IMG/VR virus record: IMGVR_UViG_2579778856_000005
Reading direction: 5' to 3' (one strand)
DNA from: a virus
Lineage: Duplodnaviria; Heunggongvirae; Uroviricota; Caudoviricetes
Length of the DNA: 33,871 nt
Part shown: positions 1 through 33,871 of the stretch, in pieces
Numbering within the stretch: position 1 is the first letter of the stretch
Layout: each line of letters starts with the position of its first letter
Made by a program: the position numbers and the translations under genes
Notes under the pieces: generated by a model
Databases searched by the model: none
The model's input: only the letters and a program-made list of their open reading frames with translations
What the model was told of the DNA's origin: nothing

Positions 1-1284
1 ATGGAATCCCTAACGTTACAACCCATCGCTCGTGTCGATGGCACTATTAATCTGCCCGGTTCCAAGAGCGTTTCTAACCGCGCTTTATTGCTGGCGGCAT
101 TAGCACACGGCAAAACAGTATTAACCAATCTGCTGGATAGCGATGACGTGCGCCATATGCTGAATGCATTAACAGCGTTAGGGGTAAGCTATACGCTTTC
201 AGCCGATCGTACGCGTTGCGAAATTATCGGTAACGGTGGTCCATTACACGCAGAAAGTGCCCGGGAGTTGTTCCTCGGTAACGCCGGAACGGCAATGCGT
301 CCGCTGGCGGCAGCACTTTGCCTGGGTAGCAATGATATTGTACTGAGCGGTGAACCGCGAATGAAAGAACGCCCGATTGGTCATCTGGTGGATGCGCTGC
401 GCCAGGGCGGGGCGAAGATCACTTACCTGGAACAAGAAAATTATCCGCCATTGCGTTTACAGGGCGGCTTTACTGGCGGCAACGTTGATGTTGATGGCTC
501 CGTTTCCAGCCAGTTCCTCACCGCACTGTTAATGACTGCGCCTCTTGCGCCGGAAGATACGGTGATTCGTATTAAAGGCGATCTGGTTTCTAAACCTTAT
601 ATCGATATCACCCTCAATCTGATGAAGACGTTTGGTGTTGAAATTGAAAATCAGCACTATCAACAATTTGTCGTAAAAGGGGGGCAGTCTTACCAGTCTC
701 CGGGCACTTATTTGGTTGAAGGCGATGCATCTTCGGCTTCTTATTTCCTGGCAGCAGCAGCAATCAGAGGCGGCACTGTAAAAGTGACCGGCATTGGACG
801 CAACAGTATGCAGGGTGATATTCGCTTTGCTGATGTTCTGGAAAAAATGGGCGCGACCATTTGCTGGGGCGATGATTATATTTCCTGCACGCGTGGTGAA
901 CTGAACGCCATTGATATGGATATGAACCATATTCCCGATGCGGCGATGACCATTGCCACCGCGGCGTTATTTGCAAAAGGCACCACCACGCTGCGCAATA
1001 TCTATAACTGGCGTGTTAAAGAGACCGATCGCCTGTTTGCGATGGCAACAGAACTGCGTAAAGTCGGTGCGGAAGTCGAAGAGGGGCATGATTTCATTCG
1101 CATTACGCCACCGGAAAAACTGAAATTTGCTGAGATCGCCACTTATAATGATCACCGGATGGCGATGTGTTTCTCGCTGGTCGCATTATCAGATACGCCT
1201 GTGACGATTCTTGATCCAAAATGTACCGCTAAAACTTTTCCAGACTATTTCGAGCAATTGGCGCGGATAAGTCAACCCGGCTGA
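1..1284 (+). CDS. aroA: 3-phosphoshikimate 1-carboxyvinyltransferase (EPSP synthase), complete
   Basis: 427-aa ORF beginning [37 protein letters not shown] and ending [13 protein letters not shown]; recalled as near-identical to E. coli K-12 AroA over its full length. Not verified by search. Confidence 0.97.
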
Positions 1285-1329
1285 ATGAATAACGGGCGAT
1301 AACATAGACAATCCTTTCTTTTCAAAGAC

Positions 1330-1357
1330 GTCGGCACATTGCCGGCGTTTTTTTTCG
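1330..1357 (+). terminator. Rho-independent terminator downstream of aroA
   Basis: GC-rich inverted repeat cggca-cat-tgccg followed by a run of eight T (gcgttttttttcgg), about 50 nt after the aroA stop. Confidence 0.55.
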
Positions 1358-1461
1358 GACCTTGTGGGGTATTTTTATTAATGGTAGCGTTAATTATCAA
1401 TGTAACTTGTTGATACATAATGTTTATATATAATTAATCAACGGATGATTCACATGAAGAA

Positions 1462-1537
1462 TGATGCGCCGCGCGATAAATGCACTCTATCTTGTGCGAT
1501 AAATGGCATCCACGCGGCGTTTCATTATTTGAAAAAG
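1462..1537. repeat. Putative prophage terminus with Mu R-end-like transposase-binding repeats
   Basis: TGATGCGCCGCGCGATAAATGCA matches about 17 of 22 positions of the recalled phage Mu right-end terminal sequence (TGAAGCGGCGCACGAAAAACGC). Further CGATAAATG and GCGTTTCATTATTTGAAAAAG motifs follow. Recall-based, not verified. Confidence 0.45.
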
Positions 1538-1539
1538 AA

Positions 1540-2112
1540 TTACATTTCAGGTTGCGTTATGACAGTCCCAACAGGGTGATAGCGGTAGATCGTTGACAGT
1601 CCAATATCATAGATAATTGCCAGCCGCTTTCTGTCATACCCTTTCTGGAGCAATCTTGCGATCTGCTCATGCTGCTCCTTCGTCAGTTTCGGGCGACGTC
1701 CTCCAACTCTTCCTTGTGCTCGCGCAGCAGCCAGTCCAGCCAGCGTGCGCTCAACTATCAGTTCACGCTCCATTTCTGCCAGTGCACCCATCATATGAAA
1801 AAAGAACCTTCCCATCGGAGTGCTGGTATCGATTGAATCCGTCAGACTGCGAAAATTGACACCTTTTGCGCGTAGCTCTTCTGTGAGAGCAATGAGGTGT
1901 TTCATTCTTCTACCCAACCGATCCAGCTTCCAGACCACCAATGTATCCCCTCTTTTAAGGCACTTTAAAGCGCGTTTCAGGCCTGGTCGTTCCGACTTGG
2001 TTCCGCTCATTTTGTCCTCAAAAATCTGTTCACATCCTGCGCACATTAATGCATTGCGTTGCAAATCTGTGTTTTGGTCATTTGTTGACACACGTATGTA
2101 GCCAATCAGCAT
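1540..2112 (-). CDS. Serine DNA invertase, Pin/Gin/Cin/Hin family
   Basis: 190 aa from the internal ATG (MLIGYIRVSTNDQNTDLQRNAL...), with the catalytic Ser in the YxRVST motif and a C-terminal HTH. Strongly resembles e14 Pin and Mu Gin as recalled. The track ORF extends 43 codons upstream without an obvious start signal; an AAGGGAG RBS precedes the ATG at 2112. Confidence 0.92.
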   Translation of the reverse strand: MLIGYIRVSTNDQNTDLQRNALMCAGCEQIFEDKMSGTKSERPGLKRALKCLKRGDTLVVWKLDRLGRRMKHLIALTEELRAKGVNFRSLTDSIDTSTPMGRFFFHMMGALAEMERELIVERTLAGLAAARAQGRVGGRRPKLTKEQHEQIARLLQKGYDRKRLAIIYDIGLSTIYRYHPVGTVITQPEM

Positions 2113-2168
2113 TAAAAATACTCCCTTTTGAGTGGTTAAAGTACTGAGATAATGTGGGGAGGATTTGA

Positions 2169-2193
2169 GAGATAAACGTTGGTTTGGGGGAAG
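2169..2193 (+). other. Crossover site A (gix/cix-like) in front of cassette 1
   Basis: AGATAAACG-TT-GGTTTGGGGGAAGG. The half-site on the complementary strand (TTCCCCCAAACC) fits the invertase half-site consensus TTnTCnnAAACC, with a 2-bp core TT. Confidence 0.6.
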
Positions 2194-2612
2194 GCTCTGC
2201 ATTGCCTGTTGGTGTGCCTGTTCCATGGCCCACCGCCACACCGCCAGCAGGCTGGTTAAAGTGCGACGGGCGCGCCTTTACAAAAGAACAATATCCTGTT
2301 CTGGCCAGAGTCTACCCGACCCTCCGTCTTCCCGATTTACGCGGTGAGTTTATCCGTGGATGGGACGACGGGCGAAAAGTGGATACAGGGCGCGATCTGC
2401 TTTCACGGCAGGATGGTACAAGTTTTTCTCATTACGCAGGTAATTTTGACATTGGGTCTGGTCATTCAATCAATAACTATGACCAAATCGTTGACAACCA
2501 ACCTGGATTCTCCCGTTTTTCATTTGCAGGTCCTTCGCGAGGCGATGGGGTTAATTATGTGACCATTCGTCCCCGTAACATTGCGTTTAATTACATCGTA
2601 AGGGCGGCATAG
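2184..2612 (+). CDS. Silent tail-fibre C-terminal cassette 1 (promoterless, no ATG; collar-like conserved block plus variable tip)
   Basis: Open frame starting inside the crossover site. Encodes GEGSALPVGVPVPWPTATPPAGWLKCDGRAF...LPDLRGEFIRGWDDGRKVDTGR, then a unique ~58-aa tip, then the conserved end RPRNIAFNYIVRAA. Confidence 0.75.
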   Translation: MGEGSALPVGVPVPWPTATPPAGWLKCDGRAFTKEQYPVLARVYPTLRLPDLRGEFIRGWDDGRKVDTGRDLLSRQDGTSFSHYAGNFDIGSGHSINNYDQIVDNQPGFSRFSFAGPSRGDGVNYVTIRPRNIAFNYIVRAA

Positions 2613-2633
2613 AAACGTTGGTTTAGGAGAAGG
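2608..2633 (+). other. Crossover site B in front of cassette 2
   Basis: CATAGAAACG-TT-GGTTTAGGAGAAGG; same architecture as site A, with the conserved half abutting the repeated coding block. Confidence 0.6.
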
Positions 2634-2652
2634 CTCGGCGCTACCCGTTGGT

Positions 2653-3126
2653 GTGCCTGTTCCGTGGCCCACCGCCACACCGCCAGCAGGCTGGTTAAAG
2701 TGCGACGGGCGCGCCTTTACAAAAGAACAATATCCTGTTCTGGCCAGAGTCTACCCGACCCTCCGTCTTCCCGATTTGCGCGGTGAGTTTATCCGTGGAT
2801 GGGACGACGGGCGCAAAGTTGATACGGGGCGTTCATTGCTAAGTGGTCAGGCTGCAACATTTATTCGTACAGCTTTGCAGGATTATTACGGTTACGATCT
2901 GAATACTAATGTCAAAGTAGGTATCGCTTTTGCTACTGCTGATTCTGTTATAACCGTTGGAAACCCAGCTAATCCTAAAGCAGGAAATAATAGCGATTAT
3001 GTTCCTGCATCAGCAGATAACTCTATAACGGGTATTCAAAGGACAGCGGAGGATAATTTTACCGGGGCATGGATATCAATGCGCCCCCGCAATGTTGCGT
3101 TTAATTACATCGTAAGGGCCGCATAA
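2653..3126 (+). CDS. Silent tail-fibre C-terminal cassette 2
   Basis: The frame is open from just after the cassette-1 stop through the site (..RNVGLGEGSALPVGVPVPWP..). Same conserved block, unique AT-rich ~82-aa tip, same C-terminal RPRNVAFNYIVRAA. No ATG or RBS. Confidence 0.75.
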   Translation: MPVPWPTATPPAGWLKCDGRAFTKEQYPVLARVYPTLRLPDLRGEFIRGWDDGRKVDTGRSLLSGQAATFIRTALQDYYGYDLNTNVKVGIAFATADSVITVGNPANPKAGNNSDYVPASADNSITGIQRTAEDNFTGAWISMRPRNVAFNYIVRAA

Positions 3127-3147
3127 AAACGTTGGTTTAGGAGAAGG
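3122..3147 (+). other. Crossover site C in front of cassette 3
   Basis: CATAAAAACG-TT-GGTTTAGGAGAAGG. Confidence 0.6.
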
Positions 3148-3166
3148 CTCGGCGCTACCCGTTGGT

Positions 3167-3598
3167 GTGCCTGTTCCGTGGCCCACCGCCACACCGCCAG
3201 CAGGCTGGTTAAAGTGCGACGGGCGCGCCTTTACAAAAGAACAATATCCTGTTCTGGTCAGAGTCTACCCGACCCTCCGTCTTCCCGATTTGCGCGGTGA
3301 GTTTATCCGTGGATGGGACGGTGGTCGCAAGGTTGATACCGGGCGTGCGCTACTTTCATTTCAGGAAGGGACTATCGTATCCGGTTTTGATGATAATGAT
3401 ACCGGAGATATCAGTTCGCTCGGCTCTACACAATACGGATTTGGTGACGCTTTAACCTCTAATCAACTGGGGGTCTTAAATGGCAAAAAGTGGATATTTG
3501 ATGCATCCTCTAAAGGTGCACAAAGATATGACTGGTGGGCTTATGTATCAGCTCGCCCCCGCAATATCGCATTTAACTATATCGTGAGGGCGGCGTGA
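3167..3598 (+). CDS. Silent tail-fibre C-terminal cassette 3
   Basis: Same conserved block, unique ~70-aa tip, C-terminal RPRNIAFNYIVRAA. Confidence 0.75.
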   Translation: MPVPWPTATPPAGWLKCDGRAFTKEQYPVLVRVYPTLRLPDLRGEFIRGWDGGRKVDTGRALLSFQEGTIVSGFDDNDTGDISSLGSTQYGFGDALTSNQLGVLNGKKWIFDASSKGAQRYDWWAYVSARPRNIAFNYIVRAA

Positions 3599-3604
3599 TA
3601 CCGT

Positions 3605-4219
3605 TCAGCCGGCAAGCGCCAGTGGCGCTTCCGGCCAGCTGATTTCAGGTGCCTTGCTGATATCCAGTGCGTTCAGCTCGTCGATATAATCCAGCACGGC
3701 GTTCAGTTTTGCCGTTTCTTCTGGTTTCAGACTGCGACCAGCACGCAGTTTGAGGTTGATAAGATCGACGGACGCCATCGCCTGTTTCACCCGTTGCTGG
3801 CGTTGCTGTCTGGCAACCTCCAGTTCTGCGGCTCGCTGCCGTTCAGTATCGGTTACCCACGCCTCACCGTTCCAGGTATCCCATGGCGTGGCTGGCTGTT
3901 TTGTGGTGGTGTCCGCCGGGTAATCACCCGGTTGGGTAATCAGAACGGGGTTACCGTTCTCCGTGCTGTATACCGTCTCGCCGCGGTGATCAGGCACATG
4001 CTCCCACCCGTTCAGCGTGGCAGTCCGGCAAACCACGTAACCCGAAATTGCTTCCGGCGGTGCATCGGCGCACGAATGTGCCGGAGTACCCACCCCAAGG
4101 GCGAGATACTCCACAGAGGATGAGGTGTATTCCCGGGTTTCCTCGTCATAGTGATATACAGTGATATCGCCCGCTACAGTGGCGATACCGTTTTCATCCA
4201 GAACTGCAGTGTTACTCAT
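3605..4219 (-). CDS. Tail fibre assembly protein (Tfa family)
   Basis: 204 aa immediately downstream of the fibre gene (TAATG overlap). GEAWV motif and C-terminal LNAVLDYIDELNALDISKAPEISWPEAP, typical of lambda Tfa / Mu U-type chaperones. Confidence 0.85.
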   Translation of the reverse strand: MSNTAVLDENGIATVAGDITVYHYDEETREYTSSSVEYLALGVGTPAHSCADAPPEAISGYVVCRTATLNGWEHVPDHRGETVYSTENGNPVLITQPGDYPADTTTKQPATPWDTWNGEAWVTDTERQRAAELEVARQQRQQRVKQAMASVDLINLKLRAGRSLKPEETAKLNAVLDYIDELNALDISKAPEISWPEAPLALAG

Positions 4220-5550
4220 TAAACTGCCCTCACAATGTAATTAAGTGCAATGCTACGGGGTCTGACAGTGATACCCTTCGCATACCCGCTTCTGATAGAG
4301 GTCAGAATAGTAGCCTGCATACCATTGTCTGACATTGCCACGACAGGATCGCTGAATGTTGTCCCGTCCGGCATTTTAAAGCTGCCCTCACGAAGGTCTG
4401 TAATGGAATCTTCATTGTTGAATCCCATGCCGACTATCCCCGAGGTTCCCGTAGTGTCCTGGTTATAATAATCCAGCATTGCTGTTCTTAACAGCGTTGC
4501 CCCTTGTGCGGACAGCAACTTACGTCCTGTATCAACTTTGCGCCCGTCGTCCCATCCACGGATAAACTCACCGCGTAAATCGGGAAGACGGAGGGTCGGG
4601 TAGACTCTGGCCAGAACAGGATATTGTTCTTTTGTAAAGGCGCGCCCGTCGCACTTTAACCAGCCTGCTGGCGGTGTGGCAGTGGGCCACGGAACAGGTA
4701 CACCAACGGGCAGCGCCGAGCCTTCCCCCAAACCAAGGTAATTGAGGACATCTTTTATACTGCCCTTAGCGATAATAGCGCGACCAATAGCTGTAAGGGT
4801 TGCCAGCTCTGCGCGGTCTGCTCCGGTAAAATAAGGCAACCGATCTGCTGCAGTGGCAAGTCCTGCCAGAGCAGTGAGCGTGGCATCTGCCGGTTGTTTT
4901 CCGTTTGCCAGATCGTATGCAGCCTTGACCGCTTTCGGTGTGGCGGCCAGTATTTCAGACGTGCTGTTGATGGCACTGCTCAATTGTACGGTGCCTTTTG
5001 CCGTCAGCGAGGCAGCAGGCACTCCCGTTATCTGACTCCACGGGTGAGTGTGGCTGACGGGCGCCTTGCCGGCTGCAAGGTCGTATGCAGCCTTGACCGC
5101 CTTCGGCGTGGCAGCCTCAGTTTCTGATTGACTGTCCGTGGCGCTGCTCAGTTGTACGGTGCCTTTTGCCGTCAGTGAAGCCGCAGGCACTCCCGTTATC
5201 TGACTCCACGGGTGAGTGTGGCTGGCAGGCGCCTTGCCGGCTGCCAGGTCGTATGCAGCCTTGACCGCTTTTGGTGTGGCGGCCAGCGTTTCAGAGGTGC
5301 TGTTGGTGGCACTGCTCAGTTGGGTGAACCCCTTAGCTGTCAGTGTCGCGTCCGGGTGGTTACGGGAACGTACGTGTTCAGCCAGTGACTGTGCGGCTTC
5401 CTCCGTTTTCTTCTTCAGCCATTTCGTCCTGTTTGCCAGTTGCCGGGGGGCTCGATTTGATATCCCGTCTGCACCACCCAGAACCGGATCTGATGTCTCC
5501 AGTTGATAGATATTTTCTTCCCACTTTTCTGTTTCATTCAGGTTTCCCAT
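4219..5550 (-). CDS. Tail fibre protein (currently expressed copy)
   Basis: 443 aa from the ATG at 5550 (GGGAG RBS). Shaft repeats (TAKGTVQLSSA..ETEAATPKAVKAAYDLA..SHTHPWSQITGVPA). The C-terminal third carries the same collar-like block as the three cassettes and ends RPRSIALNYIVRAV. Confidence 0.9.
   Translation of the reverse strand: MGNLNETEKWEENIYQLETSDPVLGGADGISNRAPRQLANRTKWLKKKTEEAAQSLAEHVRSRNHPDATLTAKGFTQLSSATNSTSETLAATPKAVKAAYDLAAGKAPASHTHPWSQITGVPAASLTAKGTVQLSSATDSQSETEAATPKAVKAAYDLAAGKAPVSHTHPWSQITGVPAASLTAKGTVQLSSAINSTSEILAATPKAVKAAYDLANGKQPADATLTALAGLATAADRLPYFTGADRAELATLTAIGRAIIAKGSIKDVLNYLGLGEGSALPVGVPVPWPTATPPAGWLKCDGRAFTKEQYPVLARVYPTLRLPDLRGEFIRGWDDGRKVDTGRKLLSAQGATLLRTAMLDYYNQDTTGTSGIVGMGFNNEDSITDLREGSFKMPDGTTFSDPVVAMSDNGMQATILTSIRSGYAKGITVRPRSIALNYIVRAV
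4716..4745 (-). other. Crossover site D inside the expressed fibre gene (inverted relative to A-C)
   Basis: Reverse complement reads AATTACC-TT-GGTTTGGGGGAAGG. The conserved half is identical to site A; the site spans codons N-Y-L-G-L-G-E-G at the constant/variable boundary. Confidence 0.6.
4880..5340. repeat. About 170-bp in-frame tandem repeats (three copies) in the tail-fibre shaft
   Basis: gtcgtatgcagccttgaccgc recurs at ~4920, ~5090 and ~5258; the protein motif TAKGTVQLSSA...AATPKAVKAAYDLAAGK..SHTHPWSQITGVPAASL is repeated. Confidence 0.6.
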
Positions 5551-5552
5551 AA

Positions 5553-6131
5553 TCAACTGCTCCCGTGGTTATAACTGCCATCATGGATGGCGGTATTGTT
5601 ATAGCGAATGGCCACAGACTGATACTCCAGGCTGGCCAGATGGCAGCGGGCCGGTGCAAATGCAGCGAGCGTCTGACGCAGCATCGCGGCCTGATCGTTA
5701 GTAATGGGCTGTTTCAGAATAACGCGATAAACCGCCCAGGCGGCTGCATCTCCATGAACAAACAGTCCGTTATAGCTGCGATTGCCGTCGTAACTGAGAC
5801 GACCTGTGCCTTCAATCAGATCCACTTCACCAAAGCCAAAACGGCGGATAACTTCCCGGATTGACCACGGCGTCCCTTTATACCGGTGCAGTTCGATGGC
5901 TGCTTTTATAAGCATGCGGCGAACATCGTCCGATTCCGCCAGCTCCCAGCCATCGCCAGACAGTGAGAACTGCTCGCCCAGCCATGGCAGCGCGGAACTG
6001 TCGACGATATCGACGAGAAAGACCATCAGTACGCTCAGGTCGATGTTATCCAGCCGCCCTGCCAGTCTTCCCAGCGTCCTGAGACTGATATCACCCTCAA
6101 GCGGTGGCGGGAGTTGTAATGGCTCAGTCAT
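5553..6131 (-). CDS. Baseplate/tail protein, P2 gpI-like (Mu gp48-like)
   Basis: 192 aa from an ATG overlapping the upstream stop; sits between the J-like gene and the tail fibre. Family assignment by position and recall. Confidence 0.7.
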   Translation of the reverse strand: MTEPLQLPPPLEGDISLRTLGRLAGRLDNIDLSVLMVFLVDIVDSSALPWLGEQFSLSGDGWELAESDDVRRMLIKAAIELHRYKGTPWSIREVIRRFGFGEVDLIEGTGRLSYDGNRSYNGLFVHGDAAAWAVYRVILKQPITNDQAAMLRQTLAAFAPARCHLASLEYQSVAIRYNNTAIHDGSYNHGSS

Positions 6132-7227
6132 CAGACACTCCACTCATGTTAAGTGTGATCGCCGTACAGTTTGCCCATTCGTTTTCTGCCACCACCCGCA
6201 GTGCCGGTGTCACCAGTTCAACCTGGTACACCCCGGAAACGGACAATGCACTGATAATCTGGCTGGGGACAATATCACGCCCCAGCGTGGCGGCACGTGA
6301 TGCCACCCAGTTCTGTATGGCGCTGTTAGCGGCATCTTTTACAGACCTGGCATCCTGATCACGATAGATCGTAATCCTGGCTTCAATGGTGTAATCCACC
6401 TTCACTGGTGTTTTAGCCCGCACTGTATCAGTGAGTGGCCTGACTTTCTCATCAGAGCAGAAACTCTCTACCAGCGTGAGAACACCGCCGTCCGGCAGAC
6501 CGGTACTGAGCAGCGGATACAGATCTACGGTCCCGGGAACCGGGGAAAGCACAGCAACATCGACAATGTTGGGATGGGCCTGCATGGCATGAAAGCGGTA
6601 TGCGCCACGGCTTCCGGCATTGGTGAATGACTCCGGGGCCAGCCTGATACGCTCCCGGAGCCTGTCATCGTCTTCCTGTTCTGAACCGCCGGAACTGGCC
6701 ATCAGATTGCTCACCAGCAGGTTAACGTTATCAATCTCATCGAGTAACTGACTGACCTGCGCAGGTTGCCAGCCGTTACCAGCGGTACCGGGTTCGGTAC
6801 AGGTGGACGTGACATTGACCAGCAGCAATCCGGCCTTCAGTACCACATCTGTATCGGTGGCAAAAATAACGCTGTCGGAAGCGCTGACGCGGGTGCCTGC
6901 CGGGATCAGCACATCAATGGCCAGTGCCTCATCTACGGAGAACTGGAGCGTGGTGGTGGCAGGCTGCGCGGCAAGACGGTATACACCGACCAGTTCACCG
7001 AGGTAATCAATCATCGGCTCACGGGCAAAGGCGACCAGATTCTGCTTTGCTGCCTCCTGTACCGCAACCCTGACCAGCATTTCGCGATAGGCCCACAGAT
7101 CAATCAGCAGACGTTCTGCCTGTGCCGGGTACAGCGTTTTGCCGGTATCCGCTTCATACTTCGCAATCATTTCTGCCGTGATTTTGTCGGCATCGCGTTC
7201 AATAAAATCGGGTTCTGTCAGCGCCAT
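6124..7227 (-). CDS. Baseplate J-like protein (Mu gp47 / P2 gpJ family)
   Basis: 367 aa; AGGAG RBS; classic position between the W-like and I-like genes. Confidence 0.85.
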   Translation of the reverse strand: MALTEPDFIERDADKITAEMIAKYEADTGKTLYPAQAERLLIDLWAYREMLVRVAVQEAAKQNLVAFAREPMIDYLGELVGVYRLAAQPATTTLQFSVDEALAIDVLIPAGTRVSASDSVIFATDTDVVLKAGLLLVNVTSTCTEPGTAGNGWQPAQVSQLLDEIDNVNLLVSNLMASSGGSEQEDDDRLRERIRLAPESFTNAGSRGAYRFHAMQAHPNIVDVAVLSPVPGTVDLYPLLSTGLPDGGVLTLVESFCSDEKVRPLTDTVRAKTPVKVDYTIEARITIYRDQDARSVKDAANSAIQNWVASRAATLGRDIVPSQIISALSVSGVYQVELVTPALRVVAENEWANCTAITLNMSGVSDD

Positions 7228-7565
7228 AGCAGCTCCTGAGTCCGGGTCTGTCCGTCTGAGCCTTTCCAGCTCACCCGGAGCGTAAGATGTTCGCCGTCGA
7301 CGGCGGGTTTAACTGACATAAGCTGGCAGCGGGGCTCCCAGCGCCGGATGGCATCGACGGATTCGCGCACCACATGCGGAATGGCCCGGTCTACAGGCCA
7401 GTCGATATAAAGATGCAGATTGCTGCCGAACTCCGGGCGATGCGGGTCGCTGCCGCGGGGAGTCCGCAGGATAATTTGAATCGCCTGCCGGATATCATCC
7501 AGCCCCCGGACAATTTCGCCGGGAGCCTGCAGGGCTGGTTGCCAGAATACTGAGGTTGTTTTCAT
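7218..7565 (-). CDS. Baseplate wedge protein, gpW/gp25-like (Mu gp46)
   Basis: 115 aa, the size and position of GPW/gp25 family proteins. Confidence 0.8.
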   Translation of the reverse strand: MKTTSVFWQPALQAPGEIVRGLDDIRQAIQIILRTPRGSDPHRPEFGSNLHLYIDWPVDRAIPHVVRESVDAIRRWEPRCQLMSVKPAVDGEHLTLRVSWKGSDGQTRTQELLWR

Positions 7566-7619
7566 GGGGGCAGTATTGCCCCCGTGCGGGAACGCTGATA
7601 TTAAAGGCGTTTAAAAAGC

Positions 7620-8216
7620 TCAGTGGGAGTGGTGGCTGGAGTTTTCGCCATCAGACAACATACTGCCCGTGGCATGGACATTCCCTTTAATCTCGATATT
7701 GCCATGGATGGTCGCGGTAACACCTTCACCACCAGAACCCGCCATGCCTCCTTCGTAAATCAGCTTACCCCTGACACGCAGATCTCCGGTAAGTTCGGTT
7801 TCCGGTGCGTCAATCGTGGCTTTCTGTGTTTTCAATACCACATCAGCACCACACTCAATGACAATATGCTCAATGCCGCCCCGGATGATCAGAGTGTGCG
7901 TCTTCCGGTTGTAGCTGTACTCTGCACCATCAGCAAACCGGGTTCCCCGGATATTTTTGTCACTGAACGGTGGTTTATCGACGTCTGAATACACCGCGCC
8001 CAGAATAACACCATCCTCGCCGTTGGCATCGAGCAGCACCTCAACCTGCTCCCCCACGTCAGGGAGCCAGTAATCTTTGTTATCCTGGGTATTGCGCTGC
8101 AGCACGTTAAGCCAGTTTGTGCGCAGGTTATCGCATTCAGGCAGACGAACGCGGGCCTGAACCCTGTCGGCATCAACGGCACTGACCGTACCGACCTGAC
8201 GAGTGACACCAGTCAT
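7620..8216 (-). CDS. Baseplate assembly / spike protein, gpV-like (Mu gp45)
   Basis: 198 aa with a Gly-rich C-terminus; ATGA overlap with the upstream gene. Confidence 0.8.
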   Translation of the reverse strand: MTGVTRQVGTVSAVDADRVQARVRLPECDNLRTNWLNVLQRNTQDNKDYWLPDVGEQVEVLLDANGEDGVILGAVYSDVDKPPFSDKNIRGTRFADGAEYSYNRKTHTLIIRGGIEHIVIECGADVVLKTQKATIDAPETELTGDLRVRGKLIYEGGMAGSGGEGVTATIHGNIEIKGNVHATGSMLSDGENSSHHSH

Positions 8217-9367
8217 TTTTTCTTCTCCTTAATCACCGTCGATGTACTGCCATCCGGGTGATAAACCGTGAGTTTCTGAGTTTTTTGTTTTTTCCCTCTT
8301 GTGACTGGCCCCCGTGCCACTTCCAGCTCTGTGGTGTAGCCGCTGTTACGGTCAAACGCATGGCGGGCAGTGGTTATGAGCCATGGCCCGGATAACTGCC
8401 CAAAACTCACCAGTTCAATTTTGTTGCCTGCTGTCAGTTGAGGTGTTCCCGTCAGCGTCAGGGAGCCGTTCTGCTGGTATTCGTTATGTCTGGCCAGTGC
8501 TGAATCCGCTTTAATCCGGGCACTGTCCGGGTCGCTGACGCGGCTGTTAACTTTAAGTGAGTCAGCGCTGGTAACCTTACCACCTTTGAGCTTTTTGTCG
8601 CTTTCACGGGTACCACCATCAGCTTCGTAGACGATCAGTTTTTTACTGCTGCTTTTCTGGTGTTTTACCTTTGCAGATTTATAGACCCGGTTGATGGTGT
8701 CACGCAGGGAAAAGCGGGCCACATCCTGCGGTTTTAACTGCCTGACCGGCTCCTGACTGCGCAGTGTGGCCAGATGAGAAAAAATCAGCTGGTCACTGAC
8801 CACTTTCACTGCATAACCATACTCGCTGGCCAGCCGGCGCAGAAAACCCACGTCGGTTTCAGCATACTGGGTCACCCGGTCGATTCTGATGGACTCAATG
8901 CTGCCCACCAGTTTCAGCCGGTGCTTTCTGGCAATCCGCCCCGCAACAGCTGCCAGCGTGGTGTTCTCAAAACCACGACTGGTTTTAGTCCGCAGGGCAC
9001 TGTTAACCGAGGTGGCCACCCCACGGATAGAAACAACGGAAGCGGGCGAACTCACTTCGATCTCGTCTATAGAGAACGTACCGCAGGACAGCAGCTTCTC
9101 GCCCTGATAGCCCATTTTCAGCGTCAGCGTGTCACCCTTGCCCGGATACCATTTATCCAGCCAGCGGCCATCGGTGTCGTCCAGCTCCACCTCAATGGTA
9201 TCGGACTCATTTTTGATGTTATCGCTCCAGGTCACACGGGTGACATAAGGCGCGATATCAGAGGTGATGTTTTTCTGCAGATACCACAGAGTGAACACCG
9301 GTGTCAGCACATCGCTGACGCCGGTTAACGCTGATGTGACTTGCGCAGTGCTGTTTATCTCAGCCAT
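8213..9367 (-). CDS. Tail/baseplate hub protein, P2 gpD-like (Mu gp44)
   Basis: 384 aa between the X-like and V-like genes. Confidence 0.8.
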   Translation of the reverse strand: MAEINSTAQVTSALTGVSDVLTPVFTLWYLQKNITSDIAPYVTRVTWSDNIKNESDTIEVELDDTDGRWLDKWYPGKGDTLTLKMGYQGEKLLSCGTFSIDEIEVSSPASVVSIRGVATSVNSALRTKTSRGFENTTLAAVAGRIARKHRLKLVGSIESIRIDRVTQYAETDVGFLRRLASEYGYAVKVVSDQLIFSHLATLRSQEPVRQLKPQDVARFSLRDTINRVYKSAKVKHQKSSSKKLIVYEADGGTRESDKKLKGGKVTSADSLKVNSRVSDPDSARIKADSALARHNEYQQNGSLTLTGTPQLTAGNKIELVSFGQLSGPWLITTARHAFDRNSGYTTELEVARGPVTRGKKQKTQKLTVYHPDGSTSTVIKEKKK

Positions 9368-9567
9368 GGGGCAATATCCTCTTCTGTACGGGCTTCTTCA
9401 GCCTCAATCACCGGGATCAGTAACAACAGCCCGGAGGGCAGCACCGGCGTGATGGCCACGTGCGGATTGGCGGCAATAATCCGGGGATAGCCCAGCGGGT
9501 CACCGTAGTACTGCCATGCCAGCGAATCCCAGCGCTCTCCGTCACGGGTAACATGTTCAAGAAACAT
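9355..9567 (-). CDS. Tail protein X (LysM-like)
   Basis: 70 aa from the ATG (MFLEHVTRDGERWDSLAWQYYGDPLGYPRIIAANP), a P2 gpX-type LysM fold as recalled. Confidence 0.75.
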   Translation of the reverse strand: MFLEHVTRDGERWDSLAWQYYGDPLGYPRIIAANPHVAITPVLPSGLLLLIPVIEAEEARTEEDIAPWLR

Positions 9568-10451
9568 CACACACTCCTCGTCAGTATTCTGGCGGCCATT
9601 GCACTTAATCCCGGAGACATGCGGTTGAATGCTGTTCCGACGGCGTTAAGCTGCCCGGAAACGGTATCCAGAGCACCTGCAATATTTCTTTTGTCCACAC
9701 CACTCAGCGCAGACTGTGCCTGCTGTACATACGTGGCTGCTTCGCTGGCTGTTCTGGCCAGACTGATGGCATCGGGCATGGATTCAGAGAGTGCGTTAAA
9801 CGCCGGAACACTTTTCCCCAGAGCCCCGGAGATATTACCCAGTCCGCTCATCAGCCCCGGCACACGGGTCAGTGCGACAACGGGGTTATCCTTCATTTTC
9901 TGTGTCACCCGAACGGCGCTGATAGTGGTCTGGAGTACAGACTGCGCCTGTTTCGCATAGTTGACGCCGTTGCGGATGAACTGCGCCACCCCTGAAGGTG
10001 AAGGTATGGCACCGGAGACCGCCCCGACACCCGGGAGCTTCGTGCGTATTGCCGGTGGTTGCAGAGGATTTTTCGGGTCACCGGTGTATTCCCGGAGAGA
10101 CACGGTGGCACTGACAGCCAGCACGTTGCCGGTACTGTCAGTCTGCTCGCTGGTTGCAGTCACATCGGTGATCACGAACCAGCCGCGATAGTCACCGTTG
10201 CCGAAGACCAGCGCCAGTGCCTGATGGGCTTTCATGGCTGTTCGCAGTCTCGCCAGCTCCACATCGGGTACACAATAATGCTGATGGAAAACCAGAGTTA
10301 TCTGGATTTCGTCCAGCCTGTCGCCGACGAACTGCAGACCAGGCTTACCCCCGATGCGGGCATGCTCCGCATAATCGACGCCGAACGTGGCCTCGAAGCC
10401 GTCCCAGTAGGTAATCAGCTCAAACTCAATATCACCCAGTACGGCAAACAT
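9567..10451 (-). CDS. Tail protein with P2 gpU-like N-terminal domain and a long Ala/Ser-rich C-terminal extension
   Basis: 294 aa; the N-terminal ~125 aa (GKPGLQFVG..ITL..ALALVFGNGDYRGWFVITDVTATSEQ) resembles the gpU tail-terminator family. Intact only in this copy. Confidence 0.7.
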   Translation of the reverse strand: MFAVLGDIEFELITYWDGFEATFGVDYAEHARIGGKPGLQFVGDRLDEIQITLVFHQHYCVPDVELARLRTAMKAHQALALVFGNGDYRGWFVITDVTATSEQTDSTGNVLAVSATVSLREYTGDPKNPLQPPAIRTKLPGVGAVSGAIPSPSGVAQFIRNGVNYAKQAQSVLQTTISAVRVTQKMKDNPVVALTRVPGLMSGLGNISGALGKSVPAFNALSESMPDAISLARTASEAATYVQQAQSALSGVDKRNIAGALDTVSGQLNAVGTAFNRMSPGLSAMAARILTRSV

Positions 10452-13402
10452 CAGCGGTACTCCTTACGTTGTTTCTGAGCCAGCAGACGCTCCAGCATTT
10501 TTTCCAGCTCATGCAGACTCATATTCAGGGCACCAGTCAGTCCTGCAGGCGCTGTGGTTTCCCTGCCATTGAGGAAAAACTGAGGATTAAAGCTGACCTG
10601 GATACCACCAGACGTTCCACCGCCGGTTGCAGCTGCACCACGGCCTGAATATCCGGCAGCCAGGATTTCAGGCGAGGGGATACGGGGAACATCCGGTGTC
10701 ATCTCATTTGCCAGACGTTGCCCTGGTAAAATCGATGCCCGGGTGGAGAGCGGAATAGCGGGCATGGAAGACAAACTATTGATTACGGCTCCGATCGCAT
10801 TTTTAGCAGACGACATAAACCCATTGATATCGGGCAACGGCATACTGAAGCGAACACCTGAAGTGTTATCCCGTATTTCTGGCCCCTGAATGCTCACGGG
10901 CATTCTGGGGAGCAGTTCACTGGCCATTCGCTGCCCGGCCAGAGCTGCAAGCGGAGTGGTCCGCTGCAGGCCAATGGCGGCCCCCTGCGCGATATTGTCA
11001 CCAAAGCCCATAAACACGCGGCTCGGCGAATGAATGCCCAGCTTTTCGCTGAACCAGCCACTGATGCTGTCACCCATTCCGGTTACACTGGATTTGAGCG
11101 ACTCCCATTTGTTTTTGATACCGTTAATCAGACCGTCGACAAGATGGCCACCGAAGTCGGTGAACTTTGCCGGCAGATCAACACCAAGATATTTCAGCGC
11201 AGCTGCAAAGGCTTTATAGAGCAGACCTGCCGGCGACCAGTTAATCAGCAGCTTACCAGTTCCCGCGATACCGCCGTTAAAGGCTTCCTGAATGTCAGCC
11301 CAGCACTGTTTAAACCAGCTACTGATGCTGTCACCCATTCCGGTTACACTGGATTTGAGCGACCCCCATTTGTTTTTGATACCGTTAATCAGACCGTCGA
11401 TAAGATGGCCACCGAAGTCGGTGAACTTTGCCGGCAGAGCAACGCCGAAATATTTCAGCGCAGCCGCAAAGGCTTTATAGAGCAGGCCTGCCGGCGACCA
11501 GTTAATCAGCAACTTACCAATTCCCACAATGCCGCCGTTAAAGGCTTCCTGAATGTCAGCCCAGCGCTGTTTAAACCAACCACTGACAGCCCCCCAGTTG
11601 CGGTAGATAAGGTAAGCTGCTGTCGCGACAGCGGTGATAACGAGACCGATGGGATTCATCATCAGCGCTCGCCCAATCCAGAGAACGGCACGTGCAGCGC
11701 TCATAAAACCGCGAACGAGGCTGCCCGCCAGAACTTTGCTGAGTTTCAGTCCTCCGCTGGTCAGTCGGCTGAATCCAGTGACAAGCCAGCGTAATTTGCC
11801 ACCTTCTCCGAGTGCGGTAGTCAGTCGATGCCAGTTGGTCCGGAGTAAAACAGTAGTTTTCCAGACGTTCACAAAGGGGGAAATAAGGAGATTCAGCCCC
11901 AGTTTGAGACCAATAGTCGCTATCTTAATCGCAAGGAGCGCACTGATGAGCTTAAAAGCCCCACTGACAAATTGCGGGTGAGTCGCTACCCAGTGTTTTG
12001 TCCCCTGAATGAGTGGGAGCAGTTCCTGAGTCAGAGAAATAAAAGATGGAGCTAATTGATCGCCCAGCGTAATTGCCAGATCGCGACTGCTGACCATAAG
12101 TGTTTTAGTGGCTTCAAGGGGAGATTTCAGCCGCTGATCATAAGCACTGGCAAGCAAATCGTTATCCGCAGCCCTGAGAGCACCGGCACGGATCTCTCGA
12201 TATCTGTCCATGTTGGCCAGCATCGGGCGGATAAATGCCATGACCTGCATATCCGCGAACATATCGCCCAGACCAAAGTTTTTCGCCAGAGCCTGAAGTG
12301 CCTCATCTCTTGCCGTATCATTCTTTATTTTCATGGCTGATTTGAAGCCGGCCAGCGCTTCGGGGCTTTTGGCATTGAGGTAACGTTCTATAACACTCAA
12401 CATCCCTTCAATCGGAGAGATCCCCGCAGCTTTATAACTCGCAATAGATCCCTGCAAATCAATACCCAGATCAGCAAACTGTTTCTGAGTATCGCGGGCA
12501 AAAATTTTGGTAAGAAAGTTTTTAAAATTATTGGCTGCTTCGTCGGTGGAACCTGCACCGATTTTTGCTATCTGGAGACTGGCCCCGATTTCAGCAACAG
12601 CCTCTTTTCCACTGGCAATACCCGCCATCATTGGGGCCAGGGACTGCATCCACTTGACCTGATCCGGGATTTCAAATGACCCCTGGTCACCGGCATAAGC
12701 CATAATATTCTGAACGGCACCAAAATCTCTGGCCGCGCCTTTCAGGGAGTTTTGCCAGACTGCGGCCACTTTTGCCCAGTCCTGAGCAGACGTGCGTGTT
12801 GCCGTTGCCGCGCGGGCAATATCCGGCATCAGAAAACCGATATCTGACACATTATCAATATTGTCGCTGATGAGTGAACCCACCGCCTCCTGCAGCTCAT
12901 CCTGATACTGATTGTATTTAAGCGCCCAGCCTTTTATCTGTCCGGCAAGTGCATCCCGCGTTTTATTGTCATATTTTGCGGTGATCGACATATCAATCAT
13001 TTTGTCCTGAAAAGACATGGACTGCTGAACGGCAGGGGAAACCGTATGATAAACAGTCTGTGCCATGCCATACGCTTCAATCCCCTGACCATACAGCGCC
13101 ATGCGGTTAGCTTTCAGCGCATCACTGGTAGCGGATGCCGCTGACAGACGGCGCTGCTGGCGCTCAATTTGCTCCATGGTGCGGCTTACCCGCAGCAGCT
13201 CGCTGTTGAGATGCTGCATCCGGGAAGAACCCAGTTGACCATAACGTTCTGTTGCACGGGTTAAAGCGTTCTGACGTTCCTGCAGGCGGCGTGAGGTATC
13301 GCTCAGGGAATCAAGCGCACGGCGGGTACCGCTCATTGCAGAACGGAATGTGCTGCCAATCATCCCGCCGATAACAACGCCGACTGAAAACTGTCCCGAC
13401 AT
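10451..13402 (-). CDS. Tail tape measure protein (copy 1)
   Basis: 983 aa, N-terminal coiled coil, internal 86-aa tandem repeat, GGAGG RBS. Confidence 0.9.
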   Translation of the reverse strand: MSGQFSVGVVIGGMIGSTFRSAMSGTRRALDSLSDTSRRLQERQNALTRATERYGQLGSSRMQHLNSELLRVSRTMEQIERQQRRLSAASATSDALKANRMALYGQGIEAYGMAQTVYHTVSPAVQQSMSFQDKMIDMSITAKYDNKTRDALAGQIKGWALKYNQYQDELQEAVGSLISDNIDNVSDIGFLMPDIARAATATRTSAQDWAKVAAVWQNSLKGAARDFGAVQNIMAYAGDQGSFEIPDQVKWMQSLAPMMAGIASGKEAVAEIGASLQIAKIGAGSTDEAANNFKNFLTKIFARDTQKQFADLGIDLQGSIASYKAAGISPIEGMLSVIERYLNAKSPEALAGFKSAMKIKNDTARDEALQALAKNFGLGDMFADMQVMAFIRPMLANMDRYREIRAGALRAADNDLLASAYDQRLKSPLEATKTLMVSSRDLAITLGDQLAPSFISLTQELLPLIQGTKHWVATHPQFVSGAFKLISALLAIKIATIGLKLGLNLLISPFVNVWKTTVLLRTNWHRLTTALGEGGKLRWLVTGFSRLTSGGLKLSKVLAGSLVRGFMSAARAVLWIGRALMMNPIGLVITAVATAAYLIYRNWGAVSGWFKQRWADIQEAFNGGIVGIGKLLINWSPAGLLYKAFAAALKYFGVALPAKFTDFGGHLIDGLINGIKNKWGSLKSSVTGMGDSISSWFKQCWADIQEAFNGGIAGTGKLLINWSPAGLLYKAFAAALKYLGVDLPAKFTDFGGHLVDGLINGIKNKWESLKSSVTGMGDSISGWFSEKLGIHSPSRVFMGFGDNIAQGAAIGLQRTTPLAALAGQRMASELLPRMPVSIQGPEIRDNTSGVRFSMPLPDINGFMSSAKNAIGAVINSLSSMPAIPLSTRASILPGQRLANEMTPDVPRIPSPEILAAGYSGRGAAATGGGTSGGIQVSFNPQFFLNGRETTAPAGLTGALNMSLHELEKMLERLLAQKQRKEYR
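11040..11585. repeat. 258-bp in-frame tandem repeat inside the tape measure gene (two full copies plus a partial third)
   Basis: ccagc(c/t)actgatgctgtcacccattccggttacactggatttgagcga recurs at 11055 and 11313; the protein repeat is WFKQ(R/C)WADIQEAFNGG...SVTGMGDSIS. Confidence 0.8.
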
Positions 13403-13477
13403 AGTGGTTAACCTCCGGGGAAGGTGAAAAGACGTGAGGGGATAACGCAGAACAGCCGCTACTGGCGGCTGTCTGTA

Positions 13478-13895
13478 CTATGATTTGTCGCCGTACTCGC
13501 TTTTGATTTGCTCTTCAGCCTGCTCCAGCCACATCTCCAGATCGTCAGTATCGAGGGCATCAATCTCCCCCGGCTGAAACCGGAACCATCTCGCCAGCAG
13601 CCCCTGCGCCTGCGTCAGCGCCCTGGTTGCTCTCACCCATCCCCGTGATGAGCTGAAATCGTTTCTGTAACTGCAGGTAATCAGCCAGATCCATATTGTC
13701 GAGATCTTCCGGGAGAAGACCAGTACTGCGGGCAATCAGCGGTTCGTCCCAGTCTGCCGGGTTTTTGCTGATTTTGCGCACCTGCTTCAGGTCTTTTACC
13801 GTCAGGCGTTTCAGTTCAACCAGCTCAATTCTGGTGCCTGCAGCAGTGGTGAAGGGATAAGACAATTTAAAAGTATCGGATGGGGTCTGTGACAT
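13478..13895 (-). CDS. Tail assembly chaperone, putative frameshifted long form (GT / E+E' analogue)
   Basis: A second ORF (13478-13735) overlaps the 3' end of the chaperone ORF in the +1 (equivalently -2) frame and extends it by ~28 aa of plausible protein sequence (..IDALDTDDLEMWLEQAEEQIKSEYGDKS). Confidence 0.5.
13560..13895 (-). CDS. Tail assembly chaperone (lambda G / P2 E analogue), short form
   Basis: 111 aa, acidic, between tube and tape measure; AGGAG RBS. Confidence 0.8.
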   Translation of the reverse strand: MSQTPSDTFKLSYPFTTAAGTRIELVELKRLTVKDLKQVRKISKNPADWDEPLIARSTGLLPEDLDNMDLADYLQLQKRFQLITGMGESNQGADAGAGAAGEMVPVSAGGD

Positions 13896-13949
13896 GATTG
13901 TGCTCCTGTGTAAGTTCAGGGCAGTATGTCGGGAGAAGCGCGTGACGGA

Positions 13950-13990
13950 TATTAAAGGAGATTAAGAAGAAGGGGCCGGAGCCCCTGTGA
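13950..13990 (-). terminator. Putative intrinsic terminator/attenuator between tube region and chaperone
   Basis: Perfect palindrome AGGGGC-CGGA-GCCCCT (13971-13986) followed on the minus-strand transcript by a T-rich run (ttcttcttaatctccttt). Confidence 0.5.
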
Positions 13991-13992
13991 TG

Positions 13993-14274
13993 TCAGCAAG
14001 TGCGAAACCCCTTGCAGTTACGCAGGAAAGCGATGAGAAGCGTCTTTCCCTCAGATTTGCCGATGCCGGAGAACCAGTGGTCGGGAGGCTCCCATGCTTC
14101 AATCAAATCCGCCAGTTTGCGGGCCTTTGAACGTGTGCAGTCAATCGGGTCATTGGTTTTACGGGTATTAAAAAGGGTTTCCACCCCCGGAATATCAAGG
14201 AGGGTAAACCACGTACCATTTGACATGCCCAGTGCCGCACATCGTCCTCCTTTATCCGTCAGTTCAACACTCAC
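13993..14274 (-). CDS. Hypothetical small protein between tube and chaperone
   Basis: 93-codon open frame in a 380-bp gap; start codon ambiguous (GTG at 14274, or an internal ATG with a distant AAGGAGGA). Confidence 0.35.
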   Translation of the reverse strand: MSVELTDKGGRCAALGMSNGTWFTLLDIPGVETLFNTRKTNDPIDCTRSKARKLADLIEAWEPPDHWFSGIGKSEGKTLLIAFLRNCKGFRTC

Positions 14275-14276
14275 CG

Positions 14277-14798
14277 TCAGCCCCCGATATTGATACGGTA
14301 GTCAGTCAGTTGATCAACACCGCCGACCCGGAAGATGTTGGCCAGATAGTCCAGTTGCAGCAGCTCTTCACCATCCAGTACCTGTCTGATATACGTGCAG
14401 GTGAAGCTACTGGAGAACTCGGCGTTCTCGTGCTGTTTGAACGTCCCCAGCGGGTTCTTCTTGAACATAATCGTCAGGAAGGTGACCAGCGGGATTTCGT
14501 CAATCAGCCCCTGCGAGCTGTAGCGCTGGACGCTGGAACGACACTGCAGTGCCAGCGACCTGTACGGGTTCGCGGCAGACAGCATCGCATCGCGGTAAAA
14601 GCTGTTCCATTTGATTTCGCCTTCCAGCTTGTCAAAACCAGCCGGGAGTTCCACCTTACCCACCATCCCCAGCGCCTTGTGTTCCTGCATAATCATGGAG
14701 ACATCGGGGAGTTTAACTTCCTCAGCCCGTCCCAGCAGGTTAGTACCATCCAGATAGATGTTGGCATTCGTGATGCGGTTTATCTCAATCTTTGACAT
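14277..14798 (-). CDS. Tail tube protein (copy 1)
   Basis: 173 aa, ATGA overlap with the sheath stop; contractile-tail tube family by size and position. Confidence 0.9.
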   Translation of the reverse strand: MSKIEINRITNANIYLDGTNLLGRAEEVKLPDVSMIMQEHKALGMVGKVELPAGFDKLEGEIKWNSFYRDAMLSAANPYRSLALQCRSSVQRYSSQGLIDEIPLVTFLTIMFKKNPLGTFKQHENAEFSSSFTCTYIRQVLDGEELLQLDYLANIFRVGGVDQLTDYRINIGG

Positions 14799-16089
14799 CA
14801 GTTGCCCCCTTTCAGGGTTAACAGGTATTCCGAGGTGATCTCAGTCTCAAACGTCAGTCGCTCCAGCGGCGGTGGTGGCGTATATTTGTAGCTCAGCAAC
14901 AGGTGCCCGGCGGCCAGCTCCGTCTCCGGATTGCGGGCCGGATCAAACCAGCAACGGAAGCCCAGTACCGCACCATCACCAGTCATTTTGCGACCGTAGG
15001 CGTTGACCGACTCCGTCAGTGCATCAATCAGCGCCTGAGTAATCGGCATGTCGATGTACTGCTGGCTGAAATAACGAATGGACTCGTTGATCACATCACC
15101 GGTGCGGCGAACGTTCTCAAAGTTACGCATATGGGTGACCGTTGGCCATGCTGCCGTCCGGTTACCCCACAGACGAAGGCCGCTGCCGTAACTGCTGAAT
15201 ACCGTGGTGATCCCCTGTTCGTTAAGCAGGTTCACCTCACTCTGCGGGTCATCAATCATCGCGGACAGCTGGCGCTCCACGCCGGTGATCCCCAGAATCT
15301 CCTGATTGGAGGATGACCACCAGTAGCCCTTGTCCAGATCGACTCTGGCACGCAGACCTGCTGCACGCTGGCTGAGCGGCTCCAGACGCTCTGTGTTTGT
15401 CACCGGGTCATATACCTTCACATGCGGATAGCACAGACGGACGCGGTCGGAGCTGGTATTGAAGTTGATGGTGCCTTCCGGGCCACGACCTGCCAGAGCC
15501 TGTGCAAAGGTGGTACCGACAGGCGCATCAATGTAGGTTACCGCGCCCAGCTTCTCTGCCATGGCGATAAGCTCAACTGCGACACTCTTCTGGGTGCAGA
15601 ACACCGGCGCAATCAGAATTTTGGCGAAATAGCCGTACAGGTTGAAGCTGTCGTTAAGCAGCTTCATGCCGGTTCGGTTTCCGGCGCTGTTCACCCCGCC
15701 GATGATGTCCGCCGCAGTCACCTTCGACGGGTCCGCGTACTCATAGCTCACCTTCACGCTGCCACCGGCCTCAATAGCCTTGCCCAGGTTCGTGAGCACA
15801 CCCGCCTGCGCATCAACACGGTAGTCCGTGTTCGCCGTGTGGGTGGTGCTGCCTTCACTGTTTTTCACCACCACATTAGCGACAACCGGATGCGCCAGTC
15901 TGGCCTGCCCTGTCGATTTGTCAAAGGTAACCACCTCATCCTCGATCGCCGTTTTATGTTTCGCCGGGTCGAGGACGTTAATGACCAGAACGGTGCCTGC
16001 ACCATGGTCATAAATCGCATCCAGCGCCTGCGGAATGGTAAAGCCGGTGAACTGGCTGCCAAATGCCGCTGCGTCTTTCTCAGACAGGC
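14798..16089 (-). pseudogene. Tail sheath protein, 5'-truncated fragment (lacks ~45 N-terminal codons)
   Basis: Matches the intact sheath at 20649-22076 up to the duplication junction at 16089, then reads into out-of-frame U-derived sequence. Confidence 0.8.
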
Positions 16090-16302
16090 TGTTCGCAGTC
16101 TCGCCAGCTCCACATCGGGTACACAATAATGCTGATGGAAAACCAGAGTTATCTGGATTTCGTCCAGCCTGTCGCCGACGAACTGCAGACCAGGCTTACC
16201 CCCGATGCGGGCATGCTCCGCATAATCGACGCCGAACGTGGCCTCGAAGCCGTCCCAGTAGGTAATCAGCTCAAACTCAATATCACCCAGTACGGCAAAC
16301 AT
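16090..16302 (-). pseudogene. gpU-like tail protein, 3'-truncated fragment (first 71 codons)
   Basis: Identical to the N-terminus of the 9567-10451 protein (MFAVLGDIEFELITYWDGFEATFGVDYAEHARIGGKPGLQFVG...) then fused out of frame to sheath antisense sequence. Confidence 0.8.
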
Positions 16303-19253
16303 CAGCGGTACTCCTTACGTTGTTTCTGAGCCAGCAGACGCTCCAGCATTTTTTCCAGCTCATGCAGACTCATATTCAGGGCACCAGTCAGTCCTGCAGG
16401 CGCTGTGGTTTCCCTGCCATTGAGGAAAAACTGAGGATTAAAGCTGACCTGGATACCACCAGACGTTCCACCGCCGGTTGCAGCTGCACCACGGCCTGAA
16501 TATCCGGCAGCCAGGATTTCAGGCGAGGGGATACGGGGAACATCCGGTGTCATCTCATTTGCCAGACGTTGCCCTGGTAAAATCGATGCCCGGGTGGAGA
16601 GCGGAATAACGGGCATGGAAGACAAACTATTGATTACGGCTCCGATCGCATTTTTAGCAGACGACATAAACCCATTGATATCGGGCAACGGCATACTGAA
16701 GCGAACACCTGAAGTGTTATCCCGTATTTCTGGCCCCTGAATGCTCACGGGCATTCTGGGGAGCAGTTCACTGGCCATTCGCTGCCCGGCCAGAGCTGCA
16801 AGCGGAGTGGTCCGCTGCAGGCCAATGGCGGCCCCCTGCGCGATATTGTCACCAAAGCCCATAAACACGCGGCTCGGCGAATGAATGCCCAGCTTTTCGC
16901 TGAACCAGCCACTGATGCTGTCGCCCATTCCGGTTACACTGGATTTGAGCGACTCCCATTTGTTTTTGATACCGTTAATCAGACCATCGACAAGATGGCC
17001 ACCGAAGTCGGTAAACTTTGCCGGCAGATCAACACCAAGATATTTCAGCGCAGCTGCAAAGGCTTTATAGAGCAGACCTGCCGGCGACCAGTTAATCAGC
17101 AGCTTACCAGTTCCCGCGATACCGCCGTTAAAGGCTTCCTGAATGTCAGCCCAGCATTGTTTAAACCAGCTACTGATGCTGTCACCCATTCCGGTTACAC
17201 TGGATTTGAGCGACCCCCATTTGTTTTTGATACCGTTAATCAAACCGTCGATAAGATGGCCACCGAAGTCGGTGAACTTTGCCGGCAGAGTAACGCCGAA
17301 ATATTTCAGCGCAGCCGCAAAGGCTTTATAGAGCAGGCCTGCCGGCGACCAGTTAATCAGCAGCTTACCAGTTCCCGCGATACCGCCGTTAAAGGCTTCC
17401 TGAATGTCAGCCCAGCGCTGTTTAAACCAGCCACTGACTGCCCCCCAGTTGCGGTAGATAAGGTAAGCTGCTGCCGCGACAGCGGTGATAACGAGACCGA
17501 TGGGATTCATCATCAGCGCTCGCCCAATCCAGAGAACGGCACGTGCAGCGCTCATAAAACCGCGAACGAGGCTGCCCGCCAGAACTTTGCTGAGTTTCAG
17601 TCCTCCGCTGGTCAGTCGGCTGAATCCAGTGACAAGCCAGCGTAATTTGCCACCTTCTCCGAGTGCGGTAGTCAGTCGATGCCAGTTGGTCCGGAGTAAA
17701 ACAGCAGTTTTCCAGACGTTCACAAAGGGGGAAATAAGGAGATTCAGCCCCAGTTTGAGACCAACAGTCGCTATCTTAATCGCAAGGAGCGCACTGATGA
17801 GCTTAAAAGCCCCACTGACAAATTGCGGGTGAGTCGCCACCCAGTGTTTTGTCCCCTGAATGAGTGGGAGCAAGTCCTGAGTCAGAGAAATAAAAGATGG
17901 AGCTAATTGATCGCCCAGCGTAATTGCCAGATCGCGACTGCTGACCATAAGTGTTTTAGTGGCTTCAAGGGGAGATTTCAGCCGCTGATCATAAGCACTG
18001 GCAAGCAAATCGTTATCCGCAGCCCTGAGAGCACCGGCACGGATCTCTCGATATCTGTCCATGTTGGCCAGCATCGGGCGGATAAATGCCATGACCTGCA
18101 TATCCGCGAACATATCGCCCAGACCAAAGTTTTTCGCCAGAGCCTGAAGTGCCTCATCTCTTGCCGTATCATTCTTTATTTTCATGGCTGATTTGAAGCC
18201 GGCCAGCGCTTCGGGGCTTTTGGCATTGAGGTAACGTTCTATAACACTCAACATCCCTTCAATCGGAGAGATCCCCGCAGCTTTATAACTCGCAATAGAT
18301 CCCTGCAAATCAATACCCAGATCAGCAAACTGTTTCTGAGTATCGCGGGCAAAAATTTTGGTAAGAAAGTTTTTAAAATTATTGGCTGCTTCGTCGGTGG
18401 AACCTGCACCGATTTTTGCTATCTGGAGACTGGCCCCGATTTCAGCAACAGCCTCTTTTCCACTGGCAAGACCCGCCATCATTGGGGCCAGGGACTGCAT
18501 CCACTTGACCTGATCCGGGATTTCAAATGACCCCTGGTCACCGGCATAAGCCATAATATTCTGAACGGCACCAAAATCTCTGGCCGCACCTTTCAGGGAG
18601 TTTTGCCAGACTGCGGCCACTTTTGCCCAGTCCTGAGCAGACGTGCGTGTTGCCGTTGCCGCGCGGGCAATATCCGGCATCAGAAAACCGATATCTGACA
18701 CATTATCAATATTGTCGCTGATGAGTGAACCCATCGCCTCCTGCAGCTCATCCTGATACTGATTGTATTTAAGCGCCCAGCCTTTTATCTGTCCGGCAAG
18801 TGCATCCCGCGTTTTATTGTCATATTTTGCGGTGATCGACATATCAATCATTTTGTCCTGAAAAGACATGGACTGCTGAACGGCAGGGGAAACCGTATGA
18901 TAAACAGTCTGTGCCATGCCATACGCTTCAATCCCCTGACCATACAGCGCCATGCGGTTAGCTTTCAGCGCATCACTGGTAGCGGATGCCGCTGACAGAC
19001 GGCGCTGCTGGCGCTCAATTTGCTCCATGGTGCGGCTTACCCGCAGCAGCTCGCTGTTGAGATGCTGCATCCGGGAAGAACCCAGTTGACCATAACGTTC
19101 TGTTGCACGGGTTAAAGCGTTCTGACGTTCCTGCAGGCGGCGTGAGGTATCGCTCAGGGAATCAAGCGCACGGCGGGTACCGCTCATTGCAGAACGGAAT
19201 GTGCTGCCAATCATCCCGCCGATAACAACGCCGACTGAAAACTGTCCCGACAT
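16302..19253 (-). CDS. Tail tape measure protein (copy 2)
   Basis: 983 aa; about 9 amino-acid differences from copy 1. Confidence 0.9.
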   Translation of the reverse strand: MSGQFSVGVVIGGMIGSTFRSAMSGTRRALDSLSDTSRRLQERQNALTRATERYGQLGSSRMQHLNSELLRVSRTMEQIERQQRRLSAASATSDALKANRMALYGQGIEAYGMAQTVYHTVSPAVQQSMSFQDKMIDMSITAKYDNKTRDALAGQIKGWALKYNQYQDELQEAMGSLISDNIDNVSDIGFLMPDIARAATATRTSAQDWAKVAAVWQNSLKGAARDFGAVQNIMAYAGDQGSFEIPDQVKWMQSLAPMMAGLASGKEAVAEIGASLQIAKIGAGSTDEAANNFKNFLTKIFARDTQKQFADLGIDLQGSIASYKAAGISPIEGMLSVIERYLNAKSPEALAGFKSAMKIKNDTARDEALQALAKNFGLGDMFADMQVMAFIRPMLANMDRYREIRAGALRAADNDLLASAYDQRLKSPLEATKTLMVSSRDLAITLGDQLAPSFISLTQDLLPLIQGTKHWVATHPQFVSGAFKLISALLAIKIATVGLKLGLNLLISPFVNVWKTAVLLRTNWHRLTTALGEGGKLRWLVTGFSRLTSGGLKLSKVLAGSLVRGFMSAARAVLWIGRALMMNPIGLVITAVAAAAYLIYRNWGAVSGWFKQRWADIQEAFNGGIAGTGKLLINWSPAGLLYKAFAAALKYFGVTLPAKFTDFGGHLIDGLINGIKNKWGSLKSSVTGMGDSISSWFKQCWADIQEAFNGGIAGTGKLLINWSPAGLLYKAFAAALKYLGVDLPAKFTDFGGHLVDGLINGIKNKWESLKSSVTGMGDSISGWFSEKLGIHSPSRVFMGFGDNIAQGAAIGLQRTTPLAALAGQRMASELLPRMPVSIQGPEIRDNTSGVRFSMPLPDINGFMSSAKNAIGAVINSLSSMPVIPLSTRASILPGQRLANEMTPDVPRIPSPEILAAGYSGRGAAATGGGTSGGIQVSFNPQFFLNGRETTAPAGLTGALNMSLHELEKMLERLLAQKQRKEYR
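16891..17436. repeat. 258-bp tandem repeat inside tape measure gene, copy 2
   Basis: Same repeat as 11040-11585, offset by 5,851 bp. Confidence 0.8.
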
Positions 19254-19410
19254 AGTGGTTAACCTCCGGGGAAGGTGAAAAGACGTGAGGGGATAACGCA
19301 GAACAGCCGCTACTGGCGGCTGTCTGTACTATGATTTGTCGCCGTACTCGCTTTTGATTTGCTCTTCAGCCTGCTCCAGCCACATCTCCAGATCGTCAGT
19401 ATCGAGGGCA

Positions 19411-19746
19411 TCAATCTCCCCCGGCTGAAACCGGAACCATCTCGCCAGCAGCCCCTGCGCCTGCGTCAGCGCCCTGGTTGCTCTCACCCATCCCCGTGAT
19501 GAGCTGAAATCGTTTCTGTAACTGCAGGTAATCAGCCAGATCCATATTGTCGAGATCCTCCGGGAGAAGACCAGTACTGCGGGCAATCAGCGGTTCGTCC
19601 CAGTCTGCCGGGTTTTTGCTGATTTTGCGCACCTGCTTCAGGTCTTTTACCGTCAGGCGTTTCAGTTCAACCAGCTCAATTCTGGTGCCTGCAGCAGTGG
19701 TGAAGGGATAAGACAATTTAAAAGTATCGGATGGGGTCTGTGACAT
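19411..19746 (-). CDS. Tail assembly chaperone (copy 2)
   Basis: Identical to 13560-13895; overlapping +1-frame ORF at 19329-19586. Confidence 0.8.
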   Translation of the reverse strand: MSQTPSDTFKLSYPFTTAAGTRIELVELKRLTVKDLKQVRKISKNPADWDEPLIARSTGLLPEDLDNMDLADYLQLQKRFQLITGMGESNQGADAGAGAAGEMVPVSAGGD

Positions 19747-19843
19747 GATTGTGCTCCTGTGTAAGTTCAGGGCAGTATGTCGGGAGAAGCGCGTGACGGA
19801 TATTAAAGGAGATTAAGAAGAAGGGGCCGGAGCCCCTGTGATG

Positions 19844-20125
19844 TCAGCAAGTGCGAAACCCCTTGCAGTTACGCAGGAAAGCGATGAGAAGCGTCTTTCC
19901 CTCAGATTTGCCGATGCCGGAGAACCAGTGGTCGGGAGGCTCCCATGCTTCAATCAAATCCGCCAGTTTGCGGGCCTTTGAACGTGTGCAGTCAATCGGG
20001 TCATTGGTTTTACGGGTATTAAAAAGGGTTTCCACCCCCGGAATATCAAGGAGGGTAAACCACGTACCATTTGACATGCCCAGTGCCGCACATCGTCCTC
20101 CTTTATCCGTCAGTTCAACACTCAC
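19844..20125 (-). CDS. Hypothetical small protein (copy 2)
   Basis: Duplicate of 13993-14274. Confidence 0.35.
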   Translation of the reverse strand: MSVELTDKGGRCAALGMSNGTWFTLLDIPGVETLFNTRKTNDPIDCTRSKARKLADLIEAWEPPDHWFSGIGKSEGKTLLIAFLRNCKGFRTC

Positions 20126-20127
20126 CG

Positions 20128-20649
20128 TCAGCCCCCGATATTGATACGGTAGTCAGTCAGTTGATCAACACCGCCGACCCGGAAGATGTTGGCCAGATAG
20201 TCCAGTTGCAGCAGCTCTTCACCATCCAGTACCTGTCTGATATACGTGCAGGTGAAGCTACTGGAGAACTCGGCGTTCTCGTGCTGTTTGAACGTCCCCA
20301 GCGGGTTCTTCTTGAACATAATCGTCAGGAAGGTGACCAGCGGGATTTCGTCAATCAGCCCCTGCGAGCTGTAGCGCTGGACGCTGGAACGACACTGCAG
20401 TGCCAGCGACCTGTACGGGTTCGCGGCAGACAGCATCGCATCGCGGTAAAAGCTGTTCCATTTGATTTCGCCTTCCAGTTTGTCAAAACCAGCCGGGAGT
20501 TCCACCTTACCCACCATCCCCAGCGCCTTGTGTTCCTGCATAATCATGGAGACATCGGGGAGTTTGACTTCCTCAGCCCGTCCCAGCAGGTTAGTACCAT
20601 CCAGATAGATGTTGGCATTCGTGATGCGGTTTATCTCAATCTTTGACAT
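20128..20649 (-). CDS. Tail tube protein (copy 2)
   Basis: Protein identical to copy 1. Confidence 0.9.
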   Translation of the reverse strand: MSKIEINRITNANIYLDGTNLLGRAEEVKLPDVSMIMQEHKALGMVGKVELPAGFDKLEGEIKWNSFYRDAMLSAANPYRSLALQCRSSVQRYSSQGLIDEIPLVTFLTIMFKKNPLGTFKQHENAEFSSSFTCTYIRQVLDGEELLQLDYLANIFRVGGVDQLTDYRINIGG

Positions 20650-22076
20650 CAGTTGCCCCCTTTCAGGGTTAACAGGTATTCCGAGGTGATCTCAGTCTCA
20701 AACGTCAGTCGCTCCAGCGGCGGTGGTGGCGTATATTTGTAGCTCAGCAACAGGTGCCCGGCGGCCAGCTCCGTCTCCGGATTGCGGGCCGGATCAAACC
20801 AGCAACGGAAGCCCAGTACCGCACCATCACCAGTCATTTTGCGACCGTAGGCGTTGACCGACTCCGTCAGTGCATCAATCAGCGCCTGAGTAATCGGCAT
20901 GTCGATGTACTGCTGGCTGAAATAACGAATGGACTCGTTGATCACATCACCGGTGCGGCGAACGTTCTCAAAGTTACGCATATGGGTGACCGTTGGCCAT
21001 GCTGCCGTCCGGTTACCCCACAGACGAAGGCCGCTGCCGTAACTGCTGAATACCGTGGTGATCCCCTGTTCGTTAAGCAGGTTCACCTCACTCTGCGGGT
21101 CATCAATCATCGCGGACAGCTGGCGCTCCACGCCGGTGATCCCCAGAATCTCCTGATTGGAGGATGACCACCAGTAGCCCTTGTCCAGATCGACTCTGGC
21201 ACGCAGACCTGCTGCACGCTGGCTGAGCGGCTCCAGACGCTCTGTGTTTGTCACCGGGTCATATACCTTCACATGCGGATAGCACAGACGGACGCGGTCG
21301 GAGCTGGTATTGAAGTTGATGGTGCCTTCCGGGCCACGACCTGCCAGAGCCTGTGCAAAGGTGGTACCGACAGGCGCATCAATGTAGGTTACCGCGCCCA
21401 GCTTCTCTGCCATGGCGATAAGCTCAACTGCGACACTCTTCTGGGTGCAGAACACCGGCGCAATCAGAATTTTGGCGAAATAGCCGTACAGGTTGAAGCT
21501 GTCGTTAAGCAGCTTCATGCCGGTTCGGTTTCCGGCGCTGTTCCCCCCGCCGATGATGTCCGCCGCAGTCACCTTCGACGGGTCCGCGTACTCATAGCTC
21601 ACCTTCACGCTGCCACCGGCCTCAATAGCCTTGCCCAGGTTCGTGAGCACACCCGCCTGCGCATCAACACGGTAGTCCGTGTTCGCCGTGTGGGTGGTGC
21701 TGCCTTCACTGTTTTTCACCACCACATTAGCGACAACCGGATGCGCCAGTCTGGCCTGCCCTGTCGATTTGTCAAAGGTAACCACCTCATCCTCGATCGC
21801 CGTTTTATGTTTCGCCGGGTCGAGGACGTTAATGACCAGAACGGTGCCTGCACCATGGTCATAAATCGCATCCAGCGCCTGCGGAATGGTAAAGCCGGTG
21901 AACTGGCTGCCAAATGCCGCTGCGTCTTTCTCAGACAGGCACTGTACCAGCGTATTGACATCCCCCATCGGGGCGGTACCAATCAGGCCAATAACGGCAG
22001 ATTTCACCGTTTTAACCGGGCGGGCACCGTTTTCCACCTCAATGGTTTCGGGACCATGCAGATAGTTAGCTGCCAT
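20649..22076 (-). CDS. Tail sheath protein (intact copy)
   Basis: 475 aa, MAANYLHGPETIEVENGARPVKTVKSAVIGLIGTAP..; contractile sheath family. Confidence 0.9.
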   Translation of the reverse strand: MAANYLHGPETIEVENGARPVKTVKSAVIGLIGTAPMGDVNTLVQCLSEKDAAAFGSQFTGFTIPQALDAIYDHGAGTVLVINVLDPAKHKTAIEDEVVTFDKSTGQARLAHPVVANVVVKNSEGSTTHTANTDYRVDAQAGVLTNLGKAIEAGGSVKVSYEYADPSKVTAADIIGGGNSAGNRTGMKLLNDSFNLYGYFAKILIAPVFCTQKSVAVELIAMAEKLGAVTYIDAPVGTTFAQALAGRGPEGTINFNTSSDRVRLCYPHVKVYDPVTNTERLEPLSQRAAGLRARVDLDKGYWWSSSNQEILGITGVERQLSAMIDDPQSEVNLLNEQGITTVFSSYGSGLRLWGNRTAAWPTVTHMRNFENVRRTGDVINESIRYFSQQYIDMPITQALIDALTESVNAYGRKMTGDGAVLGFRCWFDPARNPETELAAGHLLLSYKYTPPPPLERLTFETEITSEYLLTLKGGN

Positions 22077-22317
22077 GGGTGTCCTCCGTTTTCACTTCGC
22101 TGTCACTGCTGCTTCTGCGCTTTGGTGACTGCACAGCCGGTGTGCCGGCGGGTTTAGTCTCTTCAGGTACCGGCGTCAGATGTTTCAGCGCCACCAGTAC
22201 CTTCACGTAGTCATGCTCCTCCGGCAGGGAAACCGTCTTCCCCGGCCAGAGCAGGATTTCGGTTCCGTCCGACAGCGTGACGCCGCTGGCCGGGCCGGAA
22301 TAGCGGTATTCTTTCAT
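22066..22317 (-). CDS. Hypothetical protein (Mu gp38 position)
   Basis: 83 aa from the ATG at 22317; stop/start overlap with the upstream gene. Confidence 0.6.
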   Translation of the reverse strand: MKEYRYSGPASGVTLSDGTEILLWPGKTVSLPEEHDYVKVLVALKHLTPVPEETKPAGTPAVQSPKRRSSSDSEVKTEDTHGS

Positions 22318-22781
22318 CACTCGCTTTCCTCATAGTTCACTTCGGTTAACAGCGGGCCGGACGGTAAATCGCTGTCTTCGATAAAGACGCTTTCAGTCGC
22401 GAAGTCGAGGGCGTACTGCCACAGCCCCCTGACTTCACCGATAAACACCTCGCGGGTCAGCCAGATACGGCGGCGGCAGCCGGGCGGGGTGTGGCCACCG
22501 AGAATGCGGCGGACAGCATCCAGGACATTAATCGCCCCTTTTTTACCGTTGAGCTGGCGGAAGACCACCGTGACGCAGAGCTGGATAGTCTGAGACTGGA
22601 TCACCGCACCGGTATCATCCGGCCTGTCAAAGCGCGAACCGGCATAGCTCAACAGCAACGCGCCAACCGGATGGTTCAGGCGATATTCAGCCGGTTTCTC
22701 CGGGAAGTACTCCACCTGCAGTTGCGGCAGCTTCTCGCGTAACCGGGCCAGTACCGCATCAAGGACGGGCAGAACGTTCAT
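22317..22781 (-). CDS. Head-tail joining protein (Mu gp37 position)
   Basis: 154 aa, ATGA overlap; position between the gp36-like gene and the sheath. Confidence 0.65.
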   Translation of the reverse strand: MNVLPVLDAVLARLREKLPQLQVEYFPEKPAEYRLNHPVGALLLSYAGSRFDRPDDTGAVIQSQTIQLCVTVVFRQLNGKKGAINVLDAVRRILGGHTPPGCRRRIWLTREVFIGEVRGLWQYALDFATESVFIEDSDLPSGPLLTEVNYEESE

Positions 22782-23227
22782 CAGTATTTCTCCAGTAAAC
22801 CGTCACGACCGCCGAAAGTGGCCGGGCGACTGCGTACACGAAACTCGCCAGGCTCAGGCACATCTTTCTGAGTGGACGGCAGCCCCAGCGTGAGCCTGTT
22901 ATCACGTAACTCCCTGAGTTGCCGCAGCGCTTCTTTGTGGTCATCCTTCACCGTATCCGGGAGGTCACCTTCCGGGCGGCGGGCGTAGAGCCGGTAACGG
23001 ACCAGCGTGATGGCAATGTCCCGCAGAACAGTCGGTATCTCTGCCAGTGGCAGGATATAGCGTCCGCGCAGATGGGCATCAATCAGCTCGTCGGCATAGC
23101 GGATACAGCTGTCCACCACACGGGTATTCACTGTTGCAGGTGAGTCGAAGTCCATCTCTTCACTGGTGAGCTCGATAAGCGTCCGCTCCGGCACCTGCGC
23201 AAGCAAATCCTCCAGGGTGCAGTACAT
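22781..23227 (-). CDS. Head-tail connector / head completion protein (Mu gp36 position)
   Basis: 148 aa from the ATG at 23227 (MYCTLEDLLAQVPERTLIELTSEEMDF..); the track ORF extends upstream across the preceding gene. Confidence 0.65.
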   Translation of the reverse strand: MYCTLEDLLAQVPERTLIELTSEEMDFDSPATVNTRVVDSCIRYADELIDAHLRGRYILPLAEIPTVLRDIAITLVRYRLYARRPEGDLPDTVKDDHKEALRQLRELRDNRLTLGLPSTQKDVPEPGEFRVRSRPATFGGRDGLLEKY

Positions 23228-23228
23228 G

Positions 23229-23567
23229 TCACACCCCGCGCAGGATACGAATGACGTCGCCTTCACCCCCGGCTTCATCAAGTGCAATACCACAGGATTT
23301 ACCGTCGCCGGACTGCGGCACGGCTCTGGCCTGAGCATCTGACTGAACAGCCACACCACGGCTGACAGCGGCCCCGGCCTCGACAGCAATAATGCCCAGA
23401 ACGCTCACCGGCGTGCTGTCGCCGGTAACAGCATCCACTTCGGCAACCCCGAGCGCTGCGGCACCGGCTTTACAGGGGGTATTATCTGCCCCGACAAAAC
23501 GCTGCTGTGCCAGTGCTGCCCCTGCCGTTACGGTTGTGATCAGAATGACCTGCTGAGTGGTTCCCAT
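23229..23567 (-). CDS. Hypothetical Ala/Gly-rich small head protein
   Basis: 112 aa with an AAGGAGG RBS 6 nt upstream; immediately downstream of the major capsid gene. Confidence 0.55.
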   Translation of the reverse strand: MGTTQQVILITTVTAGAALAQQRFVGADNTPCKAGAAALGVAEVDAVTGDSTPVSVLGIIAVEAGAAVSRGVAVQSDAQARAVPQSGDGKSCGIALDEAGGEGDVIRILRGV

Positions 23568-23576
23568 AACGCCTCC

Positions 23577-24530
23577 TTATTTACTGATACCGGTAATGAG
23601 ATACCCGGCATCGCCACCAACCACGGCGACTTTGTAGATATCGGTATAACGGCAGTACTTCACCTTGCCACCGGCTCCGTCGTATTTGTCGGCAACAGGC
23701 ATCCCCTTACGACGCAGGGTGTAGCCGAAGGACGGCTCGTTCTCGTCCGCGCTGTCCGCCCCCGGCTGCGGTTTGCCGACATAGTGCAGCATCAGATTGT
23801 CTCCCCAGATATCCGCCGGCACGCTGTTCTTATCCATTGCCGCTTTCATGGACGGCAGGGAGACTGGGGCACCGATGACGATCTCTTCGATCTGAAAGAG
23901 GTCCTGCAGGATTTCTGTGGTGATGCGCTTGCGTTCGTTGGCTCCGATGGCGGCCTGAATCGCCGGGTGGAACTTCAGCAGCGCCATCACGCCGGCCCCC
24001 ATGGTCATCAGGTTAGGACGCAGCCCCGTGGCCGTACGGACCGCTTCCATACCGGCTTCAATCACCCCGATGGGGTCCCCCTTACCACCGGCCCAGCGAT
24101 CACTGGCTGTCAGTTTTTTGACGTGCCCGGTACGGTAGACCTTTTCATCCTGAGCCAGACGGGCAGCGATAAGTTCACGGCGCAGGTTCACGCCATTCGT
24201 GGCGCGACGGATGGCCTTGCTCTCTTCGTTAAACATGGACTCCGCCTGCTCGCGATAGTCCACCGGCGCAGCCAGATCGTGTTCACCCAGCACCAGGTCC
24301 AGCGTGCCTGTTTTTTCACGGACCAGAACATTGCTGTCCGCCCCGACGGCACGCTCGGTGTCATATTCCACAAAGGCGGTTTTCCCGAAGGTCGGTACAC
24401 GCACGCCTTCCTTGTCCGTCAGCACGACGGGGAAAATACGTTCGCCGATGAATGCGGCATTTTTATAGCCACGGGCGATACTGGTCAGTACCGGATCAAC
24501 GACACGTTTACCTTTTAAGTAATCAGACAT
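23577..24530 (-). CDS. Major capsid protein (Mu T-like)
   Basis: 317 aa, AAGGAGAG RBS, follows the protease/scaffold gene. Confidence 0.85.
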   Translation of the reverse strand: MSDYLKGKRVVDPVLTSIARGYKNAAFIGERIFPVVLTDKEGVRVPTFGKTAFVEYDTERAVGADSNVLVREKTGTLDLVLGEHDLAAPVDYREQAESMFNEESKAIRRATNGVNLRRELIAARLAQDEKVYRTGHVKKLTASDRWAGGKGDPIGVIEAGMEAVRTATGLRPNLMTMGAGVMALLKFHPAIQAAIGANERKRITTEILQDLFQIEEIVIGAPVSLPSMKAAMDKNSVPADIWGDNLMLHYVGKPQPGADSADENEPSFGYTLRRKGMPVADKYDGAGGKVKYCRYTDIYKVAVVGGDAGYLITGISK

Positions 24531-24544
24531 GCTCTCTCCTTAAA

Positions 24545-25660
24545 TTACAGGCAGCGTGCGACAGCAGCCTCATAGCTGATGCCTTCTTTTTTGGACAGGG
24601 CCACTGCTTTCTGATGCAGGGCCAGACGCTCAGGATCGGCTTCCGCAAACTCTGCCACATCCACCTTCACCGTGTCGCCGACACGCTCTTTTGTGGCCTG
24701 TTCGGCGAAATTCATCACCGGCTCCCCGTCGGAGAGCAATGAACGAAAGGCGGTGGCCAGCGGTGTGCGGCTTTCCCCCTCAGCAAACTCCACCGGCTTG
24801 TCGCCACCGGCGACGGCATCCAGCAGGGCAACCACCACGGAGGAGGCGCGGGGAGCCAGACGGCCCTCTGCGACCAGTTTTTCTGCAAAGGCCACATTGT
24901 CCTTATGCAGTTGCTCCTGTCTGACCTGTGCATCACGCGCATCGCGATCAGCAGCCTGCTGCTTCAGGCGGCGGTTCTCCTCCTGAAGGGCTTCAATCTC
25001 TTCTTTTGTCATCGATGATTCCTCGTTACTTGCGGAAGACGGCCCCGGGCCTGTCTCACTGAATTGTGCACCTGCTGCATCCTGCGACAGTGTGTCGCGG
25101 TACGCCTCTTCGCGCAGACTGTTGAGCTGCCATTCCGGCAGGACTTTTTCTGCCTCGTCCAGACTGAAGCGGGCGATCAGAAAATCGCGCAGCTTTCCCC
25201 ACAGGGAGGCATTCGTGATGGCCTGCCAGTCGGCGAACTCCACCACACCTTCTTCCTGCTCACTGAAGGACACCTGTTTCAGCCCCTTGACGGAAGGTGG
25301 CTGTGCCCCGAGAAAGCCCACATGGCGAAGGTAGAGCACGCCGGGCTTCGGATTGGACGGTGAATCCGGGAGGTAGAAAGAGGCGGACACTTTTTTGAAT
25401 CGTCCGTCGGTGACCATCTCAGCAAACTGCGGGTCCAGCTGGGCAGGCTCTGCCATCAGATCGACGCCGCTGAGCGACAGGGCTTTCACCCAGCCCCACG
25501 CCGGGTCTTCCGTTCTGGGATGACCAATCACGAGTGGTGCTTCATGGACGGACGGGTCATAGGCTTTCACGCAGGCGGCAAGATCGTCTGGCGTGAACGG
25601 CAGTTTTTTGCCGTGCATATCGGTATGAGTACCGGCTTTAAAAATGTGAATGGCTGACAT
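24545..25660 (-). CDS. Head maturation protease with C-terminal scaffold domain (Mu I-like)
   Basis: 371 aa; N-terminal half MSAIHIFKAGTHTDMHGKKLPFTPDDLAACVKAYDP..; C-terminal half is a charged coiled coil. Confidence 0.85.
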   Translation of the reverse strand: MSAIHIFKAGTHTDMHGKKLPFTPDDLAACVKAYDPSVHEAPLVIGHPRTEDPAWGWVKALSLSGVDLMAEPAQLDPQFAEMVTDGRFKKVSASFYLPDSPSNPKPGVLYLRHVGFLGAQPPSVKGLKQVSFSEQEEGVVEFADWQAITNASLWGKLRDFLIARFSLDEAEKVLPEWQLNSLREEAYRDTLSQDAAGAQFSETGPGPSSASNEESSMTKEEIEALQEENRRLKQQAADRDARDAQVRQEQLHKDNVAFAEKLVAEGRLAPRASSVVVALLDAVAGGDKPVEFAEGESRTPLATAFRSLLSDGEPVMNFAEQATKERVGDTVKVDVAEFAEADPERLALHQKAVALSKKEGISYEAAVARCL

Positions 25661-25874
25661 TTTGCTGTCCCGCGTTATGTTGTCGGAGACAGTTTGTGAG
25701 AAATGCAGGCCCGGCGATTTTAATCTGCTTTAGAAAACATCAGGGGAGAAGGACAGGGAAAGCAATGCGGTGAACCGGAGGCGGTTATAAAACAGAGGCT
25801 GTAAAGCCTTTATAAAGGTAATACAGCCCCTCATTCGCTGGCAATGATAAATCACCCGCCTGAAGAGAGAAAAC

Positions 25875-26333
25875 TCAGCGACGGGCCGCTGATTCAAGAT
25901 GGCGGACAATGGTATCGAGGATGGGGATTACCACTTCAGGCTGTAGTTCTCCATCCCCCGTCACCGGCAGGAACGGGCGGGCCGGAAGTTCAACAGACTC
26001 ATTACGCCCCGTTTTACCCCCGAACTGGTGAATGGCACCGTAAACAACGTTGGTCCCCACAACAGCCTGCCGGTCGTCATGGTCGGTTGATACTGACCCC
26101 ATCAGACGCCCGGTATCCTGCAGTGTCTGCCCGTCACGTTCTTCCGCTGCCAGCGAGGGCATCCACCCCGGACGCCCCTCATCAAGAAAGTTAAACTGTG
26201 TTTCCGCCAGCAGGGTTCCGGCGATTTTGCGCATCGCGGGCTCCAGGTCTGTGGCAGCAAGATCCAGCGCACGGAGGCTCCGGCGCAGGGACTTATCGTT
26301 AATGGTGATACTGACCAGGTTATCGGAAGCCAT
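25875..26333 (-). CDS. Virion morphogenesis protein (Mu G-like)
   Basis: 152 aa, GAGAGGA RBS; position after the F-like gene. Confidence 0.8.
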   Translation of the reverse strand: MASDNLVSITINDKSLRRSLRALDLAATDLEPAMRKIAGTLLAETQFNFLDEGRPGWMPSLAAEERDGQTLQDTGRLMGSVSTDHDDRQAVVGTNVVYGAIHQFGGKTGRNESVELPARPFLPVTGDGELQPEVVIPILDTIVRHLESAARR

Positions 26334-26335
26334 TG

Positions 26336-27157
26336 TTATCCTCTCAGTTCCTGTTGTGCCAGTGGCTGAAGCGTACCCTGATAGCGGGCCAGGTCGGGAC
26401 GGTATGCTGCCCCCGGAGCATAAGACCAGCCGACGTCGGTGGTCACCTTCGTGGTGCCGGTATTAAAGGTGGCCACGTTCCGCATTTCGCCGGTTTTCTC
26501 TGAGACCAGTTTCAGTTCCTGGCCCATGGCAGAGCCGGAGCTGATAACCTTCAGGCCACGGGCACGGACATCCGCCGCACTCAGGGCAATCACACTACAG
26601 CGGCAGCGCCAGCCGTTCGGCGGGTAAAATGCCTGCCAGAACGGGTCATCCCAGCGCAGCACCAGACCATGCAGCGCCAGATGGCTCCTGCGGGTATGGC
26701 TGTCGTTGATGCCGGTATACATCCAGTACGGCCTGTCGTCGACGTTTTCCATCTGCTCCGCCCAACGACCGGCGCTGTAGAGTACGGACATATTGGTGCG
26801 AAAGATGGTATCGAGCCGCCACGGACTGCCCTGCTGAATGGTGACCGGCTCACCCGTTACCGGGTCAGTCGTGTCACGTGGTCCCCACCATCCCTTACGC
26901 TTCAGCACCGGCTCCAGCTCCTGCCGGAACCAGCGATCGGTTTTTCCTTCATCGACAGCCTGCTGCAGTGCCCCGCGAATATCTTCCAGAATATCCAGGC
27001 GGGTCACTTTAGCAACGGTAAAGGCGCGGGCATGGGCCTCCTGCCACATTTCTTCCCAGTCCCAGGTAATCTGATATCCTTTGGACTTCAGGTAGTTGAT
27101 TGCCCGCTTCGGGGGAAGCGTCATGCAGTACGCCAGTTCAGCCGTTGTCACGCTCAT
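26336..27157 (-). CDS. Minor head protein (Mu F-like head morphogenesis family)
   Basis: ~273 aa from the ATG at 27157 (GGGGA RBS); the track ORF begins 9 codons earlier at a TTG; overlaps the portal 3' end. Confidence 0.8.
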   Translation of the reverse strand: MSVTTAELAYCMTLPPKRAINYLKSKGYQITWDWEEMWQEAHARAFTVAKVTRLDILEDIRGALQQAVDEGKTDRWFRQELEPVLKRKGWWGPRDTTDPVTGEPVTIQQGSPWRLDTIFRTNMSVLYSAGRWAEQMENVDDRPYWMYTGINDSHTRRSHLALHGLVLRWDDPFWQAFYPPNGWRCRCSVIALSAADVRARGLKVISSGSAMGQELKLVSEKTGEMRNVATFNTGTTKVTTDVGWSYAPGAAYRPDLARYQGTLQPLAQQELRG

Positions 27158-28634
27158 GCAGACGTCCCCGGATATTTGCCACAAAGAGAATGCGGGCCAG
27201 CCGCTCCTGCAGATCGTCCGTGTTCATCTGAGGGTAGAGCTCCGCCAGTTCGCCCAGCAGCTCAGACGGGTTAACCCCGTTTTCGACCCGCTTAAACAGA
27301 GGTGCCAGGACGGGTTCCAGCGTGCCATTTAACACACCTCCGTTCATCAGAATGTCCAGCGCGTCGTCAAGCTGCTGCTGAGCCTGAATATCGGCATCAA
27401 TCGCCTCGGCAAATGACAGCGGCAGCATGTTATTCTGGCGTTCCGACGGTGGTGTCTCGTCAATATCGCCGTCCTGCAGCTGGTACTCACGCTTAAAGTA
27501 TTGCGGGGTCAGACGCAGACCCGCCCGGGTGAGTTTTTCGTCGCGGGTGGCGCGGGTGTCATCAATGGTCTCCTGTTCCCACATGGCCCAGACCGGACAC
27601 GGCACATCGCCGAAGTTCAGGGTGACCACCGTTCTGATAACCTGATTCACTGCTGCCTGAATGATGTCCGCATCCGCATCGCGGATATCAGCCGTTACCT
27701 CCAGCCCGGCCTGTGCAGAGGCCTTGTTACTGTTCGCTTCCGTGGTCTGATTCTGACCGAGTAATGCAATGGAGATCTCACTGCGTGACAGTGTGATCAG
27801 CTCGCGAAATACCTCGCTGCTGTCTGCCTTGCCATCCGCTGCCCTGAGCTCAATACTGCTGTCATCGGGGATGGCGGCCACCGCGTCCTCCACCATCTGC
27901 TCCATGGAGTCCAGCAGTTTTTCAATCTCTGCATCATTTGCGCCCCTCGGGTGCTTACCGATCACCCACGGGGAGCCAAACTTTTCGGCAAAGCGGAGCC
28001 AGAATTTCATCCCGCCTTTCTTGAAGGCGACCGGCCAGAAGCACATGGACAGGTCCGGGAAACCGTAAGGATTGTCATACGAGGCATCCTGTGCCGGCAC
28101 CACGAATTTTGACGGTGACAGCAGCTCACCCTCCACACCCGCATCACGCGCCCGGAAGCGCAGGCAGTTGTCCGTATCAAACTGAAACCACTCAGGCGGT
28201 TTGCCGACAATATCCGTCACTGCCCACGCCCTGACCGAACGGCCCCACATGATTTCACAGGGCTGATACCCGTAGAGCACGGCATCGCTCATTTCACCGA
28301 TGATGCGGGACAGATCCAGATCGTCGAGCATGTCGCGGATGAAACGGAAGACCCGGGCAGAAGCGTGACCGCGCTCCAGTCCACGCTCCAGCGATTTGAG
28401 CGCTGCTTTACGTCTGCGGATACAGCCCCCGACCAGCGGGTCGGTGCGCAGTTCGCGGTAGATACGGATATCCCGTCCCTGAGCCTTGAGAATGGGATCA
28501 GGATTGGGCAGATACATGCCCAGTCCGTAAAAGTCGATCGCGCGGCTGCGGGAGGCAATCTGCGCGGTCAGTGATTTCTGAGGCTCAGAAAAAGCAACAA
28601 ATTCATCGGGTGAAACCCAGATACCCCTCGCCAT
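27138..28634 (-). CDS. Portal protein (Mu H-like)
   Basis: 498 aa; ATGA overlap with the terminase stop. Confidence 0.9.
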   Translation of the reverse strand: MARGIWVSPDEFVAFSEPQKSLTAQIASRSRAIDFYGLGMYLPNPDPILKAQGRDIRIYRELRTDPLVGGCIRRRKAALKSLERGLERGHASARVFRFIRDMLDDLDLSRIIGEMSDAVLYGYQPCEIMWGRSVRAWAVTDIVGKPPEWFQFDTDNCLRFRARDAGVEGELLSPSKFVVPAQDASYDNPYGFPDLSMCFWPVAFKKGGMKFWLRFAEKFGSPWVIGKHPRGANDAEIEKLLDSMEQMVEDAVAAIPDDSSIELRAADGKADSSEVFRELITLSRSEISIALLGQNQTTEANSNKASAQAGLEVTADIRDADADIIQAAVNQVIRTVVTLNFGDVPCPVWAMWEQETIDDTRATRDEKLTRAGLRLTPQYFKREYQLQDGDIDETPPSERQNNMLPLSFAEAIDADIQAQQQLDDALDILMNGGVLNGTLEPVLAPLFKRVENGVNPSELLGELAELYPQMNTDDLQERLARILFVANIRGRLHERDNG

Positions 28635-30229
28635 CAGAATCCCTCCAGCATACGGGCCGCCTGACGACGACGGCGTGAGCTTGCCTTCACCGGCCCTTTG
28701 TTAATTTCACGGCTGGCGAAATACGCCAGCGCCAGTGCGATGGCTGAATCCCCGTGACGTTTACCACCATCAGCCTTTGCTTTTGAGCGTTGCTCCGGCA
28801 CGCGGGGGACACCGTTCACCACCTGAACGGCCCGCAGGTCATCCAGTGTGTCTTCATCCTTTGGTAAGTCCACCAGGTTGCCGTCTTCCAGTGCAGCTTT
28901 GACCGGAGGCATATGCTCCCGGTACCAGCCTTCGGTTGGCATCACCTGCTGAACCCGGCCGGAGCCGTAGCGCTGCATGGCGTATTCAGCCAGATAGGCA
29001 CCATTACCACGGGCATCAAACGCTGCACCCAGCAGACCGGGCAGGCCATCCATCAGATACCAGGTGATTTGCTCCTGCTGTCTGAACGGCACGTTACGCA
29101 GCTCCAGTACGAATGGCACGCGTCGTACCAGGTTCTTCTCCTGCAGCAGGGGATAGTCCACCGACAAATCACCGCTACGGCCAAAGTCGCGCCCCAGGAA
29201 AGAGCGGGCATCAGTGGGGAGTGCCTCCAGCAATGGTTTCAGATACTCATCAAGCCAGTCCTGCGTCTCGCGGAAGCGAACCTCATCAGACAGCAGTTCA
29301 TAACCTTCCTTGCAGGTCAGACGCAATACCGGCGTATCAGCGGACATGCGGGACTCTATCAGGGCACGGGACAGCCAGGCACCGCCACCGTTGGCCGGAA
29401 TACAGTCAAGCTCTTCGGATGCGCCGGCACCGTAGAATTTGTACACCGATGCCATCCAGGCCTGCTCGGATGCCTCCGACCATTCCTTCCCGGTGCGCAG
29501 ACAGACGCGCCGGAACAGCCCCTCAGATACGGCTTCCCGGAAAGTGATGCGATGTATGCTGCCTCCCTGACGTCCGGCACGGATATCCCCGATAAGCGTA
29601 TTGAACGGATTGTCGTCACCGTCATGGGTGGAGATAACGCGTACCTTTCCCCCCCAGATAAGCATCGCCAGCGCCGCTTTCAGCAGTTCGTCCAGTTGCT
29701 CATGGAACGCCGCTTCGTCGATAACAATAATACCCTGACGGCCACGCAGGTTAGACGGGCGGCTGGAGAGCGCAACAATACGAAAGCCGGAGTCAGGAAA
29801 TTTGATGGTGTAAGTCTTGATGTGTTTGTCGTCGTCGTCCTCTTCCCAGAATCCTTCTTCAATTTCACTGGCCGCATAGTTGAATGCCCGTGCCCACATC
29901 GCACACGCCTGAATGTATTCGACGGTCATGTCCTGGTTATAAGCGATGTAATACACATTCATCCCGCCTGCTGGCGCAGAAGAGGCGGCGGTCAGTACGT
30001 TATCGGATGCCTCAGCCCATGTAATACCGGTACGACGGCTCTTTTCTATCACCTTAAGCGGAGAGGTGTCTGCCACCCAGCGCTGCTGGTAAGGCAACAG
30101 AACGGGAGGGGCATCCAGCGCCGAGGTATCAGGCAAAACGGGAGCAAGGTTATTCCTCCCGTCCATGGGACTCATCCCTTCGGGGCCGCCGCCAGCGGCG
30201 TTTAAAATCACTCCGGATGATTTTGTCAT
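28634..30229 (-). CDS. Terminase large subunit
   Basis: 531 aa with an ATPase region (..GIIVIDEAAFHEQ.. Walker B-like) and a C-terminal nuclease half; directly precedes the portal. Confidence 0.85.
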   Translation of the reverse strand: MTKSSGVILNAAGGGPEGMSPMDGRNNLAPVLPDTSALDAPPVLLPYQQRWVADTSPLKVIEKSRRTGITWAEASDNVLTAASSAPAGGMNVYYIAYNQDMTVEYIQACAMWARAFNYAASEIEEGFWEEDDDDKHIKTYTIKFPDSGFRIVALSSRPSNLRGRQGIIVIDEAAFHEQLDELLKAALAMLIWGGKVRVISTHDGDDNPFNTLIGDIRAGRQGGSIHRITFREAVSEGLFRRVCLRTGKEWSEASEQAWMASVYKFYGAGASEELDCIPANGGGAWLSRALIESRMSADTPVLRLTCKEGYELLSDEVRFRETQDWLDEYLKPLLEALPTDARSFLGRDFGRSGDLSVDYPLLQEKNLVRRVPFVLELRNVPFRQQEQITWYLMDGLPGLLGAAFDARGNGAYLAEYAMQRYGSGRVQQVMPTEGWYREHMPPVKAALEDGNLVDLPKDEDTLDDLRAVQVVNGVPRVPEQRSKAKADGGKRHGDSAIALALAYFASREINKGPVKASSRRRRQAARMLEGF

Positions 30230-30771
30230 GTGGCAATCCCCAGAATCTCGCGACGAAGCGCCTGTACTGCGTCGCTTGACAGTCCCCCCTTACGGGCAAT
30301 TTTCTCGGCGTTGCTGGCTGCCTGCTGCGCTCTGGCCCGTACTTCAGACTGGAACTTTTTGAGGTTGACGGACGCGCGGGACAGCGTAGCCACATTCTTC
30401 GCCACCTTCGACAGCAGGGCCACGCGTTCTTTAGGATCGACTTCGCCTTCTTCCGCCTCCTGCAACTGGACAATACTCTCGAACAGCTCGGTCTGAATAA
30501 GGGCTATCACAGCCTCCGAACGCGCATCCTGATCGTCTGCTGCGCCTTCGGTCAGCATGCGGGCCGCTTCTGTTGCCGCACGGATAGCACCATAGCGGCG
30601 CTCAATCTTCTGTCCATAGCGATGGATAGCGGATTTGCTGATGACGTACCCCCGCTCACGCAACAGTGACTCCAGCTCGTTATACCCGCTGAAGCCGGAT
30701 TCAGTCAGCGCCCGTTCAAGCCAGCGGCGCACGTCTTCCGGCAGCTTTTCTATTGTGCTGCGTCTGGCCAT
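30226..30771 (-). CDS. Putative terminase small subunit (Mu gp27 position)
   Basis: 181 aa immediately upstream of the large terminase, overlapping it; N-terminal HTH-like segment. Confidence 0.5.
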   Translation of the reverse strand: MARRSTIEKLPEDVRRWLERALTESGFSGYNELESLLRERGYVISKSAIHRYGQKIERRYGAIRAATEAARMLTEGAADDQDARSEAVIALIQTELFESIVQLQEAEEGEVDPKERVALLSKVAKNVATLSRASVNLKKFQSEVRARAQQAASNAEKIARKGGLSSDAVQALRREILGIAT

Positions 30772-31082
30772 TATTCACTCCAGTACTTTTCCGGGCGGGC
30801 AATACCCGGACCACATTCCACGGTGTATTCCACCAGGTCTACGCCGAGGCGGGTCAGGTCAGCAAACCAGTCGCCAGAAGGTTTTTTCTCCAGCTCAACC
30901 ATTTTACGGTCAGCCAGATAATCCAGTTCGCGGCGCAGTTCCAGCGGTGTGGTGTCCGGGTAGATGGCACGGGACACATCCAGCAGCAGCGTCTCGCTGG
31001 CGGTGTAAGGGCGGGTCTTGTTCAGGGCAACCAGCAGACTCCAGCGCAGGGATTCGCGGCGTACCCGGGTAATATCGACCAT
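30771..31082 (-). CDS. Hypothetical protein
   Basis: 103 aa, TAATG coupling on both sides. Confidence 0.5.
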   Translation of the reverse strand: MVDITRVRRESLRWSLLVALNKTRPYTASETLLLDVSRAIYPDTTPLELRRELDYLADRKMVELEKKPSGDWFADLTRLGVDLVEYTVECGPGIARPEKYWSE

Positions 31083-31408
31083 TATTGACCTCCGGTATTG
31101 CGGTACTGCTGTACCACTTCCAGTTTGTTATAAAGCGCGTCCAGTTTGGCCTCAATGACTGTCTGGCCACGGATATAATCCTCTCGACGGACATAATTCA
31201 GCGGTAAATCCGCTTTAAATCGCATAAATTCTTTTTCCAGCTCGCCCCAGTTGGAGGCGGATTGTTGCAGGGCCTGTTCAAGGGAGGCGAATCGTGCCGC
31301 CTGGCGTTCTTCTGTTTTACTGAACAACCATTTGGCGAGCCCTCCCACAAACCTCATGAAGGTGAGCAGAAAACTCACCACCGTCCAGAATTCAACCTGC
31401 AGTGTCAT
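31082..31408 (-). CDS. Hypothetical membrane protein
   Basis: 108 aa with one N-terminal TM segment (FWTVVSFLLTFMRFVGGLAKWLF) followed by a coiled coil. Confidence 0.5.
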   Translation of the reverse strand: MTLQVEFWTVVSFLLTFMRFVGGLAKWLFSKTEERQAARFASLEQALQQSASNWGELEKEFMRFKADLPLNYVRREDYIRGQTVIEAKLDALYNKLEVVQQYRNTGGQ

Positions 31409-32055
31409 TTCTGTAATCCTTCCCGTTCATCCAGTAGCGCGTTTATCTGGTTTCGCCAGCGACGACATTGCCCTGCGTTGTCGATGATGTTGGCAAGGAC
31501 GTCAAGCTGGGAGACACCCGAATTGCGTAACCGGGCGTCAGCGGTTTCAGGTTGCCCGGTCGCTGCGCCAGTGCCGGTGCCAGCGGCGGCAACTGAGTCT
31601 GAATGACCGGTGTCGACGGATGCGTTGTCGTATCCGAGTGCGGCGTTGTACTGGCGCACGAAACCGCGAGTAAACACGCACTCAATGGGATGACTCTTAC
31701 CTTTTTCATCAATCCAGCGCTGTGTGACATCGTTAATTTGCCCCTGTAGTTGTTTGTTCCGGCTCTCCAGTTGAGCAATCTGCTCAAGATAACCGGCTTC
31801 AGCCCGCTGCCCGGCGGCCACCTGCTCCTGATACCGTCTGGCCCAGGCCCGCAGCGCAGCATTCTCAAGCGTTGCCTGCTCCGTTTTGTACGCGTCAAAT
31901 GCTGACTGCAACTGACTTAGCGCGGTATCACCGTCACGCTTTGCAGAGTCATGACCACTTCTGTATCCCATGGCATACAGGCCGACCAGAAAGGCATTGA
32001 TAAGAATGGCCAGCAGAATGCCGCGCCACGGCAGCTTTTTAACCAGATGCCACAC
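31405..32055 (-). CDS. i-spanin (Rz-like)
   Basis: Likely GTG start at 32055 preceded by GGGGAGG. N-terminal TM segment (GILLAILINAFLVGLYAMG) then a long coiled coil; contains an embedded +1-frame lipoprotein ORF. Confidence 0.6.
   Translation of the reverse strand: MWHLVKKLPWRGILLAILINAFLVGLYAMGYRSGHDSAKRDGDTALSQLQSAFDAYKTEQATLENAALRAWARRYQEQVAAGQRAEAGYLEQIAQLESRNKQLQGQINDVTQRWIDEKGKSHPIECVFTRGFVRQYNAALGYDNASVDTGHSDSVAAAGTGTGAATGQPETADARLRNSGVSQLDVLANIIDNAGQCRRWRNQINALLDEREGLQK
31443..31709 (-). CDS. o-spanin (Rz1-like), embedded in the i-spanin gene
   Basis: 88 aa from MKKVRVIPLSACLL; lipobox L-S-A-C, Pro-rich mature part. Confidence 0.6.
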   Translation of the reverse strand: MKKVRVIPLSACLLAVSCASTTPHSDTTTHPSTPVIQTQLPPLAPALAQRPGNLKPLTPGYAIRVSPSLTSLPTSSTTQGNVVAGETR

Positions 32056-32779
32056 AACTGCTGCCTCCCCATGTGAGATATCGCGGTGCCAGTTCGCGCA
32101 GGATGCGCTGCGGATAATGGCGGTTCTCCCGCCAGCTGGCAGTGCTGCGTCCGGCATTCACCGTGGCGACATGACCAAACCAGCGGGTGCTGTCCAGCCC
32201 TTTTTGTGATGCAAGCCGCCTGTCCCGCTGTACCCAGCCCAGACCACCGTTATAGCCCGACAGTGTCATGGCCATACGCTCGCAGTCACTGGCGGCGCTG
32301 ACGCGCTGCCACAGCCAGCGGTCATAGCTGACCAGCGCCCGGATGGCCCATGCCGGATTAAATGGCTCACGGCTGTTAAGCCCCGGCATCAACTGACTTA
32401 TCCAGTCGGCGGTGGCGGGCATGAACTGCGCCAGTCCCTGAGCGCCAACCGGCGAGATCGCATCAGGTCGCCAGCCGCTTTCCTGATGCAGTTGCGCAGC
32501 GAAATCAGCCACCGGCGCAGACAGTCCCCATTCAAGCCGGGCATTACGGATCACATCATCGCGATACTGCAGCGCTGCCTGCGGAGGCTGCGCTGCGCGG
32601 GCCTGACTGAAGAAGCCGCCACACCAGAGCAACATTGCGACAAAGAATACCCGTGCCATATGAACCAGAAAGGTCCCGGCGCGGACTGACAGGCGTTCGG
32701 TTCTGATGAAGACCCTAAAGGCTTCGAAAGCCAGTTTCAGGGACATGCATACAATCCAGGTGATCTGCGGCCAGTTCAT
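32039..32779 (-). CDS. Endolysin, lytic transglycosylase (SLT domain)
   Basis: Contains EsGwRPDAiSPvGAqGLaQfMPaTA, the SLT catalytic-Glu region. ATG at 32779 lies 2 nt after the holin-like stop. Alternative ATG at 32659 would give a classic Sec signal peptide (MARVFFVAMLLWCGGFFSQARA). Confidence 0.8.
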   Translation of the reverse strand: MNWPQITWIVCMSLKLAFEAFRVFIRTERLSVRAGTFLVHMARVFFVAMLLWCGGFFSQARAAQPPQAALQYRDDVIRNARLEWGLSAPVADFAAQLHQESGWRPDAISPVGAQGLAQFMPATADWISQLMPGLNSREPFNPAWAIRALVSYDRWLWQRVSAASDCERMAMTLSGYNGGLGWVQRDRRLASQKGLDSTRWFGHVATVNAGRSTASWRENRHYPQRILRELAPRYLTWGGSSCVASG

Positions 32780-32781
32780 GA

Positions 32782-33132
32782 TTAAAGCCCCATCGCAACA
32801 GCCAGACAGACCGCTGCAACAATCAGTGCACGGCGGATTAACGCAGCAGAAAACACCAGGTGAAGGCCGGTCTGTACCGGGAAACGCCCATCAGCCATCA
32901 GCCTGTCGTCATGTTTCAGGTACTGACCGGGACGGGCTTTGGGGAAGAGCGAACGGTCAAGCCAGTAACCCAGCACTGCTGCCAGCGTGATGAGTGCCAG
33001 CTTGTAGATCACAACAGGCAACTGCTGTGGCGAGACCAGAGCGATGGTGCCCAGCAACAGCACTGAGGTCAGCAGCCAGCCGCTGAGGCGAGGTTTTTTA
33101 ACAGGGGGAATGAATTTTTTCAGGTTTTTCAT
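32782..33132 (-). CDS. Putative holin / small membrane protein
   Basis: 116 aa from the ATG at 33132 (AAGGAGA RBS) with three hydrophobic segments; first gene of the lysis cluster. Confidence 0.5.
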   Translation of the reverse strand: MKNLKKFIPPVKKPRLSGWLLTSVLLLGTIALVSPQQLPVVIYKLALITLAAVLGYWLDRSLFPKARPGQYLKHDDRLMADGRFPVQTGLHLVFSAALIRRALIVAAVCLAVAMGL

Positions 33133-33261
33133 GTGTGTCTCCTTGTCTGGTGGAGACAGCATCACAAATACAGGGCGCGAAGGATTTTAAAGCGCGTTAA
33201 GAGAGCCGGGGATACGGGATGTGCAGGATAAACGATGAATTATTCACAGAGGAGAATACGA

Positions 33262-33871
33262 TATGACGCAGACACTGAATCCGGTCATCACTGTCACCGT
33301 GTCCGGTCCTGTGGGCAGCGGTAAAAGTTACGTACTGGCGCGAATAGAGGAAGTGGTGAAACAGGAATTCGGAAACAGCGTCATTGTCGACGCCGCAGAC
33401 GTGGACGGTGAGCGCCGTATGAGTGGGGATGATCTGAGCACATGGCAGAAACCACGGGCTGGCACAGTGATCAGGCTGGAGGAATACACGGGACAGGGCC
33501 TGTTGTCATACGGCGAGGAGCGTATCTGTCGGACGAATGAGCTGCTGGATGTTATATGCCCCACGGGCCGGCAACCCTGGATACTGCCCGATGCACTGCA
33601 TGCCACCATTGCGGCACTGATGACAGTTTACGATCAGGAGCTGCTCATGAAGGAGTTACGTAAACTCACTGGTCAGTCAACAGAATGTTGTTCGTCCCCG
33701 AAGTACGGCAAACAGGAACACATCCCGATTAACCAGCCTCCCCGGTTCTTCGACGAATACCTTCTGACACCGGAAAATAAAGCTGAGCATGAAGAGATCA
33801 AAGCGGCGTTGTTCCGGGAAATCAGGAAGATTGCTGAAATGCAACTGGAGGGCGGGCTGGACAGAGTGATG
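33262..33871 (+). CDS. Hypothetical P-loop NTPase, 3'-partial (runs off window end)
   Basis: ATG at 33262 with GAGGAGAA RBS; Walker A motif GPVGSGKS at residues 15-22; no stop codon before the window end. Not listed in the ORF track because it is unterminated; translated by hand. Confidence 0.6.

Follow-up and report, generated by a model that had tools for sequence, protein, structure and literature searches.

A prophage terminus in the third codon of Escherichia coli ycaL that very probably belongs to a BcepMu-type transposable phage

The aroA side of the junction and the rebuilt empty site

The window, by which we mean the whole 33,871-nucleotide stretch of DNA that was analysed (IMG/VR record IMGVR_UViG_2579778856_000005), opens with aroA and passes through the beginning of ycaL into the late genes of a prophage (Table 1). 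The aroA terminator at 1324 was not recovered by a simple terminator scan, and the spacer that follows it (1356-1453), which holds the ycaL 5' region now cut off from the ycaL body, contains a single weak sigma-70-like match (1394-1421) that shuffled sequences equal in score. ATGAAGAAT is present at 1454-1462, and the original prediction had taken its ATG at 1454 as a possible start of the downstream host gene; the start of the ycaL coding sequence in Nissle 1917 bears this out. The base composition shifts at 1462 from AT-rich host DNA to TGATGCGCCGCGCGATAAATGCA..., with 1461 as the last host base and T1462 as the first base of the prophage (TGATGCGCC...), 177 bp past the aroA stop codon and thus where a prophage end had been proposed (~180 bp downstream of aroA).

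Table 1. Features of the window, with the basis on which each was placed
Feature	Position	Strand	Basis
aroA, 3-phosphoshikimate 1-carboxyvinyltransferase	1-1284	+	427-aa ORF; same annotation in JJ1887, Nissle and others
aroA intrinsic terminator	1324-1355	+	Hairpin 1324-1352, then U-run; RNA fold -19.1 kcal/mol, z -3.1
Host intergenic DNA, AT-rich, with ycaL 5' region	1356-1453	+	Identical to the unbroken aroA-ycaL spacer in phylogroup B2-type genomes
ycaL first 8 nt, ATGAAGAA	1454-1461	+	Same ATG opens the ycaL CDS in Nissle 1917
6-bp target-site duplication, aroA-side copy, GAAGAA	1456-1461	+	Second copy directly after the ...AATCA end in JJ1887; one copy in the empty site
Prophage terminus, tail-fibre/invertase side (BcepMu 'right' end)	1462-1506	+	Starts 5'-TG; copies at other sites align from 1462
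Prophage body, very probably Bcepmuvirus-type, as far as the window reaches	1462-33871	-	Tail, head and lysis genes
Small serine DNA invertase, Gin/Hin/Cin-like, 190 aa	1540-2112	-	Pfam Resolvase 8e-51 and HTH_7; annotated 'recombinase family protein'
Invertible tail-fibre region	2126-5556	.	Repeat families D1, I1-I3; ORFs; JJ1887 annotation
Three alternative tail-fibre C-terminal cassettes, in a row	about 2126-3598	+	
Tail-fibre assembly gene	3605-4219	-	
Tail-fibre gene	4219-5556	-	

The window ends before the repressor, transposase, ATPase, Gam, GemA and Mor genes, and the transposase and the second prophage end were read from the near-identical genomes of JJ1887 and strain 4/1-1, in both of which the complete element measures 37,045 bp. 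With the exception of one internal duplication, the window is colinear with positions 2071-28115 of the JJ1887 locus (L001) at ~99.5% identity. The aroA-side junction in JJ1887 reads ...CACATGAAGAA/TGATGCGCC... and the ycaL-side junction ...CAAGTCTAATCA/GAAGAATACTAAATTATTG..., where the slash marks the boundary. When both JJ1887 flanks were joined after removal of the element and one GAAGAA, the resulting 601-bp empty site was 100% identical to sequence in Nissle 1917, ATCC 11775, NU14 and many other E. coli, and it was matched at a coverage of at least 80% in 4,921 genomes. The insertion point lies within codon 3 of ycaL, with the staggered cut on ycaL nucleotides 3-8, and the proposed interruption of the start of the next host gene is therefore real. 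Position 1462 is a prophage boundary rather than a point within continuous host DNA, since copies of the element at other sites, in ~240 genomes, also align from 1462.

Distribution, insertion sites and target duplications

We searched a set of 5,426 complete E. coli genomes. The whole stretch 1200-1700 was found in 360 of them, JJ1887 included, and the ycaL-side junction in 358, essentially the same set as that with the aroA-side junction; the carriers of the aroA/ycaL insertion include ST131-labelled records. A site-survey probe consisting of 25 bp of flank and the first 179 bp of the element matched 597 genomes, ~360 at aroA/ycaL and ~240 elsewhere, on chromosomes as well as on plasmids (14 plasmid locations), and some genomes carry two to three copies of the element. 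Copies that lack the aroA flank align from 1462, or up to three bases earlier through chance matches in the flank. These copies lie in ssuB, yehY, phnP, aceK, lom of another prophage, and other genes.

Both junctions were read at five sites other than ycaL, which gives six insertions in total. The termini are TG...CA in all six, and each insertion is flanked by a 6-bp target duplication that differs from the other five: GAAGAA at ycaL, TCTCGA at ssuB, ATGTGC at lom, GCAGGG at yehY, CCTCGC at phnP and CATCGC at aceK. Since T1462 is the exact point at which copies with unlike flanks diverge, an earlier start of the element is impossible, and a duplication of 5 bp, which the original prediction had anticipated, is excluded.

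The position shared by the ~360 genomes and the serine recombinase gene next to the prophage end might point to a site-specifically integrated prophage with the aroA-ycaL spacer as its att site. Against such a reading, the same end occurs at many unrelated loci and on plasmids, with unlike 6-bp flanks and no common core; the recombinase is a 190-aa invertase that appears to serve inverted repeats of the tail-fibre genes; and vertical descent of the aroA/ycaL insertion within a single clade accounts for the common position. JJ1887 was examined for the marks of such integration at the other prophage end: the annotation of the element lists no integrase, and its far end holds no att core. We therefore consider site-specific integration exceedingly improbable, refuted as it is by the independent insertions, and the proposal of a transposable prophage stands on its many unrelated sites, TG...CA ends and short duplications.

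Some of the individual copies and records deserve separate mention. The copy in strain CE10 (L007 35159-36336), inserted in lom of another prophage, is in turn interrupted by an IS3-family element, contains several genes with internal stops and appears to be decaying. In CP025887.1 ('Escherichia phage 503046'), non-phage flank directly abuts TGATGCGCC... at 8300-8549; this record, although filed as a complete phage genome, is a prophage cut-out with host sequence and not a virion genome, and it served here as one more insertion site only, not as evidence on virion ends. PV468777, a record named 'Entero_P88', covers the serC-aroA-invertase-tail-fibre region and likewise includes the host genes serC and aroA. 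Reversible inversions in a prophage called 'Entero_P88' are described in a preprint on wound isolates of ST131, which also lists a Bcepmuvirus prophage. We searched the literature on PhiKM, on ycaL/aroA prophages and on Mu-like prophages in ST131 and found nothing specific to an aroA/ycaL insertion.

Gene order, transposase and terminal repeats of the element

The late genes of the element (lysis, head, P2-like tail and tail fibre) lie on the minus strand in JJ1887 and run toward the aroA end, while an HTH repressor region occupies the centre and the early genes are read from there toward ycaL on the plus strand. The early and late units thus diverge, with GemA and Mor at the far end beside ycaL and the tail fibre at the other end, and the order is colinear with that of BcepMu: Mor-GemA ... 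transposase, repressor, then lysis, head, P2-like tail and tail fibre, as in the BcepMu/phiE255/PhiKM group. In Mu, by contrast, early and late genes point in one direction and c-ner-A-B occupies the left end. The Mu gene order implied by the original prediction was consequently not found, as the early region is inverted relative to Mu and the far end consists of GemA and Mor.

The invertase gene is ~69-75% identical at the DNA level to those of P2-like and P1/P7-like phages, and it is transcribed toward the prophage end, with its stop codon 78 bp from the terminus. The prediction that an invertase would sit at the extreme end of the prophage without a mom-like gene holds, since this 78-bp gap leaves no room for com/mom. 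Each of the three cassettes next to the invertase opens with 230-270 nt that lie in inverted orientation to 4466-4739 (-) in the tail-fibre gene and are 89-93% complementary to it, and the cassettes look like a multiple-inversion system on which the invertase at 1540-2112 would act. One cassette is missing from JJ1887, which has no counterpart of 2833-3078, and the window is 514 bp longer across the region. A Dam-type methylase is also encoded by the element. Scanning the whole window against Rfam gave no match.

The internal duplication that distinguishes the window from JJ1887 is a 5,851-bp tandem repeat in the tail module (10236-16089 and 16087-21940). It covers part of a gpU-like gene, the tape measure, tail chaperones, tube and most of the sheath, and yields two 983-aa tape-measure ORFs and one truncated sheath ORF. 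The two copies differ at 27 of 5,854 positions, mainly in the tape-measure gene, and the duplication junction was absent from all 5,426 complete E. coli genomes. The duplication is either an artefact of assembly or a private rearrangement that perhaps arose when a second, related prophage recombined with this one. It would raise the size of the element to about 43 kb, which probably exceeds a headful.

The JJ1887 transposase is a DDE enzyme of 589 aa in which Pfam finds the rve core alone. Over 581 aa it shares 68% identity (813 bits) with BcepMu gp09, annotated in its record as 'Tn552/IS1604 rve transposase', and the enzyme of Escherichia phage PhiKM (PQ738613, filed under Bcepmuvirus) matches it at 100% identity. 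A tblastn search of a phage collection matched BcepMu, phiE255 and their relatives, with no Mu-group phage among the matches listed. The transposases of Pseudomonas phages JD18, JBD25 and relatives are 57% identical to it; these phages of the B3/Tn552 type (JBD25, JD18, Fc02 and others) are siphoviruses with other structural modules, and Tn552 itself is a small transposon without phage genes. Adjoining the transposase, as in BcepMu, phiE255 and PhiKM, is an ExeA-like AAA+ ATPase (Pfam AAA_22, 3.6e-20) that matches PHROG 296, 'DNA transposition protein', at 8e-93; BcepMu gp08 and MuB belong to the same PHROG. Gam, GemA and Mor are also among the early genes in JJ1887. A transposase A/B pair had been expected beyond the right edge of the window, and a transposase/ATPase pair does lie there, although it is of BcepMu type, in the middle of the element, and not MuA/MuB.

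The transposase family is that termed Tn552/B3-related in the literature. Phages with a B3/Tn552-family transposase leave a 6-bp scar, compared to 5 bp for Mu, and all Mu- and B3-like phages described have TG-CA ends (PMC8705779), so that the Pseudomonas phages resemble the element in both published features. BcepMu relatives have TG...CA ends and an rve core (PMC2628397).

The two prophage ends, read inward from TG, are TGATGCGCCGCGCGATAAATGCACTCTATCTTGTGCGATAAATGG at the invertase end and, in JJ1887, TGATTAGACTTGAGATAAATGACAGGGAATAAGTGAGATATTTATGG at the Mor end. At the invertase end GCGATAAAT forms a direct repeat at 1473-1481 and 1496-1504, 23 bp apart, so that CGATAAATG recurs in a second copy 23 bp further in from the terminus, and these two positions are the only matches to GMGATAWWT in the whole window. 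The motif G(C/A)GATA(A/T)(A/T)T occupies offsets 12-20 and 35-43 of both ends of the element and of both ends of BcepMu, and together with the TG...CA termini it is a feature shared with the BcepMu/phiE255/PhiKM group; the phiE255 record is circularly permuted and opens at the terminase gene, which means that termini are not readable from the ends of that record. The transposase of Tn552 binds two 23-bp direct repeats per end, and we infer that the motifs spaced by 23 bp are putative transposase-binding sites. In the copies in SaT040 and strain 3347558 (L006 37897-38880; L009 3561-4557), Mor is separated from the terminus by two additional genes (210 aa and 53 aa). The Mor-end sequence of these copies is divergent (TGATCAGACATGAGATAAATGAAGG...) and also keeps the pair of motifs in register, and in these copies the Mor end looks like a cargo slot.

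Given the original proposal of Mu-type terminal repeats, we compared the ends with those of Mu. Compared with the reverse-complemented right terminus of Mu (NC_000929), TGATGCGCCGCGCGATAAATGCA, which starts at 1462, shows 17 identities over 22 positions, as had been claimed, and 17 over 23, and among the ~67,700 23-mers of the window this one is the best match to Mu attR, with a single other 23-mer reaching 16. Since an unrelated 23-mer elsewhere in the JJ1887 locus reaches 18 of 23, the score of 17 matters only because it is located exactly at an independently mapped terminus; at such a pre-specified position, a chance resemblance is unlikely. Over the terminal 23 bp the invertase end matches Mu attR slightly better than the BcepMu right end (17 versus 16 identities), while over the terminal 45 bp BcepMu is closer (28 identities versus 22), because both of its repeats share the 23-bp register. 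The Mor end matches Mu at 11 of 23 positions, and both ends match attL at 9 of 23, compared to the 17 of 23 for the invertase end and attR. Mu R2 also contains CGATAAATG, with the motif copies one base out of register with Mu attR; the Mu sites are spaced by 22 bp rather than the 23 bp of this element, which accounts for the shift. The 17 of 22 match and the two occurrences of GCGATAAAT are real, but the likeness to Mu has its limits, and the ends of BcepMu fit better over 45 bp. A further motif, GCGTTTCATTATTTGAAAAAG (1517-1537), also noted in the original prediction, was considered as a site resembling the Mu consensus. Neither the other end nor BcepMu has anything equivalent, and the motif was set aside; within it, GTTTCAYT alone fits what we take to be the Mu site consensus.

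The same comparison bears on whether the window holds a true Mu-type right end (Muvirus: Mu, D108 and SfMu), with a MuA/MuB pair, a 5-bp duplication and the Mu gene order. The attR match and the presence of CGATAAATG in Mu R2, albeit one base out of register, would favour this assignment, as would the membership of the transposase and the ATPase in the PHROGs of MuA (310) and MuB (296), and Gam, GemA, Mor and the end-adjacent Gin-like invertase are reminiscent of Mu, which is likewise transposable, ends in TG...CA and has an invertible tail-fibre segment with an invertase near the same end. Yet the PHROG 310 match starts at profile position 130 in this transposase versus position 6 in MuA, and BLASTP against MuA gave no similarity (E = 0.48). 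Pfam detected no Mu-specific DNA-binding or C-terminal domains, in contrast with MuA, which has an N-terminal part and Mu-specific domains, and a PDB sequence search with the transposase returned weak retroviral-integrase core matches alone and no MuA chain. The lack of Mu-group phages among the listed tblastn matches, the inverted early region with GemA/Mor at the other end, and the missing com/mom, which in Mu lies between gin and the end, also distinguish the element from Mu. A Muvirus is thus very unlikely, being refuted by the 6-bp duplication in all six insertions and by the identity of the transposase; 'Mu-like' is a fair description in the broad sense, whereas membership of the Mu group is not.

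Taken together, these data make it very probable that 1462 is the invertase-side terminus of a 37-kb prophage of a BcepMu-type (Bcepmuvirus) transposable myovirus that entered ycaL by DDE transposition. The E. coli element differs from BcepMu in that BcepMu has an acyltransferase beyond the tail fibre where this element has the Gin-like invertase and a multi-cassette invertible fibre tip, in the added Dam-type methylase, and in its enterobacterial host. In the mechanism that we propose, the transposase would bind the two G(C/A)GATA(A/T)(A/T)T motifs spaced by 23 bp at each end and pair the ends, nick at the terminal CA-3' and join the ends to target phosphates staggered by 6 bp, with the ATPase delivering the target DNA. 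As in the accounts of Mu, B3 and BcepMu, the genome would be copied by replicative transposition, and headful packaging would include attached host DNA. Past 33871, the window's own genome would be expected to read ...TCTAATCA/GAAGAATACT into ycaL.

It is also conceivable, if somewhat unlikely, that the identification is right but that this copy is a fixed, immobile relic with non-functional ends that is passed on by vertical descent only. Its fixation at one site in ~360 genomes would fit such a relic, as would the tail-gene duplication of the window copy, which other complete genomes do not share. However, JJ1887 retains the full set of transposition genes and both ends intact, near-identical copies at many other sites indicate recent mobility of the phage type, and some genomes hold more than one copy.

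Consequences for ycaL and for annotation

After the insertion, the ycaL promoter region, the ribosome-binding site and ATGAAGAA remain beside aroA, and the body of ycaL lies 37 kb away behind the Mor end. The orphaned ycaL start reads into the phage terminus as a chimeric ORF of 41 codons, 1454-1579 (+) (MKNDAPRDKCTLSCAINGIHAAFHYLKKNYISGCVMTVPTG), and the ycaL promoter, if it drove transcription here, would yield RNA antisense to the invertase 3' end. In lysogens, the ycaL product in RefSeq is a protein of 260 aa whose ATT start lies in the prophage terminus (IYLKSNQ-KNTKLLL...; JJ1887 L001 39096-39878), an annotation that conceals the native promoter, ribosome-binding site and ATG 37 kb away. 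A promoter scan found no convincing outward promoter at the Mor end, with one 9/12 match 80 bp upstream of the end. From this arrangement, little or no expression of ycaL would be expected in the clade with the insertion. Its product is presumably a lipoprotein protease in the quality control of outer-membrane proteins. We consider it doubtful, although worth stating, that the insertion is a lineage marker that alters host biology, in which case the clade that includes ST131 records would be a natural ycaL hypomorph and the antisense transcript could reduce switching of the tail fibre.

Public records and the literature already document this type of phage, its footprint and its occurrence in ST131 genomes, and the finding leaves general knowledge of transposable phages unchanged. 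Its main value is correct annotation: a 'P88-like' (PV468777) or 'Mu-like' label becomes a Bcepmuvirus-type transposable phage with exact ends, and the fixed ends give a disrupted ycaL start instead of the automatic ycaL with an ATT start. The case also serves as a worked example of how a 5-bp or a 6-bp scar tells Mu-type from BcepMu/B3-type transposable prophages, and the aroA/TG...CA/ycaL junction with its GAAGAA duplication is a clean marker of the clade, present in records that include ST131-labelled ones.

Follow-up and report, generated by a model that had tools for sequence, protein, structure and literature searches.

The right end of a BcepMu-like prophage of Escherichia coli very probably carries a multi-site inversion switch of the Gin/Cin/Min type, at which a site-specific recombinase exchanges the tip of the tail fibre. 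Near-identical prophages with three sites occur in public genomes as alternative isomers, and the crossover between these isomers could be placed within 7 bp at the predicted core of the sites. The four-site copy described here lies in the window, by which we mean the whole stretch of 33,871 nucleotides that was analysed.

Layout of the locus

The prophage carrying the locus is Mu-like and adjoined by aroA, with the locus forming its right end. It is a BcepMu-like transposable prophage on the chromosome and not a P1-related plasmid. A related element has been deposited as phage PhiKM. The locus comprises one invertase, four cix-like sites, three silent collar-plus-tip cassettes, one tfa and one expressed fibre gene (Table 1). 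A sequence-only reading of the window had proposed the invertase, the four sites, the three silent cassettes and the single tfa, and all were found where it had placed them.

Table 1. Features of the inversion locus, in positions of the window
Feature	Position	Strand	Basis or detail
Serine DNA invertase, 190 aa, Gin/Cin/Pin/Min ("Din") type	1540-2112	-	Pfam; identity to Gin and Cin
Candidate Fis-dependent recombinational enhancer, in the 5' part of the invertase gene	1959-2019	-	Two Fis-like motifs
Site A (slot 1), GAGATAAACG-TT-GGTTTGGGGGAA	2167-2192	+	Core 2179-2180
Silent cassette A: collar, variable tip, conserved C-terminal strand RPRNIAFNYIVRAA	2181-2612	+	Pfam Collar PF07484; alignment
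Site B; left half is the 3' end of cassette A (CATAGAAACG)	2606-2631	+	Core 2618-2619
Silent cassette B	2620-3126	+	Pfam
Site C; left half is the 3' end of cassette B (CATAAAAACG)	3120-3145	+	Core 3132-3133
Silent cassette C; one invertible unit with tfa and tip D (C+ tfa- D-)	3134-3598	+	Pfam
tfa, tail-fibre assembly (chaperone) gene, sole copy	3605-4219	-	Pfam Caudo_TAP, 5.6e-27
Fibre gene, expressed	4219-5550	-	ORF
Collar plus tip D, currently expressed	4219-4734	-	ORF; alignment
Site D, CTCAATTACC-TT-GGTTTGGGGGAA, inside the expressed gene	4723-4748	-	Core 4735-4736
Constant N-terminal fibre part, 272 codons	4737-5550	-	Pfam Phage_fiber_2 in three stretches

The invertase ORF is intact, and its 5' end faces the invertible region, like that of gin in Mu. 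Its product contains a resolvase domain (PF00239, 8e-51) and an HTH_7 domain (PF02796, 1e-12), is 77% identical to Mu Gin and 73% identical to P1 Cin, and carries the motif MLIGYIRVSTNDQ. The serine of the RVS motif aligns with Ser9 of Gin, a position occupied by Ala in the mutant structure 3uj3. The protein thus agrees with Din-type invertases in its resolvase-type domain with HTH, its length of ~190 aa, a catalytic serine near position 9-10 and an identity above 60%. The ST131 genomes in which the isomers described below occur encode the identical protein (WP_000904922.1), and the gene is 99.6% identical in P1-like plasmids carrying the same module. In strain S5, an IS66-family element interrupts the invertase gene. 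For Din invertases, a Fis-dependent enhancer usually lies in the 5' region of the gene encoding them. Here, two motifs of the form G-N13-C, AT-rich in the middle, were found centred at gene positions 101 and 147, and equivalents in gin lie at the same positions. These two conserved Fis-like motifs suggest a possible enhancer role for the segment that holds them.

The motif TTGGTTTRGGRGAAGG has exactly four matches in the 33.9 kb, at 2179, 2618 and 3132 on the plus strand and at 4721-4736 on the minus strand. In shuffled sequence the mean was 0.05 matches, and four were reached in 0 of 100 shuffles. Sites A, B and C are oriented one way and D the opposite way. As in the 26-bp sites of Din invertases, two imperfectly inverted halves of 12 bp surround a 2-bp core, which is identical (TT) in all four; cix has the same core, whereas that of gix is TC. 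The right halves, GGTTT(A/G)GG(A/G)GAA, match those of cix and gix; for comparison, P1 cixL reads ATCCTAAACC-TT-GGTTTAAGAGAA and Mu gix reads ..AAAACC-TC-GGTTTACAGGAA. The left halves (..AAACG or ..TTACC) are degenerate and fit the dyad consensus poorly.

Each cassette runs from a right half-site through collar, variable tip and conserved C-terminal strand to a stop codon and the left half-site of the next cassette. An in-frame stop codon lies ahead of each of A, B and C, and a consensus scan of the plus strand ahead of the cassettes returned no sigma-70-like promoter, which is a weak negative. In the expressed gene, the constant part includes three 168-nt tandem fibre repeats (4898-5401), and the collar has matches to the T4 gp37 tip (2xgf, 5.5e-14) and to a short tail fibre (9cuy). 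The stop codon of this D-tipped gene overlaps the start codon of tfa. The codons at site D read N-Y-L-G-L-G-E-G, and the reading frame is kept across every site. Fusion in frame at the constant/variable boundary, as had been predicted, is borne out in strain AR_451, where an ORF is residue for residue the protein expected from joining the constant part to A.

From this layout we propose that the serine invertase would pair any two opposed 26-bp sites, cut at the TT core and flip the intervening DNA. Fis bound to an enhancer inside the invertase gene would presumably be needed, by analogy with related systems. All sites share one codon boundary (..NY[L/V]|GLGEG..), and inversions using the constant-adjacent site would therefore join the 272 constant codons in frame to another cassette. 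Enumeration of the inversions among four sites yields 12 DNA isomers, which between them encode four different fibres, ending in A, B, C or D. The "four host-range states" of the earlier reading are more accurately described as four tips distributed over 12 DNA isomers. The tfa gene moves together with the C/D unit. In 6 of the 12 isomers it has the same orientation as the fibre gene, and no isomer that expresses C is among these. In the other half tfa is flipped, and these isomers may yield no working fibres.

Natural isomers and the point of exchange

In complete ST131 genomes, near-identical prophages sit at the same place by aroA, and they display three of the four isomers expected of a three-site version. 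D is expressed in strains 4/1-1 and 2/0 (inv|A+|C+ tfa- D-|const), C in AR_0055 and NR379 (inv|A+|D+ tfa+|C-|const), and A in AR_451 and S5 (inv|C+ tfa- D-|A-|const). The sequence-only reading had named cassettes fixed in all related prophages as an outcome that would count against a switch; the ST131 copies at aroA show three layouts, with crossover at the predicted core, and so favour switching.

To locate the crossover, the three cassettes of AR_451 and the three of AR_0055 were each compared with those of 4/1-1, and the C-cassette junction of strain 4/0 was added. The A and D cassettes of this strain do not differ from those of AR_451. With the base that follows the core counted as position 0, a given cassette shows 100% identity among the isomers over 430 nt, and mismatches are confined to -3 and positions ahead of it. 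The exchange is thereby placed between -3 and +5, within 7 bp (TTGGTTT). A crossover confined to 7 bp indicates site-specific and not homologous recombination. Exchange at the core with inversion products, as is characteristic of Din invertases, is documented here by comparative data rather than by an enzymatic assay. The window's own four-site copy would presumably be active in the same way.

The predicted fusions were also found as real proteins in a public protein collection. The constant-D fusion is present on at least 1000 contigs and the constant-A fusion on 998, and for the constant-C fusion 2 contigs match exactly, while a further 30 and 12 carry close variants. A constant-B fusion with the window's constant part was absent from this collection. 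Queries spanning from the constant part to the tip, at least 80% covered, matched 153 (A), 68 (B), 200 (C) and 327 (D) of 5,426 complete E. coli genomes; these counts are upper bounds because the search tool joins neighbouring pieces.

The four-site copy and exchange between prophages

Among the 5,426 complete E. coli genomes, none has the four-tip A-B-C-D layout, and the exact A-B-C tandem is found neither in these genomes nor in IMG/VR. In the window, the tail genes gpU'-tape-measure-tube-sheath' are also duplicated in tandem over 5,851 bp, which makes the prophage about 15% longer. The two copies differ by 27 internal mismatches (31 with ambiguous boundary bases), and the duplication junction was found in none of the 5,426 genomes. 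Because of this unique 5.85-kb duplication, the window copy may be defective or partly misassembled.

The switch might work without consequence for a phage, either in a defective prophage, where flipping would alter no host range, or as a module co-opted by the host, for example to set chimeric fibres against other phages, as has been reported for PinQ and PinR. Headful packaging of the lengthened prophage would presumably cut off the distal end together with the locus, the uniqueness of the duplication junction points the same way, and two reports describe prophage invertases in a defence role (PMC12529663; 10.1101/2025.03.28.646004). We nevertheless regard this as unlikely: no tail gene has lost its last intact copy, the ORFs of the fibre, tfa and the invertase are undamaged and match widespread alleles exactly, and the related PhiKM was deposited as a phage.

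The variable part of cassette B matches, at 100% identity, the tip expressed by sister prophages near dsrB and rstA. Cassette B could in principle have been created by an assembly that merged two sister prophages of a single ST131 genome, in which case the locus would really have three sites; the identity to the tip near dsrB, the order A-B-C seen in no other genome and the mismatched duplication as a second unique feature would agree with this. We consider it improbable, as B sits as an exact cassette unit with intact half-sites on both sides, and three ordinary inversions suffice to reach the window layout from the usual two-prophage state of ST131. Moreover, strain 4/0 documents exchange between prophages at these sites, in a 43.6-kb chromosomal inversion whose two junctions coincide exactly with TT-core sites belonging to two separate prophages, and P1-like plasmids have four-tip and larger arrays, the same module occurring there with at least seven cassettes.

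A broader reading, which we put forward tentatively and at somewhat less than even confidence, is that the TT-core sites are a shared exchange point among BcepMu-like prophages, P2-like prophages and P1-like phage-plasmids of the same cell, where one invertase acting in trans flips tips within a prophage, trades entire cassettes among the elements residing together and inverts segments of the chromosome. If so, by-product inversions would range from tens of kb to about a megabase. Cassette B would then have come from the sister prophage near dsrB, and the sister prophage of the source genome would have been left with two tips only, E and D.

A second process, homologous recombination between the 229-bp collars, operates in addition, removing cassettes and reshuffling collars; the suggestion of the sequence-only reading that such recombination could act as well is borne out. 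There are three inverted repeats (229-274 nt, 89-93% complementary), each formed by one cassette collar and the expressed-gene collar, and all end at 4739. The sole deletion seen, in KE54, is attributed to homologous recombination and not to the sites because its collar is chimeric, A-type to +53 and D-type from +194. The window and the RefSeq ST131 copies also pair collars with tips differently. That RecA-dependent recombination at the 229-bp inverted collar repeats also made the inversions, the "sites" being merely the conserved start of the coding repeat, is very improbable despite the collar identity, the KE54 chimera and the altered linkage, since all the inversion isomers compared have their exchange point between -3 and +5, the collars differ at 17-37 positions yet are chimeric in no inversion junction, left-flank homology ends after about 5 bp, and an intact Gin-type invertase lies next to sites that match cix and gix.

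Relation to known inversion systems

The architecture is already known, the switch type dating from the 1980s-90s, and the window represents a larger member. The sequence-only reading had named the Min region of plasmid p15B as the closest analogue, and this is apt. Min, a multiple-inversion region studied by Sandmeier, Iida and Arber in 1990-92, reportedly has six sites on a P1-type plasmid. Min and the window share a Din-family invertase, more than two sites per cluster with overlapping invertible segments, and a constant 5' fibre part that can be joined in frame to any of several 3' ends. With n sites there are 2x(n-1)! isomers, 240 for the six sites of Min and 12 for the window, which has four sites and lies in a chromosomal BcepMu-like prophage instead of a P1-type plasmid.

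Mu (G/Gin) and P1 (C/Cin) have homologous invertases and homologous 26-bp sites, with the GGTTTNNNNGAA half and a 2-bp core, and in both, as in the window, the fibre gene carries the site where its constant part meets the variable one. Mu and the window both have the invertase at the right end of the phage, facing the invertible segment, and in P1, as in the window, long inverted repeats (636 nt in P1) directly adjoin the sites on their inner side. Mu and P1 each work with two sites and two tips, every tip having a chaperone gene of its own (U, U'), whereas the window has four sites, four tips and one tfa. The window tips are short T4-gp37-like collar hairpins, in contrast to the S-type ends of Mu. 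R64-type shufflons use the tyrosine recombinase Rci and sfx repeats, which are unrelated to the sites described here. They resemble the window in that multiple inversions choose one of several adhesin C-terminal ends, but membership in this group was rejected because the sole recombinase present is a serine recombinase.

The novelty of the locus had been overrated, as three-site versions in E. coli prophages have already been published with PCR validation (PMC4272514; bioRxiv 10.1101/2022.05.07.487787), the latter a preprint on fibre inversions in ST131 prophages. The "shufflon" of the P2-like prophage in EPEC E2348/69 consists of an invertase and three partially homologous inverted repeats (Goldberg et al. 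2014, PMC4272514). Its four coexisting variants, with three C-termini of one tail-fibre protein, were validated by PCR, and each variant turns into two others by inversions of about 2.2 and 1.8 kb (PMC4272514). Compared by architecture, its logic is that of the three-site ST131 relatives, where the inversions are about 2.0 and 1.6 kb; the window has one extra site and cassette, which gives 12 isomers and four tips.

Tail-fibre tips decide which bacteria a phage or tailocin attaches to. The tips described here presumably differ in receptor or host range, and a four-way switch could allow one prophage to hedge over four receptors. Our understanding of how such switches work is unchanged; the value of the locus is that of a well-documented natural example, with the crossover mapped to base-pair level from public genomes alone, and of a concrete case of cassette trading between prophages that is open to testing. 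In pandemic ST131, the locus generates structural variation, and the assemblies of near-identical strains differ there; the same sites can flip 44 kb of chromosome between two prophages. In several isomers, the fibre gene is marked as a pseudogene by annotation pipelines.

Gene arrangement and recombination apparatus

The sequence-only reading had proposed a four-site, three-cassette tail-fibre switch at 1540-5550, and the layout it described was confirmed by gene and ORF coordinates, motif copies and inverted repeats. Across the whole 33.9-kb window there are exactly four copies of the 16-nt motif TTGGTTTRGGRGAAGG: three on the plus strand, heading each of the fragments A, B and C, and one on the minus strand within the fibre gene. 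Shuffled sequences gave a mean of 0.05 matches, and four were reached in 0 of 100 shuffles. Each fragment is also paired with the fibre gene by inverted repeats of 229-274 nt, which are 89-93% complementary and share a common end at 4739.

Features of the invertible locus (positions in the window)
Feature	Position	Strand	Remark
aroA	1-1284		window start
Prophage right end	from about 1540
Recombinase (invertase) gene, 190 aa	1540-2112	minus
ORF fragment A	2181-2612	plus	tandem; in-frame stop codon ahead
ORF fragment B	2620-3126	plus	tandem; in-frame stop codon ahead
ORF fragment C	3134-3598	plus	tandem; in-frame stop codon ahead
Tail-fibre assembly gene (tfa)	3605-4219	minus
Tail-fibre gene, 443 aa	4219-5550	minus

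The recombinase carries resolvase and HTH_7 domains, shows 77% identity to Mu Gin and 73% to P1 Cin, and has an RVS-motif catalytic serine aligned with Gin Ser9. Membership of the shufflon (Rci) group was ruled out, as the enzyme is a serine recombinase. Like gin in Mu, its gene lies at the right end of the prophage and faces the invertible DNA. The crossover sites consist of a left half followed by TT-GGTTT(A/G)GG(A/G)GAA. In the same register P1 cixL reads ATCCTAAACC-TT-GGTTTAAGAGAA and shares the TT core, whereas Mu gix (..AAAACC-TC-GGTTTACAGGAA) has a TC core. The left half-site of each following cassette is made of the preceding cassette's stop codon and the next few bases, so that each cassette is a self-contained unit. 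A Fis motif scan was suggestive of a candidate recombinational enhancer. A scan for sigma-70 promoters and terminators, which is uninformative for late phage promoters, found fewer sites than in shuffled sequences.

The host prophage combines a Mu-type portal with P2-type baseplate, sheath, tube and tape-measure genes. Window positions 4604-5700 (fibre constant part and gpI region) are 99.9% identical to the deposited phage PhiKM, which is classified as Bcepmuvirus and has transposase, Gam, GemA and Mor-like genes. Related copies were found at numerous chromosomal positions (aroA, dsrB, rstA, yajQ, cueO, near sfaC and others). The sister prophages elsewhere in the E. coli chromosome (13 extracted loci) have the same invertase and draw on a common pool of tips, A-D plus E, F and G. 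The many insertion positions and the shared tip pool fit a transposable BcepMu-like phage.

Natural isomers and the point of exchange

A three-tip version of the module (A, C and D, where D is the tip expressed in the window) was found at the same aroA locus in complete ST131 genomes, with an identical invertase (WP_000904922.1). Three arrangements were observed there, written here from the invertase (inv) to the constant N-terminal part of the fibre (const), with strand signs. Strains 4/1-1 and 2/0 carry the D-expressed isomer, inv / A+ / C+ tfa- D- / const, as do EC958 and JJ1887 by BLAST span. AR_0055 and NR379 carry the C-expressed isomer, inv / A+ / D+ tfa+ / C- / const, and AR_451, S5 and many other genomes the A-expressed isomer, inv / C+ tfa- D- / A- / const. 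By enumeration, these are three of the four states reachable by a three-site system. They bear out the proposed switching; cassettes fixed in all relatives, which had been named as the finding that would speak against it, were not what the ST131 aroA locus revealed. BLAST junction counts were inflated by the joining of neighbouring pieces, and extracted loci were used instead. In S5 (NZ_CP107137.1, positions 2104-4853 of the extracted locus), the IS66-family element ISEc23 lies inside the invertase gene, making this strain a natural invertase knockout in the A-expressed isomer.

In-frame fusion of the constant part to each silent tip had also been predicted, and the fusions to A and C exist as proteins. 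The const-A fusion built from the window is identical to an ORF of AR_451 and was found on 998 contigs, and the const-C fusion is present in the protein collection; the exact predicted const-B fusion, with the window's own constant part, was absent from that collection. Tip B is instead the tip expressed by sister prophages near dsrB and rstA, whose fibre is longer. The window's own D-tipped fibre was found on at least 1000 contigs. In several isomers (five loci), PGAP calls the intact expressed fibre gene a pseudogene or 'missing N-terminus' fragments. The 415-, 426- and 443-aa fibre ORFs are complete despite these labels, which are an annotation artefact of the switch.

The isomers were compared base by base (4/1-1 with AR_451, and 4/1-1 with AR_0055). 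From the first G after the core, the 430 nt of each cassette (collar and tip) are 100% identical in the isomers compared, and no difference lies to the right of position -3. The three collars differ mutually at 17-37 positions, the nearest at +5, and together these observations place the exchange within the 7 bp TTGGTTT, core included. Homologous recombination was thereby ruled out as the main inversion mechanism: recombination in the 229-bp repeat would scatter the crossovers and leave chimeric collars, whereas the mapped exchange is confined to TTGGTTT. The sequence-only reading was nevertheless right that homologous recombination also acts. KE54 (NZ_CP141079.1, locus positions 3759-3987) is a two-tip derivative without tip A, in which the surviving collar is A-type to +53 and D-type from +194. 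This chimeric collar indicates that the loss of cassette A was due to homologous recombination between direct repeats of the collar and not to the invertase. The collar-tip pairings also differ between the window and RefSeq ST131 genomes. Homologous recombination is thus a second, slower process beside site-specific inversion.

Fibre tips and relation to known inversion systems

All four tips begin with an invariant collar domain (PF07484), continue with 60-95 variable residues and end in RPRN(I/V)AFNYIVRA(A/V). The collar matches the T4 gp37 tip (PDB 2xgf). A second alignment, which places the terminal motif on the gp37 C-terminus NIAFNYIVR, is weak and by itself not significant. In the gp37 structure, the terminal strand comes back to the collar; if that holds, the conserved ends of the tip would be structural and its middle the receptor-binding part. 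The constant part of the fibre contains three 168-nt (56-aa) tandem repeats (window 4898-5401). Four relatives with more repeat copies have fibres of 531-667 aa on chromosomes and of >1,100 aa on P1-like plasmids. As the copy number differs among relatives, fibre length varies independently of the tip. Searching the PDB with the Tfa sequence returned chance matches only.

Enumeration for four sites gave 12 isomers and four expressed tips. The isomer count follows 2 x (n-1)!, which gives 4 for three sites and agrees with the 240 isomers reported for the six sites of p15B. The single tfa points the same way as the fibre gene in half of the isomers, but in none of those that express C. In the A-expressed ST131 isomer, the silent D cassette intervenes and tfa lies downstream of D.

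In P1 and Mu, two sites serve two tips, each with a chaperone gene of its own, whereas the window has four sites, four tips and one tfa. The classical case of multi-site inversion is the Min system of p15B, to which the invertase of pJIE250-3 is reportedly 98.5% identical. P1-like plasmids carry the same module, with an invertase gene that is 99.6% identical. One of them, p1-HYM1 (NZ_CP141766.1, locus positions 2470-7936), combines at least seven annotated collar-tip cassettes with a single recombinase and a single tfa, and is a much larger version of the same design. A P2-like prophage of EPEC has three inverted repeats that give four coexisting variants with three alternative C-termini; this system was PCR-validated and termed a shufflon (Goldberg et al. 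2014, PMC4272514). For ST131 wound isolates, a preprint reports that PCR confirmed inversions between fibre genes of these very prophages, there labelled Entero_P88 and Burkho_phiE255 (10.1101/2022.05.07.487787). Tail fibres are also among the recurrent targets of programmed inversions (Milman et al. 2023, PMC9881135). The published multi-site cases and the plasmid modules place the window, with its four tips, within a known kind of switch rather than in a new one. The switch interpretation is supported, with high confidence for membership of the family and good confidence for this copy.

Peculiarities of this copy and exchange between prophages

The tandem order A-B-C was found in 0 of 5,426 complete E. 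coli genomes, and pattern scans of IMG/VR gave no matches to the A-to-B and B-to-C junctions. The window also contains a 5,851-bp tandem duplication (10236-16086 and 16087-21937), which spans the tape-measure and tube genes, two small genes and parts of gpU and of the sheath gene, and whose junction yields a truncated sheath and a truncated gpU. This junction was likewise absent from all 5,426 genomes. The two copies differ at 27 positions (31 including ambiguous boundary bases); against the ST131 aroA prophage, 22 mismatches were counted in copy 1 and 5 in copy 2. An origin of copy 1 in the ST131 sister prophage was not supported, as it matched no better there than to the aroA prophage. The duplication could be genuine or an assembly artefact; a genuine one would overfill the capsid of a headful-packaging Mu-like phage. 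The A-B-C order and the duplication together reflect either unusual inter-prophage exchanges in the source strain or a partly chimeric assembly.

A search over inversion moves showed that three inversions, two inter-prophage and one local, suffice to turn the usual ST131 two-prophage state into the exact layout of the window. After these moves, the sister prophage would retain just tips E and D.

In 4/1-1, a P2-like prophage near the aroA prophage (locus positions 4803 and 7548) carries a classical two-tip, two-chaperone segment with its own 199-aa recombinase and gix-like sites with a TC core (..AAAACC-TC-GGTTTACGAGAA). Because of the different core dinucleotide, these sites should be incompatible with TT-core sites.

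Exchange between prophages at TT-core sites is real, as strain 4/0 demonstrates, and invertase-mediated trading of cassettes may take place between co-resident elements. Compared with 4/1-1, strain 4/0 (NZ_CP023849.1 952000-1001900) has a 43.6-kb inversion, with junctions at locus positions 5766 and 49415, which extends from aroA through serC, pflB and dmsABC and takes in an entire P2-like prophage. Both ends map exactly to TT-core sites, which belong to two different prophages; the P2-like fibre gene is thereby joined to tip C from the aroA prophage.

Follow-up and report, generated by a model that had tools for sequence, protein, structure and literature searches.

The right end of the prophage analysed here, a Mu-like element of E. 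coli, is a working DNA-inversion switch among four alternative tail-fibre tips, a known type of device, a host-range switch comparable to the Min system of plasmid p15B. The window, a stretch of 33,871 nucleotides, holds a transposable BcepMu-like prophage whose terminus lies near position 1462, with the array at its right end: four collar-type tips (A, B and C silent on the plus strand, D fused to the fibre on the minus strand), one tail-fibre assembly gene (tfa), one Gin-like invertase and four crossover sites (Table 1). The host range of phages is set by their tail-fibre tips, which are swapped to retarget phages and tailocins. It is well supported that the Gin-like serine invertase recombines any two oppositely oriented crossover sites of the four and so joins the constant part of the fibre to tip A, B, C or D. 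Taken as one explanation, the assignment to multiple-inversion systems of the Min/p15B type, the split-collar nature of the tips and our leaning on the role of Tfa (discussed below) make up an account that we consider rather probable.

Table 1. Features of the invertible tail-fibre array (positions in the window).
Feature	Position	Strand	Evidence
Serine DNA invertase, Gin/Cin/Pin/Min family, 190 aa	1540..2112	-	Pfam Resolvase 1.2e-50 + HTH_7
Crossover site a (AAACG TT GGTTTGGGGGAAGG), head of cassette A	2174..2194	+	pattern search
Silent tip cassette A: collar N-part, 53-aa core, 14-mer 2568-2609	2184..2612	+	ORF, Pfam
Crossover site b	2613..2633	+	pattern search
Silent tip cassette B, 14-mer 3082-3123	2617..3126	+	ORF, Pfam
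Crossover site c	3127..3147	+	pattern search
Silent tip cassette C, 14-mer 3554-3595	3131..3598	+	ORF, Pfam
tfa, tail-fibre assembly gene, 204 aa	3605..4219	-	PF02413 E 5.6e-27
Whole fibre gene (constant part + tip D)	4219..5556	-	ORF
Tip D, now fused to fibre: collar N-part, 81-aa core, 14-mer 4222-4263	4219..4720	-	ORF, Pfam
Crossover site d, constant/variable junction of fibre gene	4721..4741	-	pattern search, 2 mismatches
Constant part (Sc) of tail-fibre gene	4742..5556	-	Pfam PF03406 5.4e-56

The invertase gene lies downstream of the array, co-directional with the late operon, and encodes an N-terminal catalytic domain followed by a C-terminal helix-turn-helix. Its product shares 76% identity with Mu Gin over 181 aa (PDB 4M6F, E = 2e-93) and 84% with the invertase of p15B-Min-like P1 plasmids. 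The 5' end of the gene, where systems of this family have a Fis-dependent recombinational enhancer, is 78% identical to gin at the nucleotide level across the first 210 nt. The crossover pattern AAACNTTGGTTTRGGRGAAGG has exactly four matches in the window, against an expected count of zero in shuffled sequences, and its core, AAAC-NN-GGTTT, is identical to that of the Mu gix site. Three of the sites point in one direction, and the sole minus-strand site, d, is inverted relative to them at the constant/variable junction of the fibre gene, with both of its mismatches on the constant-part side. Site a, which adjoins the invertase gene, is conserved in six lineages. In the constant part of the fibre itself, Phage_fiber_2 occurs three times, matching tandem DNA units of 168 nt (tandem family D2, 4898-5401).

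Because the array combines one double-ended segment (C and, facing it, tfa-D) with two single-ended, tfa-less cassettes (A and B), state enumeration gives 12 reachable isomers for the four sites; the same model returns four states for three sites and 240 for six. Inversion does happen, since a three-tip version of the array occurs in all four of its predicted isomers in independent public assemblies whose DNA is otherwise identical. Among related loci, we found cassette A fused to the fibre constant part in L002 and L009-L013, a B-type tip adjoining it in L020, and cassette C in the expressed state in L005, L006, L025 and L028. Deposited ST131-type genomes express A or B, with D-tfa co-oriented downstream. 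The first-pass annotation had proposed that any inversion between D and A, B or C would leave tfa convergent with, and uncoupled from, the newly expressed fibre. A single inversion does flip tfa, but a second one can restore co-orientation for A and B, so that the proposal applies to C without exception and to A and B in only half of their isomers. Together with D, which always has tfa co-oriented, this amounts to co-orientation in 6 of the 12 isomers; in related loci with a visible fibre constant part, tfa shared the orientation of the fibre in about 14 and had the opposite one in about 9, as counted from locus maps.

All four tips contain a PF07484 Collar domain (E = 6.5e-16 to 6.9e-15). The earlier description of four tips sharing one tfa and the ending RPR(N/S)(I/V)A(F/L)NYIVRA(A/V) was confirmed by ORFs, Pfam and alignment, the endings being RPRNIAFNYIVRAA in A and C, RPRNVAFNYIVRAA in B and RPRSIALNYIVRAV in D. 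In pairwise comparisons, 68-70 of the first 70 residues are identical, the variable core retains 16-35% identity, and the last 14 residues, which indeed constitute a common motif, agree at 10-14 positions. This final similarity exceeds what chance or recent copying would produce, because 38-87% of the synonymous sites in the 14-mer codons differ, versus 0-16% of the non-synonymous ones; with the synonymous sites of the 14 codons saturated, selection must act at the protein level. The motif closes 15 of 15 tip families from ~60 related loci, and the C-terminus of T4 gp37 ends alike, its KNIAFNYIVR aligning to the 14-mer.

The likeness to gp37 is not limited to the terminus. The gp37 tip structure (PDB 2XGF) matches the N-terminal part of the tips (E = 3.9e-14), and gp37 domain D10 is made up of residues 811-881 and 1010-1026, with D11 inserted into it (PMC6957217). 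An AF2 monomer of tip C reached a pLDDT of 85-93 in the collar N-part and 87 in the final block, with the insert below 50, and a terminal strand was modelled at residues 149-153. When this monomer was submitted to Foldseek, the best match was again 2XGF (E = 4.4e-6), spanning tip C end to end (the insert at low confidence), followed by T4 gp12. By sequence and model, it is well supported that each tip would be a miniature T4-gp37-type tip, i.e. a collar domain split by a variable receptor-binding insert, and likewise that the ~70 conserved N-terminal residues and the C-terminal 14-mer would be the two halves of one collar domain. The 14-mer is a predicted structural strand of the tip fold with no special mark for a chaperone, and its retention throughout the tips is probably due to its role in closing the collar and aligning the three C-termini. 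The suggestion that it marks a chaperone dock was therefore not upheld: as the presumptive C-terminal piece of a split collar it is common with T4 gp37, and it is found in every tip family, with tfa downstream or not, including a tfa-less Ewingella prophage.

As initially described, a single tfa lies within the segment that inverts, adjacent to the tip now expressed (ORF and site map). Its PF02413 match covers residues 79-199, the precomputed domains are Caudo_TAP_N and Caudo_TAP, and its position directly downstream of the fibre gene is that of Caudo_TAP tail-fibre assembly genes. The tfa ATG overlaps the fibre stop codon (TAATG), the Shine-Dalgarno sequence GAGGG falls within the 14-mer codons of tip D, and the convergent tip C and tfa have stop codons 6 nt apart. 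No second tfa was detected in the window by tblastn (best E = 2.8), and the near-identical whole prophage of E. coli AR_451 has one annotated tail fiber assembly protein, which agrees with the earlier view that no cognate tfa is encoded elsewhere in the prophage. The tip directly upstream of tfa was D in 27 of 27 cases, c3 in 12 of 12 and c12 in 2 of 2, each with its own Tfa variant. Because of the invariant D-tfa pairing and the overlapping stop and start codons, Tfa belongs with D, and tfa is well supported as a fixed passenger of this tip. The proposed search for a plus-strand promoter that could drive the flipped gene returned no sigma-70-like candidate within the prophage (Mor/C-type activator-dependent promoters being outside the reach of the scan); the lone plus-strand match, at 1394-1421, is in host DNA beyond the prophage end.

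How, then, do A, B and C assemble? We give about an even chance to a reading in which Tfa partners tip D in cis and is not needed for the assembly of A, B and C, where short inserts and a self-closing collar would do the registering job of Tfa or gp38 in longer tips. Our leaning towards dispensability for the tfa-less tips stems from a tfa-less Ewingella array and from the lack of a detectable phage-borne plus-strand promoter. The Ewingella P2-like prophage, which may or may not be functional, encodes one tip resembling C (68% identity) and another resembling B/D, with a 215-nt inverted repeat on either side, and no tfa was detected in its 14.5 kb of late genes. Also in favour, wherever the convergent tips C, c4, c6 and c11 occur they are intact, even though co-transcription with tfa is never open to them. 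Besides, the T4 collar fibre gp12 requires gp57A but not gp38, and an intramolecular clamp can stand in for the gp38 that gp37 otherwise needs (PMC3004832). Against dispensability, the C-like tips of Cedecea and Enterobacter, which share 74-77% identity with C, each precede a same-family Tfa of their own, and two Erwinia tips in one tail module each have one as well; because of these cases, collar tips can be said to often retain a chaperone. A more tentative generalisation is that collar-type mini-tips are self-chaperoning, the split collar returning the three C-termini to the trimer axis and Tfa being an optional accessory or cap for tip D only, or else that the orientation of the sole tfa is a second, hidden switch on which the assembly of the selected tip depends. 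Alternatively, one generic Tfa might serve all four tips, its N-domain docking on the collar and 14-mer rather than on the variable insert, and be supplied in trans from an unrecognised promoter whatever the orientation of tfa. We deem such sharing possible, if doubtful, because the Tfa family, N-domain included, adjoins collar tips only, and not on account of the 14-mer. Every full-length relative (45-61% identical, over the entire length) sits beside a collar tip, with unrelated inserts (D, c3, c12, the Cedecea and Enterobacter C-like tips, the two of Erwinia and a Klebsiella P2-like one), whereas Tfas at non-collar tips (Cedecea tfa2, Kp4845 tfa2, L046-L051, Mu U/U') share the C-terminal domain only, or nothing. 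This confinement fits a chaperone that recognises the shared collar and agrees with a published modular model that assigns fibre binding to the N-domain and conservation to the C-domain (PMC9608196). Moreover, the same A, B and C cassettes function next to either of two Tfas with just 55% identity to each other, and tips of the gp37/Stf type are reportedly always followed by a gp38/Tfa-like gene (PMC9659904). However, 6 of 12 isomers, including every one that expresses C, have tfa antisense to the late operon, the prophage yielded no plus-strand promoter, Ewingella has an array devoid of tfa, the tip upstream of tfa is invariant within a Tfa lineage, and the 14-mer is present even where no tfa follows.

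It is improbable that all tips need Tfa and that Tfa is produced only when co-oriented, which would render half of the isomers, and all those expressing C, fibre-defective, be it as a tolerated cost or as a hidden second layer of phase variation. The enumeration (6 of 12 isomers opposed), the flipped tfa without a detectable promoter and the two-tip relatives, which usually have a Tfa for their collar tips, all speak for it, and so do pN/pS values (rough, from pooled non-independent pairs) that are somewhat higher in convergent tips (C 0.60, c6 0.54, c4 0.30) than in A (0.16, seven variants) or c8 (0.14). Yet a tip that never works would be expected to decay, and the convergent tips, from four different families, are intact in all ~40 sampled loci; type C, moreover, also occurs as an ordinary cassette (L040), and Ewingella once more does without the gene. 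The third option offered by the first-pass annotation, a partially decayed system in which A, B and C are relics whose cognate tfa genes were lost, can practically be dismissed. Two-tip Erwinia relatives with one tfa per tip indicate that tfa genes were probably lost at some stage, and some array copies carry IS66 insertions or frameshifts (L006, L007, L045). Against decay, the one-tfa design recurs in the BcepMu-like prophage, a second backbone and P1-like plasmids, a portion of such an array has matches in 250 plasmid records, p15B-like P1 plasmids hold up to nine intact tips with one tfa, and all isomers of the three-tip version have been observed. By the same rough measure, pN/pS is below 1 in most sampled tfa-less tip families with enough substitutions (0.14-0.36 across A, c8 and B, the last at 0.36; tip D gave 2.1 on few substitutions), and the 14-mer is under protein-level selection. 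"One tfa, many tips" is a conserved design.

The closest known counterpart is p15B Min (Sandmeier, Iida and Arber, 1990-92), which reportedly has six sites and 240 isomers, the very figure of our six-site model. Like Min and the p15B-like P1/P7 phage-plasmids, the present locus has a Gin-family invertase (84% identical in P1-like arrays), crossover sites, more than two in number, at the 5' border of each alternative 3' end of the fibre gene, collar-type cassettes A, B and C, and one double-ended segment with the sole tfa plus several tfa-less cassettes. It differs in its host (a transposable BcepMu-like prophage rather than a P1-like plasmid), the number of tips (four versus 6-9), the fibre constant part and its Tfa, which is just 55% identical and linked to D instead of c3. 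In pMCR_SCKP-LL83, whose invertible segment reportedly matches p15B min at 99% identity and 92% coverage (PMC5786510), there are nine tips and one tfa. With the G segment/Gin of Mu (and P1 C/Cin or e14 P/Pin), the locus shares the invertase (76% to Gin), the crossover core and the location of the switch at the fibre constant/variable junction, at the late-operon end and adjoining the invertase. In Mu, however, there are two sites, each of the two tips comes with a tfa of its own (S-U, S'-U'), and S lacks both collar domain and 14-mer; similarity of U and U' to the window Tfa was not detectable by BLASTP.

The tips themselves resemble T4 gp37/gp38 (2XGF), lambda Stf/Tfa and ORF6/ORF5 of Citrobacter phage PhiNP in the predicted split (D10-like) collar with a receptor-binding insert, in the ending ...NIAFNYIVR and in having a Tfa/gp38-type gene directly downstream of one tip. 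In contrast to this group, three of the four lack a chaperone gene of their own, and their inserts of 53-81 aa compare with a 128-residue needle in gp37. The His-x-His metal motif of the latter is absent from tips A-D on sequence inspection; single HxH motifs occur in the related families c3, c4, c8, c11 and c14. A gin-dependent tail-fibre "shufflon" with three C-terminal fibre isoforms was described in Enterobacter phage FRphi (Nat Microbiol 2026, PMC13418256), a different phage type with cI/cII regulation. Its read fractions of ~50/25/25 (relatives have up to six paralogues) equal the prediction of our four-state model with one single-ended and one double-ended segment; a chaperone is not mentioned in that paper (PMC13418256). 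The R64 shufflon (Rci, pilV) also chooses one of several adhesin C-terminal ends by multiple inversions, but its recombinase is of the tyrosine type, its adhesin belongs to a pilus and its sites are unrelated; it is analogous, not homologous.

Tip-swap engineering usually includes the cognate Tfa. The array and its relatives present collar tips in four settings, i.e. with their own Tfa, a shared one, one only 55% identical, or none. Should the tfa-less tips fold alone, they would be compact, chaperone-free plug-in receptor-binding modules of ~140-170 aa, whose junctions are conserved (crossover site and collar at one end, 14-mer at the other). Either self-chaperoning or a tfa-orientation switch, if true, would make the locus a natural test bed for Tfa recognition and dispensability. 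Of practical relevance for annotation, E. coli assemblies, including those of ST131, capture a single isomer out of several, and silent cassettes frequently end up annotated as pseudogenes.

The tail-fibre locus of this BcepMu-like E. coli prophage is an active inversion system, not a decayed one, and it is built around a single tail-fibre assembly (chaperone) gene, tfa. This single-tfa design is real and conserved, and the accessible literature is without comment on it. Cassettes A, B and C, which hold silent alternative fibre tips, are situated between tfa and the invertase gene, while tip D is fused to the constant part of the fibre (Sc). The motif AAACNTTGGTTTRGGRGAAGG is present four times in the window (zero expected by chance), on the plus strand at the heads of A, B and C and on the minus strand at the head of D, i.e. 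at the constant/variable junction. Its core resembles Mu gix, and the invertase shares 76% identity with Mu Gin. The observation in the first-pass annotation of one tfa for four tips with a common C-terminal 14-mer was thus right in every particular. Nor is there a cognate tfa elsewhere in the prophage: the window holds no second tfa-like sequence, and in the E. coli AR_451 sister prophage one tail fiber assembly protein is annotated between aroA and ycaL.

Features of the tail-fibre locus and its surroundings in the window
Feature	Position (nt)	Strand	Remarks
aroA	1-1284		first gene of the window
Serine invertase gene	1540-2112	-	190 aa; last gene of the late operon
Cassette A	2184-2612	+	Collar domain (PF07484); promoter-less
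Cassette B	2617-3126	+	Collar domain; promoter-less
Cassette C	3131-3598	+	Collar domain; promoter-less
tfa	3605-4219	-	PF02413, E 5.6e-27
Tail-fibre gene	4219-5556	-	three Phage_fiber_2 repeats and a Collar domain
Baseplate genes gpD-like, V, W, J, I		-	late operon; precede the fibre gene

Two of the cassettes, A and B, are single-ended, while the third segment is double-ended, carrying C and then, on the opposite strand, tfa and D. Enumerating the states reachable via inversion between oppositely oriented sites gave four isomers with three tips, 12 with four and 240 with six; p15B, whose Min region has six sites, likewise has 240 isomers. In the four-tip case, D is expressed in two of the 12 isomers, both with tfa following it, and C in another two, both with tfa convergent; A and B are expressed in four isomers each. 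Based on this enumeration, the earlier claim that any inversion uncouples tfa from the expressed fibre is true after one step, but not after two, as tfa is co-oriented with A, and likewise with B, in two of the four isomers and opposed in the other two. The exact Tfa protein of the window is widespread in public assemblies, as judged by exact-protein look-up. With otherwise identical DNA, each of the four isomers predicted for a three-tip version of the array (A, C, D) has been deposited: Sc-D-tfa (L004, L008), Sc-C (tfa opposed; L005, L006), Sc-A, C (tfa opposed; L009, L010) and Sc-A, D-tfa (L002, L003, L011-L013; ST131-type genomes). By our own count over locus maps that show the constant part, tfa is co-oriented in ∼14 loci and opposed in ∼9. 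Besides, read fractions of 50/25/25 were reported for the three shufflon isoforms of Enterobacter phage FRphi (PMC13418256), which is what the four-state model predicts.

Several related copies show irregularities. In some E. coli copies (L006, L007, match H2), the invertible array contains IS66-family insertions, which disrupt cassette A or part the fibre from its tips. In L017 (IMGVR_UViG_2654587728_000014, ∼3700-8700), a D-tfa/C segment is placed between two different, mutually facing fibre constant parts, and no invertase lies in between; either invertase-mediated inversion between two prophages' sites or a chimeric contig could account for this. A Salmonella Typhi contig (L061, CIPB01000001.1, 5876-7979) carries, on a different tail backbone, a segment in which tip-tfa faces tip-fibre, with the invertase reduced to a 31-aa remnant, so that the tfa-opposed state is apparently locked. 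In the ST131-type copies of E. coli AR_451 and GN04171 (3467-5039), RefSeq labels silent and fused cassettes as pseudogenes that are "incomplete; missing N-terminus", and the fibre gene is split into fragments, which indicates that annotation misreads the inversion array.

Every related array has exactly one intact tfa (L024 has an extra partial copy), together with one to eight additional cassettes lacking it. The gene directly follows D in 27 of 27 cases, comprising the BcepMu-like prophage and a second backbone, c3 in 12 of 12 P1-like phage-plasmids (Tfa 55% identical) and c12 in two non-invertible loci (88% identical), c3 and c12 being further tip families. The convergent tip, which faces tfa on the other strand, differs among arrays (C, c6, c4 or c11), and the A, B and C cassette types of the window are also found in P1-like arrays. 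The plasmid pMCR_SCKP-LL83 has one tfaE alongside nine tips; its invertible segment is published as 99% identical to p15B min at 92% coverage (PMC5786510). Part of such an array is matched by 250 plasmid records. While a Tfa search of genome contigs yielded one short contig, the viral collection and exact-protein look-ups were far more productive. Rough pooled estimates of pN/pS were 0.14-0.36 for the tfa-less tips A, B and c8 and 0.30-0.60 for the convergent tips, with a value of 2.1 for D that is based on few substitutions. The idea that the Tfa N-domain varies more between lineages than the C-domain was contradicted (51-53% versus 54-62%), and among collar-tip Tfas there was no sign of tip-specific N-domain divergence.

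All tips share a C-terminal 14-mer. Pairwise, tips A-D are identical at 68-70 of the first 70 residues and at 10-14 of the last 14, with only 16-35% identity in the core between them (the 14-mer stretch of tip D is RPRSIALNYIVRAV, versus RPRNIAFNYIVRAA). The variable cores of 132 tips from ∼60 related loci fall into 15 families, and RPR(N/S)(I/V)A(F/L)NYIVRA ends every one of these (15/15). The two conserved ends differ in their coding sequence. Synonymous divergence is low in the N-terminal collar part (0.10-0.21), which fits homogenisation among repeats; in the 14 terminal codons synonymous sites are saturated (0.38-0.87) with almost no amino-acid change, which points to selection on the peptide and rules out recent gene conversion as the source of its identity. 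The collar part matches the T4 long-fibre tip (PDB 2XGF; E 3.9e-14), which ends in KNIAFNYIVR, a stretch that aligns with the 14-mer. Residues 811-881 and 1010-1026 of gp37 make up the collar-like domain D10, with the needle D11 inserted into it (PMC6957217); PMC12724248 gives identical boundaries. An AlphaFold (AF2) monomer of tip C had a mean pLDDT of 62 with the insert unmodelled and was interpreted for the collar and terminal strand only, where it gave 85-93 for the collar N-part, 87 for the final block and a terminal strand at 149-153. Its closest counterparts in the PDB were 2XGF (E 4.4e-6; end-to-end alignment) and T4 gp12. Most simply, the 14-mer can be read as the strand closing a split collar domain, a role that would explain why all tips have it, whether or not a chaperone gene accompanies them. 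As a separate observation, a single His-x-His (e.g. SHYH, DHAH, KHRH) occurs just after the collar in families c3, c4, c8, c11 and c14 and in an Erwinia fibre (L056), where T4 gp37 has its metal-binding HxH; tips A-D lack it.

Does the one Tfa serve A, B and C? There is evidence in both directions. At roughly balanced odds, we lean towards a Tfa that partners tip D in cis, with A, B and C, as short tips that close on themselves, assembling independently of it. Counted for such dispensability is a Ewingella P2-like prophage (L060) with a complete-looking late region, whose C-like and B/D-like tips are bracketed by a 215-nt inverted repeat and set 98 bp apart, and in which no tfa was detected across 14.5 kb. 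Likewise, the convergent tips are intact in every locus, even though they can never be co-transcribed with tfa. A plus-strand promoter for the flipped tfa, as envisaged in the first-pass annotation, did not emerge either: a sigma-70 scan of 1300-5700, which does not cover activator-dependent promoters, returned three matches versus 4.2 expected and no plus-strand match inside the prophage. The sole plus-strand match (1394-1421) was discarded because the prophage ends at ∼1462, as determined by comparison with element copies at other chromosomal sites, and the match hence lies in host DNA. Finally, T4 gp12 is a collar fibre that manages without gp38, and an intramolecular clamp can relieve gp37 of its gp38 requirement (PMC3004832).

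We consider a generic, collar-directed Tfa common to all tips possible but less probable. It has points in its favour: full-length relatives of the window Tfa (45-61%) all adjoin collar tips with unrelated inserts, whereas Tfas at non-collar tips (the second tfa genes of Cedecea and Klebsiella Kp4845-2, L046-L051 and Mu U/U') resemble it in the C-terminal domain only, or not at all. Such a distribution would be expected if the Tfa N-domain binds the fibre, as the published model has it (PMC9608196). Besides, each C-like tip in Cedecea and Enterobacter has its own Tfa beside it, as does each of the two tips in an Erwinia prophage with the window's tail module. That half of the isomers might be dead ends seems improbable to us. 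Two virion-derived, P1-like records were considered as a natural test of whether tfa-opposed phages infect: in vB_EcoM-813R1 tfa is opposed to the fibre gene, but this record and that of vB_EcoM-673R5 are both broken up by frameshifts and were counted neither for nor against any reading. The partly decayed system that had also been proposed is close to excluded, given that all three-tip isomers are deposited and the one-tfa design is conserved.

The locus represents a known type of system rather than a new class. It functions like p15B Min, with which the features compared group it, yet its array sits in a transposable BcepMu-like prophage, and it bears mini-tips of the T4 gp37 type. Unlike the segments of Mu, P1 and e14, it has more than two sites and its own tfa for one tip only, while Erwinia relatives keep the classical layout of two tips and two tfa genes. 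The single-tfa design raises a clean experimental question.

With respect to the wider element, copies of the prophage with an identical end (...GCGCGGCGCATCA) occupy various chromosomal positions, among them near flg and near otsBA (L008, L011, L012). Such varied insertion sites fit a transposable Mu-like element, the window copy lying between aroA and ycaL. The window also contains a near-identical 5,851-bp tandem duplication (10236-16089 and 16087-21940) that takes in the genes for the tape measure (983 aa), tail assembly and the tube as well as part of the sheath gene, leaving a truncated 442-aa sheath copy alongside the 475-aa one; it is missing from the AR_451 sister prophage and may be real or an assembly artefact. 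Within the fibre shaft, three tandem 168-nt units (4898-5401) code for the Phage_fiber_2 repeats, and, as the fibres of relatives measure 361-527 aa, shaft length seems to vary with unit number.

Follow-up and report, generated by a model that had tools for sequence, protein, structure and literature searches.

AT-rich silent tail-fibre tips in an invertible prophage module

Organization of the inversion module

In the window, i.e. the whole stretch of 33,871 nucleotides that was analysed, an invertase gene, three promoterless cassettes, a tail-fibre assembly gene (tfa) and a tail-fibre gene spanning positions 4219-5556 lie side by side (Table 1). The region very probably serves a Mu-like transposable prophage, integrated beside aroA in E. 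coli, as its host-range switch. Each cassette consists of a 70-residue collar block, a variable tip of 58-86 residues and a conserved C-terminal strand of 14 residues, and all cassette reading frames are intact. The boundaries of the tips were set by four-way alignment of the cassettes; the coordinates of the silent tips in an earlier note on this DNA lie within about 20 nt of them.

Table 1. Features of the module, with positions in the window.
Feature	Position	Strand	Remarks
Din-family (Gin/Cin-like) serine DNA invertase, 190 aa	1540..2112	-	Pfam Resolvase and HTH_7
Likely recombinational enhancer, inside 5' end of invertase gene	2023..2094	-	alignment with P1 cin nt 19-90
cix-like site s1	2167..2192	+	GAGAGATAAACG TT GGTTTGGGGGAA; core TT 2179-2180
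Collar block, silent cassette 1	2184..2393	+	70 codons, LGEGS...KVDTGR; Pfam Collar PF07484, E 6.5e-16; GC 0.586, GC3 0.514
var1, AT-rich tip of cassette 1	2394..2567	+	58 codons; GC 0.431, GC3 0.328
C-terminal tail, cassette 1	2568..2612	+	conserved; RPRNIAFNYIVRAA and stop; aligns with T4 gp37 C-terminus
cix-like site s2	2606..2631	+	GGCATAGAAACG TT GGTTTAGGAGAA; core 2618-2619
Collar block, silent cassette 2	2623..2832	+	Pfam Collar; GC 0.600, GC3 0.543
var2, most AT-rich tip	2833..3081	+	83 codons; GC 0.406, GC3 0.253
C-terminal tail and stop, cassette 2	3082..3126	+	conserved
cix-like site s3	3120..3145	+	CGCATAAAAACG TT GGTTTAGGAGAA; core 3132-3133
Collar block, silent cassette 3	3137..3346	+	Pfam Collar; GC 0.595, GC3 0.529
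var3, AT-rich tip of cassette 3	3347..3553	+	69 codons; GC 0.430, GC3 0.333
C-terminal tail and stop, cassette 3	3554..3598	+	conserved
Tail-fibre assembly (Tfa) gene	3605..4219	-	Pfam Caudo_TAP, E 5.6e-27; GC3 0.593
C-terminal tail, expressed fibre	4219..4263	-	conserved; RPRSIALNYIVRAV and stop
varE, expressed tip	4264..4521	-	86 codons; GC 0.492, GC3 0.547
Collar block, expressed cassette	4522..4731	-	Pfam Collar at fibre residues 285-332; GC 0.590, GC3 0.514
cix-like site sE, inverted relative to s1-s3	4723..4748	-	TCCTCAATTACC TT GGTTTGGGGGAA; core 4735-4736
Constant N-terminal part, tail-fibre gene	4732..5556	-	Pfam Phage_fiber_2, E 5.4e-56

The invertase shares 77% identity with Gin of Mu and 73% with Cin of P1. 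A reading frame of 233 aa, starting from a GTG at 2241, is probably an artefact of the ORF finder. Nucleotides 19-90 of P1 cin are annotated in AF234172 as the enhancer of Cin-mediated inversion, and the alignment of Mu, P1 and the window in this part (mean column identity 87%) points to a likely recombinational enhancer at the corresponding position. Of the four 26-bp sites three share the same orientation, one upstream of each promoterless cassette, and the fourth, within the tail-fibre gene, is oriented the other way. Including the TT core they agree with cixL and cixR of P1 as annotated in AF234172: s1 matches cixL (CAATCCTAAACC TT GGTTTAAGAGAA), and sE is comparable to the reverse complement of cixR, TTATCCAATACC TT GGTTTAAGAGAA. 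The stop codon of cassette 1 falls within the left half of s2. The constant part of the fibre gene contains three Phage_fiber_2 repeats of 168 nt (4898-5401). There is only one tfa in the module; its start codon and the stop codon of the expressed fibre overlap in the sequence TAATG. In some inversion isomers tfa is directed away from the fibre gene.

Among sister prophages that occupy this aroA site, L051 and L001 are separated by exactly two inversions, with the exchange located at the TT core, and the right half-site, the collar and the tip remain linked in both inversions. Natural isomers exchange partners at the core of s1, and sE is confirmed likewise. Each inversion joins the constant part of the fibre to another cassette, with collar and tip moving together. 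All three silent tips occur in the expressed position elsewhere, var1 in L001, var2 in L007 and var3 on the plasmid pF374-2. Cassette 2 is a 514-bp unit flanked by direct repeats of 268 bp and is absent from the sister prophages at aroA; a contiguous array of cassettes 1, 2 and 3 at 95% identity or more was found in none of 5,426 complete genomes. The collars had been taken for fixed recombination flanks. They are patchwork mosaics instead, as their 5' parts are paired with different tips in the window compared to L051, L001 and L006, and the invertase crossover takes place at the 26-bp cix-like sites at their 5' edge. The collars can thus be regarded as mosaic homology flanks, not as invertase crossover sites.

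The arrangement of the cassettes is related to that of a known fibre tip. Both ends of the cassette sequence align with the tip of T4 gp37 (2XGF), including the C-terminal NIAFNYIVR motif, and an AlphaFold model, in which collar and C-terminal strand are predicted with confidence and the tip part has a pLDDT below 50, has its top fold matches in 2XGF (E 2.6e-7) and gp12 (1OCY). In gp37 the collar domain D10 comprises residues 811-881 and 1010-1026, and D11 is inserted into D10 (PMC6957217). Collar block and C-terminal strand accordingly make up the two halves of one split collar domain of the gp37/gp12 type, and both flanks of a cassette are conserved because they form this one domain around the inserted tip. 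The variable tip itself may represent the receptor-binding domain, as in gp37. It would be an inserted domain of 58-86 residues, modelled at low confidence, compared to 128 residues in gp37. In contrast to the window, T4 keeps a single fixed tip and does not invert it.

Composition and relationships of the tips

The silent tips are AT-rich, as the earlier note had stated. Their GC is 0.406-0.431 and their GC3 0.253-0.333, compared to 0.564 and 0.626 in the 24 other prophage genes. If length-matched in-frame windows from these genes are taken as reference, none of 4,697-5,297 equals or undercuts the GC3 of the silent tips, and a total GC as low occurs in at most 0.4%. With a sliding window of 200 bp, GC drops below 0.45 in 3% of windows, and the few segments concerned include all three tips. 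In a codon-usage likelihood test they prefer a P1-like table over the prophage table by 10, 37 and 22 bits, respectively, and fall outside all windows from the Mu-like prophage genes; tfa and the constant part of the fibre prefer the prophage table.

AT-richness had also been claimed for the expressed tip, which is not borne out. The GC of varE lies at the 4th percentile and its GC3 at the 16th, and it is not among the segments below 0.45. The codon usage of varE and tfa is prophage-like or intermediate, and the expressed tip together with its translationally coupled tfa is a compositionally native module. The description of the flanks as GC-rich is correct for their total GC (0.59-0.60) but not for their GC3 of 0.51-0.54, which is below the prophage mean.

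The tips had further been described as sharing no similarity. On the DNA level this is the case, except for a weak similarity at the start of var2 and varE, over their first 56 nt. On the amino-acid level there is an identity of 41% between var2 and varE (73 residues, E 2e-11) and of 32% between var1 and var3 (57 residues, E 0.002), which places the tips in two families of distant homologues. Among 5,426 E. coli genomes var1 was found in 519 and var2 in 250, with 106 and 107 plasmid places, respectively, while var3 (464 genomes) is nearly always and varE (599 genomes) almost only chromosomal. We also found approximately 61% amino-acid identity of var1 to the side tail fibres of the lambdoid phages mEp043 and mEp213. 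No donor of the tips was found outside Escherichia; the nearest relatives of var2 there, from Erwiniaceae and YerA41-like Yersinia phages, have less than 50% amino-acid identity.

Exchange of tips and the origin of their composition

The tips var1 and var2 are 92.4% and 95.2% identical on the DNA level to cassettes on the P1-like plasmid pKOr024_2, while the collars adjoining them are just 70-77% identical (about 72%). At synonymous sites the divergence (dS) between window and plasmid is 0.15-0.29 for the tips and 1.36 for the collar. Collars are 92-97% identical within the array of the window, 82-95% within that of the plasmid and 69-76% between the two. The plasmid counterpart of var2 likewise has a GC3 of 0.253. 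The third silent tip, var3, is 99.5% identical to a tip in the expressed position of the P1-like plasmid pF374-2.

These observations support a horizontal exchange of the silent tips as modules between conserved blocks. The earlier proposal of horizontally acquired specificity modules thus holds for the three silent tips, by their plasmid matches, their codon usage and the absence of cassette 2 from the sister prophages; the expressed tip is not compositionally foreign. We therefore consider it likely that the silent tips are AT-rich as members of a pool of cassettes that also circulates on P1-like phage-plasmids. Tips might enter an array, or move between arrays, by homologous recombination and gene conversion, using the homology of the collar on the 5' side and of the C-terminal tail and site on the 3' side. 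The same processes would homogenise the collars within each array, and the silent tips would have kept the composition of the P1-like pool inside a prophage with a GC3 of 0.63. The data fit an exchange tip by tip and a transfer of whole cassettes followed by collar homogenisation alike. As the GC3 of the P1-like backbone is 0.37-0.45 (about 0.40) and that of the silent tips is lower (0.25-0.33), the plasmids may be carriers rather than the original source.

A larger unit of transfer is conceivable, although we regard it as the less probable reading. The whole inversion module with invertase, cassettes and tfa could have been transferred, its AT-rich tips being a P1-like remnant and its collars overwritten by resident sequence. 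On pF374-2 the whole module is near-identical to the window, the GC-rich collars included (invertase 99.65%, var3 99.5%, varE 99.6%, tfa 96.4% and collars 93-98% identical), next to a constant fibre part of just 82% identity, and thus en-bloc transfer also occurs. This is in agreement with the P1-like codon usage of the window's invertase (-26 bits, GC3 0.479) and with the clear homogenisation of collars within arrays. However, cassette 2 is present or absent among sister prophages at one insertion site, pKOr024_2 carries var1 and var2 but neither var3, varE nor the collars of the window, and var1 and var2 are common on plasmids while var3 and varE are not. The codon usage of tfa and varE also speaks against this reading. 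The differences on the level of cassettes imply that units smaller than the module move as well, and whole-module transfer can best be taken as a further scale of exchange beside the smaller ones.

It appears improbable that AT-richness is a by-product of the residues of a receptor-binding surface (Asn, Asp, Ser, Thr, Ile, Tyr, Phe, Lys) and holds no historical signal. The residues of the tips do bring the expected GC down from 0.56 to about 0.53. For the expressed tip this covers most of the slight shortfall (expected GC 0.532), and the GC-rich look of the collars is likewise due to their content of Pro, Gly, Ala, Trp and Arg (GC1 0.67-0.69, GC2 0.57), not to codon usage; the collars even lie under their own amino-acid expectation (z = -2.3 to -3.1). 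For the silent tips the amino-acid sequence combined with prophage codon usage predicts a GC of 0.51-0.54, and the observed values are 9-13 GC points lower (z = -3.9 for var1, -7.8 for var2 and -5.6 for var3). The signal resides in the third codon positions, with 0.25-0.33 compared to an expected 0.58-0.62, which contradicts this explanation for all three tips. A homologue of the var2 family from Erwinia tasmaniensis has a GC3 of 0.58 and no dip, and AT-richness is therefore not intrinsic to the fold of the tip.

Relaxed selection is a still poorer candidate. Rarely expressed cassettes might drift towards AT at synonymous sites or over their whole sequence under AT-biased mutation, and indeed the AT-rich tips of the window are the silent ones and the expressed tip is not; on pKOr024_2, too, eight silent tips have a GC3 of 0.25-0.40 and the expressed tip 0.53. 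Yet the silent state is not stable, as each of the three tips is found in the expressed position in other genomes. The dN/dS between elements of 0.09-0.16 for var1 and var2 demonstrates purifying selection on the tip protein and functional cassettes, and with the intact frames this disagrees with a relaxed constraint. Moreover, the GC3 of var2 is identical in the prophage (56% GC) and on the plasmid (47% GC), the collars of the same silent cassettes lack an equal AT shift, and the contrast follows the linkage to tfa, i.e. the type of module, not the state of expression.

That GC-biased gene conversion among the repeated collars raised their GC over a lower baseline is very improbable, since despite the conversion and mosaic exchange seen in the collars, and a collar GC3 on pKOr024_2 (0.38-0.51) slightly over its backbone, the collar GC3 in the window is under both the prophage mean and the amino-acid expectation, which contradicts this idea, and it is the tips, not the collars, that fall outside the empirical null.

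Relation to known inversion systems

Three spare, putatively receptor-binding tips kept for one tail fibre clearly add a new case to a well-known type of host-range switch. Among the systems closest to it is the Min multiple-inversion system of plasmid p15B, reported by Sandmeier and colleagues in 1990 (PNAS 87:1109), in which a Din-family invertase reportedly lies beside a tail-fibre gene with more than two crossover sites and one constant 5' gene part is said to be joinable to several alternative 3' ends. The window resembles it in the invertase, the multiple sites and the constant part with alternative ends, and cassettes of the window recur in closely related arrays of P1/p15B-like plasmids. 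It differs in its host element, a chromosomal Mu-like transposable prophage, and in having four sites and four tips, with three short collar-plus-tip units without a tfa of their own.

With the G segment and Gin of Mu and the C segment and Cin of P1 the module shares the homology of the invertase, sites of the cixL/cixR type with a TT core, a conserved enhancer region, and a terminal position in the phage genome, beside the tail-fibre genes, in systems of alternating host range. In Mu and P1 one segment flips between two complete sets, S-U and S'-U', each with a tfa, whereas the window has four alternative tips with a single tfa and exchanges a collar-plus-insert module of the gp37 type. Mosaic tail-fibre genes are said to have been described by Haggard-Ljungquist in 1992 and Sandmeier in 1994, and similarly the tips analysed here are common to the unrelated Mu-like, P1-like and lambdoid (mEp043, mEp213) phage types. 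In the R64 shufflon multiple inversions also place alternative C-termini on one constant gene; unlike in the window, the recombinase (Rci) is of the tyrosine type, and the protein being varied is an adhesin of the pilus instead of a phage fibre.

On P1-like plasmids the variable regions, including the C segment and the tail fibres, coincide with loci of low G+C (PMC6906374). Our analysis goes beyond this observation in that it traces the signal to individual, sharply bounded tip modules in a prophage of 56% GC and quantifies it at synonymous sites.

Gene layout and inversion at the crossover sites

The system in the window is Din-family inversion of the multiple-site (Min/p15B) type, with which it shares the presence of multiple crossover sites, joined to collar tips of the gp37 type. 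Beyond aroA the window is prophage with its genes on the minus strand, and PHROG matches include large terminase, portal, major head protein, tail sheath, tape measure and baseplate proteins. Different E. coli genomes carry this phage, with the same invertase protein, beside aroA, beside cysM or within gspL, and from these varied insertion places we conclude that it behaves like a transposable Mu-like phage. The inversion module is located at the invertase end of the prophage. Its three silent cassettes and the expressed 3' end have a common plan: a collar of 70 codons ending in KVDTGR, a variable tip (58, 83 and 69 codons for var1, var2 and var3 of cassettes 1, 2 and 3; 86 codons for the expressed tip, varE) and a tail of 14 codons with the sequence RPRNIAFNYIVRAA or a near variant of it.

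Features of the inversion module and its surroundings (window coordinates)
Feature	Coordinates	Strand or orientation	Remark
E. coli aroA	1-1284		start of window
Serine invertase	1540-2112	minus	190 aa
Crossover site before cassette 1	2167-2192	one orientation	
Cassette 1	2184-2612	plus	start-less
Crossover site before cassette 2	2606-2631	one orientation	
Cassette 2	2623-3126	plus	start-less
Crossover site before cassette 3	3120-3145	one orientation	
Cassette 3	3137-3598	plus	start-less
Tail-fibre assembly gene (tfa)	3605-4219	minus	translationally coupled, after tail-fibre gene
Tail-fibre gene	4219-5556	minus	three Phage_fiber_2 repeats and Collar domain
Fourth crossover site	4723-4748	opposite orientation	in expressed gene

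The invertase is a small serine recombinase of the Din family (Pfam Resolvase, E 8e-51; HTH_7, E 1e-12) with 77% identity to Mu Gin and 73% to P1 Cin. Each of the four 26-bp sites is built from two imperfect inverted half-sites of 12 bp flanking a 2-bp TT core, and they match the annotated cixL and cixR of P1. The right half is of the GGTTTnGnnGAA type (GGTTTAGGAGAA or GGTTTGGGGGAA); one site of the window reads CGCATAAAAACG TT GGTTTAGGAGAA, compared to CAATCCTAAACC TT GGTTTAAGAGAA in P1 cixL. Because each site borders the collar on its 5' side, an inversion carries collar and tip along together. In P1 the enhancer is annotated at nt 19-90 of cin. The 5' end of the window's invertase gene can be aligned with it and is well conserved, but the same stretch is also coding, and a role as Fis-dependent recombinational enhancer is putative.

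Four sites together with four in-frame cassettes make this a multiple-inversion module, and related arrays hold 3 to 9 cassettes. Two sister prophages at aroA, L051 of strain 4/1-1 and L001 of strain AR_451, are exactly two inversions apart: the left half-sites change partners, and right half-site, collar and tip remain linked. On the sequence level these natural isomers confirm the predicted inversion with exchange at the core. In other genomes it is var1, var2 or var3 that occupies the expressed position.

For its four tips the module has one tfa, which is coupled to varE. As tfa is convergent with cassette 3, this cassette can never be expressed with a co-oriented tfa; cassettes 1 and 2 are expressible with tfa in either orientation. 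In the stretches examined of the P1-like plasmids pKOr024_2 and pF374-2, one tfa is present as well. In some isomers, e.g. that of the related prophage L006, tfa is directed away from the fibre gene.

In its constant part the fibre gene contains three Phage_fiber_2 repeats of 168 nt (4898-5401). The annotated expressed fibre gene is 445 aa long in the window, 542 aa in L006, where extra repeat-like matches are found, and 640 aa in L007, a further relative. The comparison of these sequences suggests that Phage_fiber_2 repeat numbers differ among relatives, and that fibre length hence varies. A probable end of the transposable prophage is found at 1455-1540, directly preceded by the aroA terminator and a spacer very rich in AT (GC 0.335 at 1348-1547). 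It contains repeated GCGATAAATG motifs, and its start, TGAAG, resembles the right end of Mu. A scan of 1300-5800 for promoters and terminators yielded no more sites than shuffled sequence.

Exchange with P1-like phage-plasmids

The proposal of the earlier note that the tips are horizontally acquired specificity modules is supported for the three silent tips. The P1-like plasmid pKOr024_2 has an invertase and one tfa, along with eight silent cassettes and one expressed cassette. Its copies of var1 and var2 have 92.4% and 95.2% identity to those of the window, compared to 70-77% for every collar. The same tips are thus found in an unrelated element at higher identity than their flanks. Between the window and this plasmid, synonymous divergence amounts to 0.15-0.29 for the tips but reaches 1.36 for the collar, and the dN/dS of the tips is 0.09-0.16. 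The collars are 92-97% identical within the window array, 82-95% within the plasmid array and 69-76% between the two. Such likeness within arrays and divergence between them is the signature of concerted evolution. The tips may have been exchanged on their own, or whole cassettes may have been transferred with a subsequent homogenisation of the collars.

To find a potential low-GC donor, 50,697 phage records were searched by tblastn with each of the silent tips, and 185,579 species genomes were scanned once with var2; neither revealed a close relative outside Escherichia. The nearest non-Escherichia relatives of var2 have less than 50% identity. Relatives of var1 occur in the side tail fibres of the lambdoid phages mEp043 and mEp213 (about 61% amino-acid identity). 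Among 5,426 complete E. coli genomes we counted 106 plasmid places for var1 and 107 for var2; var3 and varE are almost exclusively chromosomal. The comparison records L002, L003, L005, L007 and L009 were used through annotation tables or as search references, not at sequence level.

Transfer of the whole module en bloc also occurs, besides the exchange of smaller units. The entire module is nearly unchanged in pF374-2, a 94-kb P1-like phage-plasmid of a hen isolate (NZ_OY754373.1, 5995-8685), with identities of 99.65% for the invertase, 99.5% for var3, 99.6% for varE and 93-98% for the collars. Judging from the sequences, this near-identity to the chromosomal Mu-like module is a very recent transfer between two phage types. 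En-bloc transfer, however, cannot explain the differences in cassette content. Cassette 2 is absent from the sister prophages at aroA, and in the window it is a unit of 514 bp with direct repeats of 268 bp on both sides. A contiguous array of cassettes 1, 2 and 3 at high identity was not found in the 5,426 complete E. coli genomes. Considering the whole module in pF374-2 together with the other sharing, we therefore favor exchange on three scales, namely of patches within the collar, of single tips and of the module as a whole.

The smallest of these scales concerns the collars themselves. Their 5' parts are paired with other tips in the window than in L051, L001 and L006, and these altered pairings indicate that crossovers also occur inside the collars. 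A second crossover site within the collar, in its invariant core near CTTTACAAAAGAACAATATCCTGTTCTGG, had been considered since the collars of L001 seemed fixed while the tips moved. It is ruled out, as the difference between L001 and L051 is exactly accounted for by exchange at the TT core of the 26-bp sites. The differing collar-tip pairings of the window are better explained by homologous exchange than by such a site.

A related array is present in the 187-kb plasmid pD72C (NZ_MK419152.1). Here an ISApl1-mcr-1.1 unit lies between the silent cassettes and tfa (7769-10968), i.e. a colistin-resistance gene landed inside a tail-fibre inversion region.

Composition of tips and collars

The tips had also been described as AT-rich, without mutual similarity and embedded between GC-rich flanks. 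With exact boundaries the silent tips var1, var2 and var3 are indeed AT-rich, with GC of 0.431, 0.406 and 0.430 and GC3 of 0.328, 0.253 and 0.333, compared to 0.564 and 0.626 in 24 other prophage genes. Not one of approximately 5,000 matched in-frame windows from other prophage genes has a GC3 as low, and in a sliding 200-bp scan GC falls below 0.45 in few places, the three silent tips among them. The expressed tip does not belong to this group: varE has a GC of 0.492 and a GC3 of 0.547, which is the 16th percentile. The flanks are GC-rich in overall content (collar GC 0.59-0.60) owing to their high content of Pro, Gly, Ala, Trp and Arg, but their GC3 of 0.51-0.54 lies under the phage mean and under expectation. 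The tips are also not all unrelated, since var2 and varE are 41% identical over 73 residues (E 2e-11) and var1 and var3 32% over 57 residues (E 0.002).

In a likelihood test of codon usage var1, var2 and var3 are assigned to the P1-like table by 10, 37 and 22 bits, respectively. The prophage table is favored for tfa and the constant part of the fibre gene; varE, with a value near zero, and the collars are intermediate. Synonymous sites and codon usage of var1, var2 and var3 are beyond the range of the resident genes, which is not the case for varE. Backbone genes of P1-like elements have a GC3 of 0.37-0.45, and var2 has the same GC3 of 0.253 in the window prophage and in pKOr024_2.

Amino-acid composition alone fails to explain the AT-richness, because the signal sits at third codon positions. 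If the tips are re-coded with prophage codon usage a GC of 0.51-0.54 is expected, from which var1, var2 and var3 deviate with z = -3.9, -7.8 and -5.6; amino-acid content therefore accounts for a small part of the drop only. A homologous tip from Erwinia has a GC3 of 0.58, which is a further argument against this explanation. A pseudogene-type decay of unexpressed cassettes fails on the dN/dS values, the intact reading frames and the expression of each tip in some genome. GC-biased conversion of the collars is contradicted by their GC3, which is lower than the mean of the phage.

Collar fold and a potential pool of tips

Each of the four cassettes contains the Pfam domain Collar (PF07484, E about 1e-15), and their sequence matches in the PDB are 2XGF and 9CUY. 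The two collar segments of the T4 gp37 tip (2XGF) can be aligned with the first 65 and last 27 residues of the cassette, including the C-terminal motif NIAFNYIVR. In an AlphaFold model of the cassette 2 monomer the collar and the last strand have a pLDDT of 87-93 and the tip is below 50; the top fold matches of this model are 2XGF (E 2.6e-7) and then gp12. The collar domain D10 of gp37 comprises residues 811-881 and 1010-1026, and the receptor-binding domain D11 is inserted into it (PMC6957217). In sequence, model and this published topology alike, the C-terminal strand aligns back to the collar with the variable part in between. By analogy, the two conserved flanks would represent halves of one collar domain, and the AT-rich tip would be an inserted domain. 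The predicted role of the cassettes is that of a trimeric receptor-binding fibre tip. Several tips of pKOr024_2 contain HxH motifs (HRH, HAH, HYH), which resemble the metal-binding motifs of T4 gp37 and gp12; none is present in the four tips of the window.

Programmed inversion shuffles whole cassettes, and homologous exchange at the split structural domain would bring in new tips from other phage types. We tentatively propose, at somewhat less than an even chance, that the short AT-rich cassettes without a tfa of their own represent a distinct class of plug-in receptor-binding domains, forming one pool on which both the transposable Mu-like prophages and the P1-like phage-plasmids of E. coli draw. 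The collar repeats would then be landing pads kept uniform by concerted evolution, arrays would gain, lose and re-pair tips by homologous recombination without the invertase, and the tips would fold without a dedicated co-oriented chaperone.

The window array is a well-resolved further example of described systems and no new kind. Mosaic tail fibres and low-GC variable hotspots have already been described for P1-like elements (PMC6906374), and modularity hotspots of receptor-binding proteins that also encode invertases were noted earlier (bioRxiv 10.1101/2024.10.15.618418). Current understanding is unchanged and the classic Mu/P1/p15B picture is extended; the array provides a clean, quantified case of a temperate phage building and renewing its host-range repertoire. 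The borders of the tips, after KVDTGR and before RPRN(I/V)AFNYIVRAA, are natural splice points for the engineering of fibre specificity. Mu-like prophages and P1-like phage-plasmids each occur frequently in clinical E. coli (ST131 included), and their sharing of cassettes therefore bears on the spread of host range among elements also carrying resistance genes.

Elsewhere in the window we observed a tandem duplication of 5,851 bp with 27 mismatches (10236-16086 and 16087-21937). The duplicated stretch includes the tape measure gene, the genes for tail chaperone and tube, and a portion of the sheath gene, of which a truncated copy lies at 14798-16126. None of the 634 E. coli genomes that contain both halves has the junction; the duplication is therefore either real and rare, a recombinant of two related prophages or an artefact of assembly. 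In both copies of the duplication the tape measure gene contains internal tandem repeats of 261 bp that are 94-95% identical (11052-11586 and 16903-17437).

Follow-up and report, generated by a model that had tools for sequence, protein, structure and literature searches.

The 5.85-kb tandem duplication of tail genes in the window, by which we mean the whole 33,871-nt stretch of prophage DNA analysed here, is best read as a heterotype false duplication produced during the assembly or scaffolding of GCA_000692435.1. From the sequence comparisons described below, we put the probability of this reading at roughly 0.88. Most likely, neither the duplicated tail module nor the truncated sheath gene and the U stub that accompany it are real features. 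The first-pass annotation of this DNA had described a real tandem duplication formed by illegitimate recombination. That claim was not supported, because the deposited record has an N at the join, the two copies carry alleles that circulate in other genomes, and the junction was present in no other assembly searched. The evidence supports the third alternative that the annotation had offered, an assembly chimera of two related prophages. What is seen also matches the circumstance that it had named as speaking against a real duplication, namely an assembler's mishandling of two prophage loci.

Exact matches of both of its tape measure proteins traced the window to draft scaffold KK736311.1 (1.43 Mb) of this assembly. 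Positions 1–2000 showed 0 mismatches to Escherichia coli strain 4/1-1, and the host gene aroA marks the chromosomal site of the prophage as aroA–ycaL, where strain 4/1-1 also carries a prophage of the window type. The element is a Mu-like prophage with a P2-type tail, shares 99.5% identity with Escherichia phage PhiKM (PQ738613.1, filed under Bcepmuvirus), and belongs to a type of phage found in about 640 of 5,426 complete E. coli genomes. Annotation of the near-identical prophages in strains 4/1-1 and S7 includes a DDE transposase, a MuB-like ATPase, Gam and Mor, and such prophages are inserted at two unrelated sites, aroA–ycaL and yeiB. For the comparisons below, haplotype X was defined as the prophage of strain 4/1-1 at the aroA site and haplotype Y as the prophage of strain S7 at the yeiB site. 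The complete genome of S7 contains two prophages, an X-like one at aroA–ycaL and Y at yeiB, with one tail block each. Searches with the flanks of the repeat returned 713–714 matching places in 641–642 records, which suggests that about one carrier genome in ten, having more than one matching place, harbours a second related copy.

The aroA–ycaL prophages of 4/1-1 and S7 share both insertion site and host flank with the window, and the prophages of 4/1-1 and S7 and phage PhiKM share its gene order at 99.4–99.9% identity. In this order, Mu-type lysis and head genes (Mu gp27, portal, F, gp36 and gp37) are followed by a P2-type tail comprising sheath, tube, E/E′, tape measure, U, X, D, baseplate and an invertible tail fibre. 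All three relatives have a single tail block, and the window differs from them only by the extra unit and by Y-type patches. Precomputed Pfam assignments for the source scaffold included the Mu-type head and packaging families Phage_Mu_Gp27, Portal_Mu, Phage_Mu_F, Phage_Mu_Gp36 and Gp37. Pfam hits within the window cover the P2-type tail module (sheath FI, tube FII, E/E′ chaperone, tape measure, U, X and D), whose genes in the window all lie on the minus strand. The earlier gene identifications were essentially right, since Pfam likewise gives GpU, tape measure, TAC_7, tube FII, sheath, tail X and GPD. The coordinates are collected in Table 1.

Table 1. Features of the window, in window coordinates.
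Feature	Position	Strand	Basis or remark
Host gene aroA	1..1284	+	427-aa ORF; annotated in L003 and L009
GPD-like hub	8213-9367	-	Pfam
Tail protein X	9355-9570	-	Pfam
Full-length P2 GpU-like tail gene	9567..10451	-	PF06995, E = 7e-39; left boundary of copy A (10236) lies inside
Copy A	10236-16086		End of left contig; 16086 is the join base, N in the deposited scaffold; includes the U 5′ part
Tape measure A	10451-13402	-	Pfam
Allelic patch in tape measure gene	11072..12023	-	19 of the 27 A/B differences; throughout, Y in copy A and X in copy B
E′ frame, 85-codon ORF	13478-13735	-	Other frame; overlaps the E chaperone ORF
E chaperone, TAC_7	13560-13895	-	Pfam
orf93			Within copy A
Tube FII, copy A	14277-14798	-	Pfam
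Sheath without its 5′ end	14798-16126	-	Pfam; copy A part runs from 14798 to the contig end
Apparent U stub ORF, 145 aa	15865-16302	-	Equals full-length U for 72 residues, then out of frame
Copy B	16087-21937		Start of right contig; 16087 is the first base after the N; includes the U 5′ part and chaperones
Tape measure B	16302-19253	-	Pfam
Tube FII, copy B	20128-20649	-	Pfam
Intact sheath	20649-22076	-	Pfam; mostly within copy B
X/Y-alternating stretch, Mu F and portal genes	26567..28799		11 runs, no private sites
Holin-SLT stretch	32141..33145		Y-type at all 38 X/Y sites

Several features of these genes were observed in passing. The overlap of the E and E′ frames (13478–13895) has a layout that would match the programmed-frameshift E/E′ chaperone pair of P2. 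Positions 1540–5556 form an invertible tail-fibre region with several cassettes, including an ORF for a Hin/Gin-type recombinase (1540–2241; the CDS in relatives is 573 bp). Three plus-strand tail-fibre cassettes start with segments of 229–274 nt (2176–2404, 2615–2888 and 3129–3357), each of which is an inverted repeat of 4466/4511–4739 inside the minus-strand tail-fibre gene 4219–5556. The arrangement of the cassettes is unlike that in 4/1-1 and S7, as expected for inversion states. Within the tail-fibre gene, at 4898–5401, a 168-bp (56-codon) unit occurs in three tandem copies with 100%, 84% and 61% identity to the reference copy.

Ungapped self-comparison of the window at an offset of 5,851 bp resolved two co-linear units, copies A and B, with 0 indels and 27 substitutions (23 transitions and 4 transversions); the constant offset and co-linearity described in the first-pass annotation are therefore borne out for the window as given. 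In the primary reading frames, 16 of the substitutions were synonymous and 11 nonsynonymous, the latter comprising 10 in the tape measure and one (V>G) in the sheath, and one more amino-acid change, K>R, fell in the E′ chaperone-extension frame. About nine tape measure differences had been claimed where we counted 10, and the single differences claimed for the sheath and the chaperone extension were both recovered. The allelic patch that holds most of the substitutions overlaps an internal tandem repeat of the tape measure gene. This 261-bp (87-codon) repeat occurs in both units (11052–11586 and 16903–17437) with about 94% identity between its members. The PhiKM record has a sequencing gap at the same repeat, which marks it as a known trouble spot for short-read assembly. 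Copy B is identical to the sister repeat at six sites (11512, 11520, 11526, 11528, 11531 and 11579). Conversion between the tape measure's own 261-bp repeats was considered as the cause of the clustered differences and rejected, because the alleles concerned are those of intact haplotypes in other genomes.

At the boundary between the units, the sheath copy lacks its first ~46 codons, and the U stub runs into a chimeric ORF. These had been reported as a 5′-truncated sheath and a 71-codon U stub; both can be read in the letters of the window (with a U match of 72 residues), although they are most likely contig ends and not genes. An exact-protein look-up of the 145-aa chimeric ORF returned no record, probably because the N breaks this ORF in the deposited sequence.

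The window was base-for-base identical to the deposited loci L004 and L006 except at position 16086, where it shows an A and the deposited scaffold has an N, reading ...TCTCAGAC N GGCTGTTCGC... (the 31-mer spanning the junction is TCTTTCTCAGACAGGCTGTTCGCAGTCTCGC). The A in the window is therefore a stand-in. This N is the sole one in the ~29 kb covered by the two loci, and it falls exactly on the boundary between copies A and B. The GGC that follows it continues the sheath sequence in register, a 3-bp match with a chance expectation of 1/64, and the fourth matching base, the A, only stands in for the N, so that the microhomology claimed for the junction shrinks to three bases. The sequenced microhomology junction placed at 16087–16089 by the first-pass annotation was consequently not borne out, and under false duplication the GGC match is a mild coincidence. 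Because the same scaffold also has gaps of 100 N and of thousands of N, the lone N at the join may denote an ambiguous base and not a formal gap. A genuine illegitimate recombination event requires a continuously sequenced novel junction, where the deposited record has an N, and a heterotype false duplication requires a gap or an unknown base between the adjacent copies, as found at 16086. When a 400-bp junction probe was used, the two halves were joined in 0 of the 636 complete E. coli genomes that matched both of them and in 0 phage records, and the exact 32-base junction had no match in the genome, viral and metagenome contig collections. The lack of a match in these contig collections shows only that the junction is unique.

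Comparison of the two units with the haplotypes accounted for nearly all of their differences. Copy A is mainly Y, with 5 mismatches to S7 (Y) and 22 to 4/1-1 (X), and copy B is mainly X, with 5 mismatches to 4/1-1 and 24 to S7. Copy A also showed 6 mismatches to L005, an unrelated single-copy gut-metagenome scaffold in which the exact tape measure A protein occurs within an ordinary tail module. Within the unit, 27 sites separate X from Y. At 26 of these, one copy has the X allele and the other the Y allele, with Y in copy A at 22 sites and in copy B at 4. The only private difference between the copies is at 15693/21544, where copy A and all four references have A and the C of copy B changes sheath codon 178 (V>G); either a private mutation or a base error may account for it. 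The four sites with swapped alleles (10758, 12619, 12737 and 14715) were at first taken as assembler phase switches, a reading that was softened because the S7 aroA prophage and L005 show natural mosaics. Since 26 of the 27 differences are alleles of circulating haplotypes, they do not represent independent divergence after an in situ duplication. The copies thus have the two-haplotype variants that a heterotype false duplication requires; the origin from a single template that a genuine duplication requires was not observed, because 26 differences are pre-existing alleles and one is private. On this evidence, the sample would simply hold both haplotypes, each represented once.

Natural exchange between such prophages was also apparent. 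The S7 aroA copy (L009) is Y-type at 7 of the 27 sites of the unit and shares its D protein (WP_096944866.1) with the yeiB copy (L002), which suggests natural gene conversion between co-resident Mu-like prophages in S7. Given these mosaics, part of the X/Y blend of the window could be biological, and not every phase switch in the window should therefore be put down to the assembler.

The blend of alleles extends beyond the repeat. In a three-way comparison of ~20.5 kb of flank, 719 variable sites were X or Y, with few exceptions at the alignment edge. By segment, 92 of 97 variable sites in 5100–10235 (the other 5 at the alignment edge, 5099) and 77 of 77 in 21938–30100 were X or Y, and the 550 variable sites in 30000–33871 consisted of 498 X and 52 Y. 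Alternating X and Y runs in the flanks were rejected as proof of recombination, because a three-taxon tree also predicts interleaving. The argument instead rests on the lack of private sites and on the X/Y blend at 26.5–28.9 kb, which was found in no complete genome (best match, 99.3%). With no private sites and a local X–Y divergence of ~2%, these data point to the window being a mixture of haplotypes. In the exact-protein look-up, the tape measure B and SLT proteins occurred in KK736311.1 only. Judged by its alleles, the comparison shows the prophage sequence of the scaffold to be an X/Y blend.

A further trace of the second haplotype was found by following KK736311.1 past the window (locus L008, extended window coordinates 33872–42779). 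The end of the window abuts a 100-N gap exactly, and the gap is followed by a 1,145-bp orphan contig encoding holin and SLT and then by at least 7,663 N. The orphan contig duplicates window positions 32096–33240, 12 kb away from the unit. Its identity to X is 100%, and at each of the 38 sites where it differs from the window the window has the Y allele; both haplotypes are therefore present outside the 5.85-kb unit. The contig is a second, unambiguous case of an alternate-haplotype contig placed beside its homologue in the same prophage. The run of at least 7,663 N occupies the expected place of the ~11-kb early (transposase) region. The first-pass annotation had argued that the extra 5.85 kb would exceed a Mu-type headful. 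This argument is moot, because the interval between the host genes aroA and ycaL is ~37.2 kb in single-copy relatives (S7) and at least 7.6 kb of N stand in the scaffold in place of the early region.

Taken as a heterotype false duplication, the record could have arisen in the following way. The isolate would carry two near-identical Mu-like prophages with P2-like tails, haplotype X between aroA and ycaL and haplotype Y at a second site, as in S7. Reads from the two would have been partly collapsed into a blended consensus, but between the interiors of the U and sheath genes both versions would have been kept as the overlapping ends of two contigs, the left one ending in the sheath interior and the right one beginning in the U interior. 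The ~5.85-kb overlap was presumably left unmerged because of the 27 allelic differences, and the contigs would then have been abutted with a single N, which may represent a zero or negative gap or a gap fill that stayed unclosed. The GGC match would be due to chance, and the truncated sheath and the U stub would be contig ends. In ALLPATHS-LG scaffolds, contigs that overlap with negative gap sizes do occur (PMC5368935). The closest likeness is to the heterotype false duplications described by Rhie et al. (2021, Nature 592:737, PMC8081667), in which divergent versions are placed as separate, adjacent, gap-separated contigs; as here, they are read as tandem or segmental duplications, and the copies carry haplotype-specific variants. 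Those cases concern diploid parental haplotypes, whereas here two co-resident, near-identical prophages of a haploid bacterium would be involved, and, unlike in those cases, the gap is a single N that was turned into a base during preparation of the window.

Among the alternatives, a real heteroallelic tandem duplication fares best, although we consider it improbable. It supposes a 3-bp illegitimate join between co-resident prophages or their copies during replication, sheath interior to U interior, at which one base happened to be uncalled. In genuine microhomology tandem duplications of bacterial chromosomes and phages, the junction is sequenced and the copies are identical at birth. The window resembles them in its head-to-tail repeat of several kb and in a novel join of unrelated gene interiors with few shared bases, and differs from them in having an N at the join and, as its copies, two alleles that existed beforehand. 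Such an event is consistent with the co-linearity of the units without indels, with the intact tape measure ORFs in both, with the GGC in register with the sheath after the N, with the evident presence of a Y-type phage genome in the isolate as a possible partner, and with the retention of one intact copy of every essential tail gene. It gives no reason, however, for an uncallable base exactly at a unique real junction, and homologous exchange between partners with 99.5% identity should far outcompete a 3-bp illegitimate join. It also requires three copies of the unit, a tandem pair and a third in the second prophage, yet only two haplotypes were assembled, complementary at 26 of 27 sites. The clear misplacement of an alternate-haplotype contig nearby on the same scaffold and the failure to find the junction in any other assembly searched, including the complete genomes of S7 and 4/1-1, in which the locus lacks the duplication and each prophage has one tail block, argue in the same direction. 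If the join were nevertheless real and had formed through 3–4 bp, the prophage would have two functional, allelically different sets of tape measure, chaperone and tube genes, would measure ~43 kb, beyond its own headful packaging, and would show a Mu-like phage caught in the act of duplicating a module.

A mixed culture or contaminated library, in which two E. coli strains contributed one version of the prophage each, is less probable still, and the duplication would remain an artefact in that case. The same X/Y blend and retained alternate-haplotype contig would be expected from it. On the other hand, the scaffold length of 1.43 Mb and the identity of the host flank to that of 4/1-1 suggest that the assembly is clean and comes from a single strain. 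Because complete genomes with two such prophages exist (S7), and about one carrier in ten suggests a second copy, a second prophage is the simpler source of the second haplotype.

The least probable alternative, an old in situ tandem duplication whose copies diverged by mutation or of which one was overwritten by gene conversion from a related phage, fits the resemblance of the substitutions to natural variation in their transition bias and synonymous share, but it is contradicted by differences that, with one private exception, distinguish circulating haplotypes, by the complementarity of the copies, which non-reciprocal gene conversion would not leave, by the N between the copies and the orphan contig close by, and by the expectation that loss or homogenisation would overtake a 5.85-kb direct repeat with 99.5% identity long before it reached 0.46% divergence, tandem repeats being subject to RecA-dependent loss; the first-pass proposal of an old duplication, or of a copy replaced from a related phage, was accordingly not borne out.

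Returning to the heterotype false duplication, the repeat in the window does not matter as biology, since a duplicated tail module most likely does not exist. It does serve as a caution for records of this kind. Where an isolate carries two near-identical prophages, false duplications of the haplotype type are possible in draft bacterial scaffolds, and when an N is silently replaced by a base, a scaffold join can mimic a microhomology junction. In addition, chimeric proteins such as tape measure B, SLT and the X/Y-blend portal enter protein databases as unique sequences.

Follow-up and report, generated by a model that had tools for sequence, protein, structure and literature searches.

An in-frame 87-codon tandem repeat in the tape measure gene of a BcepMu-like Escherichia coli prophage varies in unit number among relatives

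The prophage tail module and the repeat in its tape measure gene

The window, i.e., the whole stretch of 33,871 nucleotides analyzed here, comes from E. coli BIDMC 63 and includes part of a BcepMu-like transposable prophage that adjoins aroA; our literature search found no published description of this strain. An ST131 prophage (L006) that is 99.4-99.9% identical to the window encodes a P2-type tail and Mu-type head proteins as well as a DDE transposase, Mor and Gam; the early region is situated beyond the window and was read from this near-identical prophage. The isolated relative PhiKM is assigned to Bcepmuvirus.

The tail genes are arranged in the order sheath, tube, DUF7739, gpE-type chaperone, tape measure protein (TMP), gpU, X and D (Table 1). 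A preliminary description of this DNA had named the repeat-bearing gene a tape measure gene, and this was borne out by matches of the protein to PF10145 (E=2e-20, 74 bits at a cut-off of 33.2) and to PHROG 28 "tail length tape measure protein" (E=2.7e-135), as well as by the location of the gene between the gpE-type chaperone and gpU. The gene product is a P2 gpT-type TMP.

Table 1. Coordinates of the features in the window, counted from its first nucleotide
Feature	Position	Strand	Remarks
gpU-type tail protein	9567..10451	-	directly downstream of tape measure gene; PF06995, E=7e-39
Contig 1 end, apparent "copy 1" of 5,851-bp tandem duplication	10236..16085	.	overlaps contig 2
Tape measure ORF, allele 1 (KDF83351.1)	10451..13402	-	983 aa; PF10145, PHROG 28; exact protein recorded from E. 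coli BIDMC 63
Second length-variable tape measure segment	10724..10936	-	71 aa, aa 823-893; missing in more distant alleles
Repeat unit B, allele 1	11057..11317	-	aa 696-782 of 983-aa ORF; codon-register alignment
Repeat unit A, allele 1	11318..11578	-	aa 609-695 of 983-aa ORF; 87 codons, starts WFKQRWADIQ
gpE-type tail assembly chaperone	13560..13895	-	directly upstream of tape measure gene; PF10109, E=5.5e-21; duplicate at 19411-19746
Truncated sheath ORF	14798-16126		same gene as 20649..22076, ended by contig end
Scaffold join	16086..16086	.	"A" in window, "N" in GenBank scaffold KK736311.1 (GCA_000692435.1)
Contig 2 start, "copy 2"	16087..21937	.	same gpU'-TMP-chaperone-tube-sheath segment
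Second tape measure ORF, allele 2, ST131 type (KDF83345.1)	16302..19253	-	983 aa; on scaffold's other contig
Repeat unit B, allele 2	16908..17168	-	codon-register alignment
Repeat unit A, allele 2	17169..17429	-	codon-register alignment
Conversion-like patch	17363..17382 (= 11512-11531)	-	nt 48-67 of unit A; five clustered SNPs, allele 2 unit A has unit B sequence
Intact tail sheath gene	20649..22076	-	475 aa

An in-frame tandem repeat of 258 bp (86 aa), with two full copies and a partial third, had been described within this gene. Tandem Repeats Finder reported arrays at 11052-11586 and 16903-17437 (period 261, 2.0 copies, 93% matches, score 958), and a repeat search recovered four in-register copies in the window, confirming the periodicity. 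The period is, however, 261 bp or 87 aa, and the supposed partial copy amounts to just ~8-13 nt of flanking similarity (G-W-F). The unit consensus given previously was correct, as were the VGIG/AGTG and FGVALP/FGVTLP differences between the two copies of the gene, while the second occurrence noted at 16891-17436, although it exists in the window, sits in a 5,851-bp stretch duplicated by a scaffold join of contigs (see below). Units A and B share 246/261 identical nucleotides in copy 1 and 245/261 in copy 2 (94%), a similarity far above chance, with exact runs in common of up to 43-79 nt. No published description of this repeat was found in the literature search.

In the protein, two hydrophobic, transmembrane-like segments (aa 478-508 and 580-599) immediately precede the units, which are situated within the protein body at a distance of 200 aa from the C-terminus. 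For aa 590-800, a single-sequence AlphaFold model was nearly all helix, at a confidence too low for use (pLDDT 45), and a PDB sequence search with the TMP gave no match to a solved structure. Autocorrelation of aromatic residues along the protein had its sole peak at lag 87; lag 18 was weak (0.12), lag 11 was outside the strongest lags, and an 11- or 18-residue aromatic periodicity was thus absent. The motif formed by the C-terminal half of the unit recurs weakly in several tape measure families.

A probable scaffold join and two tape measure alleles

The window matches GCA_000692435.1 except at position 16086, which is N in the deposited scaffold, and exactly at this single-N join the sequence goes back by 5,851 bp. 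None of 5,426 complete E. coli genomes contained the resulting junction, nor did the genome, viral and metagenome collections, and an ORF look-up found no other record of the chimeric 145-aa ORF that spans it. Since the junction base is N, we infer a join of two contigs; a single N might, in principle, also be an ambiguous base inside one contig. A real tandem duplication with GGC microhomology was considered for the 5,851-bp repeat and rejected because of the N at the junction in GCA_000692435.1. Hence, the tape measure gene was almost certainly not duplicated in the genome; rather, two contig ends overlapping by 5.85 kb were joined end to end. The case resembles other false duplications that stem from unmerged overlapping ends of contigs in short-read scaffolds, in having a single-N join where the sequence goes back and "copies" that are allelic variants. 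This "duplicated tail module" of BIDMC 63 is a data-quality trap, in which the N of the join has become an A in the window.

Copies 1 and 2 differ at 27 sites (99.5% identity over 5.85 kb). Over 5,851 nt, copy 1 has 5 differences from the yeiB prophage of strain S7, and copy 2 has 5 from the aroA prophage of ST131; both alleles are present in strain S7, in two separate prophages. The preliminary description had compared the two as duplicated copies, a comparison that is not supported in this form since each represents a different circulating allele and the junction is a one-N scaffold join; for the same reason, an origin of the differences after duplication was ruled out. The second tape measure gene is almost certainly no paralog, and the two alleles most likely derive from two related prophages in BIDMC 63, as in S7. 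Twenty of the 27 differences fall in the tract 11072-12023, and since this tract reaches ~450 bp past the repeat, their clustering mainly reflects an allelic recombination tract. Phase-switch errors were considered for four sites that form a reciprocal mosaic (10758, 12619, 12737, and 14715); two of the four are naturally polymorphic in the ST131-type allele.

Unit number and exchange between units among related prophages

The comparison of repeat number among related prophages that had been proposed earlier revealed that the number does differ, with intact alleles of 1, 2, 3, and 4 units, corresponding to 896, 983, 1070, and 1157 aa, in closely related E. coli prophages. One unit is found in the complete genome of strain DLI.5a (intact 896-aa ORF), two units in most genomes, three in strains K56-43-un and SCU-101 (intact 1070-aa ORFs) and four in WP_113383342.1. 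Among the best 120 database homologs, 27 were 896 aa, 43 were 983 aa and 17 were 1070 aa long, and in a sample of 60 genomes, spread by rank over the 636 matching complete genomes, 2 units were counted in 42 rows, the 3-unit pattern in 11 and a single unit in 1. Tube protein WP_162832341.1 is annotated alike in the 1-, 2-, and 3-unit loci, and so is sheath protein WP_000729834.1 except in K56-43-un (WP_000729833.1); the unit-number alleles thus sit on a mostly unchanged sheath and tube background. The prophage of DLI.5a may be defective, since its chaperone gene is annotated with an internal stop.

The units of different alleles are in part hybrids. All four gametes were present for 21/28 pairs of variable sites, the middle units of 3-unit alleles mostly have a B-like N-terminal end and an A-like C-terminal end, and the single unit of DLI.5a is of A-type in nt 1-93 and of B-type in nt 114-261, synonymous markers included. 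Such units mark repeated unequal crossing-over together with patchy conversion between units. A simple unequal crossover is not enough for every allele, since the A-A-B 3-unit alleles require either an exchange in ~14 nt of sequence free of unit-diagnostic sites or subsequent conversion. The more distant alleles of 825 and 821 aa, used as outgroups (L007 and L008), hold one unit, indicating that one unit is ancestral. Alleles of 86% overall identity (P0103 and similar) were of no use as outgroups, since their unit does not differ from that of the in-group and their divergence is located elsewhere.

Gene conversion between units had also been suggested from the differences between the two copies. 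This is upheld for the five clustered SNPs in unit A of allele 2 only, where unit B would have been the donor, with a tract length of 20 to 79 nt; the patch looks like the sole clear conversion signature between units among the differences.

If the 5.85-kb duplication and its two tape measure genes were real in BIDMC 63, having arisen by illegitimate recombination of two related prophage genomes, the repeat differences would reflect exchange between paralogous copies. The 27 differing sites, which are no trivial expansion of an identical repeat, the retention of one intact copy of each tail gene and a 3-bp GGC match at the join would fit this, but the N exactly at the junction base, the absence of the junction in all complete genomes and collections searched, the chimeric ORF without other record and the closeness of each copy to a different natural single-copy allele make it improbable. 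In a recA-plus host, a direct repeat of 5.85 kb with 99.5% identity would also be unstable. ALLPATHS-LG scaffolds are, moreover, known to contain contigs that overlap, with negative gap sizes (PMC5368935), the use of this assembler for BIDMC 63 being an assumption. The 1-, 3-, and 4-unit alleles could themselves be errors in which the 261-bp repeat was collapsed or expanded, leaving no real polymorphism, and the repeat does trouble both assembly and annotation: phage PhiKM has a sequencing gap at the repeat, and PGAP splits intact 3-unit genes into two "partial" pseudogenes, a further data-quality trap. Yet all three classes were seen in complete genomes, each class occurs in many independent records (e.g., clusters on 17 and 25 contigs), the units are not plain copies but have SNP combinations specific to their class, synonymous markers included, and the ORFs remain intact, so that we consider such errors a very improbable source of these alleles.

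Tail length and comparison with known systems

We propose that an 87-codon block was recently duplicated in tandem and in frame just past the two hydrophobic segments, and that unequal homologous recombination together with short conversion tracts between units, suggested by the exact runs that the units have in common, would have generated the in-frame 1-, 2-, 3-, and 4-unit alleles. The TMP acts as a ruler for tube and sheath polymerization, and each unit is therefore predicted to alter tail length. The change would be ~13 nm per unit, or ~three tube/sheath rings in a tail ~150 nm long, an estimate that assumes ~1.5 Å per residue (helix) for a region modeled only at the low confidence given above, and it should require no alteration of other tail genes. 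The effect of unit number on tail length is expected by analogy with other phages; dependence of unit-number change on RecA and viability of each allele are presumed as well. Taken jointly, the recent block duplication, the 1-4-unit alleles made by recombination, the predicted ruler effect and the artefactual second gene form an explanation that we regard as likely.

Alternatively, unit number may vary while tail length remains constant; the block would then belong to a part of the protein that does not set length and could tune, for example, membrane insertion, formation of the DNA conduit, or chaperone binding. The position of the units directly after the two transmembrane-like segments is compatible with such a role, as is the weakly common motif in their C-terminal half, and in TP901-1 the length is independent of ~127 TMP residues (PMC5099701). 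In the same phage, however, deletions in the repeat region and in the hydrophobic region both shortened the tail proportionally (PMC5099701), the units considered here are in the protein body, well away from the C-terminus, and in distant homologs the number of module copies rises with protein length (Spearman 0.41). A constant tail length is thus unlikely, and we favor the prediction that tail length follows unit number. It is a more far-reaching and rather doubtful suggestion that this contractile-tailed prophage, which is widespread in pandemic E. coli ST131, uses unit number to switch its tail length quickly and reversibly by recombination; selection could maintain such a switch if different tail lengths suited hosts differing in capsule or O-antigen thickness. 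If true, the repeat would be a natural "contingency locus" for virion geometry and would offer a ready allelic series to test the ruler model in contractile tails.

The prophage tail agrees with the P2 gpT/BcepMu-type tail module (FI sheath, FII tube, E/E+E', T, U, X, and D) in gene order and Pfam families. Deletions and duplications in the TMP of TP901-1 shift tail length proportionally, with 118 nm for ~810 length-determining residues (PMC5099701), and for lambda gpH and T4 gp29, in-frame length changes are described as tolerated with a proportional tail length in work cited as references 12-13 of PMC13585406. The TMP studied here shares protein role and gene position with these proteins. 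In contrast to their engineered length changes, the 1-4-unit series is natural and belongs to a contractile P2-type prophage. The siphophage TMPs with variable numbers of 11-aa W/F units (Belcaid et al., 2011; PMC3271669) are similar in that in-frame tandem units were gained and lost among relatives with a history readable from the sequence, but the prophage unit has 87 aa and lacks the 11-residue aromatic periodicity, the units are young (94% nucleotide identity), and the phage is contractile-tailed. Since length-variable TMP repeats and the ruler principle are textbook knowledge, variation in repeat number being an ordinary means of varying tail length, our finding adds an example rather than a concept. 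Tandem repeats are reported to be usually lacking in TMPs of contractile-tailed phages (PMC13585406). With its natural 1-4 units on a near-constant sheath and tube background, the series would provide a convenient system for tail-length scaling in a contractile-tailed E. coli prophage.

The tape measure repeat and its genomic setting

Tandem Repeats Finder placed an array inside each of the two 983-aa tape measure protein (TMP) ORFs (11052-11586 and 16903-17437; each with period 261, 2.0 copies, 93% matches and score 958), bearing out the tandem in-frame repeat that the preliminary description had read in this gene, and a repeat search found four in-register copies in the window at spacings of 261, 5590 and 261 nt. 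The unit had been taken as 258 bp, or 86 codons, but is 261 bp, or 87 codons, and the supposed partial third copy is merely G-W-F directly after unit B, the second tandem unit; apart from these points the consensus and the quoted differences between copies were correct. Unit A, the first unit, matches unit B at 246/261 nt within copy 1; the corresponding figure for copy 2 is 245/261 nt. Shortly upstream of the repeat the protein has two hydrophobic segments, aa 478-508 and aa 580-599; an AlphaFold model of aa 590-800 was almost entirely helical, at a low-confidence pLDDT of 45, and was not relied on.

Features of the window discussed in the text
Feature	Position	Strand	Remark
Serine invertase ORF	1540-2241	minus	PF00239 and HTH_7
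Three promoterless tail-collar-domain cassettes	2184-2612, 2653-3126, 3167-3598	opposite to invertase	
TMP ORF, allele 1, 983 aa	10451-13402	minus	contains array 11052-11586
Unit B, copy 1	11057-11317	minus	aa 696-782, codon register
Unit A, copy 1	11318-11578	minus	aa 609-695, codon register
TMP ORF, allele 2, 983 aa	16302-19253	minus	contains array 16903-17437

The TMP ORF matches PF10145 (74 bits) and PHROG 28 "tail length tape measure protein" (E=2.7e-135), and is surrounded by a P2-type tail module (sheath, tube, DUF7739, gpE-type chaperone, TMP, gpU, X, D, baseplate). The window starts in aroA, and the host element is a BcepMu-like transposable prophage found commonly in ST131. PhiKM, an isolated relative, is assigned to Bcepmuvirus, and a near-identical ST131 prophage copy carries the DDE transposase, Gam and Mor. 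Among 5,426 complete E. coli genomes, 636 gave a match to the TMP gene. The gpE-type chaperone ORF (13560-13895) overlaps an ORF in another frame (13478-13735; region 13478-13895, duplicate 19329-19746), consistent with a putative programmed frameshift of the P2 E / E+E' kind.

Other repeats were seen among the tail-fibre genes. The tail-collar-domain cassettes follow the invertase gene and have in common a 268-nt repeat (at 2126, 2565 and 3079), so that region 1540-3598 looks like a putative Gin/Cin/Min-type invertible system with several tail-fibre tip cassettes; the ST131 reference prophage has one cassette fewer. The tail-fibre gene 4219-5556 (minus strand) contains a 168-nt tandem repeat at 4898-5401 (2.5 copies, 84% matches), corresponding to Pfam Phage_fiber_2 repeats, and this in-frame repeat could allow length variation.

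Two alleles probably joined in one scaffold

Both TMPs are on record in E. coli BIDMC 63 (KDF83351.1 and KDF83345.1; GCA_000692435.1, scaffold KK736311.1), within a direct repeat of 5,851 bp (10236-16086 versus 16087-21937) showing 27 differences, 23 of which are transitions. A real tandem duplication with a GGC microhomology junction was rejected, since an N is present at the junction and the junction is unmatched elsewhere, neither in the 5,426 complete E. coli genomes nor in genome, viral and metagenome collections. Window 451-23402 equals KK736311.1 at every position but 16086, the junction base, which is "A" in the window versus "N" in GenBank. A one-N join at a 5.85-kb jump-back is expected when a scaffolder abuts unmerged overlapping contig ends, and the duplication of the gpU'-TMP-chaperone-tube-sheath segment is almost certainly an assembly artefact from two such ends. 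Negative gaps with overlapping contigs have been described for ALLPATHS-LG (PMC5368935); that this was the assembler of BIDMC 63 is our assumption. Two ORFs owe their existence to the scaffold join: 14798-16126, which is a truncated sheath, and 15865-16302, in which a piece of gpU runs into out-of-frame sequence.

Judged by their closest relatives, the two "copies" are two alleles. Copy 1 shows 5 differences in 5,851 nt from a yeiB-inserted prophage of E. coli strain S7 and 6 from a metagenome scaffold in which the segment is single-copy, and copy 2 shows 5 from the ST131 aroA prophage and 3 from isolate OZ039045. Strain S7 harbors both alleles in two separate prophages, and the likeliest situation in BIDMC 63 is the same. 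Hence, the comparison of two duplicated TMP genes in the preliminary description rests on an artefact, given the N at the join and the distinct natural alleles. At four sites (10758, 12619, 12737 and 14715) the two "copies" have their parental states swapped relative to the remaining 22 allele-specific sites. Of these four, 12619 and 12737 are natural polymorphisms in ST131-type alleles, and 10758 and 14715 could be natural recombination or short-read phasing errors. After 10 kb of near-identity, mismatches to the ST131 reference prophage also concentrate at 26567-28800, where the genes for head morphogenesis, portal and terminase lie; this reflects another mosaic tract or else the threading of mixed alleles by the assembly.

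The differences between copies had also been taken to hint at gene conversion between units, and the 522 nt of the units indeed hold 11 of the 27, where 2.4 would be expected (binomial P ~1e-5). However, of the 22 differences between copy 1 and the ST131 allele, 19 fall at 11072-12023 and all within 11072-14628, and since the tract 11072-12023, which holds 20 of the 27 inter-copy differences, runs ~450 bp past the repeat, the clustering stems mainly from an allelic recombination tract. What stands of the conversion claim is one patch with a conversion signature between units, namely five differences in 20 nt (unit A nt 48-67; window 11512-11531 and 17363-17382) at which unit A of allele 2 equals unit B. 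The nearest A-type markers on either side, nt 13 and nt 93, bound the tract to 20-79 nt. The remaining six in-unit differences are private changes and uninformative on conversion.

Unit number and exchange between units

Comparing repeat number among related prophages, as had been suggested, revealed alleles with 1, 2, 3 or 4 units. Of the 636 matching complete genomes, 60 were sampled across the rank order; 42 showed the two-unit span (2,952 bp), 11 a three-unit pattern and one the one-unit span (2,691 bp), while six were more divergent or disrupted. Direct checks found an intact 896-aa ORF without a tandem array in strain DLI.5a, and 3.0 copies in intact 1070-aa ORFs in both K56-43-un and SCU-101. 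The best 120 homologues in a large protein collection included length classes of 896 aa (n=27), 983 aa (n=43) and 1070 aa (n=17), and a four-unit member (WP_113383342.1, 1157 aa) belongs to the same 90% cluster. One-, two- and three-unit loci have an identically annotated tube protein (WP_162832341.1) and the same sheath protein (WP_000729834.1), except K56-43-un (WP_000729833.1). PGAP splits each of these two intact 1070-aa three-unit ORFs, of K56-43-un and SCU-101 (L003 2400-5612, L004 2139-5351), into two partial pseudogenes, an annotation artefact caused by the extra unit. In PhiKM, the sole closely related isolated phage (PQ738613.1; 3001-5866), a sequencing gap falls exactly on the repeat.

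Two alleles lying further away, L007 (825 aa, 94% aa identity) and L008 (821 aa, with 64%), have a single unit, which indicates a single-unit ancestral state. The unit has eight variable sites (positions 5, 18, 20, 44, 47, 60, 72 and 87), and across units from all alleles 21 of the 28 site pairs show all four combinations. First units typically read R..FA.GS, and C..LDVEG is typical of last units. In three-unit alleles the middle unit is mostly C..FA.GS, B-like at the start and A-like at the end, as would be expected if unit B and unit A had crossed over unequally. Single-unit alleles are mostly of the reciprocal type, with an A-like start, a B-like end and at least three distinct switch points. 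The DLI.5a unit is A-type over nt 1-93 and B-type over nt 114-261, synonymous markers included; as a hybrid with derived states of both units it is a contraction product, and these states rule it out as the ancestral single unit. Some three-unit alleles are arranged A-A-B with a purely A-type middle unit, which would need exchange over a very short interval or later conversion. The longest exactly identical runs shared by the units measure 43 nt (allele 1) and 79 nt (allele 2), lengths that are sufficient for RecA-dependent exchange.

The 87-aa module is widespread, with 604 representative proteins matching it at E<=1e-3. Of the 150 best representatives, the ones with >=700 aa mostly have one near-full copy, about one fifth two, and a few three or four; spacings vary from 61 to 118 aa, which points to independent duplications in other lineages. 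A related TMP (P0006, 1084 aa, on a 22.8-kb NCBI contig) has another in-frame duplication, 101 aa long, which takes in the second hydrophobic segment together with the beginning of unit A; it falls in the same region with different breakpoints. The TMP has a second length polymorphism, an older one, in a 71-aa segment (window 10724-10936, minus strand, TMP aa 823-893) that the window shares with its close relatives and that L007 and L008 lack; the motifs bordering it, GQRMASELLPRMP and GQRLANEMTPDVP, resemble each other.

Tail length and known tape measure repeats

In phage TP901-1 tail length tracks TMP length, with 118 nm for ~810 length-determining residues, and deletions in the repeat region and in the hydrophobic region both shorten the tail (PMC5099701); the same behavior is referenced for lambda and T4 in PMC13585406. 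Each unit of 87 aa, at ~0.146-0.15 nm per residue, would correspond to ~13 nm of tail. With a ring rise of ~4 nm, this would amount to roughly three tube/sheath rings per unit. The proposal that the repeat may provide tail-length variation is supported at the level of sequence polymorphism.

The TMP repeat is a real, ordinary feature. No paper on this TMP repeat was found in our literature search, and variable-number TMP units as such are known already (Belcaid et al., 2011, PMC3271669; PMC5099701). In contrast to those, the unit described here is 87 aa long without the 11-residue aromatic periodicity, is evolutionarily young, and is located in the TMP of a contractile tail, a group in which tandem repeats are reportedly absent as a rule (PMC13585406).

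Follow-up and report, generated by a model that had tools for sequence, protein, structure and literature searches.

The 33,871-nucleotide stretch of DNA analysed here (IMG/VR record IMGVR_UViG_2579778856_000005), referred to below as the window, carries the tail-assembly chaperone pair of a BcepMu-like Escherichia coli prophage that combines a Mu-type head with a P2-type tail. E. coli phage PhiKM, which is assigned to Bcepmuvirus, shares 99.9% identity with the window, and the tail tube, chaperone and tape measure genes follow one another in that order on the minus strand, an order that is identical in PhiKM (Table 1). Residues 8-81 of the chaperone match the Pfam family PF10109 (Phage_TAC_7) with 74.8 bits (E 5.5e-21; cut-off 25), and this is the sole Pfam match of the protein, the Gp41_Mu-type family PF23746 not being matched. 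Within the PHROGs collection the protein matches phrog_166 ("tail protein", E 2.8e-32), PGAP labels it "phage tail assembly protein", and a sequence search of the PDB found no relative. At its 3' end the zero frame of the chaperone gene reads GCC GGG GGA GAT TGA.

Table 1. Features of the chaperone locus and its second copy, in window coordinates.
Feature	Coordinates	Strand	Basis
Tandem duplication, two units of ~5.85 kb, source of the second copy of the locus	10245..21932	.	
Tape measure gene, directly downstream of the chaperone pair	10451..13402	-	PF10145, E 2e-20; PhiKM annotation
+1-frame extension (E'), 58 codons and TAG, as read after the proposed shift	13478..13654	-	Translation; phrog_8286, E 2.7e-34
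Second overlapping ORF, +1 frame	13735..13478	-	Open reading frame
E' core, conserved (LLARWFRFQPGEIDALDTDDLEMWLEQAEEQIK), spanning positions 4-36 of 37 in the Phage_P2_GpE profile	13499..13597	-	PF06528, hhalign; only synonymous variation in the +1 frame
Tail assembly chaperone gene (gpE-like), zero frame, copy 1, 111 aa, ATG to TGA	13560..13895	-	PF10109, phrog_166, PGAP
G5 run (CCGGGGGAG), slip site of the sequence-only reading, rejected as a conserved site	13567..13571	-	Comparative
Proposed +1 shift site CGA_UUU_C (CGA 13661..13659; Phe-80 TTT 13658..13656; next C 13655)	13655..13661	-	
Extra small gene (phrog_1239) between tube and chaperone genes	13993-14274	-	
Tail tube gene (FII-like), upstream of the chaperone	14277..14798	-	PF04985, E 2.9e-53
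Copy 2 shift site CGA_UUU_C (19512..19506, proposed) and E' extension (19505..19329)	19329..19512	-	
Chaperone gene, copy 2	19411..19746	-	One synonymous difference from copy 1

The arrangement is present a second time at 19329-19746, as the sequence-only reading had recognized, and this copy differs from the first by one synonymous base. The two units of the underlying tandem duplication (10245-16081 and 16096-21932) are offset by 5,851 bp and differ by 27 mismatches, and the duplication junction was contiguous in none of 640 complete E. coli genomes carrying the prophage. The prophage is present in 637 of 5,426 complete E. coli genomes (~12%).

The open reading frame that overlaps the 3' part of the chaperone gene and extends beyond it is out of frame with the chaperone: codons of the chaperone start at positions with p mod 3 = 2 and those of the overlapping frame at positions with p mod 3 = 1. 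The earlier description of this frame as displaced by one nucleotide 3' of the chaperone, placing the extension in the +1/-2 frame and not in the -1 frame, is confirmed, and the offset is kept in 113 unique related loci. The length of the open reading frame is not enough to tell the partner frame, since the -1 frame, too, stays open for 101 nt beyond the chaperone stop; the +1 frame is identified as the true partner by its conservation and its homology. When the window E' is compared with PF06528 (Phage_P2_GpE) it scores 15.8 bits, under the cut-off of 23, though profile positions 4-36 of 37 are covered, and the scores for this family rise in a graded manner from the window through a Salmonella relative (20 bits) and Pasteurella (52 bits) to P2 (79 bits). 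Profile-profile alignment of E' with the E' of P2 and Pasteurella by hhalign gave 95.5% (E 1.5e-8), and the overlapping out-of-frame reading frame is found to carry a GpE (E') domain by this comparison, its direct PF06528 score lying below the cut-off. The suggestion that the genes form a P2 E/E'-type chaperone pair is likewise upheld, by the homology of E' to its P2 counterpart and by the PF10109 match of the chaperone.

The 12 +1-frame codons immediately 5' of the G5 run (QGLLARWFRFQP) display no nonsynonymous variants and many synonymous variants among 64 sequences, arginine being encoded by CGG, AGA, CGC or AGG, and the zero frame across the same codons is variable and contains a stop in 34 of the 64. 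Strict conservation of the +1 frame begins at approximately codon L278/Q284 (reference coordinates), and the +1 peptide shows little conservation across the linker (SSSRGWVRATRA) that joins the UUU_C site to the E' core. Judged from these substitutions and from homology, the +1 reading frame is the real E' partner of the chaperone and is under strong purifying selection.

The region in which the two frames can be joined is bracketed by the relatives to a span of ~11 codons, defined by the positions at which the +1 frame opens and the zero frame stops. In 17 unique loci the E' frame opens just 3 codons 5' of a TTC, and a zero-frame stop lies 8 codons past the overlapping TTT in loci L155 and L159 and 10 codons past it in L034 and L035. 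Exactly one in-frame TTT_C is found per permitted span in 113 of 113 unique +1-type loci, which were collected by four single-protein scans and cover E. coli-, Salmonella-, Ralstonia-, Pseudomonas- and BcepMu-like lineages; these loci, like the sequences counted elsewhere in this article, are mutually related, and the counts are of non-independent events. TTT_C, which lies ~28 codons upstream of the G-run in the window, was the only motif compatible with a +1 or -2 shift that a systematic scan found to be common to all six lineage groups, and it is absent from relatives whose E' lies in the -1 frame (Pasteurella phage AFS-2018a and loci L144 and L145, which share this partner frame with P2).

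Conservation of UUU_C at the nucleotide level exceeds what the protein requires. The codon for Phe-80 is TTT in 103 of 103 sequences, and the 15 other conserved degenerate codons all vary (major-codon fraction 0.43-0.86); Phe-80 is itself a conserved residue of the chaperone domain, and the evidence specific to the site consists only of the choice of codon and the C that follows it. The next codon is CAG (68), CAA (15), CGC (11), CGG (9) or CTG (8), with CAT and CGT also occurring, such that its first base is always C and four amino acids (Q, H, R and L) are encoded. TTT is also retained in lineages of 57-63% GC, in which ~27-39% of Phe codons are TTT by a rough estimate, the Phe and Arg codon-usage figures including spurious open stretches. 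UUU-pyrimidine sites are reportedly prone to +1 shifting in E. coli. The A-site codon varies and is neither rare nor a stop, no conserved Shine-Dalgarno-like element is evident near UUU_C, and a search for conserved 3' structure gave an alifold consensus of -0.84 kcal/mol over 8 lineages with no convincing covariation; the 3' RNA of the window alone folds with z = -2.9, and an Rfam search at the locus returned no match. Shifting on UUU_C may be of low efficiency, because no stimulator is evident.

These patterns probably reflect a ribosomal +1 shift at codon 80, in which tRNA-Phe moves from UUU to UUC and which would yield a 138-aa E+E' protein. Most ribosomes would translate the 111-aa chaperone, and a minority would shift when the tRNA-Phe paired with UUU re-pairs with the overlapping UUC (13657..13655). 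The fusion product would comprise M1-F80 followed by SSSRGWVRATRALTQAQGLLARWFRFQPGEIDALDTDDLEMWLEQAEEQIKSEYGDKS, with the predicted junction ...LQKRF/SSSRGW..., and a shift a few codons downstream of UUU_C would still be compatible with the data because the linker is so poorly conserved. If the pair behaves like lambda G/GT and P2 E/E+E', the N-terminal domain common to both forms may bind the tape measure protein and the E' domain may recruit tube subunits, with the proportion of the two chaperone forms set by the low efficiency of the shift.

The candidate site of the sequence-only reading was the G-run just before the chaperone stop. The run does exist, within 13563-13575 as described, and its register (GCC GGG GGA) permits perfect re-pairing of tRNA-Gly, either by a Mu-like -2 shift (GGA to GGG) or by a +1 shift (GGG to GGG), with a product that would read ...VSAG(G)EIDALD...; more fully, a -2 shift predicts ...EMVPVSAGGEIDALDTDDLEMWLEQAEEQIK and a +1 shift the same peptide with ...VSAGEIDAL.... 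The verified -2 site of Mu is likewise a G5 run (CGG GGG CGA), and alleles or errors that are one G shorter and join the frames here turn up repeatedly in databases, as in proteins P0004, P0006, P0007 and P0009 and in loci L013 and L095; should these be real, functional alleles, a fusion without LLARWFRFQP would be shown to be workable. A role for the run as the slip site is nevertheless highly improbable. In 34 of 64 close relatives a zero-frame stop (GTT TAG) lies 7 codons 5' of it, the run is broken in Mixta tenebrionis (CCTGTGGAG) and Brenneria (CCGAGTGAG), and it is lacking from the Salmonella-, Pseudomonas- and BcepMu-like sequences inspected. Purifying selection already acts on the +1 frame for 12 or more codons 5' of the run, and a product shifted at the run would omit LLARWFRFQP, the segment in which conservation of E' is strongest and which matches the N-terminal half of PF06528, leaving an extension of only ~29 aa (57 aa in P2, 51 aa in Mu). 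A shift between codon 81 and the E' core, possibly differing between lineages, is unlikely to a lesser degree; it could take place as a +1 slip on GGG_G (13604..13601) or as a non-canonical shift near the conserved GAY codon (13616..13614), and it would accord with strict +1 conservation beginning only at ~L278/Q284, with GGG_G being found in 55 of the 64 E. coli-like sequences, and with a G-run at a similar place in some Ralstonia-like phages. GGG_G was an early candidate because it falls within a 17-nt block that is invariant in 11 sequences, until 67 sequences revealed GGGC, GGGT and GGGA. In 9 of the 64 sequences GGG is followed by C, T or A, and Salmonella-, Pseudomonas- and BcepMu-like sequences do without GGG_G; the site moreover lies downstream of the invariant Leu of E' and 3' of the zero-frame stops in the four loci mentioned above, and a downstream shift leaves the invariance of TTT_C unexplained. 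Sites suited to -2 re-pairing, such as GGC/GCA and AG/AGC, were also considered, and none is universal.

Two further explanations dispense with a ribosomal shift. Were the long form to originate at the nucleic-acid level, by transcriptional slippage or by variation in the length of a G/C homopolymer in the DNA, the shorter G-run variants and the 1-nt deletions in other short homopolymers that are found in several assemblies would be expected, but some of these variants lie in error-prone or degraded sequence (the frame is broken several times in L095, and L013 is a contig polished with Pilon) and the conservation of TTT_C is again left unexplained. The 138-aa in-frame proteins in databases represent such 1-nt deletions, which fall at three separate points in short homopolymers, and are uninformative on the site of a ribosomal shift. 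Transcriptional slippage sites known to us are far longer than runs of 3-5 nt, which counts against slippage here, and an origin of this kind is extremely improbable. Separate synthesis of E' from an internal start in the +1 frame, with no frameshift, is also quite improbable. The sequence-only reading had named homologues whose downstream reading frame has its own start and ribosome-binding site as evidence against a fused product. Some relatives do have an ATG in the +1 frame, which lies two codons before QAQG in 35 of the 64 E. coli-like sequences; in some genomes PGAP annotates E' as a gene of its own, of 45 or 52 aa ("GpE family phage tail protein"), and the PHROGs family phrog_8286 is made up of such standalone reading frames. 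Conservation of this start is lacking, however: the position holds ACG or CTG in the window's own lineage (at least 99% identity, 576 genomes) and ATT in Brenneria, and the GTG start used by PGAP is GCA, GTA or CTG in other sequences. Direct reading of the sequence found no good Shine-Dalgarno element before the internal start, and in P2 and in lambda G/GT the second-frame segment functions only as part of a fusion (PMC5009743).

If confirmed, the +1 slip on UUU_C would represent a naturally selected bacterial +1 site that operates with no stop codon, rare codon or Shine-Dalgarno stimulator, and it would provide, in P2 and the BcepMu-like phages, a homologous -1/+1 pair in which to study the evolution of shift direction. 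It would also allow annotation to be corrected, the long product now being missing or split off as a "GpE family" or "unknown function" reading frame. If UUU_C is wrong, the locus represents one more chaperone with a partner frame other than -1, as known from Mu.

Frameshifting in tail chaperone genes is a textbook case of recoding, and to our knowledge almost all of the examples mapped are -1 shifts. In phage lambda the shift is -1 on G_GGA_AAG. The lambda gpG/gpGT pair follows the same logic as the pair described here, with a common N-terminus, a fixed ratio of products and a low-efficiency shift just 5' of the tape measure gene (PMC5009743), but the two pairs have no sequence similarity and the lambda tail is non-contractile.

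The novelty of a partner frame other than -1 was overstated in the sequence-only reading: the GenBank annotation of Mu gp41/Mu_56 gives a verified -2 shift (Xu, Hendrix and Duda, 2004), and the use of -1, -2 and +1 shifts among tailed phages has been reviewed (Atkins, 2016). Chaperone shifts other than -1 are thus already known, and the +1 shift proposed on UUU_C would be a variant of these. Mu and the window phage are both Mu-type transposable phages with a tail chaperone gene 5' of the tape measure gene and an extension in the +1/-2 frame, and both contain a G5 run, which in Mu is the shift site. They differ in that Mu gp41 belongs mainly to PF23746 (119.5 bits) and scores just under the cut-off for PF10109 (24.7 bits), that the 51-aa extension of Mu has no match to PF06528, and that Mu shifts -2 on GGG_GGC, whereas the shift proposed for the window is +1 on UUU_C.

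A parallel for the proposed site itself is the +1 site of influenza A PA-X, given as UCC_UUU_CGU (Firth, 2012, cited in PMC5009743). In both, tRNA-Phe is proposed to move from UUU to UUC, no stimulatory structure is obvious and the efficiency is expected to be low, and the corresponding BcepMu sequence, TCC TTT CGC, differs from the PA-X motif in its last base alone. PA-X is a eukaryotic case for which slow decoding of the CGU in the A site is considered important, whereas in the window group the A-site codon varies (CAG, CAA, CGN or CTG) and is not rare in E. coli, and there is no evolutionary relationship between the two. Burkholderia phage BcepMu, the type species of Bcepmuvirus, has a PF10109 chaperone (gp41, 57.4 bits), an E' homologue in the +1 frame (gp42) and an in-frame TTT_C at the equivalent Phe, with a linker from the site to the E' core that is ~20 residues longer than that of the window. 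Its GenBank record annotates gp42/gp43 as a G/T-like pair with a -1 slip; the slip seems to have been assigned there to the wrong pair of genes, which could be corrected if UUU_C is confirmed.

P2 provides the closest comparison. Its gpE belongs to the same chaperone family (PF10109, 47.8 bits), its E' is homologous to that of the window and of nearly equal length (57 aa as against 58 aa), and the order of tube, chaperone and tape measure genes is common to both, the phrog_1239 gene between tube and chaperone being extra in the window. Alignment of the chaperone profile with the single P2 or Mu sequence by hhalign is weak (E ~0.05) and serves only for the placement of residues, family membership of the P2 and Mu proteins being assigned by Pfam; so placed, the verified -1 site of P2 (GGT TTT TTG) lies ~3 Pfam profile positions from Phe-80, both at the C-terminal edge of the chaperone domain, and a spacing of 13 residues to the invariant Leu is common to the two phages. 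P2 shifts -1 on the heptamer T_TTT_TTG, whereas the window has its E' in the +1 frame, no heptamer leading to that frame and a bare UUU_C. About as likely as not is a broader reading in which BcepMu-like phages of Enterobacterales, Burkholderia, Ralstonia and Pseudomonas would share a conserved, unannotated +1 programmed shift on a bare UUU_C, one that makes do without a stop codon, a rare codon or any RNA structure and forms a bacterial counterpart of PA-X; located at essentially the same edge of the chaperone domain as the -1 heptamer of P2, it would mean that one homologous family has switched the direction of its shift in the course of evolution and kept a U-rich Phe slip point.

Codons of the tail chaperone (E, after gpE of phage P2) start at coordinates equal to 2 mod 3 and those of the second ORF overlapping it (E') at coordinates equal to 1 mod 3, so that E' lies one nucleotide 3' of the chaperone frame and is reached by a +1 (or -2) shift, which bears out an observation of the sequence-only reading. 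The zero frame of the chaperone ends in GCC GGG GGA GAT TGA, with a run of five Gs at 13571..13567. Because the -1 frame is likewise open, 101 nt past the chaperone stop, ORF geometry alone does not identify the partner frame. The locus is bordered by two hairpins, a terminator-like GC hairpin with a T-rich tail (13971-13986, minus strand) separating the phrog_1239 gene and the chaperone, and another (CAGCCGCC...GGCGGCTG, approximately 13446-13470, minus strand), conserved among relatives, that separates the E' stop from the start of the tape-measure gene; either might modulate transcription or mRNA stability in the tail operon.

Features of the tail-gene region, genes in 5' to 3' order
Feature	Coordinates	Strand	Remarks
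Sheath gene	20649-22076	minus	full length only in second copy; first in 5' to 3' order
Tube gene	14277-14798	minus	PF04985
93-aa gene, function unknown	13993-14274	minus	phrog_1239; between tube and chaperone
Chaperone (E), 111 aa	13895..13560	minus	PF10109 Phage_TAC_7, E 5.5e-21
Second ORF (E', +1 frame)	13735..13478	minus	overlaps 3' end of chaperone
Tape-measure gene, 983 aa	13402..10451	minus	after chaperone in 5' to 3' order
CGA_UUU_C motif, copy 1	13661..13655
CGA_UUU_C motif, copy 2	19512..19506

Comparison with relatives indicates that the +1 ORF is the real partner of the chaperone. Its C-terminal part matches the Pfam profile Phage_P2_GpE over the whole length of the profile, and although the 15.8 bits obtained in the window are sub-threshold, scores climb through the relatives, from 20 bits in Salmonella to 52 in a Pasteurella phage and 79 in P2; a profile of six +1-frame peptides aligned to the E' of P2 and the Pasteurella phage with 95.5% probability (E 1.5e-8). 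An alignment of close relatives comprised 67 unique sequences from nine genomes and 79 viral contigs, 64 of which were used after three truncated or frame-disturbed rows were dropped. In these 64 sequences, the stretch Q G L L A R W F R F Q P is encoded in the +1 frame without any nonsynonymous change but with abundant synonymous ones (Gly as GGG, GGC, GGT, or GGA; Leu as CTG, CTC, CTA, or TTG; Arg as CGG, AGA, CGC, or AGG), whereas on the same bases the zero frame varies (A/P/T/S/V and others) and reads TAG in 34.

The partner frame proposed from the sequence alone is thus retained, but the G-run that had been offered as its slip site is not, and the novelty claimed for the arrangement was overstated. 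Three lines of evidence put the shift before the run: the 34 relatives with GTT TAG end the zero frame seven codons before it, the run is absent in Mixta tenebrionis (CCTGTGGAG) and Brenneria (CCGAGTGAG), and the segment that changes only synonymously in the +1 frame already lies upstream of it. Slippage at the run would also extend the product by only about 29 residues, omitting half of the E' domain. It is very probable that some shift into the +1 frame takes place before the run is reached. A GGGG at 13604..13601, promising while few sequences were aligned, is rejected likewise: 9 of the 64 sequences have GGGC, GGGT, or GGGA there, and the more distant relatives examined lack it. As a separate matter, recurrent loss of one base from a short homopolymer (the G5 run, a GGG, or an A5 run) places the chaperone and E' in one frame in three related loci (L013 from Erwinia tracheiphila, L090, and L095) and in the database proteins P0004, P0006, P0007, P0009, P0023, and P0060. 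Several assemblies carry the G-run one G shorter, which fuses the frames at the very site first proposed; the related 1-nt deletions of P0023 and P0060 sit in other short homopolymers. L095 has several further frame breaks, and L013 comes from a Pilon-polished contig. Such deletions may reflect errors of sequencing, prophage decay, or genuine alleles in which the two frames are always fused; some of the variants with a shorter run turn up in several assemblies and could be genuine alleles, though probably defective ones.

The shift was located by adding distant lineages, namely a Salmonella prophage (51% identity), Ralstonia phage YO107_2, Pseudomonas phage Komp_PAO1_1, BcepMu, and their IMG/VR relatives. 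By motif search, E' is in the +1 frame at 148 loci (113 unique sequences), and of the 15 loci that escaped the pattern used, most proved on inspection to be +1 as well; P2, Pasteurella phage AFS-2018a, and the loci L144 and L145 have the -1 arrangement. In 17 unique Ralstonia- and Pseudomonas-like loci the E' frame opens just three codons upstream of the codon for Phe-80 (F80), and zero-frame stops follow F80 by eight codons in L155 and L159 and by ten in L034 and L035, so that a site homologous throughout the family would fall within about 11 codons. F80, where the chaperone domain ends, never varies; its codon is TTT throughout, with C as the next base, and each of the 113 unique loci has exactly one in-frame TTT_C in the permitted interval. 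The next codon is CAG (68), CAA (15), CGC (11), CGG (9), CTG (8), CAT (1), or CGT (1), encoding four amino acids with only the first base common to all. Among 16 well-conserved degenerate codon columns, 15 vary synonymously (major codon 43-86%), and F80 is TTT in 103/103; TTT is retained even in lineages of 57-63% GC. The codon before it is CGA in 91 of the 113 loci, with no synonymous variation, suggesting that in the main clade the context extends to CGA_UUU_C. A scan of all +1-compatible (XXX_N) and -2-compatible patterns found no other candidate common to the six lineage groups. In L034 and L035 (codon 91) and in L155 and L159 (codon 85) the chaperone ends before its Gly/Ala-rich tail with E' intact, the stop-creating change in the former two being synonymous in the +1 frame, which suggests that the C-terminal tail is dispensable.

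On balance, a conserved +1 shift at CGA_UUU_C is the best explanation, and one held with moderate confidence. The chance of TTT plus C across the lineages is about 1e-4, a rough value from crude codon-usage figures, and the counts overstate independence because the sequences are phylogenetically related. The linker translated past the proposed shift is poorly conserved, and the selection analysis taken alone therefore leaves room for a site a few codons from UUU_C. If UUU_C is the site, tRNA-Phe (anticodon GAA) on UUU in the P site would re-pair one base 3' with UUC, fully cognate, and the ribosome would then read AGC... in the +1 frame, giving a product of 138 aa (residues 1-80 plus 58 +1-frame residues). 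Slippage by -2 would be implausible at UUU_C because no pairing is possible two bases upstream. UUU-pyrimidine sites were reportedly found by Schwartz and Curran in 1997 to be shift-prone in E. coli. Searches for a stimulator at UUU_C found no slow A-site codon, conserved Shine-Dalgarno-like sequence, conserved RNA structure, or Rfam match. By analogy with lambda and P2, the shared domain would bind the tape measure and E' would recruit the tube protein (PMC5009743).

The region shares 99.9% identity with Escherichia phage PhiKM, which is assigned to Bcepmuvirus; 637 of 5,426 complete E. coli genomes carry it (576 at ≥99% identity). In these genomes PGAP supplies only the label 'phage tail assembly protein'; a degraded copy and a relative with 86% identity additionally have the +1 ORF annotated by PGAP as a gene of its own, 'GpE family phage tail protein', and E' is left unjoined to the chaperone in both PGAP and PHROGs. 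The locus is indeed repeated at 19329-19746, as noted earlier, with one synonymous difference, as part of a tandem duplication of 5,851 bp (10245-16081 and 16096-21932, 27 mismatches) that runs from within the sheath gene through the tube, phrog_1239, chaperone, and tape-measure genes, its mismatches lying mostly in the tape-measure gene (11072-12883). Since the junction is contiguous in none of the 640 complete E. coli genomes carrying the prophage, the duplication probably arose through mis-assembly of two variants or as a private rearrangement, and it is not regarded as part of the mechanism. The tape-measure gene contains 261-nt tandem repeats (11052-11586 and 16903-17437; neighboring copies 94-95% identical), and the PhiKM record has a sequencing gap within the same repeat-rich gene; the repeats may be a source of assembly problems or of tail-length variation. 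Positions 1-1284 match a stretch labelled 3-phosphoshikimate 1-carboxyvinyltransferase (aroA) in a related phage record, and the window therefore appears to take in host flank at its left end. The tail-fiber region (2126-3346 and 4898-5401) holds two repeat families. One consists of copies of about 268 nt that share 82-95% identity and lies close to an ORF (1540-2241), possibly the counterpart of a recombinase annotated in a related phage record; the other is a 168-nt tandem array. The repeats may represent alternative fiber tips on an invertible segment.

A chaperone partner frame other than -1 was already known: the -2 shift of the Mu chaperone is verified and annotated in GenBank, XXX and XXXX motifs are treated as +1 sites in SEA-PHAGES chaperones (PRFect), and -1, -2, and +1 shifts are all recorded among tailed phages (PMC5009743). 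Literature searches, with subscription journals mostly outside their coverage, found no description of a +1 UUU_C site for the P2-type E/E' pair of BcepMu-like phages, and an earlier one may exist. The BcepMu record (L016, AY539836, 6603-7364) assigns a -1 slip to gp42/gp43, named there as the lambda G/T-like pair; homology makes gp41 the PF10109 chaperone and gp42 the +1-frame E' homolog, with TCC TTT CGC at the equivalent Phe, and the published assignment looks wrong. That sequence has a UUU_C-type precedent in UCC_UUU_CGU, the +1 site of influenza PA-X (Firth, 2012, as cited in PMC5009743). Another Phage_TAC_7 protein, Bg_9562 of Burkholderia gladioli, a 'prophage tail-like protein', is described in PMC5581363 and PMC8944631 as a secreted antifungal effector. 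The window's chaperone resembles P2 E more closely than it does Mu gp41, which matches mainly PF23746 and only marginally PF10109. The verified -1 site of P2, GGT TTT TTG, lies about three Pfam profile positions from F80, the extensions are of similar length (57 aa in P2 and 58 residues in the window), and the distance from the shift to the invariant E' Leu is 13 residues in both.

Follow-up and report, generated by a model that had tools for sequence, protein, structure and literature searches.

The window analyzed here, a stretch of 33,871 nucleotides (IMG/VR virus record IMGVR_UViG_2579778856_000005), is a BcepMu-type (Bcepmuvirus) Mu-like transposable E. coli prophage, adjoined by the host gene aroA (1–1284). 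Around the interval between the tail tube and tail chaperone genes it shares 99.9% identity with Escherichia phage PhiKM (PQ738613). The late genes are all encoded on the minus strand, in the order sheath, tube, interval, gpE-type chaperone, tape measure (10451–13402) and gpU onward, and every feature of the interval lies on this strand as well. We found that the 381 bp of the interval (13896–14276) hold a small gene, hereafter orf93, followed by a terminator-like hairpin and a promoter motif (Table 1). An initial annotation of this DNA had delimited the interval correctly and recognized its 93-codon open frame, which is borne out at 13993–14274; it missed the strand, however, and described as unassigned a region to which these three elements can now be allotted. 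The interval is present in 629 of 5,426 complete E. coli genomes, in which the ORF is annotated as a hypothetical protein, and the prophage type occurs in some 12% of the complete genomes of this species (~630). No RNA family of Rfam matched the window at gathering thresholds.

Table 1. Positions of the genes, signals and candidate regulatory elements discussed in the text; positions refer to the window unless another locus is named.
Feature	Position	Strand	Details
Tail tube gene (P2 FII type)	14277–14798	-	Pfam Phage_tube, 180.5 bits; 100% identical to the PhiKM tube protein
Tube TGA stop	14277–14279	-	
GGGGG, Shine-Dalgarno-like run	14281–14285	-	6 nt upstream of the orf93 start, inside the last tube codons; sequence read
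orf93	13993–14274	-	93 codons, GTG start, 10.3 kDa, pI 8.4; PHROG 1239, related to DUF7739
Hairpin AGGGGC-UCCG-GCCCCU	13971–13986	-	6-bp stem, 5 G:C and 1 A:U; UNCG-type tetraloop
U-rich tail of hairpin, UCUUCUU	13964–13970	-	Interrupted, 5/7 U
TTAA-N6-TTAA dyad, proposed Mor/C-family activator site	13952–13965	-	Conserved block in relatives
Spacer between proposed activator site and -10	13929–13951	-	Hypervariable (column conservation <70%), without -35 hexamer
Predicted -10 hexamer, CATACT	13923–13928	-	Conserved in relatives
Shine-Dalgarno of chaperone gene, AGGAG	13903–13907	-	Sequence read; conserved leader CTGAACTTACACAGGAG
gpE-type tail assembly chaperone gene	13560–13895	-	Downstream neighbor of the interval; Pfam Phage_TAC_7, 74.8 bits; ATG 13893–13895
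Sister motif A, TTAACGCGCTTTAAAATC-N18-TGATGCTG	33157–33200	-	Upstream of holin gene (Pfam Holin_2-3)
Sister motif B, TCTAAAGCAGATTAAAATC-N18-ACAAACTG	25690–25735	-	Upstream of Mu I-equivalent gene (ATG 25660)
Sister motif D, TTAAACGCCTTTAATATC-N18-GCAATACTG	7571–7614	-	Upstream of gp25/gpW-like baseplate gene (Pfam GPW_gp25)
Second interval copy	19747–20127	-	Offset 5851, 0 mismatches
Elements of second copy	orf93 19844–20125; hairpin 19822–19837; dyad 19803–19816; -10 19774–19779	-	Same pattern matches
Phage_gp49_66 gene of relatives	2712–3011 of locus L028		Also in loci L029–L032, L036, L051, L053, L059, L072, L083, L086 and L093

The second, exact copy of the interval, already listed in the initial annotation, belongs to a 5851-bp tandem duplication (10236–16086 / 16087–21937) that takes in tube, orf93, chaperone and tape measure, along with part of the sheath gene and codons 1–72 of gpU. 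Of the 27 mismatches between the two copies (99.5% identity), 23 fall within the tape measure gene, where they change 10 amino acids but leave the ORF of either copy intact. The junction carries a 3-bp microhomology (GGC) and is absent from all 5,426 complete E. coli genomes, though ~630 of them harbor the prophage. The duplication could have arisen by a rare but real rearrangement involving two alleles of the prophage, or it could be an artefact of the assembly.

Two further features of the window may be mentioned here. An ORF for an E'-like extension (13478–13735, minus strand) begins within the chaperone gene and overlaps its last part, being read in the +1 (equivalently -2) frame. The extension is presumably made by a programmed frameshift, as is usual for tail chaperones; a simple scan of the chaperone/E' overlap revealed no canonical slippery heptamer. 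At 2184–3598 on the plus strand, three ORFs in tandem, all of which start with a phage tail Collar domain, face the tail-fibre genes and look like alternative tail-fibre C-terminal cassettes. In Klebsiella phage KP12, a DNA invertase adjoins the equivalent region.

As for orf93, its GTG codon (14272–14274) lies 2 nt past the tube stop (TGA-CG-GTG). In 94 related loci the aligned start codon is GTG in 63 cases, ATG in 29 and TTG in 2, and GGGGG or GGAGG precedes it at like spacing; residues 1–16 are conserved at the protein level. Two other starts, the in-frame Met17 (14226) and the out-of-frame ATG/GTG codons linked to AAGGAGG (14246–14252), were rejected, since both residues 1–16 and the start position itself are conserved; the AAGGAGG run encodes a conserved D-K-G-G. 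A sigma-70 promoter for orf93 was not found inside the tube gene. The homology search with the 93-aa translation that the initial annotation proposed returned PHROG 1239 ("unknown function") over the full length (E 4.7e-48, residues 1–93 on profile positions 1–96) and 33 close homologues across Enterobacterales, while an exhaustive profile search yielded 73 cluster representatives at 50% identity, nearly all of about 93 aa. The median pairwise dN/dS of orf93 against 49 distinct homologues is 0.117 at dS 0.78, between the values for tube (0.03) and chaperone (0.20), and the AlphaFold model shows a confident alpha/beta fold (pLDDT 90). Judged by these comparisons, orf93 is a true gene whose start is well defined and coupled to the tube stop. 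The earlier view that the frame has no convincing start signal is thus not upheld, and of the two identities then offered for it, a small accessory protein agrees with the purifying selection and the size of the family, whereas a non-coding spacer has to be discarded on the same grounds.

In PhiKM and KP12, orf93 is annotated as a hypothetical protein. Its match to Pfam DUF7739 (PF24881; 24.7 bits, E 3.5e-5) falls under the curated gathering cut-off of 27 bits, and the DUF7739 model recognizes 7 of 49 orf93 family members at 1e-3, with 47.7 bits for the Edwardsiella homologue. By these profile scores orf93 is related to DUF7739, yet formally it is no member.

The hairpin downstream of orf93 is the top-ranked terminator-like site within the 14 kb between 9000 and 23000, with an energy of -12.8 kcal/mol (z = -3.8 vs shuffles). 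The palindrome with T-run seen by the initial annotation is accordingly there as a 6-bp hairpin, although one of its pairs is A:U, so that it is not purely GC, and its T-run is interrupted. Among 50 unique intergenic sequences of enteric phages the stem is invariant, with UCCG, UUCG, UGCG, AUCA or UUAG in the loop, and in most enteric relatives the tail reads UUUCUUCUU. Hairpins with other stems occupy the same junction in BcepMu (GGCCCGC-UUCG-GCGGGCC, then UUUUUU) and in Ralstonia phage YO107_2 (GCCCAC-UUCG-GUGGGC, then AUUUUU), neither of which carries orf93 there. In the Salmonella Infantis SARB27 prophage (locus L113, 2016–2068), CGGGGC-UGCG-GCCCCG is found in a 51-nt tube-chaperone gap without U-tract, promoter motif or orf93. 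When the stems are compared across lineages, every cell is paired, with compensatory changes on both sides in 5 of the 6 base pairs; the hairpins were anchored by hand, however, and the real evidence in this comparison, as we read the alignment, is that every lineage keeps a hairpin at this junction.

The retention of a hairpin across genera with differing stems fits an intrinsic terminator, and the hairpin with its U-rich tail is probably one, ending the head/sheath/tube/orf93 transcript. The interrupted U-tract suggests that termination would be partial here, and the hairpin of SARB27, being without U-tract, may have, or once have had, another role, e.g., protection of the mRNA 3' end. The presence of hairpins at junctions devoid of orf93 fits a terminator older than the orf93 insertion. 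In one relative (Pantoea stewartii, locus L088, about 3300–4590), the hairpin is split by an insertion sequence of ~1.3 kb, which carries a 319-aa ORF in the opposite orientation, has inverted ends TGAGGGATCCCCACAAA / TTTGTGGGGATTCGTCA and duplicates GGGCTTCGGCCC.

The roughly 70 bp between the hairpin and the chaperone gene probably contain a late promoter dependent on a Mor/C-type activator. In the alignment of the 50 unique sequences, a conserved block, CTTAATCYCCTTTAATATC, is followed by about 18 hypervariable bases and then by a second conserved block, GACATACTG, together with the leader. The -10 is kept at like spacing in Photorhabdus (GATACT) and Serratia, and a promoter scan reported no sigma-70-type promoter in the spacer region. 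Transcription is predicted to start near A13916, a position taken from the -10 alone, and the dyad center at about -42.5 is relative to this predicted start and depends on it. A candidate activator is at hand: the Mor-family protein of PhiKM (Pfam Mor, 147.8 bits), the only one found in the early region of that phage, adjoins gemA, the gene being outside the window, and gp01 of BcepMu is annotated as Mor/C. Our literature search for late promoters of BcepMu-type phages returned no description or regulatory model. The dRNA-seq table of B. cenocepacia J2315 lists no start within chr3 579611–598712, and so none at the BcepMu late promoters; it covers 5' ends only, in biofilm cells that were uninduced, and is therefore uninformative on this point.

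We found that the same arrangement is repeated elsewhere in the window. TWAA-N6-TTAAWATC gives 4 matches (0.01 expected), TTTAAT-N(17-25)-ATACT occurs only at the interval site, its duplicate and 7572–7605 (0.04 expected), and TTAAWATC-N20-AWRCTG matches exactly 4 unique sites, all on the minus strand (0.00–0.02 expected). The four sites occupy the gaps ahead of the holin, Mu I-equivalent, chaperone and gp25/gpW-like genes, which are the heads of the late blocks. The degenerate search pattern was refined after the sites had been seen, so the independent check is provided by KP12 and BcepMu. In KP12 (about 88% identical) the refined pattern matches only three homologous gaps (0.03 expected), including the equivalents of motif A (23992–24025) and motif D (4872–4905), and the fourth site, equivalent to motif B, is present with 2 mismatches and was found by eye. 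In BcepMu, TAAAGCCGATTAAAAGAC occurs twice, upstream of the holin gene gp21 and of gp32, and related motifs precede gp41 and gp49; equivalents thus exist at all four places.

The junction between the Mu G-like and I-like genes has a layout like that of the interval, i.e., a hairpin with a U-run and then the promoter motif. Within this gap (25690–25892), a long stem at about 25790–25830 is followed by GUUUUAU, and another terminator-like hairpin is located at 25875–25892; in BcepMu, an equivalent hairpin is built on a different stem. In turn, the ATG of the gp25/gpW-like gene (7565) lies 6 nt past the predicted -10 of motif D (AATACT, 7572–7577) and has no Shine-Dalgarno sequence, so that transcription from here would give a leaderless mRNA. 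KP12 (locus L107, site 4872–4905, gene start 4866) and BcepMu gp49 share this geometry.

Phage Mu has four late promoters with a -10, no -35 and a C-binding dyad centered at -43.5 (PMC2582627). Similar to these, the candidate promoters described here number four, stand at the heads of late blocks and combine a -10 without -35 with a dyad of ~16 bp whose predicted center is near -43, and the Mor/C-family activator gene is located next to gemA, as seen in PhiKM. Yet, in contrast to Mu, the half-sites are TTAA-N6-TTAA or TAAA-N5-TTAA, a promoter is predicted between tube and chaperone, where none is reported in Mu, and a single Mor-family gene was found in PhiKM in place of the two-step Mor then C cascade. 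The closest parallel to the interval is the gp40-gp41 region of BcepMu (AY539836), in which the tube stop is followed by a GC hairpin (UUCG loop, U-tract), TTAAT...AAAG, GACAAT, a Shine-Dalgarno sequence and the chaperone gene. It differs in having no gene between tube and hairpin, a GGCCCGC/GCGGGCC stem, a perfect U6 and a diverged second half-site.

Taken together, we regard it as fairly likely that the interval is the boundary of two late transcription units, the upstream one ending in a small cargo gene. The upstream transcript would start ahead of the Mu I-equivalent gene and proceed through head, sheath, tube and orf93, the last being translated by coupling to the tube stop and yielding, along with the head, sheath and tube proteins, a 10-kDa alpha/beta accessory protein late in infection. 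The hairpin would stop most of this transcript, with some read-through expected from the interrupted U-tract. A dimer of the single Mor/C-family activator of the phage would then bind the TTAA-N6-TTAA dyad and recruit sigma-70 RNA polymerase to the promoter with the -10 CATACT and no -35. From a start near 13916, the predicted transcript would have a 21-nt leader with AGGAG and continue through chaperone, tape measure, gpU, gpX, gpD and gpV. Two such units would uncouple a very high output of sheath and tube from a low output of chaperone and tape measure.

The initial annotation had proposed that the hairpin is an attenuator lowering the expression of chaperone and tape measure relative to sheath and tube. 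Part of this proposal stands, as the hairpin looks like a real terminator kept across genera and could lower read-through from sheath and tube into chaperone and tape measure. In its pure form it holds that the terminator is leaky, that chaperone and tape measure are expressed by read-through only and that the conserved downstream sequence serves as leader or in translation control; for this, the position of a terminator-like hairpin directly upstream of low-copy tail genes, the leakiness suggested by the interrupted U-tract and the SARB27 prophage, which keeps the hairpin without the downstream motif, can all be cited. We nevertheless find it unlikely. The downstream block alternates conserved, hypervariable and conserved segments like a promoter without -35, it recurs, identically spaced, ahead of three other late operons, including the very first, which has no late transcript upstream to be read through from, and it is found again in KP12 and BcepMu. 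With such a conserved Mor/C-type motif after the hairpin, chaperone and tape measure are most likely expressed from a promoter of their own, and not only by leakage through an attenuator.

It is also conceivable, though quite improbable, that the hairpin acts mainly as an mRNA stabilizer or processing barrier, keeping exonucleases from the 3' end of the sheath-tube-orf93 mRNA and so raising upstream expression. The GC stem, capped by a C(UNCG)G-type tetraloop of high stability (loop variants UCCG, UUCG and UGCG), is consistent with such a role, as is the hairpin retained in SARB27 though it lacks a U-tract. The hairpins of BcepMu and Ralstonia, however, are followed by canonical U5–U6 tracts and most enteric ones by the tail quoted above; stabilizer and terminator roles are, moreover, not mutually exclusive.

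We determined that orf93 is not a constant member of the late gene set. No counterpart of it separates tube from chaperone in BcepMu, vB_E274 and phiE255-type Burkholderia phages (67% identity of the tube protein), in Ralstonia phage YO107_2 (72%), in the Salmonella Infantis SARB27 prophage (74%) and in Pseudomonas phage Bise (53%). In some enteric relatives, a second extra gene (99 aa, Pfam Phage_gp49_66) follows tube and precedes orf93; depending on the phage, the slot ahead of the hairpin thus holds 0, 1 or 2 cargo genes. In turn, orf93 homologues of Edwardsiella and other phages (52–56% identity) sit amid SSB, recombination, HNH and exonuclease genes, and in the early genes of one Mu-like phage a homologue is flanked by DUF3164 and GemA/Mor. 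Gene-caller fusions of orf93 homologues to lambda P and to YopX agree with an early-region placement. From its distribution, orf93 is best described as an accessory cargo gene and not a tail part. That it is instead a lineage-specific tail assembly or structural component, such as an extra chaperone for tube or tape measure, is very improbable: its location between tube and chaperone, its coupling to the tube gene, its predicted late expression and a very weak match to PHROG 1442 ("tail assembly chaperone") would agree with this, but the match is non-significant (E 0.41), BcepMu-type phages with tube proteins 67–77% identical lack the gene, unrelated phages carry its homologues in regions that are early, semi-essential or devoted to recombination, and it shows neither the significant family match nor the universal synteny of the tail-chaperone class.

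In lambdoid phages, extra genes inserted between conserved late genes have been described as morons. orf93 resembles them in that some relatives carry it while others lack it at this position, and in adjoining a predicted terminator. It differs in that no promoter of its own was found, that this terminator seems to predate the gene and that its base composition is not distinctive (52% GC vs 53–54% in neighboring genes).

Searches of NCBIfam, PADLOC and PDB sequences with the family profile gave no matches, Foldseek comparison of the orf93 model with the PDB returned nothing significant (best E 0.06), and only uncharacterised proteins were matched in BFVD. A literature search for DUF7739 retrieved nothing relevant. 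A putative homologue of 2377 aa (P0100, 7 weak stretches) was dismissed as spurious, being a Kelch/laminin-G secreted protein. The small alpha/beta proteins Neisseria DMP12, CdiI (E479) and YfbM share 6–14% sequence identity with orf93 and serve as a lead only; a DMP12-like DNA mimic is acidic, whereas orf93 is basic (pI 8.4) and does not have the acidic surface. One may speculate, with considerable doubt, that the orf93 family (PHROG 1239/DUF7739-related, about 93 aa) is a mobile inhibitor with a DMP12/CdiI-like fold, acting in counter-defence or host take-over and moving between two settings, namely semi-essential early regions in Mu-like and lambdoid phages and the late cargo slot upstream of the putative terminator in enteric BcepMu-type phages. 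If this were true, orf93 in the late slot would ride the strongest late transcript.

Viewed as a whole, the interval is an ordinary operon boundary, in which every element is of a familiar kind and no new principle is involved. Its value lies in what it offers for this group of phages. A small conserved protein, predicted to be highly expressed, and a slot for cargo genes beside tube are candidates for accessory or anti-defence functions, and the late-unit map, with its four predicted activator-dependent promoters and at least two putative terminators, constitutes a testable regulatory model for BcepMu-type phages.

Follow-up and report, generated by a model that had tools for sequence, protein, structure and literature searches.

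The question raised by this locus is whether one head gene of a Mu-like phage encodes two proteins, a maturation protease and a separate scaffold translated from an in-frame ATG within it. The window, by which we mean the whole stretch of DNA analysed (33,871 nucleotides; IMG/VR record IMGVR_UViG_2579778856_000005), is a BcepMu-type, Mu-like (pro)phage and is near-identical to Escherichia phage PhiKM. A megablast search with window positions 1-25000 gives PhiKM matches that cover 82% of the query at 99.6% identity. A sequence-only reading had placed a probable Mu Z-like nested scaffold gene inside the protease gene. The comparison of homologous genes described below indicates that the ATG at 25012 is very probably used to make a separate 155-aa head-scaffolding protein, an arrangement that is already known for the BcepMu-type genus and for Mu-like phages generally.

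The ORF in question (24545-25660, minus strand) encodes 371 amino acids and lies between a Mu G-like gene and the major capsid gene. The head module is encoded on the minus strand and contains the portal (27138-28634, Pfam Portal_Mu), a MuF-like gene (26336-27184, Phage_Mu_F), the G-like gene (25875-26333, with Phage_tail_S among the Pfam matches to the neighboring ORFs), the protease-scaffold ORF, the major capsid gene (23577-24530, Phage_cap_E), and a cement protein (23229-23567, Phage_cement_2). This order is the same in the window, PhiKM, and BcepMu. By tblastn, the protein encoded by the ORF is 100% identical to a PhiKM protein (PQ738613, genus Bcepmuvirus) and 48.8% identical to BcepMu gp32 over residues 4-366, which is 98% of the query (E 5e-101). 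It also matches phrog_976, "head maturation protease", over residues 1-370 (E 2.3e-163). Pfam, searched up to E 10, and NCBIfam contain no match for the ORF, and Rfam has none anywhere in the window. On the strength of these homologies, we assign the ORF as the head-maturation protease gene, the orthologue of BcepMu gp32.

Upstream of the gene, a terminator-like hairpin on the minus strand overlaps the stop and last codons of the G-like gene (25892-25875), and a 214-nt noncoding gap separates the hairpin from the protease start (window 25661-25892, minus). The layout is alike in Mu, where a terminator and the late promoter lie between G and I and where the I/Z gene, like that of the window, follows the terminator and is flanked by G and the major head gene. 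A search of the minus strand in window 25661-25892 found no σ70-like promoter, which would fit an activator-dependent late promoter.

We note that the window also carries a direct duplication in tandem (10236-16089 and 16087-21940; period 5851 nt), the copies of which are ∼99.5% identical and differ by ∼27 substitutions. The duplicated material includes a 983-aa tape-measure ORF (10451-13402 and 16302-19253), a 173-aa ORF (14277-14798 and 20128-20649), and the greater part of the sheath ORF (442 aa vs 475 aa). The duplication may be real or may be an artifact of assembly; the tape measure protein likewise appears twice in the PhiKM record. Within each of the two tape-measure ORFs there are, in turn, two overlapping tandem copies of a 274-nt unit placed 261 nt apart and 94-95% identical (window 11052-11586 and 16903-17437), which constitute an internal repeat of the tape measure protein.

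Within the protease gene, the in-frame ATG that had been reported near 25012 is present at 25012-25010 (minus strand) and encodes Met217. The GAGGAA described upstream of it is likewise there, at 25024-25019, where it encodes Glu-Glu; the spacer, TCATCG (25018-25013), is 6 nt long rather than the 7 nt first given, a trivial difference. The nested ORF (24545-25012, minus) has its frame and stop codon in common with the full-length ORF and encodes a predicted 155-aa scaffolding protein, which begins MTKEEIEALQEENRRLKQQAADRDARD (also given as MTKEEIEALQEENRRLKQQ), and the translation quoted in the sequence-only reading was found as given. This product matches phrog_976 at positions 241-392 (E 1.9e-47). 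The full-length start codon (25660-25658, minus) is preceded by a weak Shine-Dalgarno (SD) sequence, GCGGGACAGCAAA-ATG, and the calculated anti-SD duplex energies in the window are -5.9 kcal/mol for the internal site and -4.0 kcal/mol for the full-length start.

Judged in the window alone, this combination of SD and ATG is no more than chance would supply. Across the 39 putative genes of the window, the internal site ranks 18th in SD strength among 193 internal in-frame ATGs and 46th among 396 internal ATG/GTG codons, and 55% of the genes' own start sites have an SD as good as or better than that of the internal site. Because the site is unremarkable in this setting, the evidence first offered for it is insufficient by itself, and its significance comes only from comparison with homologues. 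Three other in-frame candidates in the gene, at 24715, 24718, and 25273, also have SD-like sequence in the window; none of them is found among the 12 top start-capable columns of the alignment described next.

The comparison set was drawn from 160 related loci from genomes and IMG/VR, to which phage records were added; homologous ORFs were extracted to give 146 nonidentical sequences of 42-100% identity. The codon aligned with Met217 is ATG in 52 of the 146 and GTG in 90, so that 142 are start-capable. Of the four exceptions, three have an ATG at the codon just before the Met217 column, and the fourth, B3, has GTC at the column and an annotated ATG start farther downstream, after an insertion. 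The choice among Val codons is extreme: GTG accounts for 90 of the 91 Val codons at this column, compared with 38.5% of Val codons elsewhere in the homologous ORFs, and other conserved Val columns are 37-45% start-capable. The Met217 column heads the whole alignment in its share of start-capable codons (0.97) and in SD strength alike. Since the homologues are related, these counts overstate the number of independent events. We collapsed the set to 76 clusters at 80% identity, which lessens the problem of kinship without removing it; the column then holds 25 ATG and 50 GTG codons, and a naive calculation puts the chance of finding GTG for all 50 Val residues at ∼2e-21. This pattern supports the conservation of an internal translation start at the Met217 codon across the family, as read from the aligned sequences.

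If only the 371-aa polypeptide were made, with protease and scaffold joined in one chain and Met217 an ordinary residue, the restriction to ATG and GTG would go unexplained. Such a single-protein arrangement has a precedent in P2 gpO, which combines an N-terminal serine protease (residues 1-141) and a C-terminal scaffold (residues 195-284) in one protein (PMC7552001). The gpO ORF adjoins the major capsid gene, as does the gene in the window, and differs in that one polypeptide does both jobs where we propose two products; we know of no nested start in gpO. Some close homologues of the window protein are named "GPO family capsid scaffolding protein", one of them with a precomputed match to PF05929, a weak hhalign profile alignment sets H48 and S107 of gpO opposite H47 and S94 of the window protein, and the internal site is, as noted, within chance when only the window is considered. 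However, membership of the gpO family (PF05929, Phage_GPO) was not borne out by our searches: Pfam and NCBIfam give no match, the hhalign probabilities are 7.3% and 1.5%, and a larger profile failed to confirm the weak alignment, so the similarity to gpO is not significant.

The nucleotides ahead of the codon bear on the same alternative. A GAGGA core is kept at positions -12 to -8 among the 146 homologues (0.9-1.7 bits), whereas the linker peptide that it encodes is variable, with 74 distinct hexapeptides upstream of the start among 75 cluster representatives. Moreover, the core is spread over all three codon frames in different lineages (34, 20, and 18). An SD core that occurs in all three frames of an unconserved linker indicates that the constraint is on the RNA and not on the protein, which a single polypeptide fails to explain; together with the ATG/GTG restriction, this makes the single-product alternative improbable in our estimation. 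The mean anti-SD duplex energy at the internal site is -6.9 kcal/mol, compared with -2.5 for all in-frame codons, -2.6 for other in-frame ATG/GTG codons, and -3.2 at the full-length start of the homologues, and the internal SD is the stronger of the two in 68 of 74 cluster representatives. We also looked for compensation between start codon and SD strength and saw no sign of it, as mean SD energy is the same whether the start is ATG (-8.0) or GTG (-7.7).

In an enterobacterial clade of ∼74% identity (L119, L007, L093, and ∼20 others), the internal ATG is kept and the SD, unlike that of other family members, is degraded to AAGAGAA; in this clade the nested gene may be expressed at a lower level, or its expression may rely on another factor.

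The predicted mRNA structure reaches its minimum at the internal site, with a mean MFE of -3.8 in 40-nt windows compared with -9 to -10 on either side; the structure z-score at the site is above zero in 99% of the sequences. Part of this could be owed to the A/C-rich codon composition of the linker, the GC content of which is 0.50 compared with 0.60 for the gene.

This local dip in predicted structure is a feature of the RNA, and it is one of three observations that weigh against reading Glu-Glu-x-x-x-Met/Val as a peptide motif, for example a maturation or release cleavage site of the protease, with the scaffold made by proteolysis. Glu is the commonest residue at -4 and -3, and processing of this kind has parallels: autoproteolysis of herpesvirus pUL26 between its protease and scaffold parts releases the protease domain (PMC4498786), and gpO cleaves itself (PMC7552001). 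However, the residues at -4 and -3 vary (E/Q/K and E/G/D/N, respectively) even as GGAG or GAGG is maintained in different frames at the nucleotide level, and a constraint on the peptide would not lead Val codons to be fixed as GTG. We regard proteolysis as the source of the scaffold as highly improbable, and a nearby cleavage could occur in addition to internal initiation.

Internal initiation also agrees with the predicted architecture of the protein. In an AlphaFold2 model of the 371-aa chain (mean pLDDT 68), a β-rich N-terminal domain of ∼120 residues (25301-25660, minus; strands in residues 4-117, pLDDT mostly 70-90) is followed by a low-confidence stretch (residues 118-147), helices (146-188), and a disordered, sequence-variable linker (residues 189-216; 25013-25096, minus) that ends at the internal start. 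The nested part is all-helical in the model save for one short hairpin. It opens with a single long helix, residues 219-264 (24869-25006, minus; pLDDT ∼77-88), and closes with a conserved helix pair, residues 343-370 (24551-24634, minus; helices 343-359 and 363-370, pLDDT 86-90), which both products would contain. Because a segment with pLDDT below 50 (residues 189-217) precedes the internal start and the long helix follows it, the start falls exactly at a domain boundary. The long helix gives weak matches to the ZapB and GpsB coiled coils (E 0.05-0.15) and is a probable coiled-coil oligomerization segment of the scaffold. In the helix pair and just ahead of it, D342, Y363, and A366 are invariant or nearly so across the homologue alignment, and by analogy with other scaffolding proteins this end may serve in capsid binding and targeting.

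The N-terminal domain resembles known proteases in its modeled fold. A Foldseek search of the PDB returns KSHV protease, an assemblin, as the top four hits (probability 0.85-0.97, E 1.4e-2 to 8.4e-2), with matches that span 135-140 columns and the best at probability 0.97 and E 1.4e-2. Many prohead proteases in the BFVD are also matched, including a COG4388 Mu-like I protein (E 5.5e-5, probability 0.98), while a PDB sequence search with the family profile yields coiled-coil noise only. We therefore assign an assemblin-type prohead serine protease fold to this domain with modest confidence. H47, S92, and H113 are invariant among the homologues and S94 is nearly so; the three invariant residues may be catalytic, which would fit the Ser-His-His triad of assemblins (PMC4498786).

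The predicted layout is like that of herpesvirus UL26/UL26.5, in which an assemblin-fold protease is fused to a scaffold, and UL26.5 is an overlapping in-frame gene that encodes the scaffold alone, with a C-terminus identical to that of UL26 (PMC4498786). The resemblance is to a eukaryotic virus system, and the fold match to the N-terminal domain of the window protein is weak (E 1.4e-2). In the herpesviruses, moreover, the short product comes from its own transcript and not from an internal ribosome-binding site.

Close relatives of the window phage bring positional evidence. BcepMu gp33 is a nested scaffold described as the "Mu Z equivalent", and its annotated GTG start (L002:3134) is the codon homologous to window ATG 25012; RcapMu40 has its annotated start at the homologous codon as well. 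B3 ORF36Z shows the same nesting with its start moved downstream after the insertion, and KS10 gp29 is nested alike, from an unaligned start. The lengths of the nested products are close, with 155 aa in the window, 156 in BcepMu gp33, 154 in B3 ORF36Z, and 151 in RcapMu40. KS10 gp28/gp29 have been described as homologues of BcepMu gp32/gp33, with the scaffold gene embedded in frame in the protease gene (PMC2628397), and the PaMx73 paper names an in-frame scaffold start as a hallmark of Mu and gives GTG with an SD as the start in Pseudomonas Mu-like phages (PMC4378225). For its nested gene, the BcepMu record cites only "IST data". By sequence, the nested ORF of the window is the orthologue of BcepMu gp33, and the family is that of BcepMu gp32/gp33 (phrog_976); the window differs from BcepMu in its Escherichia host and in the use of ATG, not GTG, as the nested start.

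A HMMER scan with the 155-aa product also returned many apparently stand-alone scaffold homologues of 150-165 aa that align from residue 1, and both of those that we traced are artifacts. In one locus (L167), the gene is split by a gap, a stretch of N that separates the protease part from the scaffold start, and the other (L169) is a 785-nt contig that ends 42 nt upstream of the scaffold start. Such entries are accordingly no evidence for an independent gene and show only that gene callers accept the start.

We considered whether the internal start might be used to make a product that is not the main scaffold, for example one that regulates the protease or helps to incorporate the portal. Analogy and the predicted structure are what assign the 155-aa product to scaffolding, and sequence comparison detects no similarity between the nested part and Mu Z. 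A role in portal incorporation is suspected for the middle of gpO (PMC7552001), and in lambda the protease and scaffold act with the portal in procapsid initiation, where Nu3 is needed for portal incorporation (PMC3224144). The protease of lambda C is of a different type from that of the window protein, and no sequence relation between the two was found; translation of lambda Nu3 is in frame with gene C and begins inside its 3′ portion. In the window, however, the region from the portal to the major capsid gene holds no second candidate for a scaffold gene, and the product is predicted to be helical, with the long helix and conserved C-terminal module that are typical of scaffolds. Foldseek matches include proteins named scaffolding or prohead core scaffold, and the related annotations all say scaffold. 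A nonscaffold role is very unlikely on this evidence, and we retain the reading of the nested product as the putative head scaffold.

How far the gene deserves the description Mu Z-like depends on what is compared. The likeness in design is close. In Mu, as in the window gene, an in-frame internal start follows an SD embedded in Glu/Gln codons at the end of a linker, and the record for Mu annotates the start of Z (p20) inside I with a ribosome-binding site of its own. Mu Z comprises 183 of 361 aa, compared with 155 of 371 aa for the nested product of the window. We examined seven members of the Mu I/Z family: six have ATG or GTG with an SD at the site, and in the remaining one an ATG lies two codons upstream. 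A weak full-length SD is again paired with a stronger internal one: in all six, the internal SD is much the stronger (-5.9 to -7.4 vs -1.5 to -2.7).

Sequence relationship is another matter. The Mu I/Z family (PF10123, Mu-like_Pro, COG4388) gives no Pfam match up to E 10, a BLASTP comparison with Mu I returns nothing better than E 1.1, and the scaffold parts of Mu Z and of the window product do not align. An hhalign comparison of the 146 sequences with seven Mu-family sequences reaches a probability of 38.8% (E 3.2e-4) over 122 columns that lie in the protease domain only, and the protease domains of the BcepMu-type and Mu I families may be remote homologues. The nested signature that both families have is therefore a likeness in working and not proof of membership in Mu I/Z. 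Given that the window gene belongs to the BcepMu gp32/gp33 family, the earlier designation holds for the design (in-frame start with an SD) and for the role, and fails as a statement about sequence family.

Taken together, the ATG/GTG alternation, the SD kept at the nucleotide level, the mRNA-structure minimum, the domain boundary, and the positional homology uphold the proposal of a nested in-frame scaffold gene read from the internal ATG. In the mechanism that we propose, one gene would give two proteins that have their frame, stop codon, and C-terminus in common. Initiation at ATG 25660, with its weak SD, would yield the 371-aa fusion of assemblin-fold serine protease, helical segment, disordered linker, and scaffold, and ribosomes that bind the stronger GAGGAA in the linker would initiate at ATG 25012 and produce only the 155-aa scaffold, predicted to consist of the long helix followed by the conserved C-terminal helical module. 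The abundant short product would copolymerize with the major capsid protein (23577-24530) to form the procapsid, into which a few copies of the fusion would be carried through the scaffold end that both products contain. The protease would then degrade the scaffold and itself, making DNA packaging possible. We infer these procapsid steps from Mu I/Z, lambda C/Nu3, herpesvirus UL26/UL26.5, and P2 gpO. The two strengths of initiation would set the ratio of scaffold to protease, and the stronger internal SD fits the production of much scaffold and little protease fusion from one mRNA.

Since the nested arrangement had already been described, the finding is correct and ordinary, and the nested start by itself opens no new biological question. 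It does expose a gap in annotation. The gene is found in 637 of 5426 complete E. coli genomes, in 569 of them at ≥99% identity, and it is annotated as a single "hypothetical protein" in PhiKM and among the E. coli records listed. The PhiKM record and the RefSeq E. coli genomes leave the nested gene unannotated, in contrast to BcepMu gp33; the entry should read head maturation protease with a nested scaffolding protein gene. The combination of ATG/GTG alternation, a frame-independent SD, and a trough in mRNA structure also offers a cheap and general test for nested starts that requires no experiment.

We further put forward, as a tentative idea that we think somewhat more apt to fail than to hold, that the weak SD at the protease start, the strong internal SD, and the free switching between ATG and GTG together form a conserved device that sets the scaffold-to-protease ratio, common to BcepMu gp32/gp33 and Mu I/Z, which are marginally detectable homologues. 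If this were true, the nested design would have been inherited from a common ancestor and not invented twice, and it may also have its ancestry in common with the UL26/UL26.5 layout of the herpesviruses.
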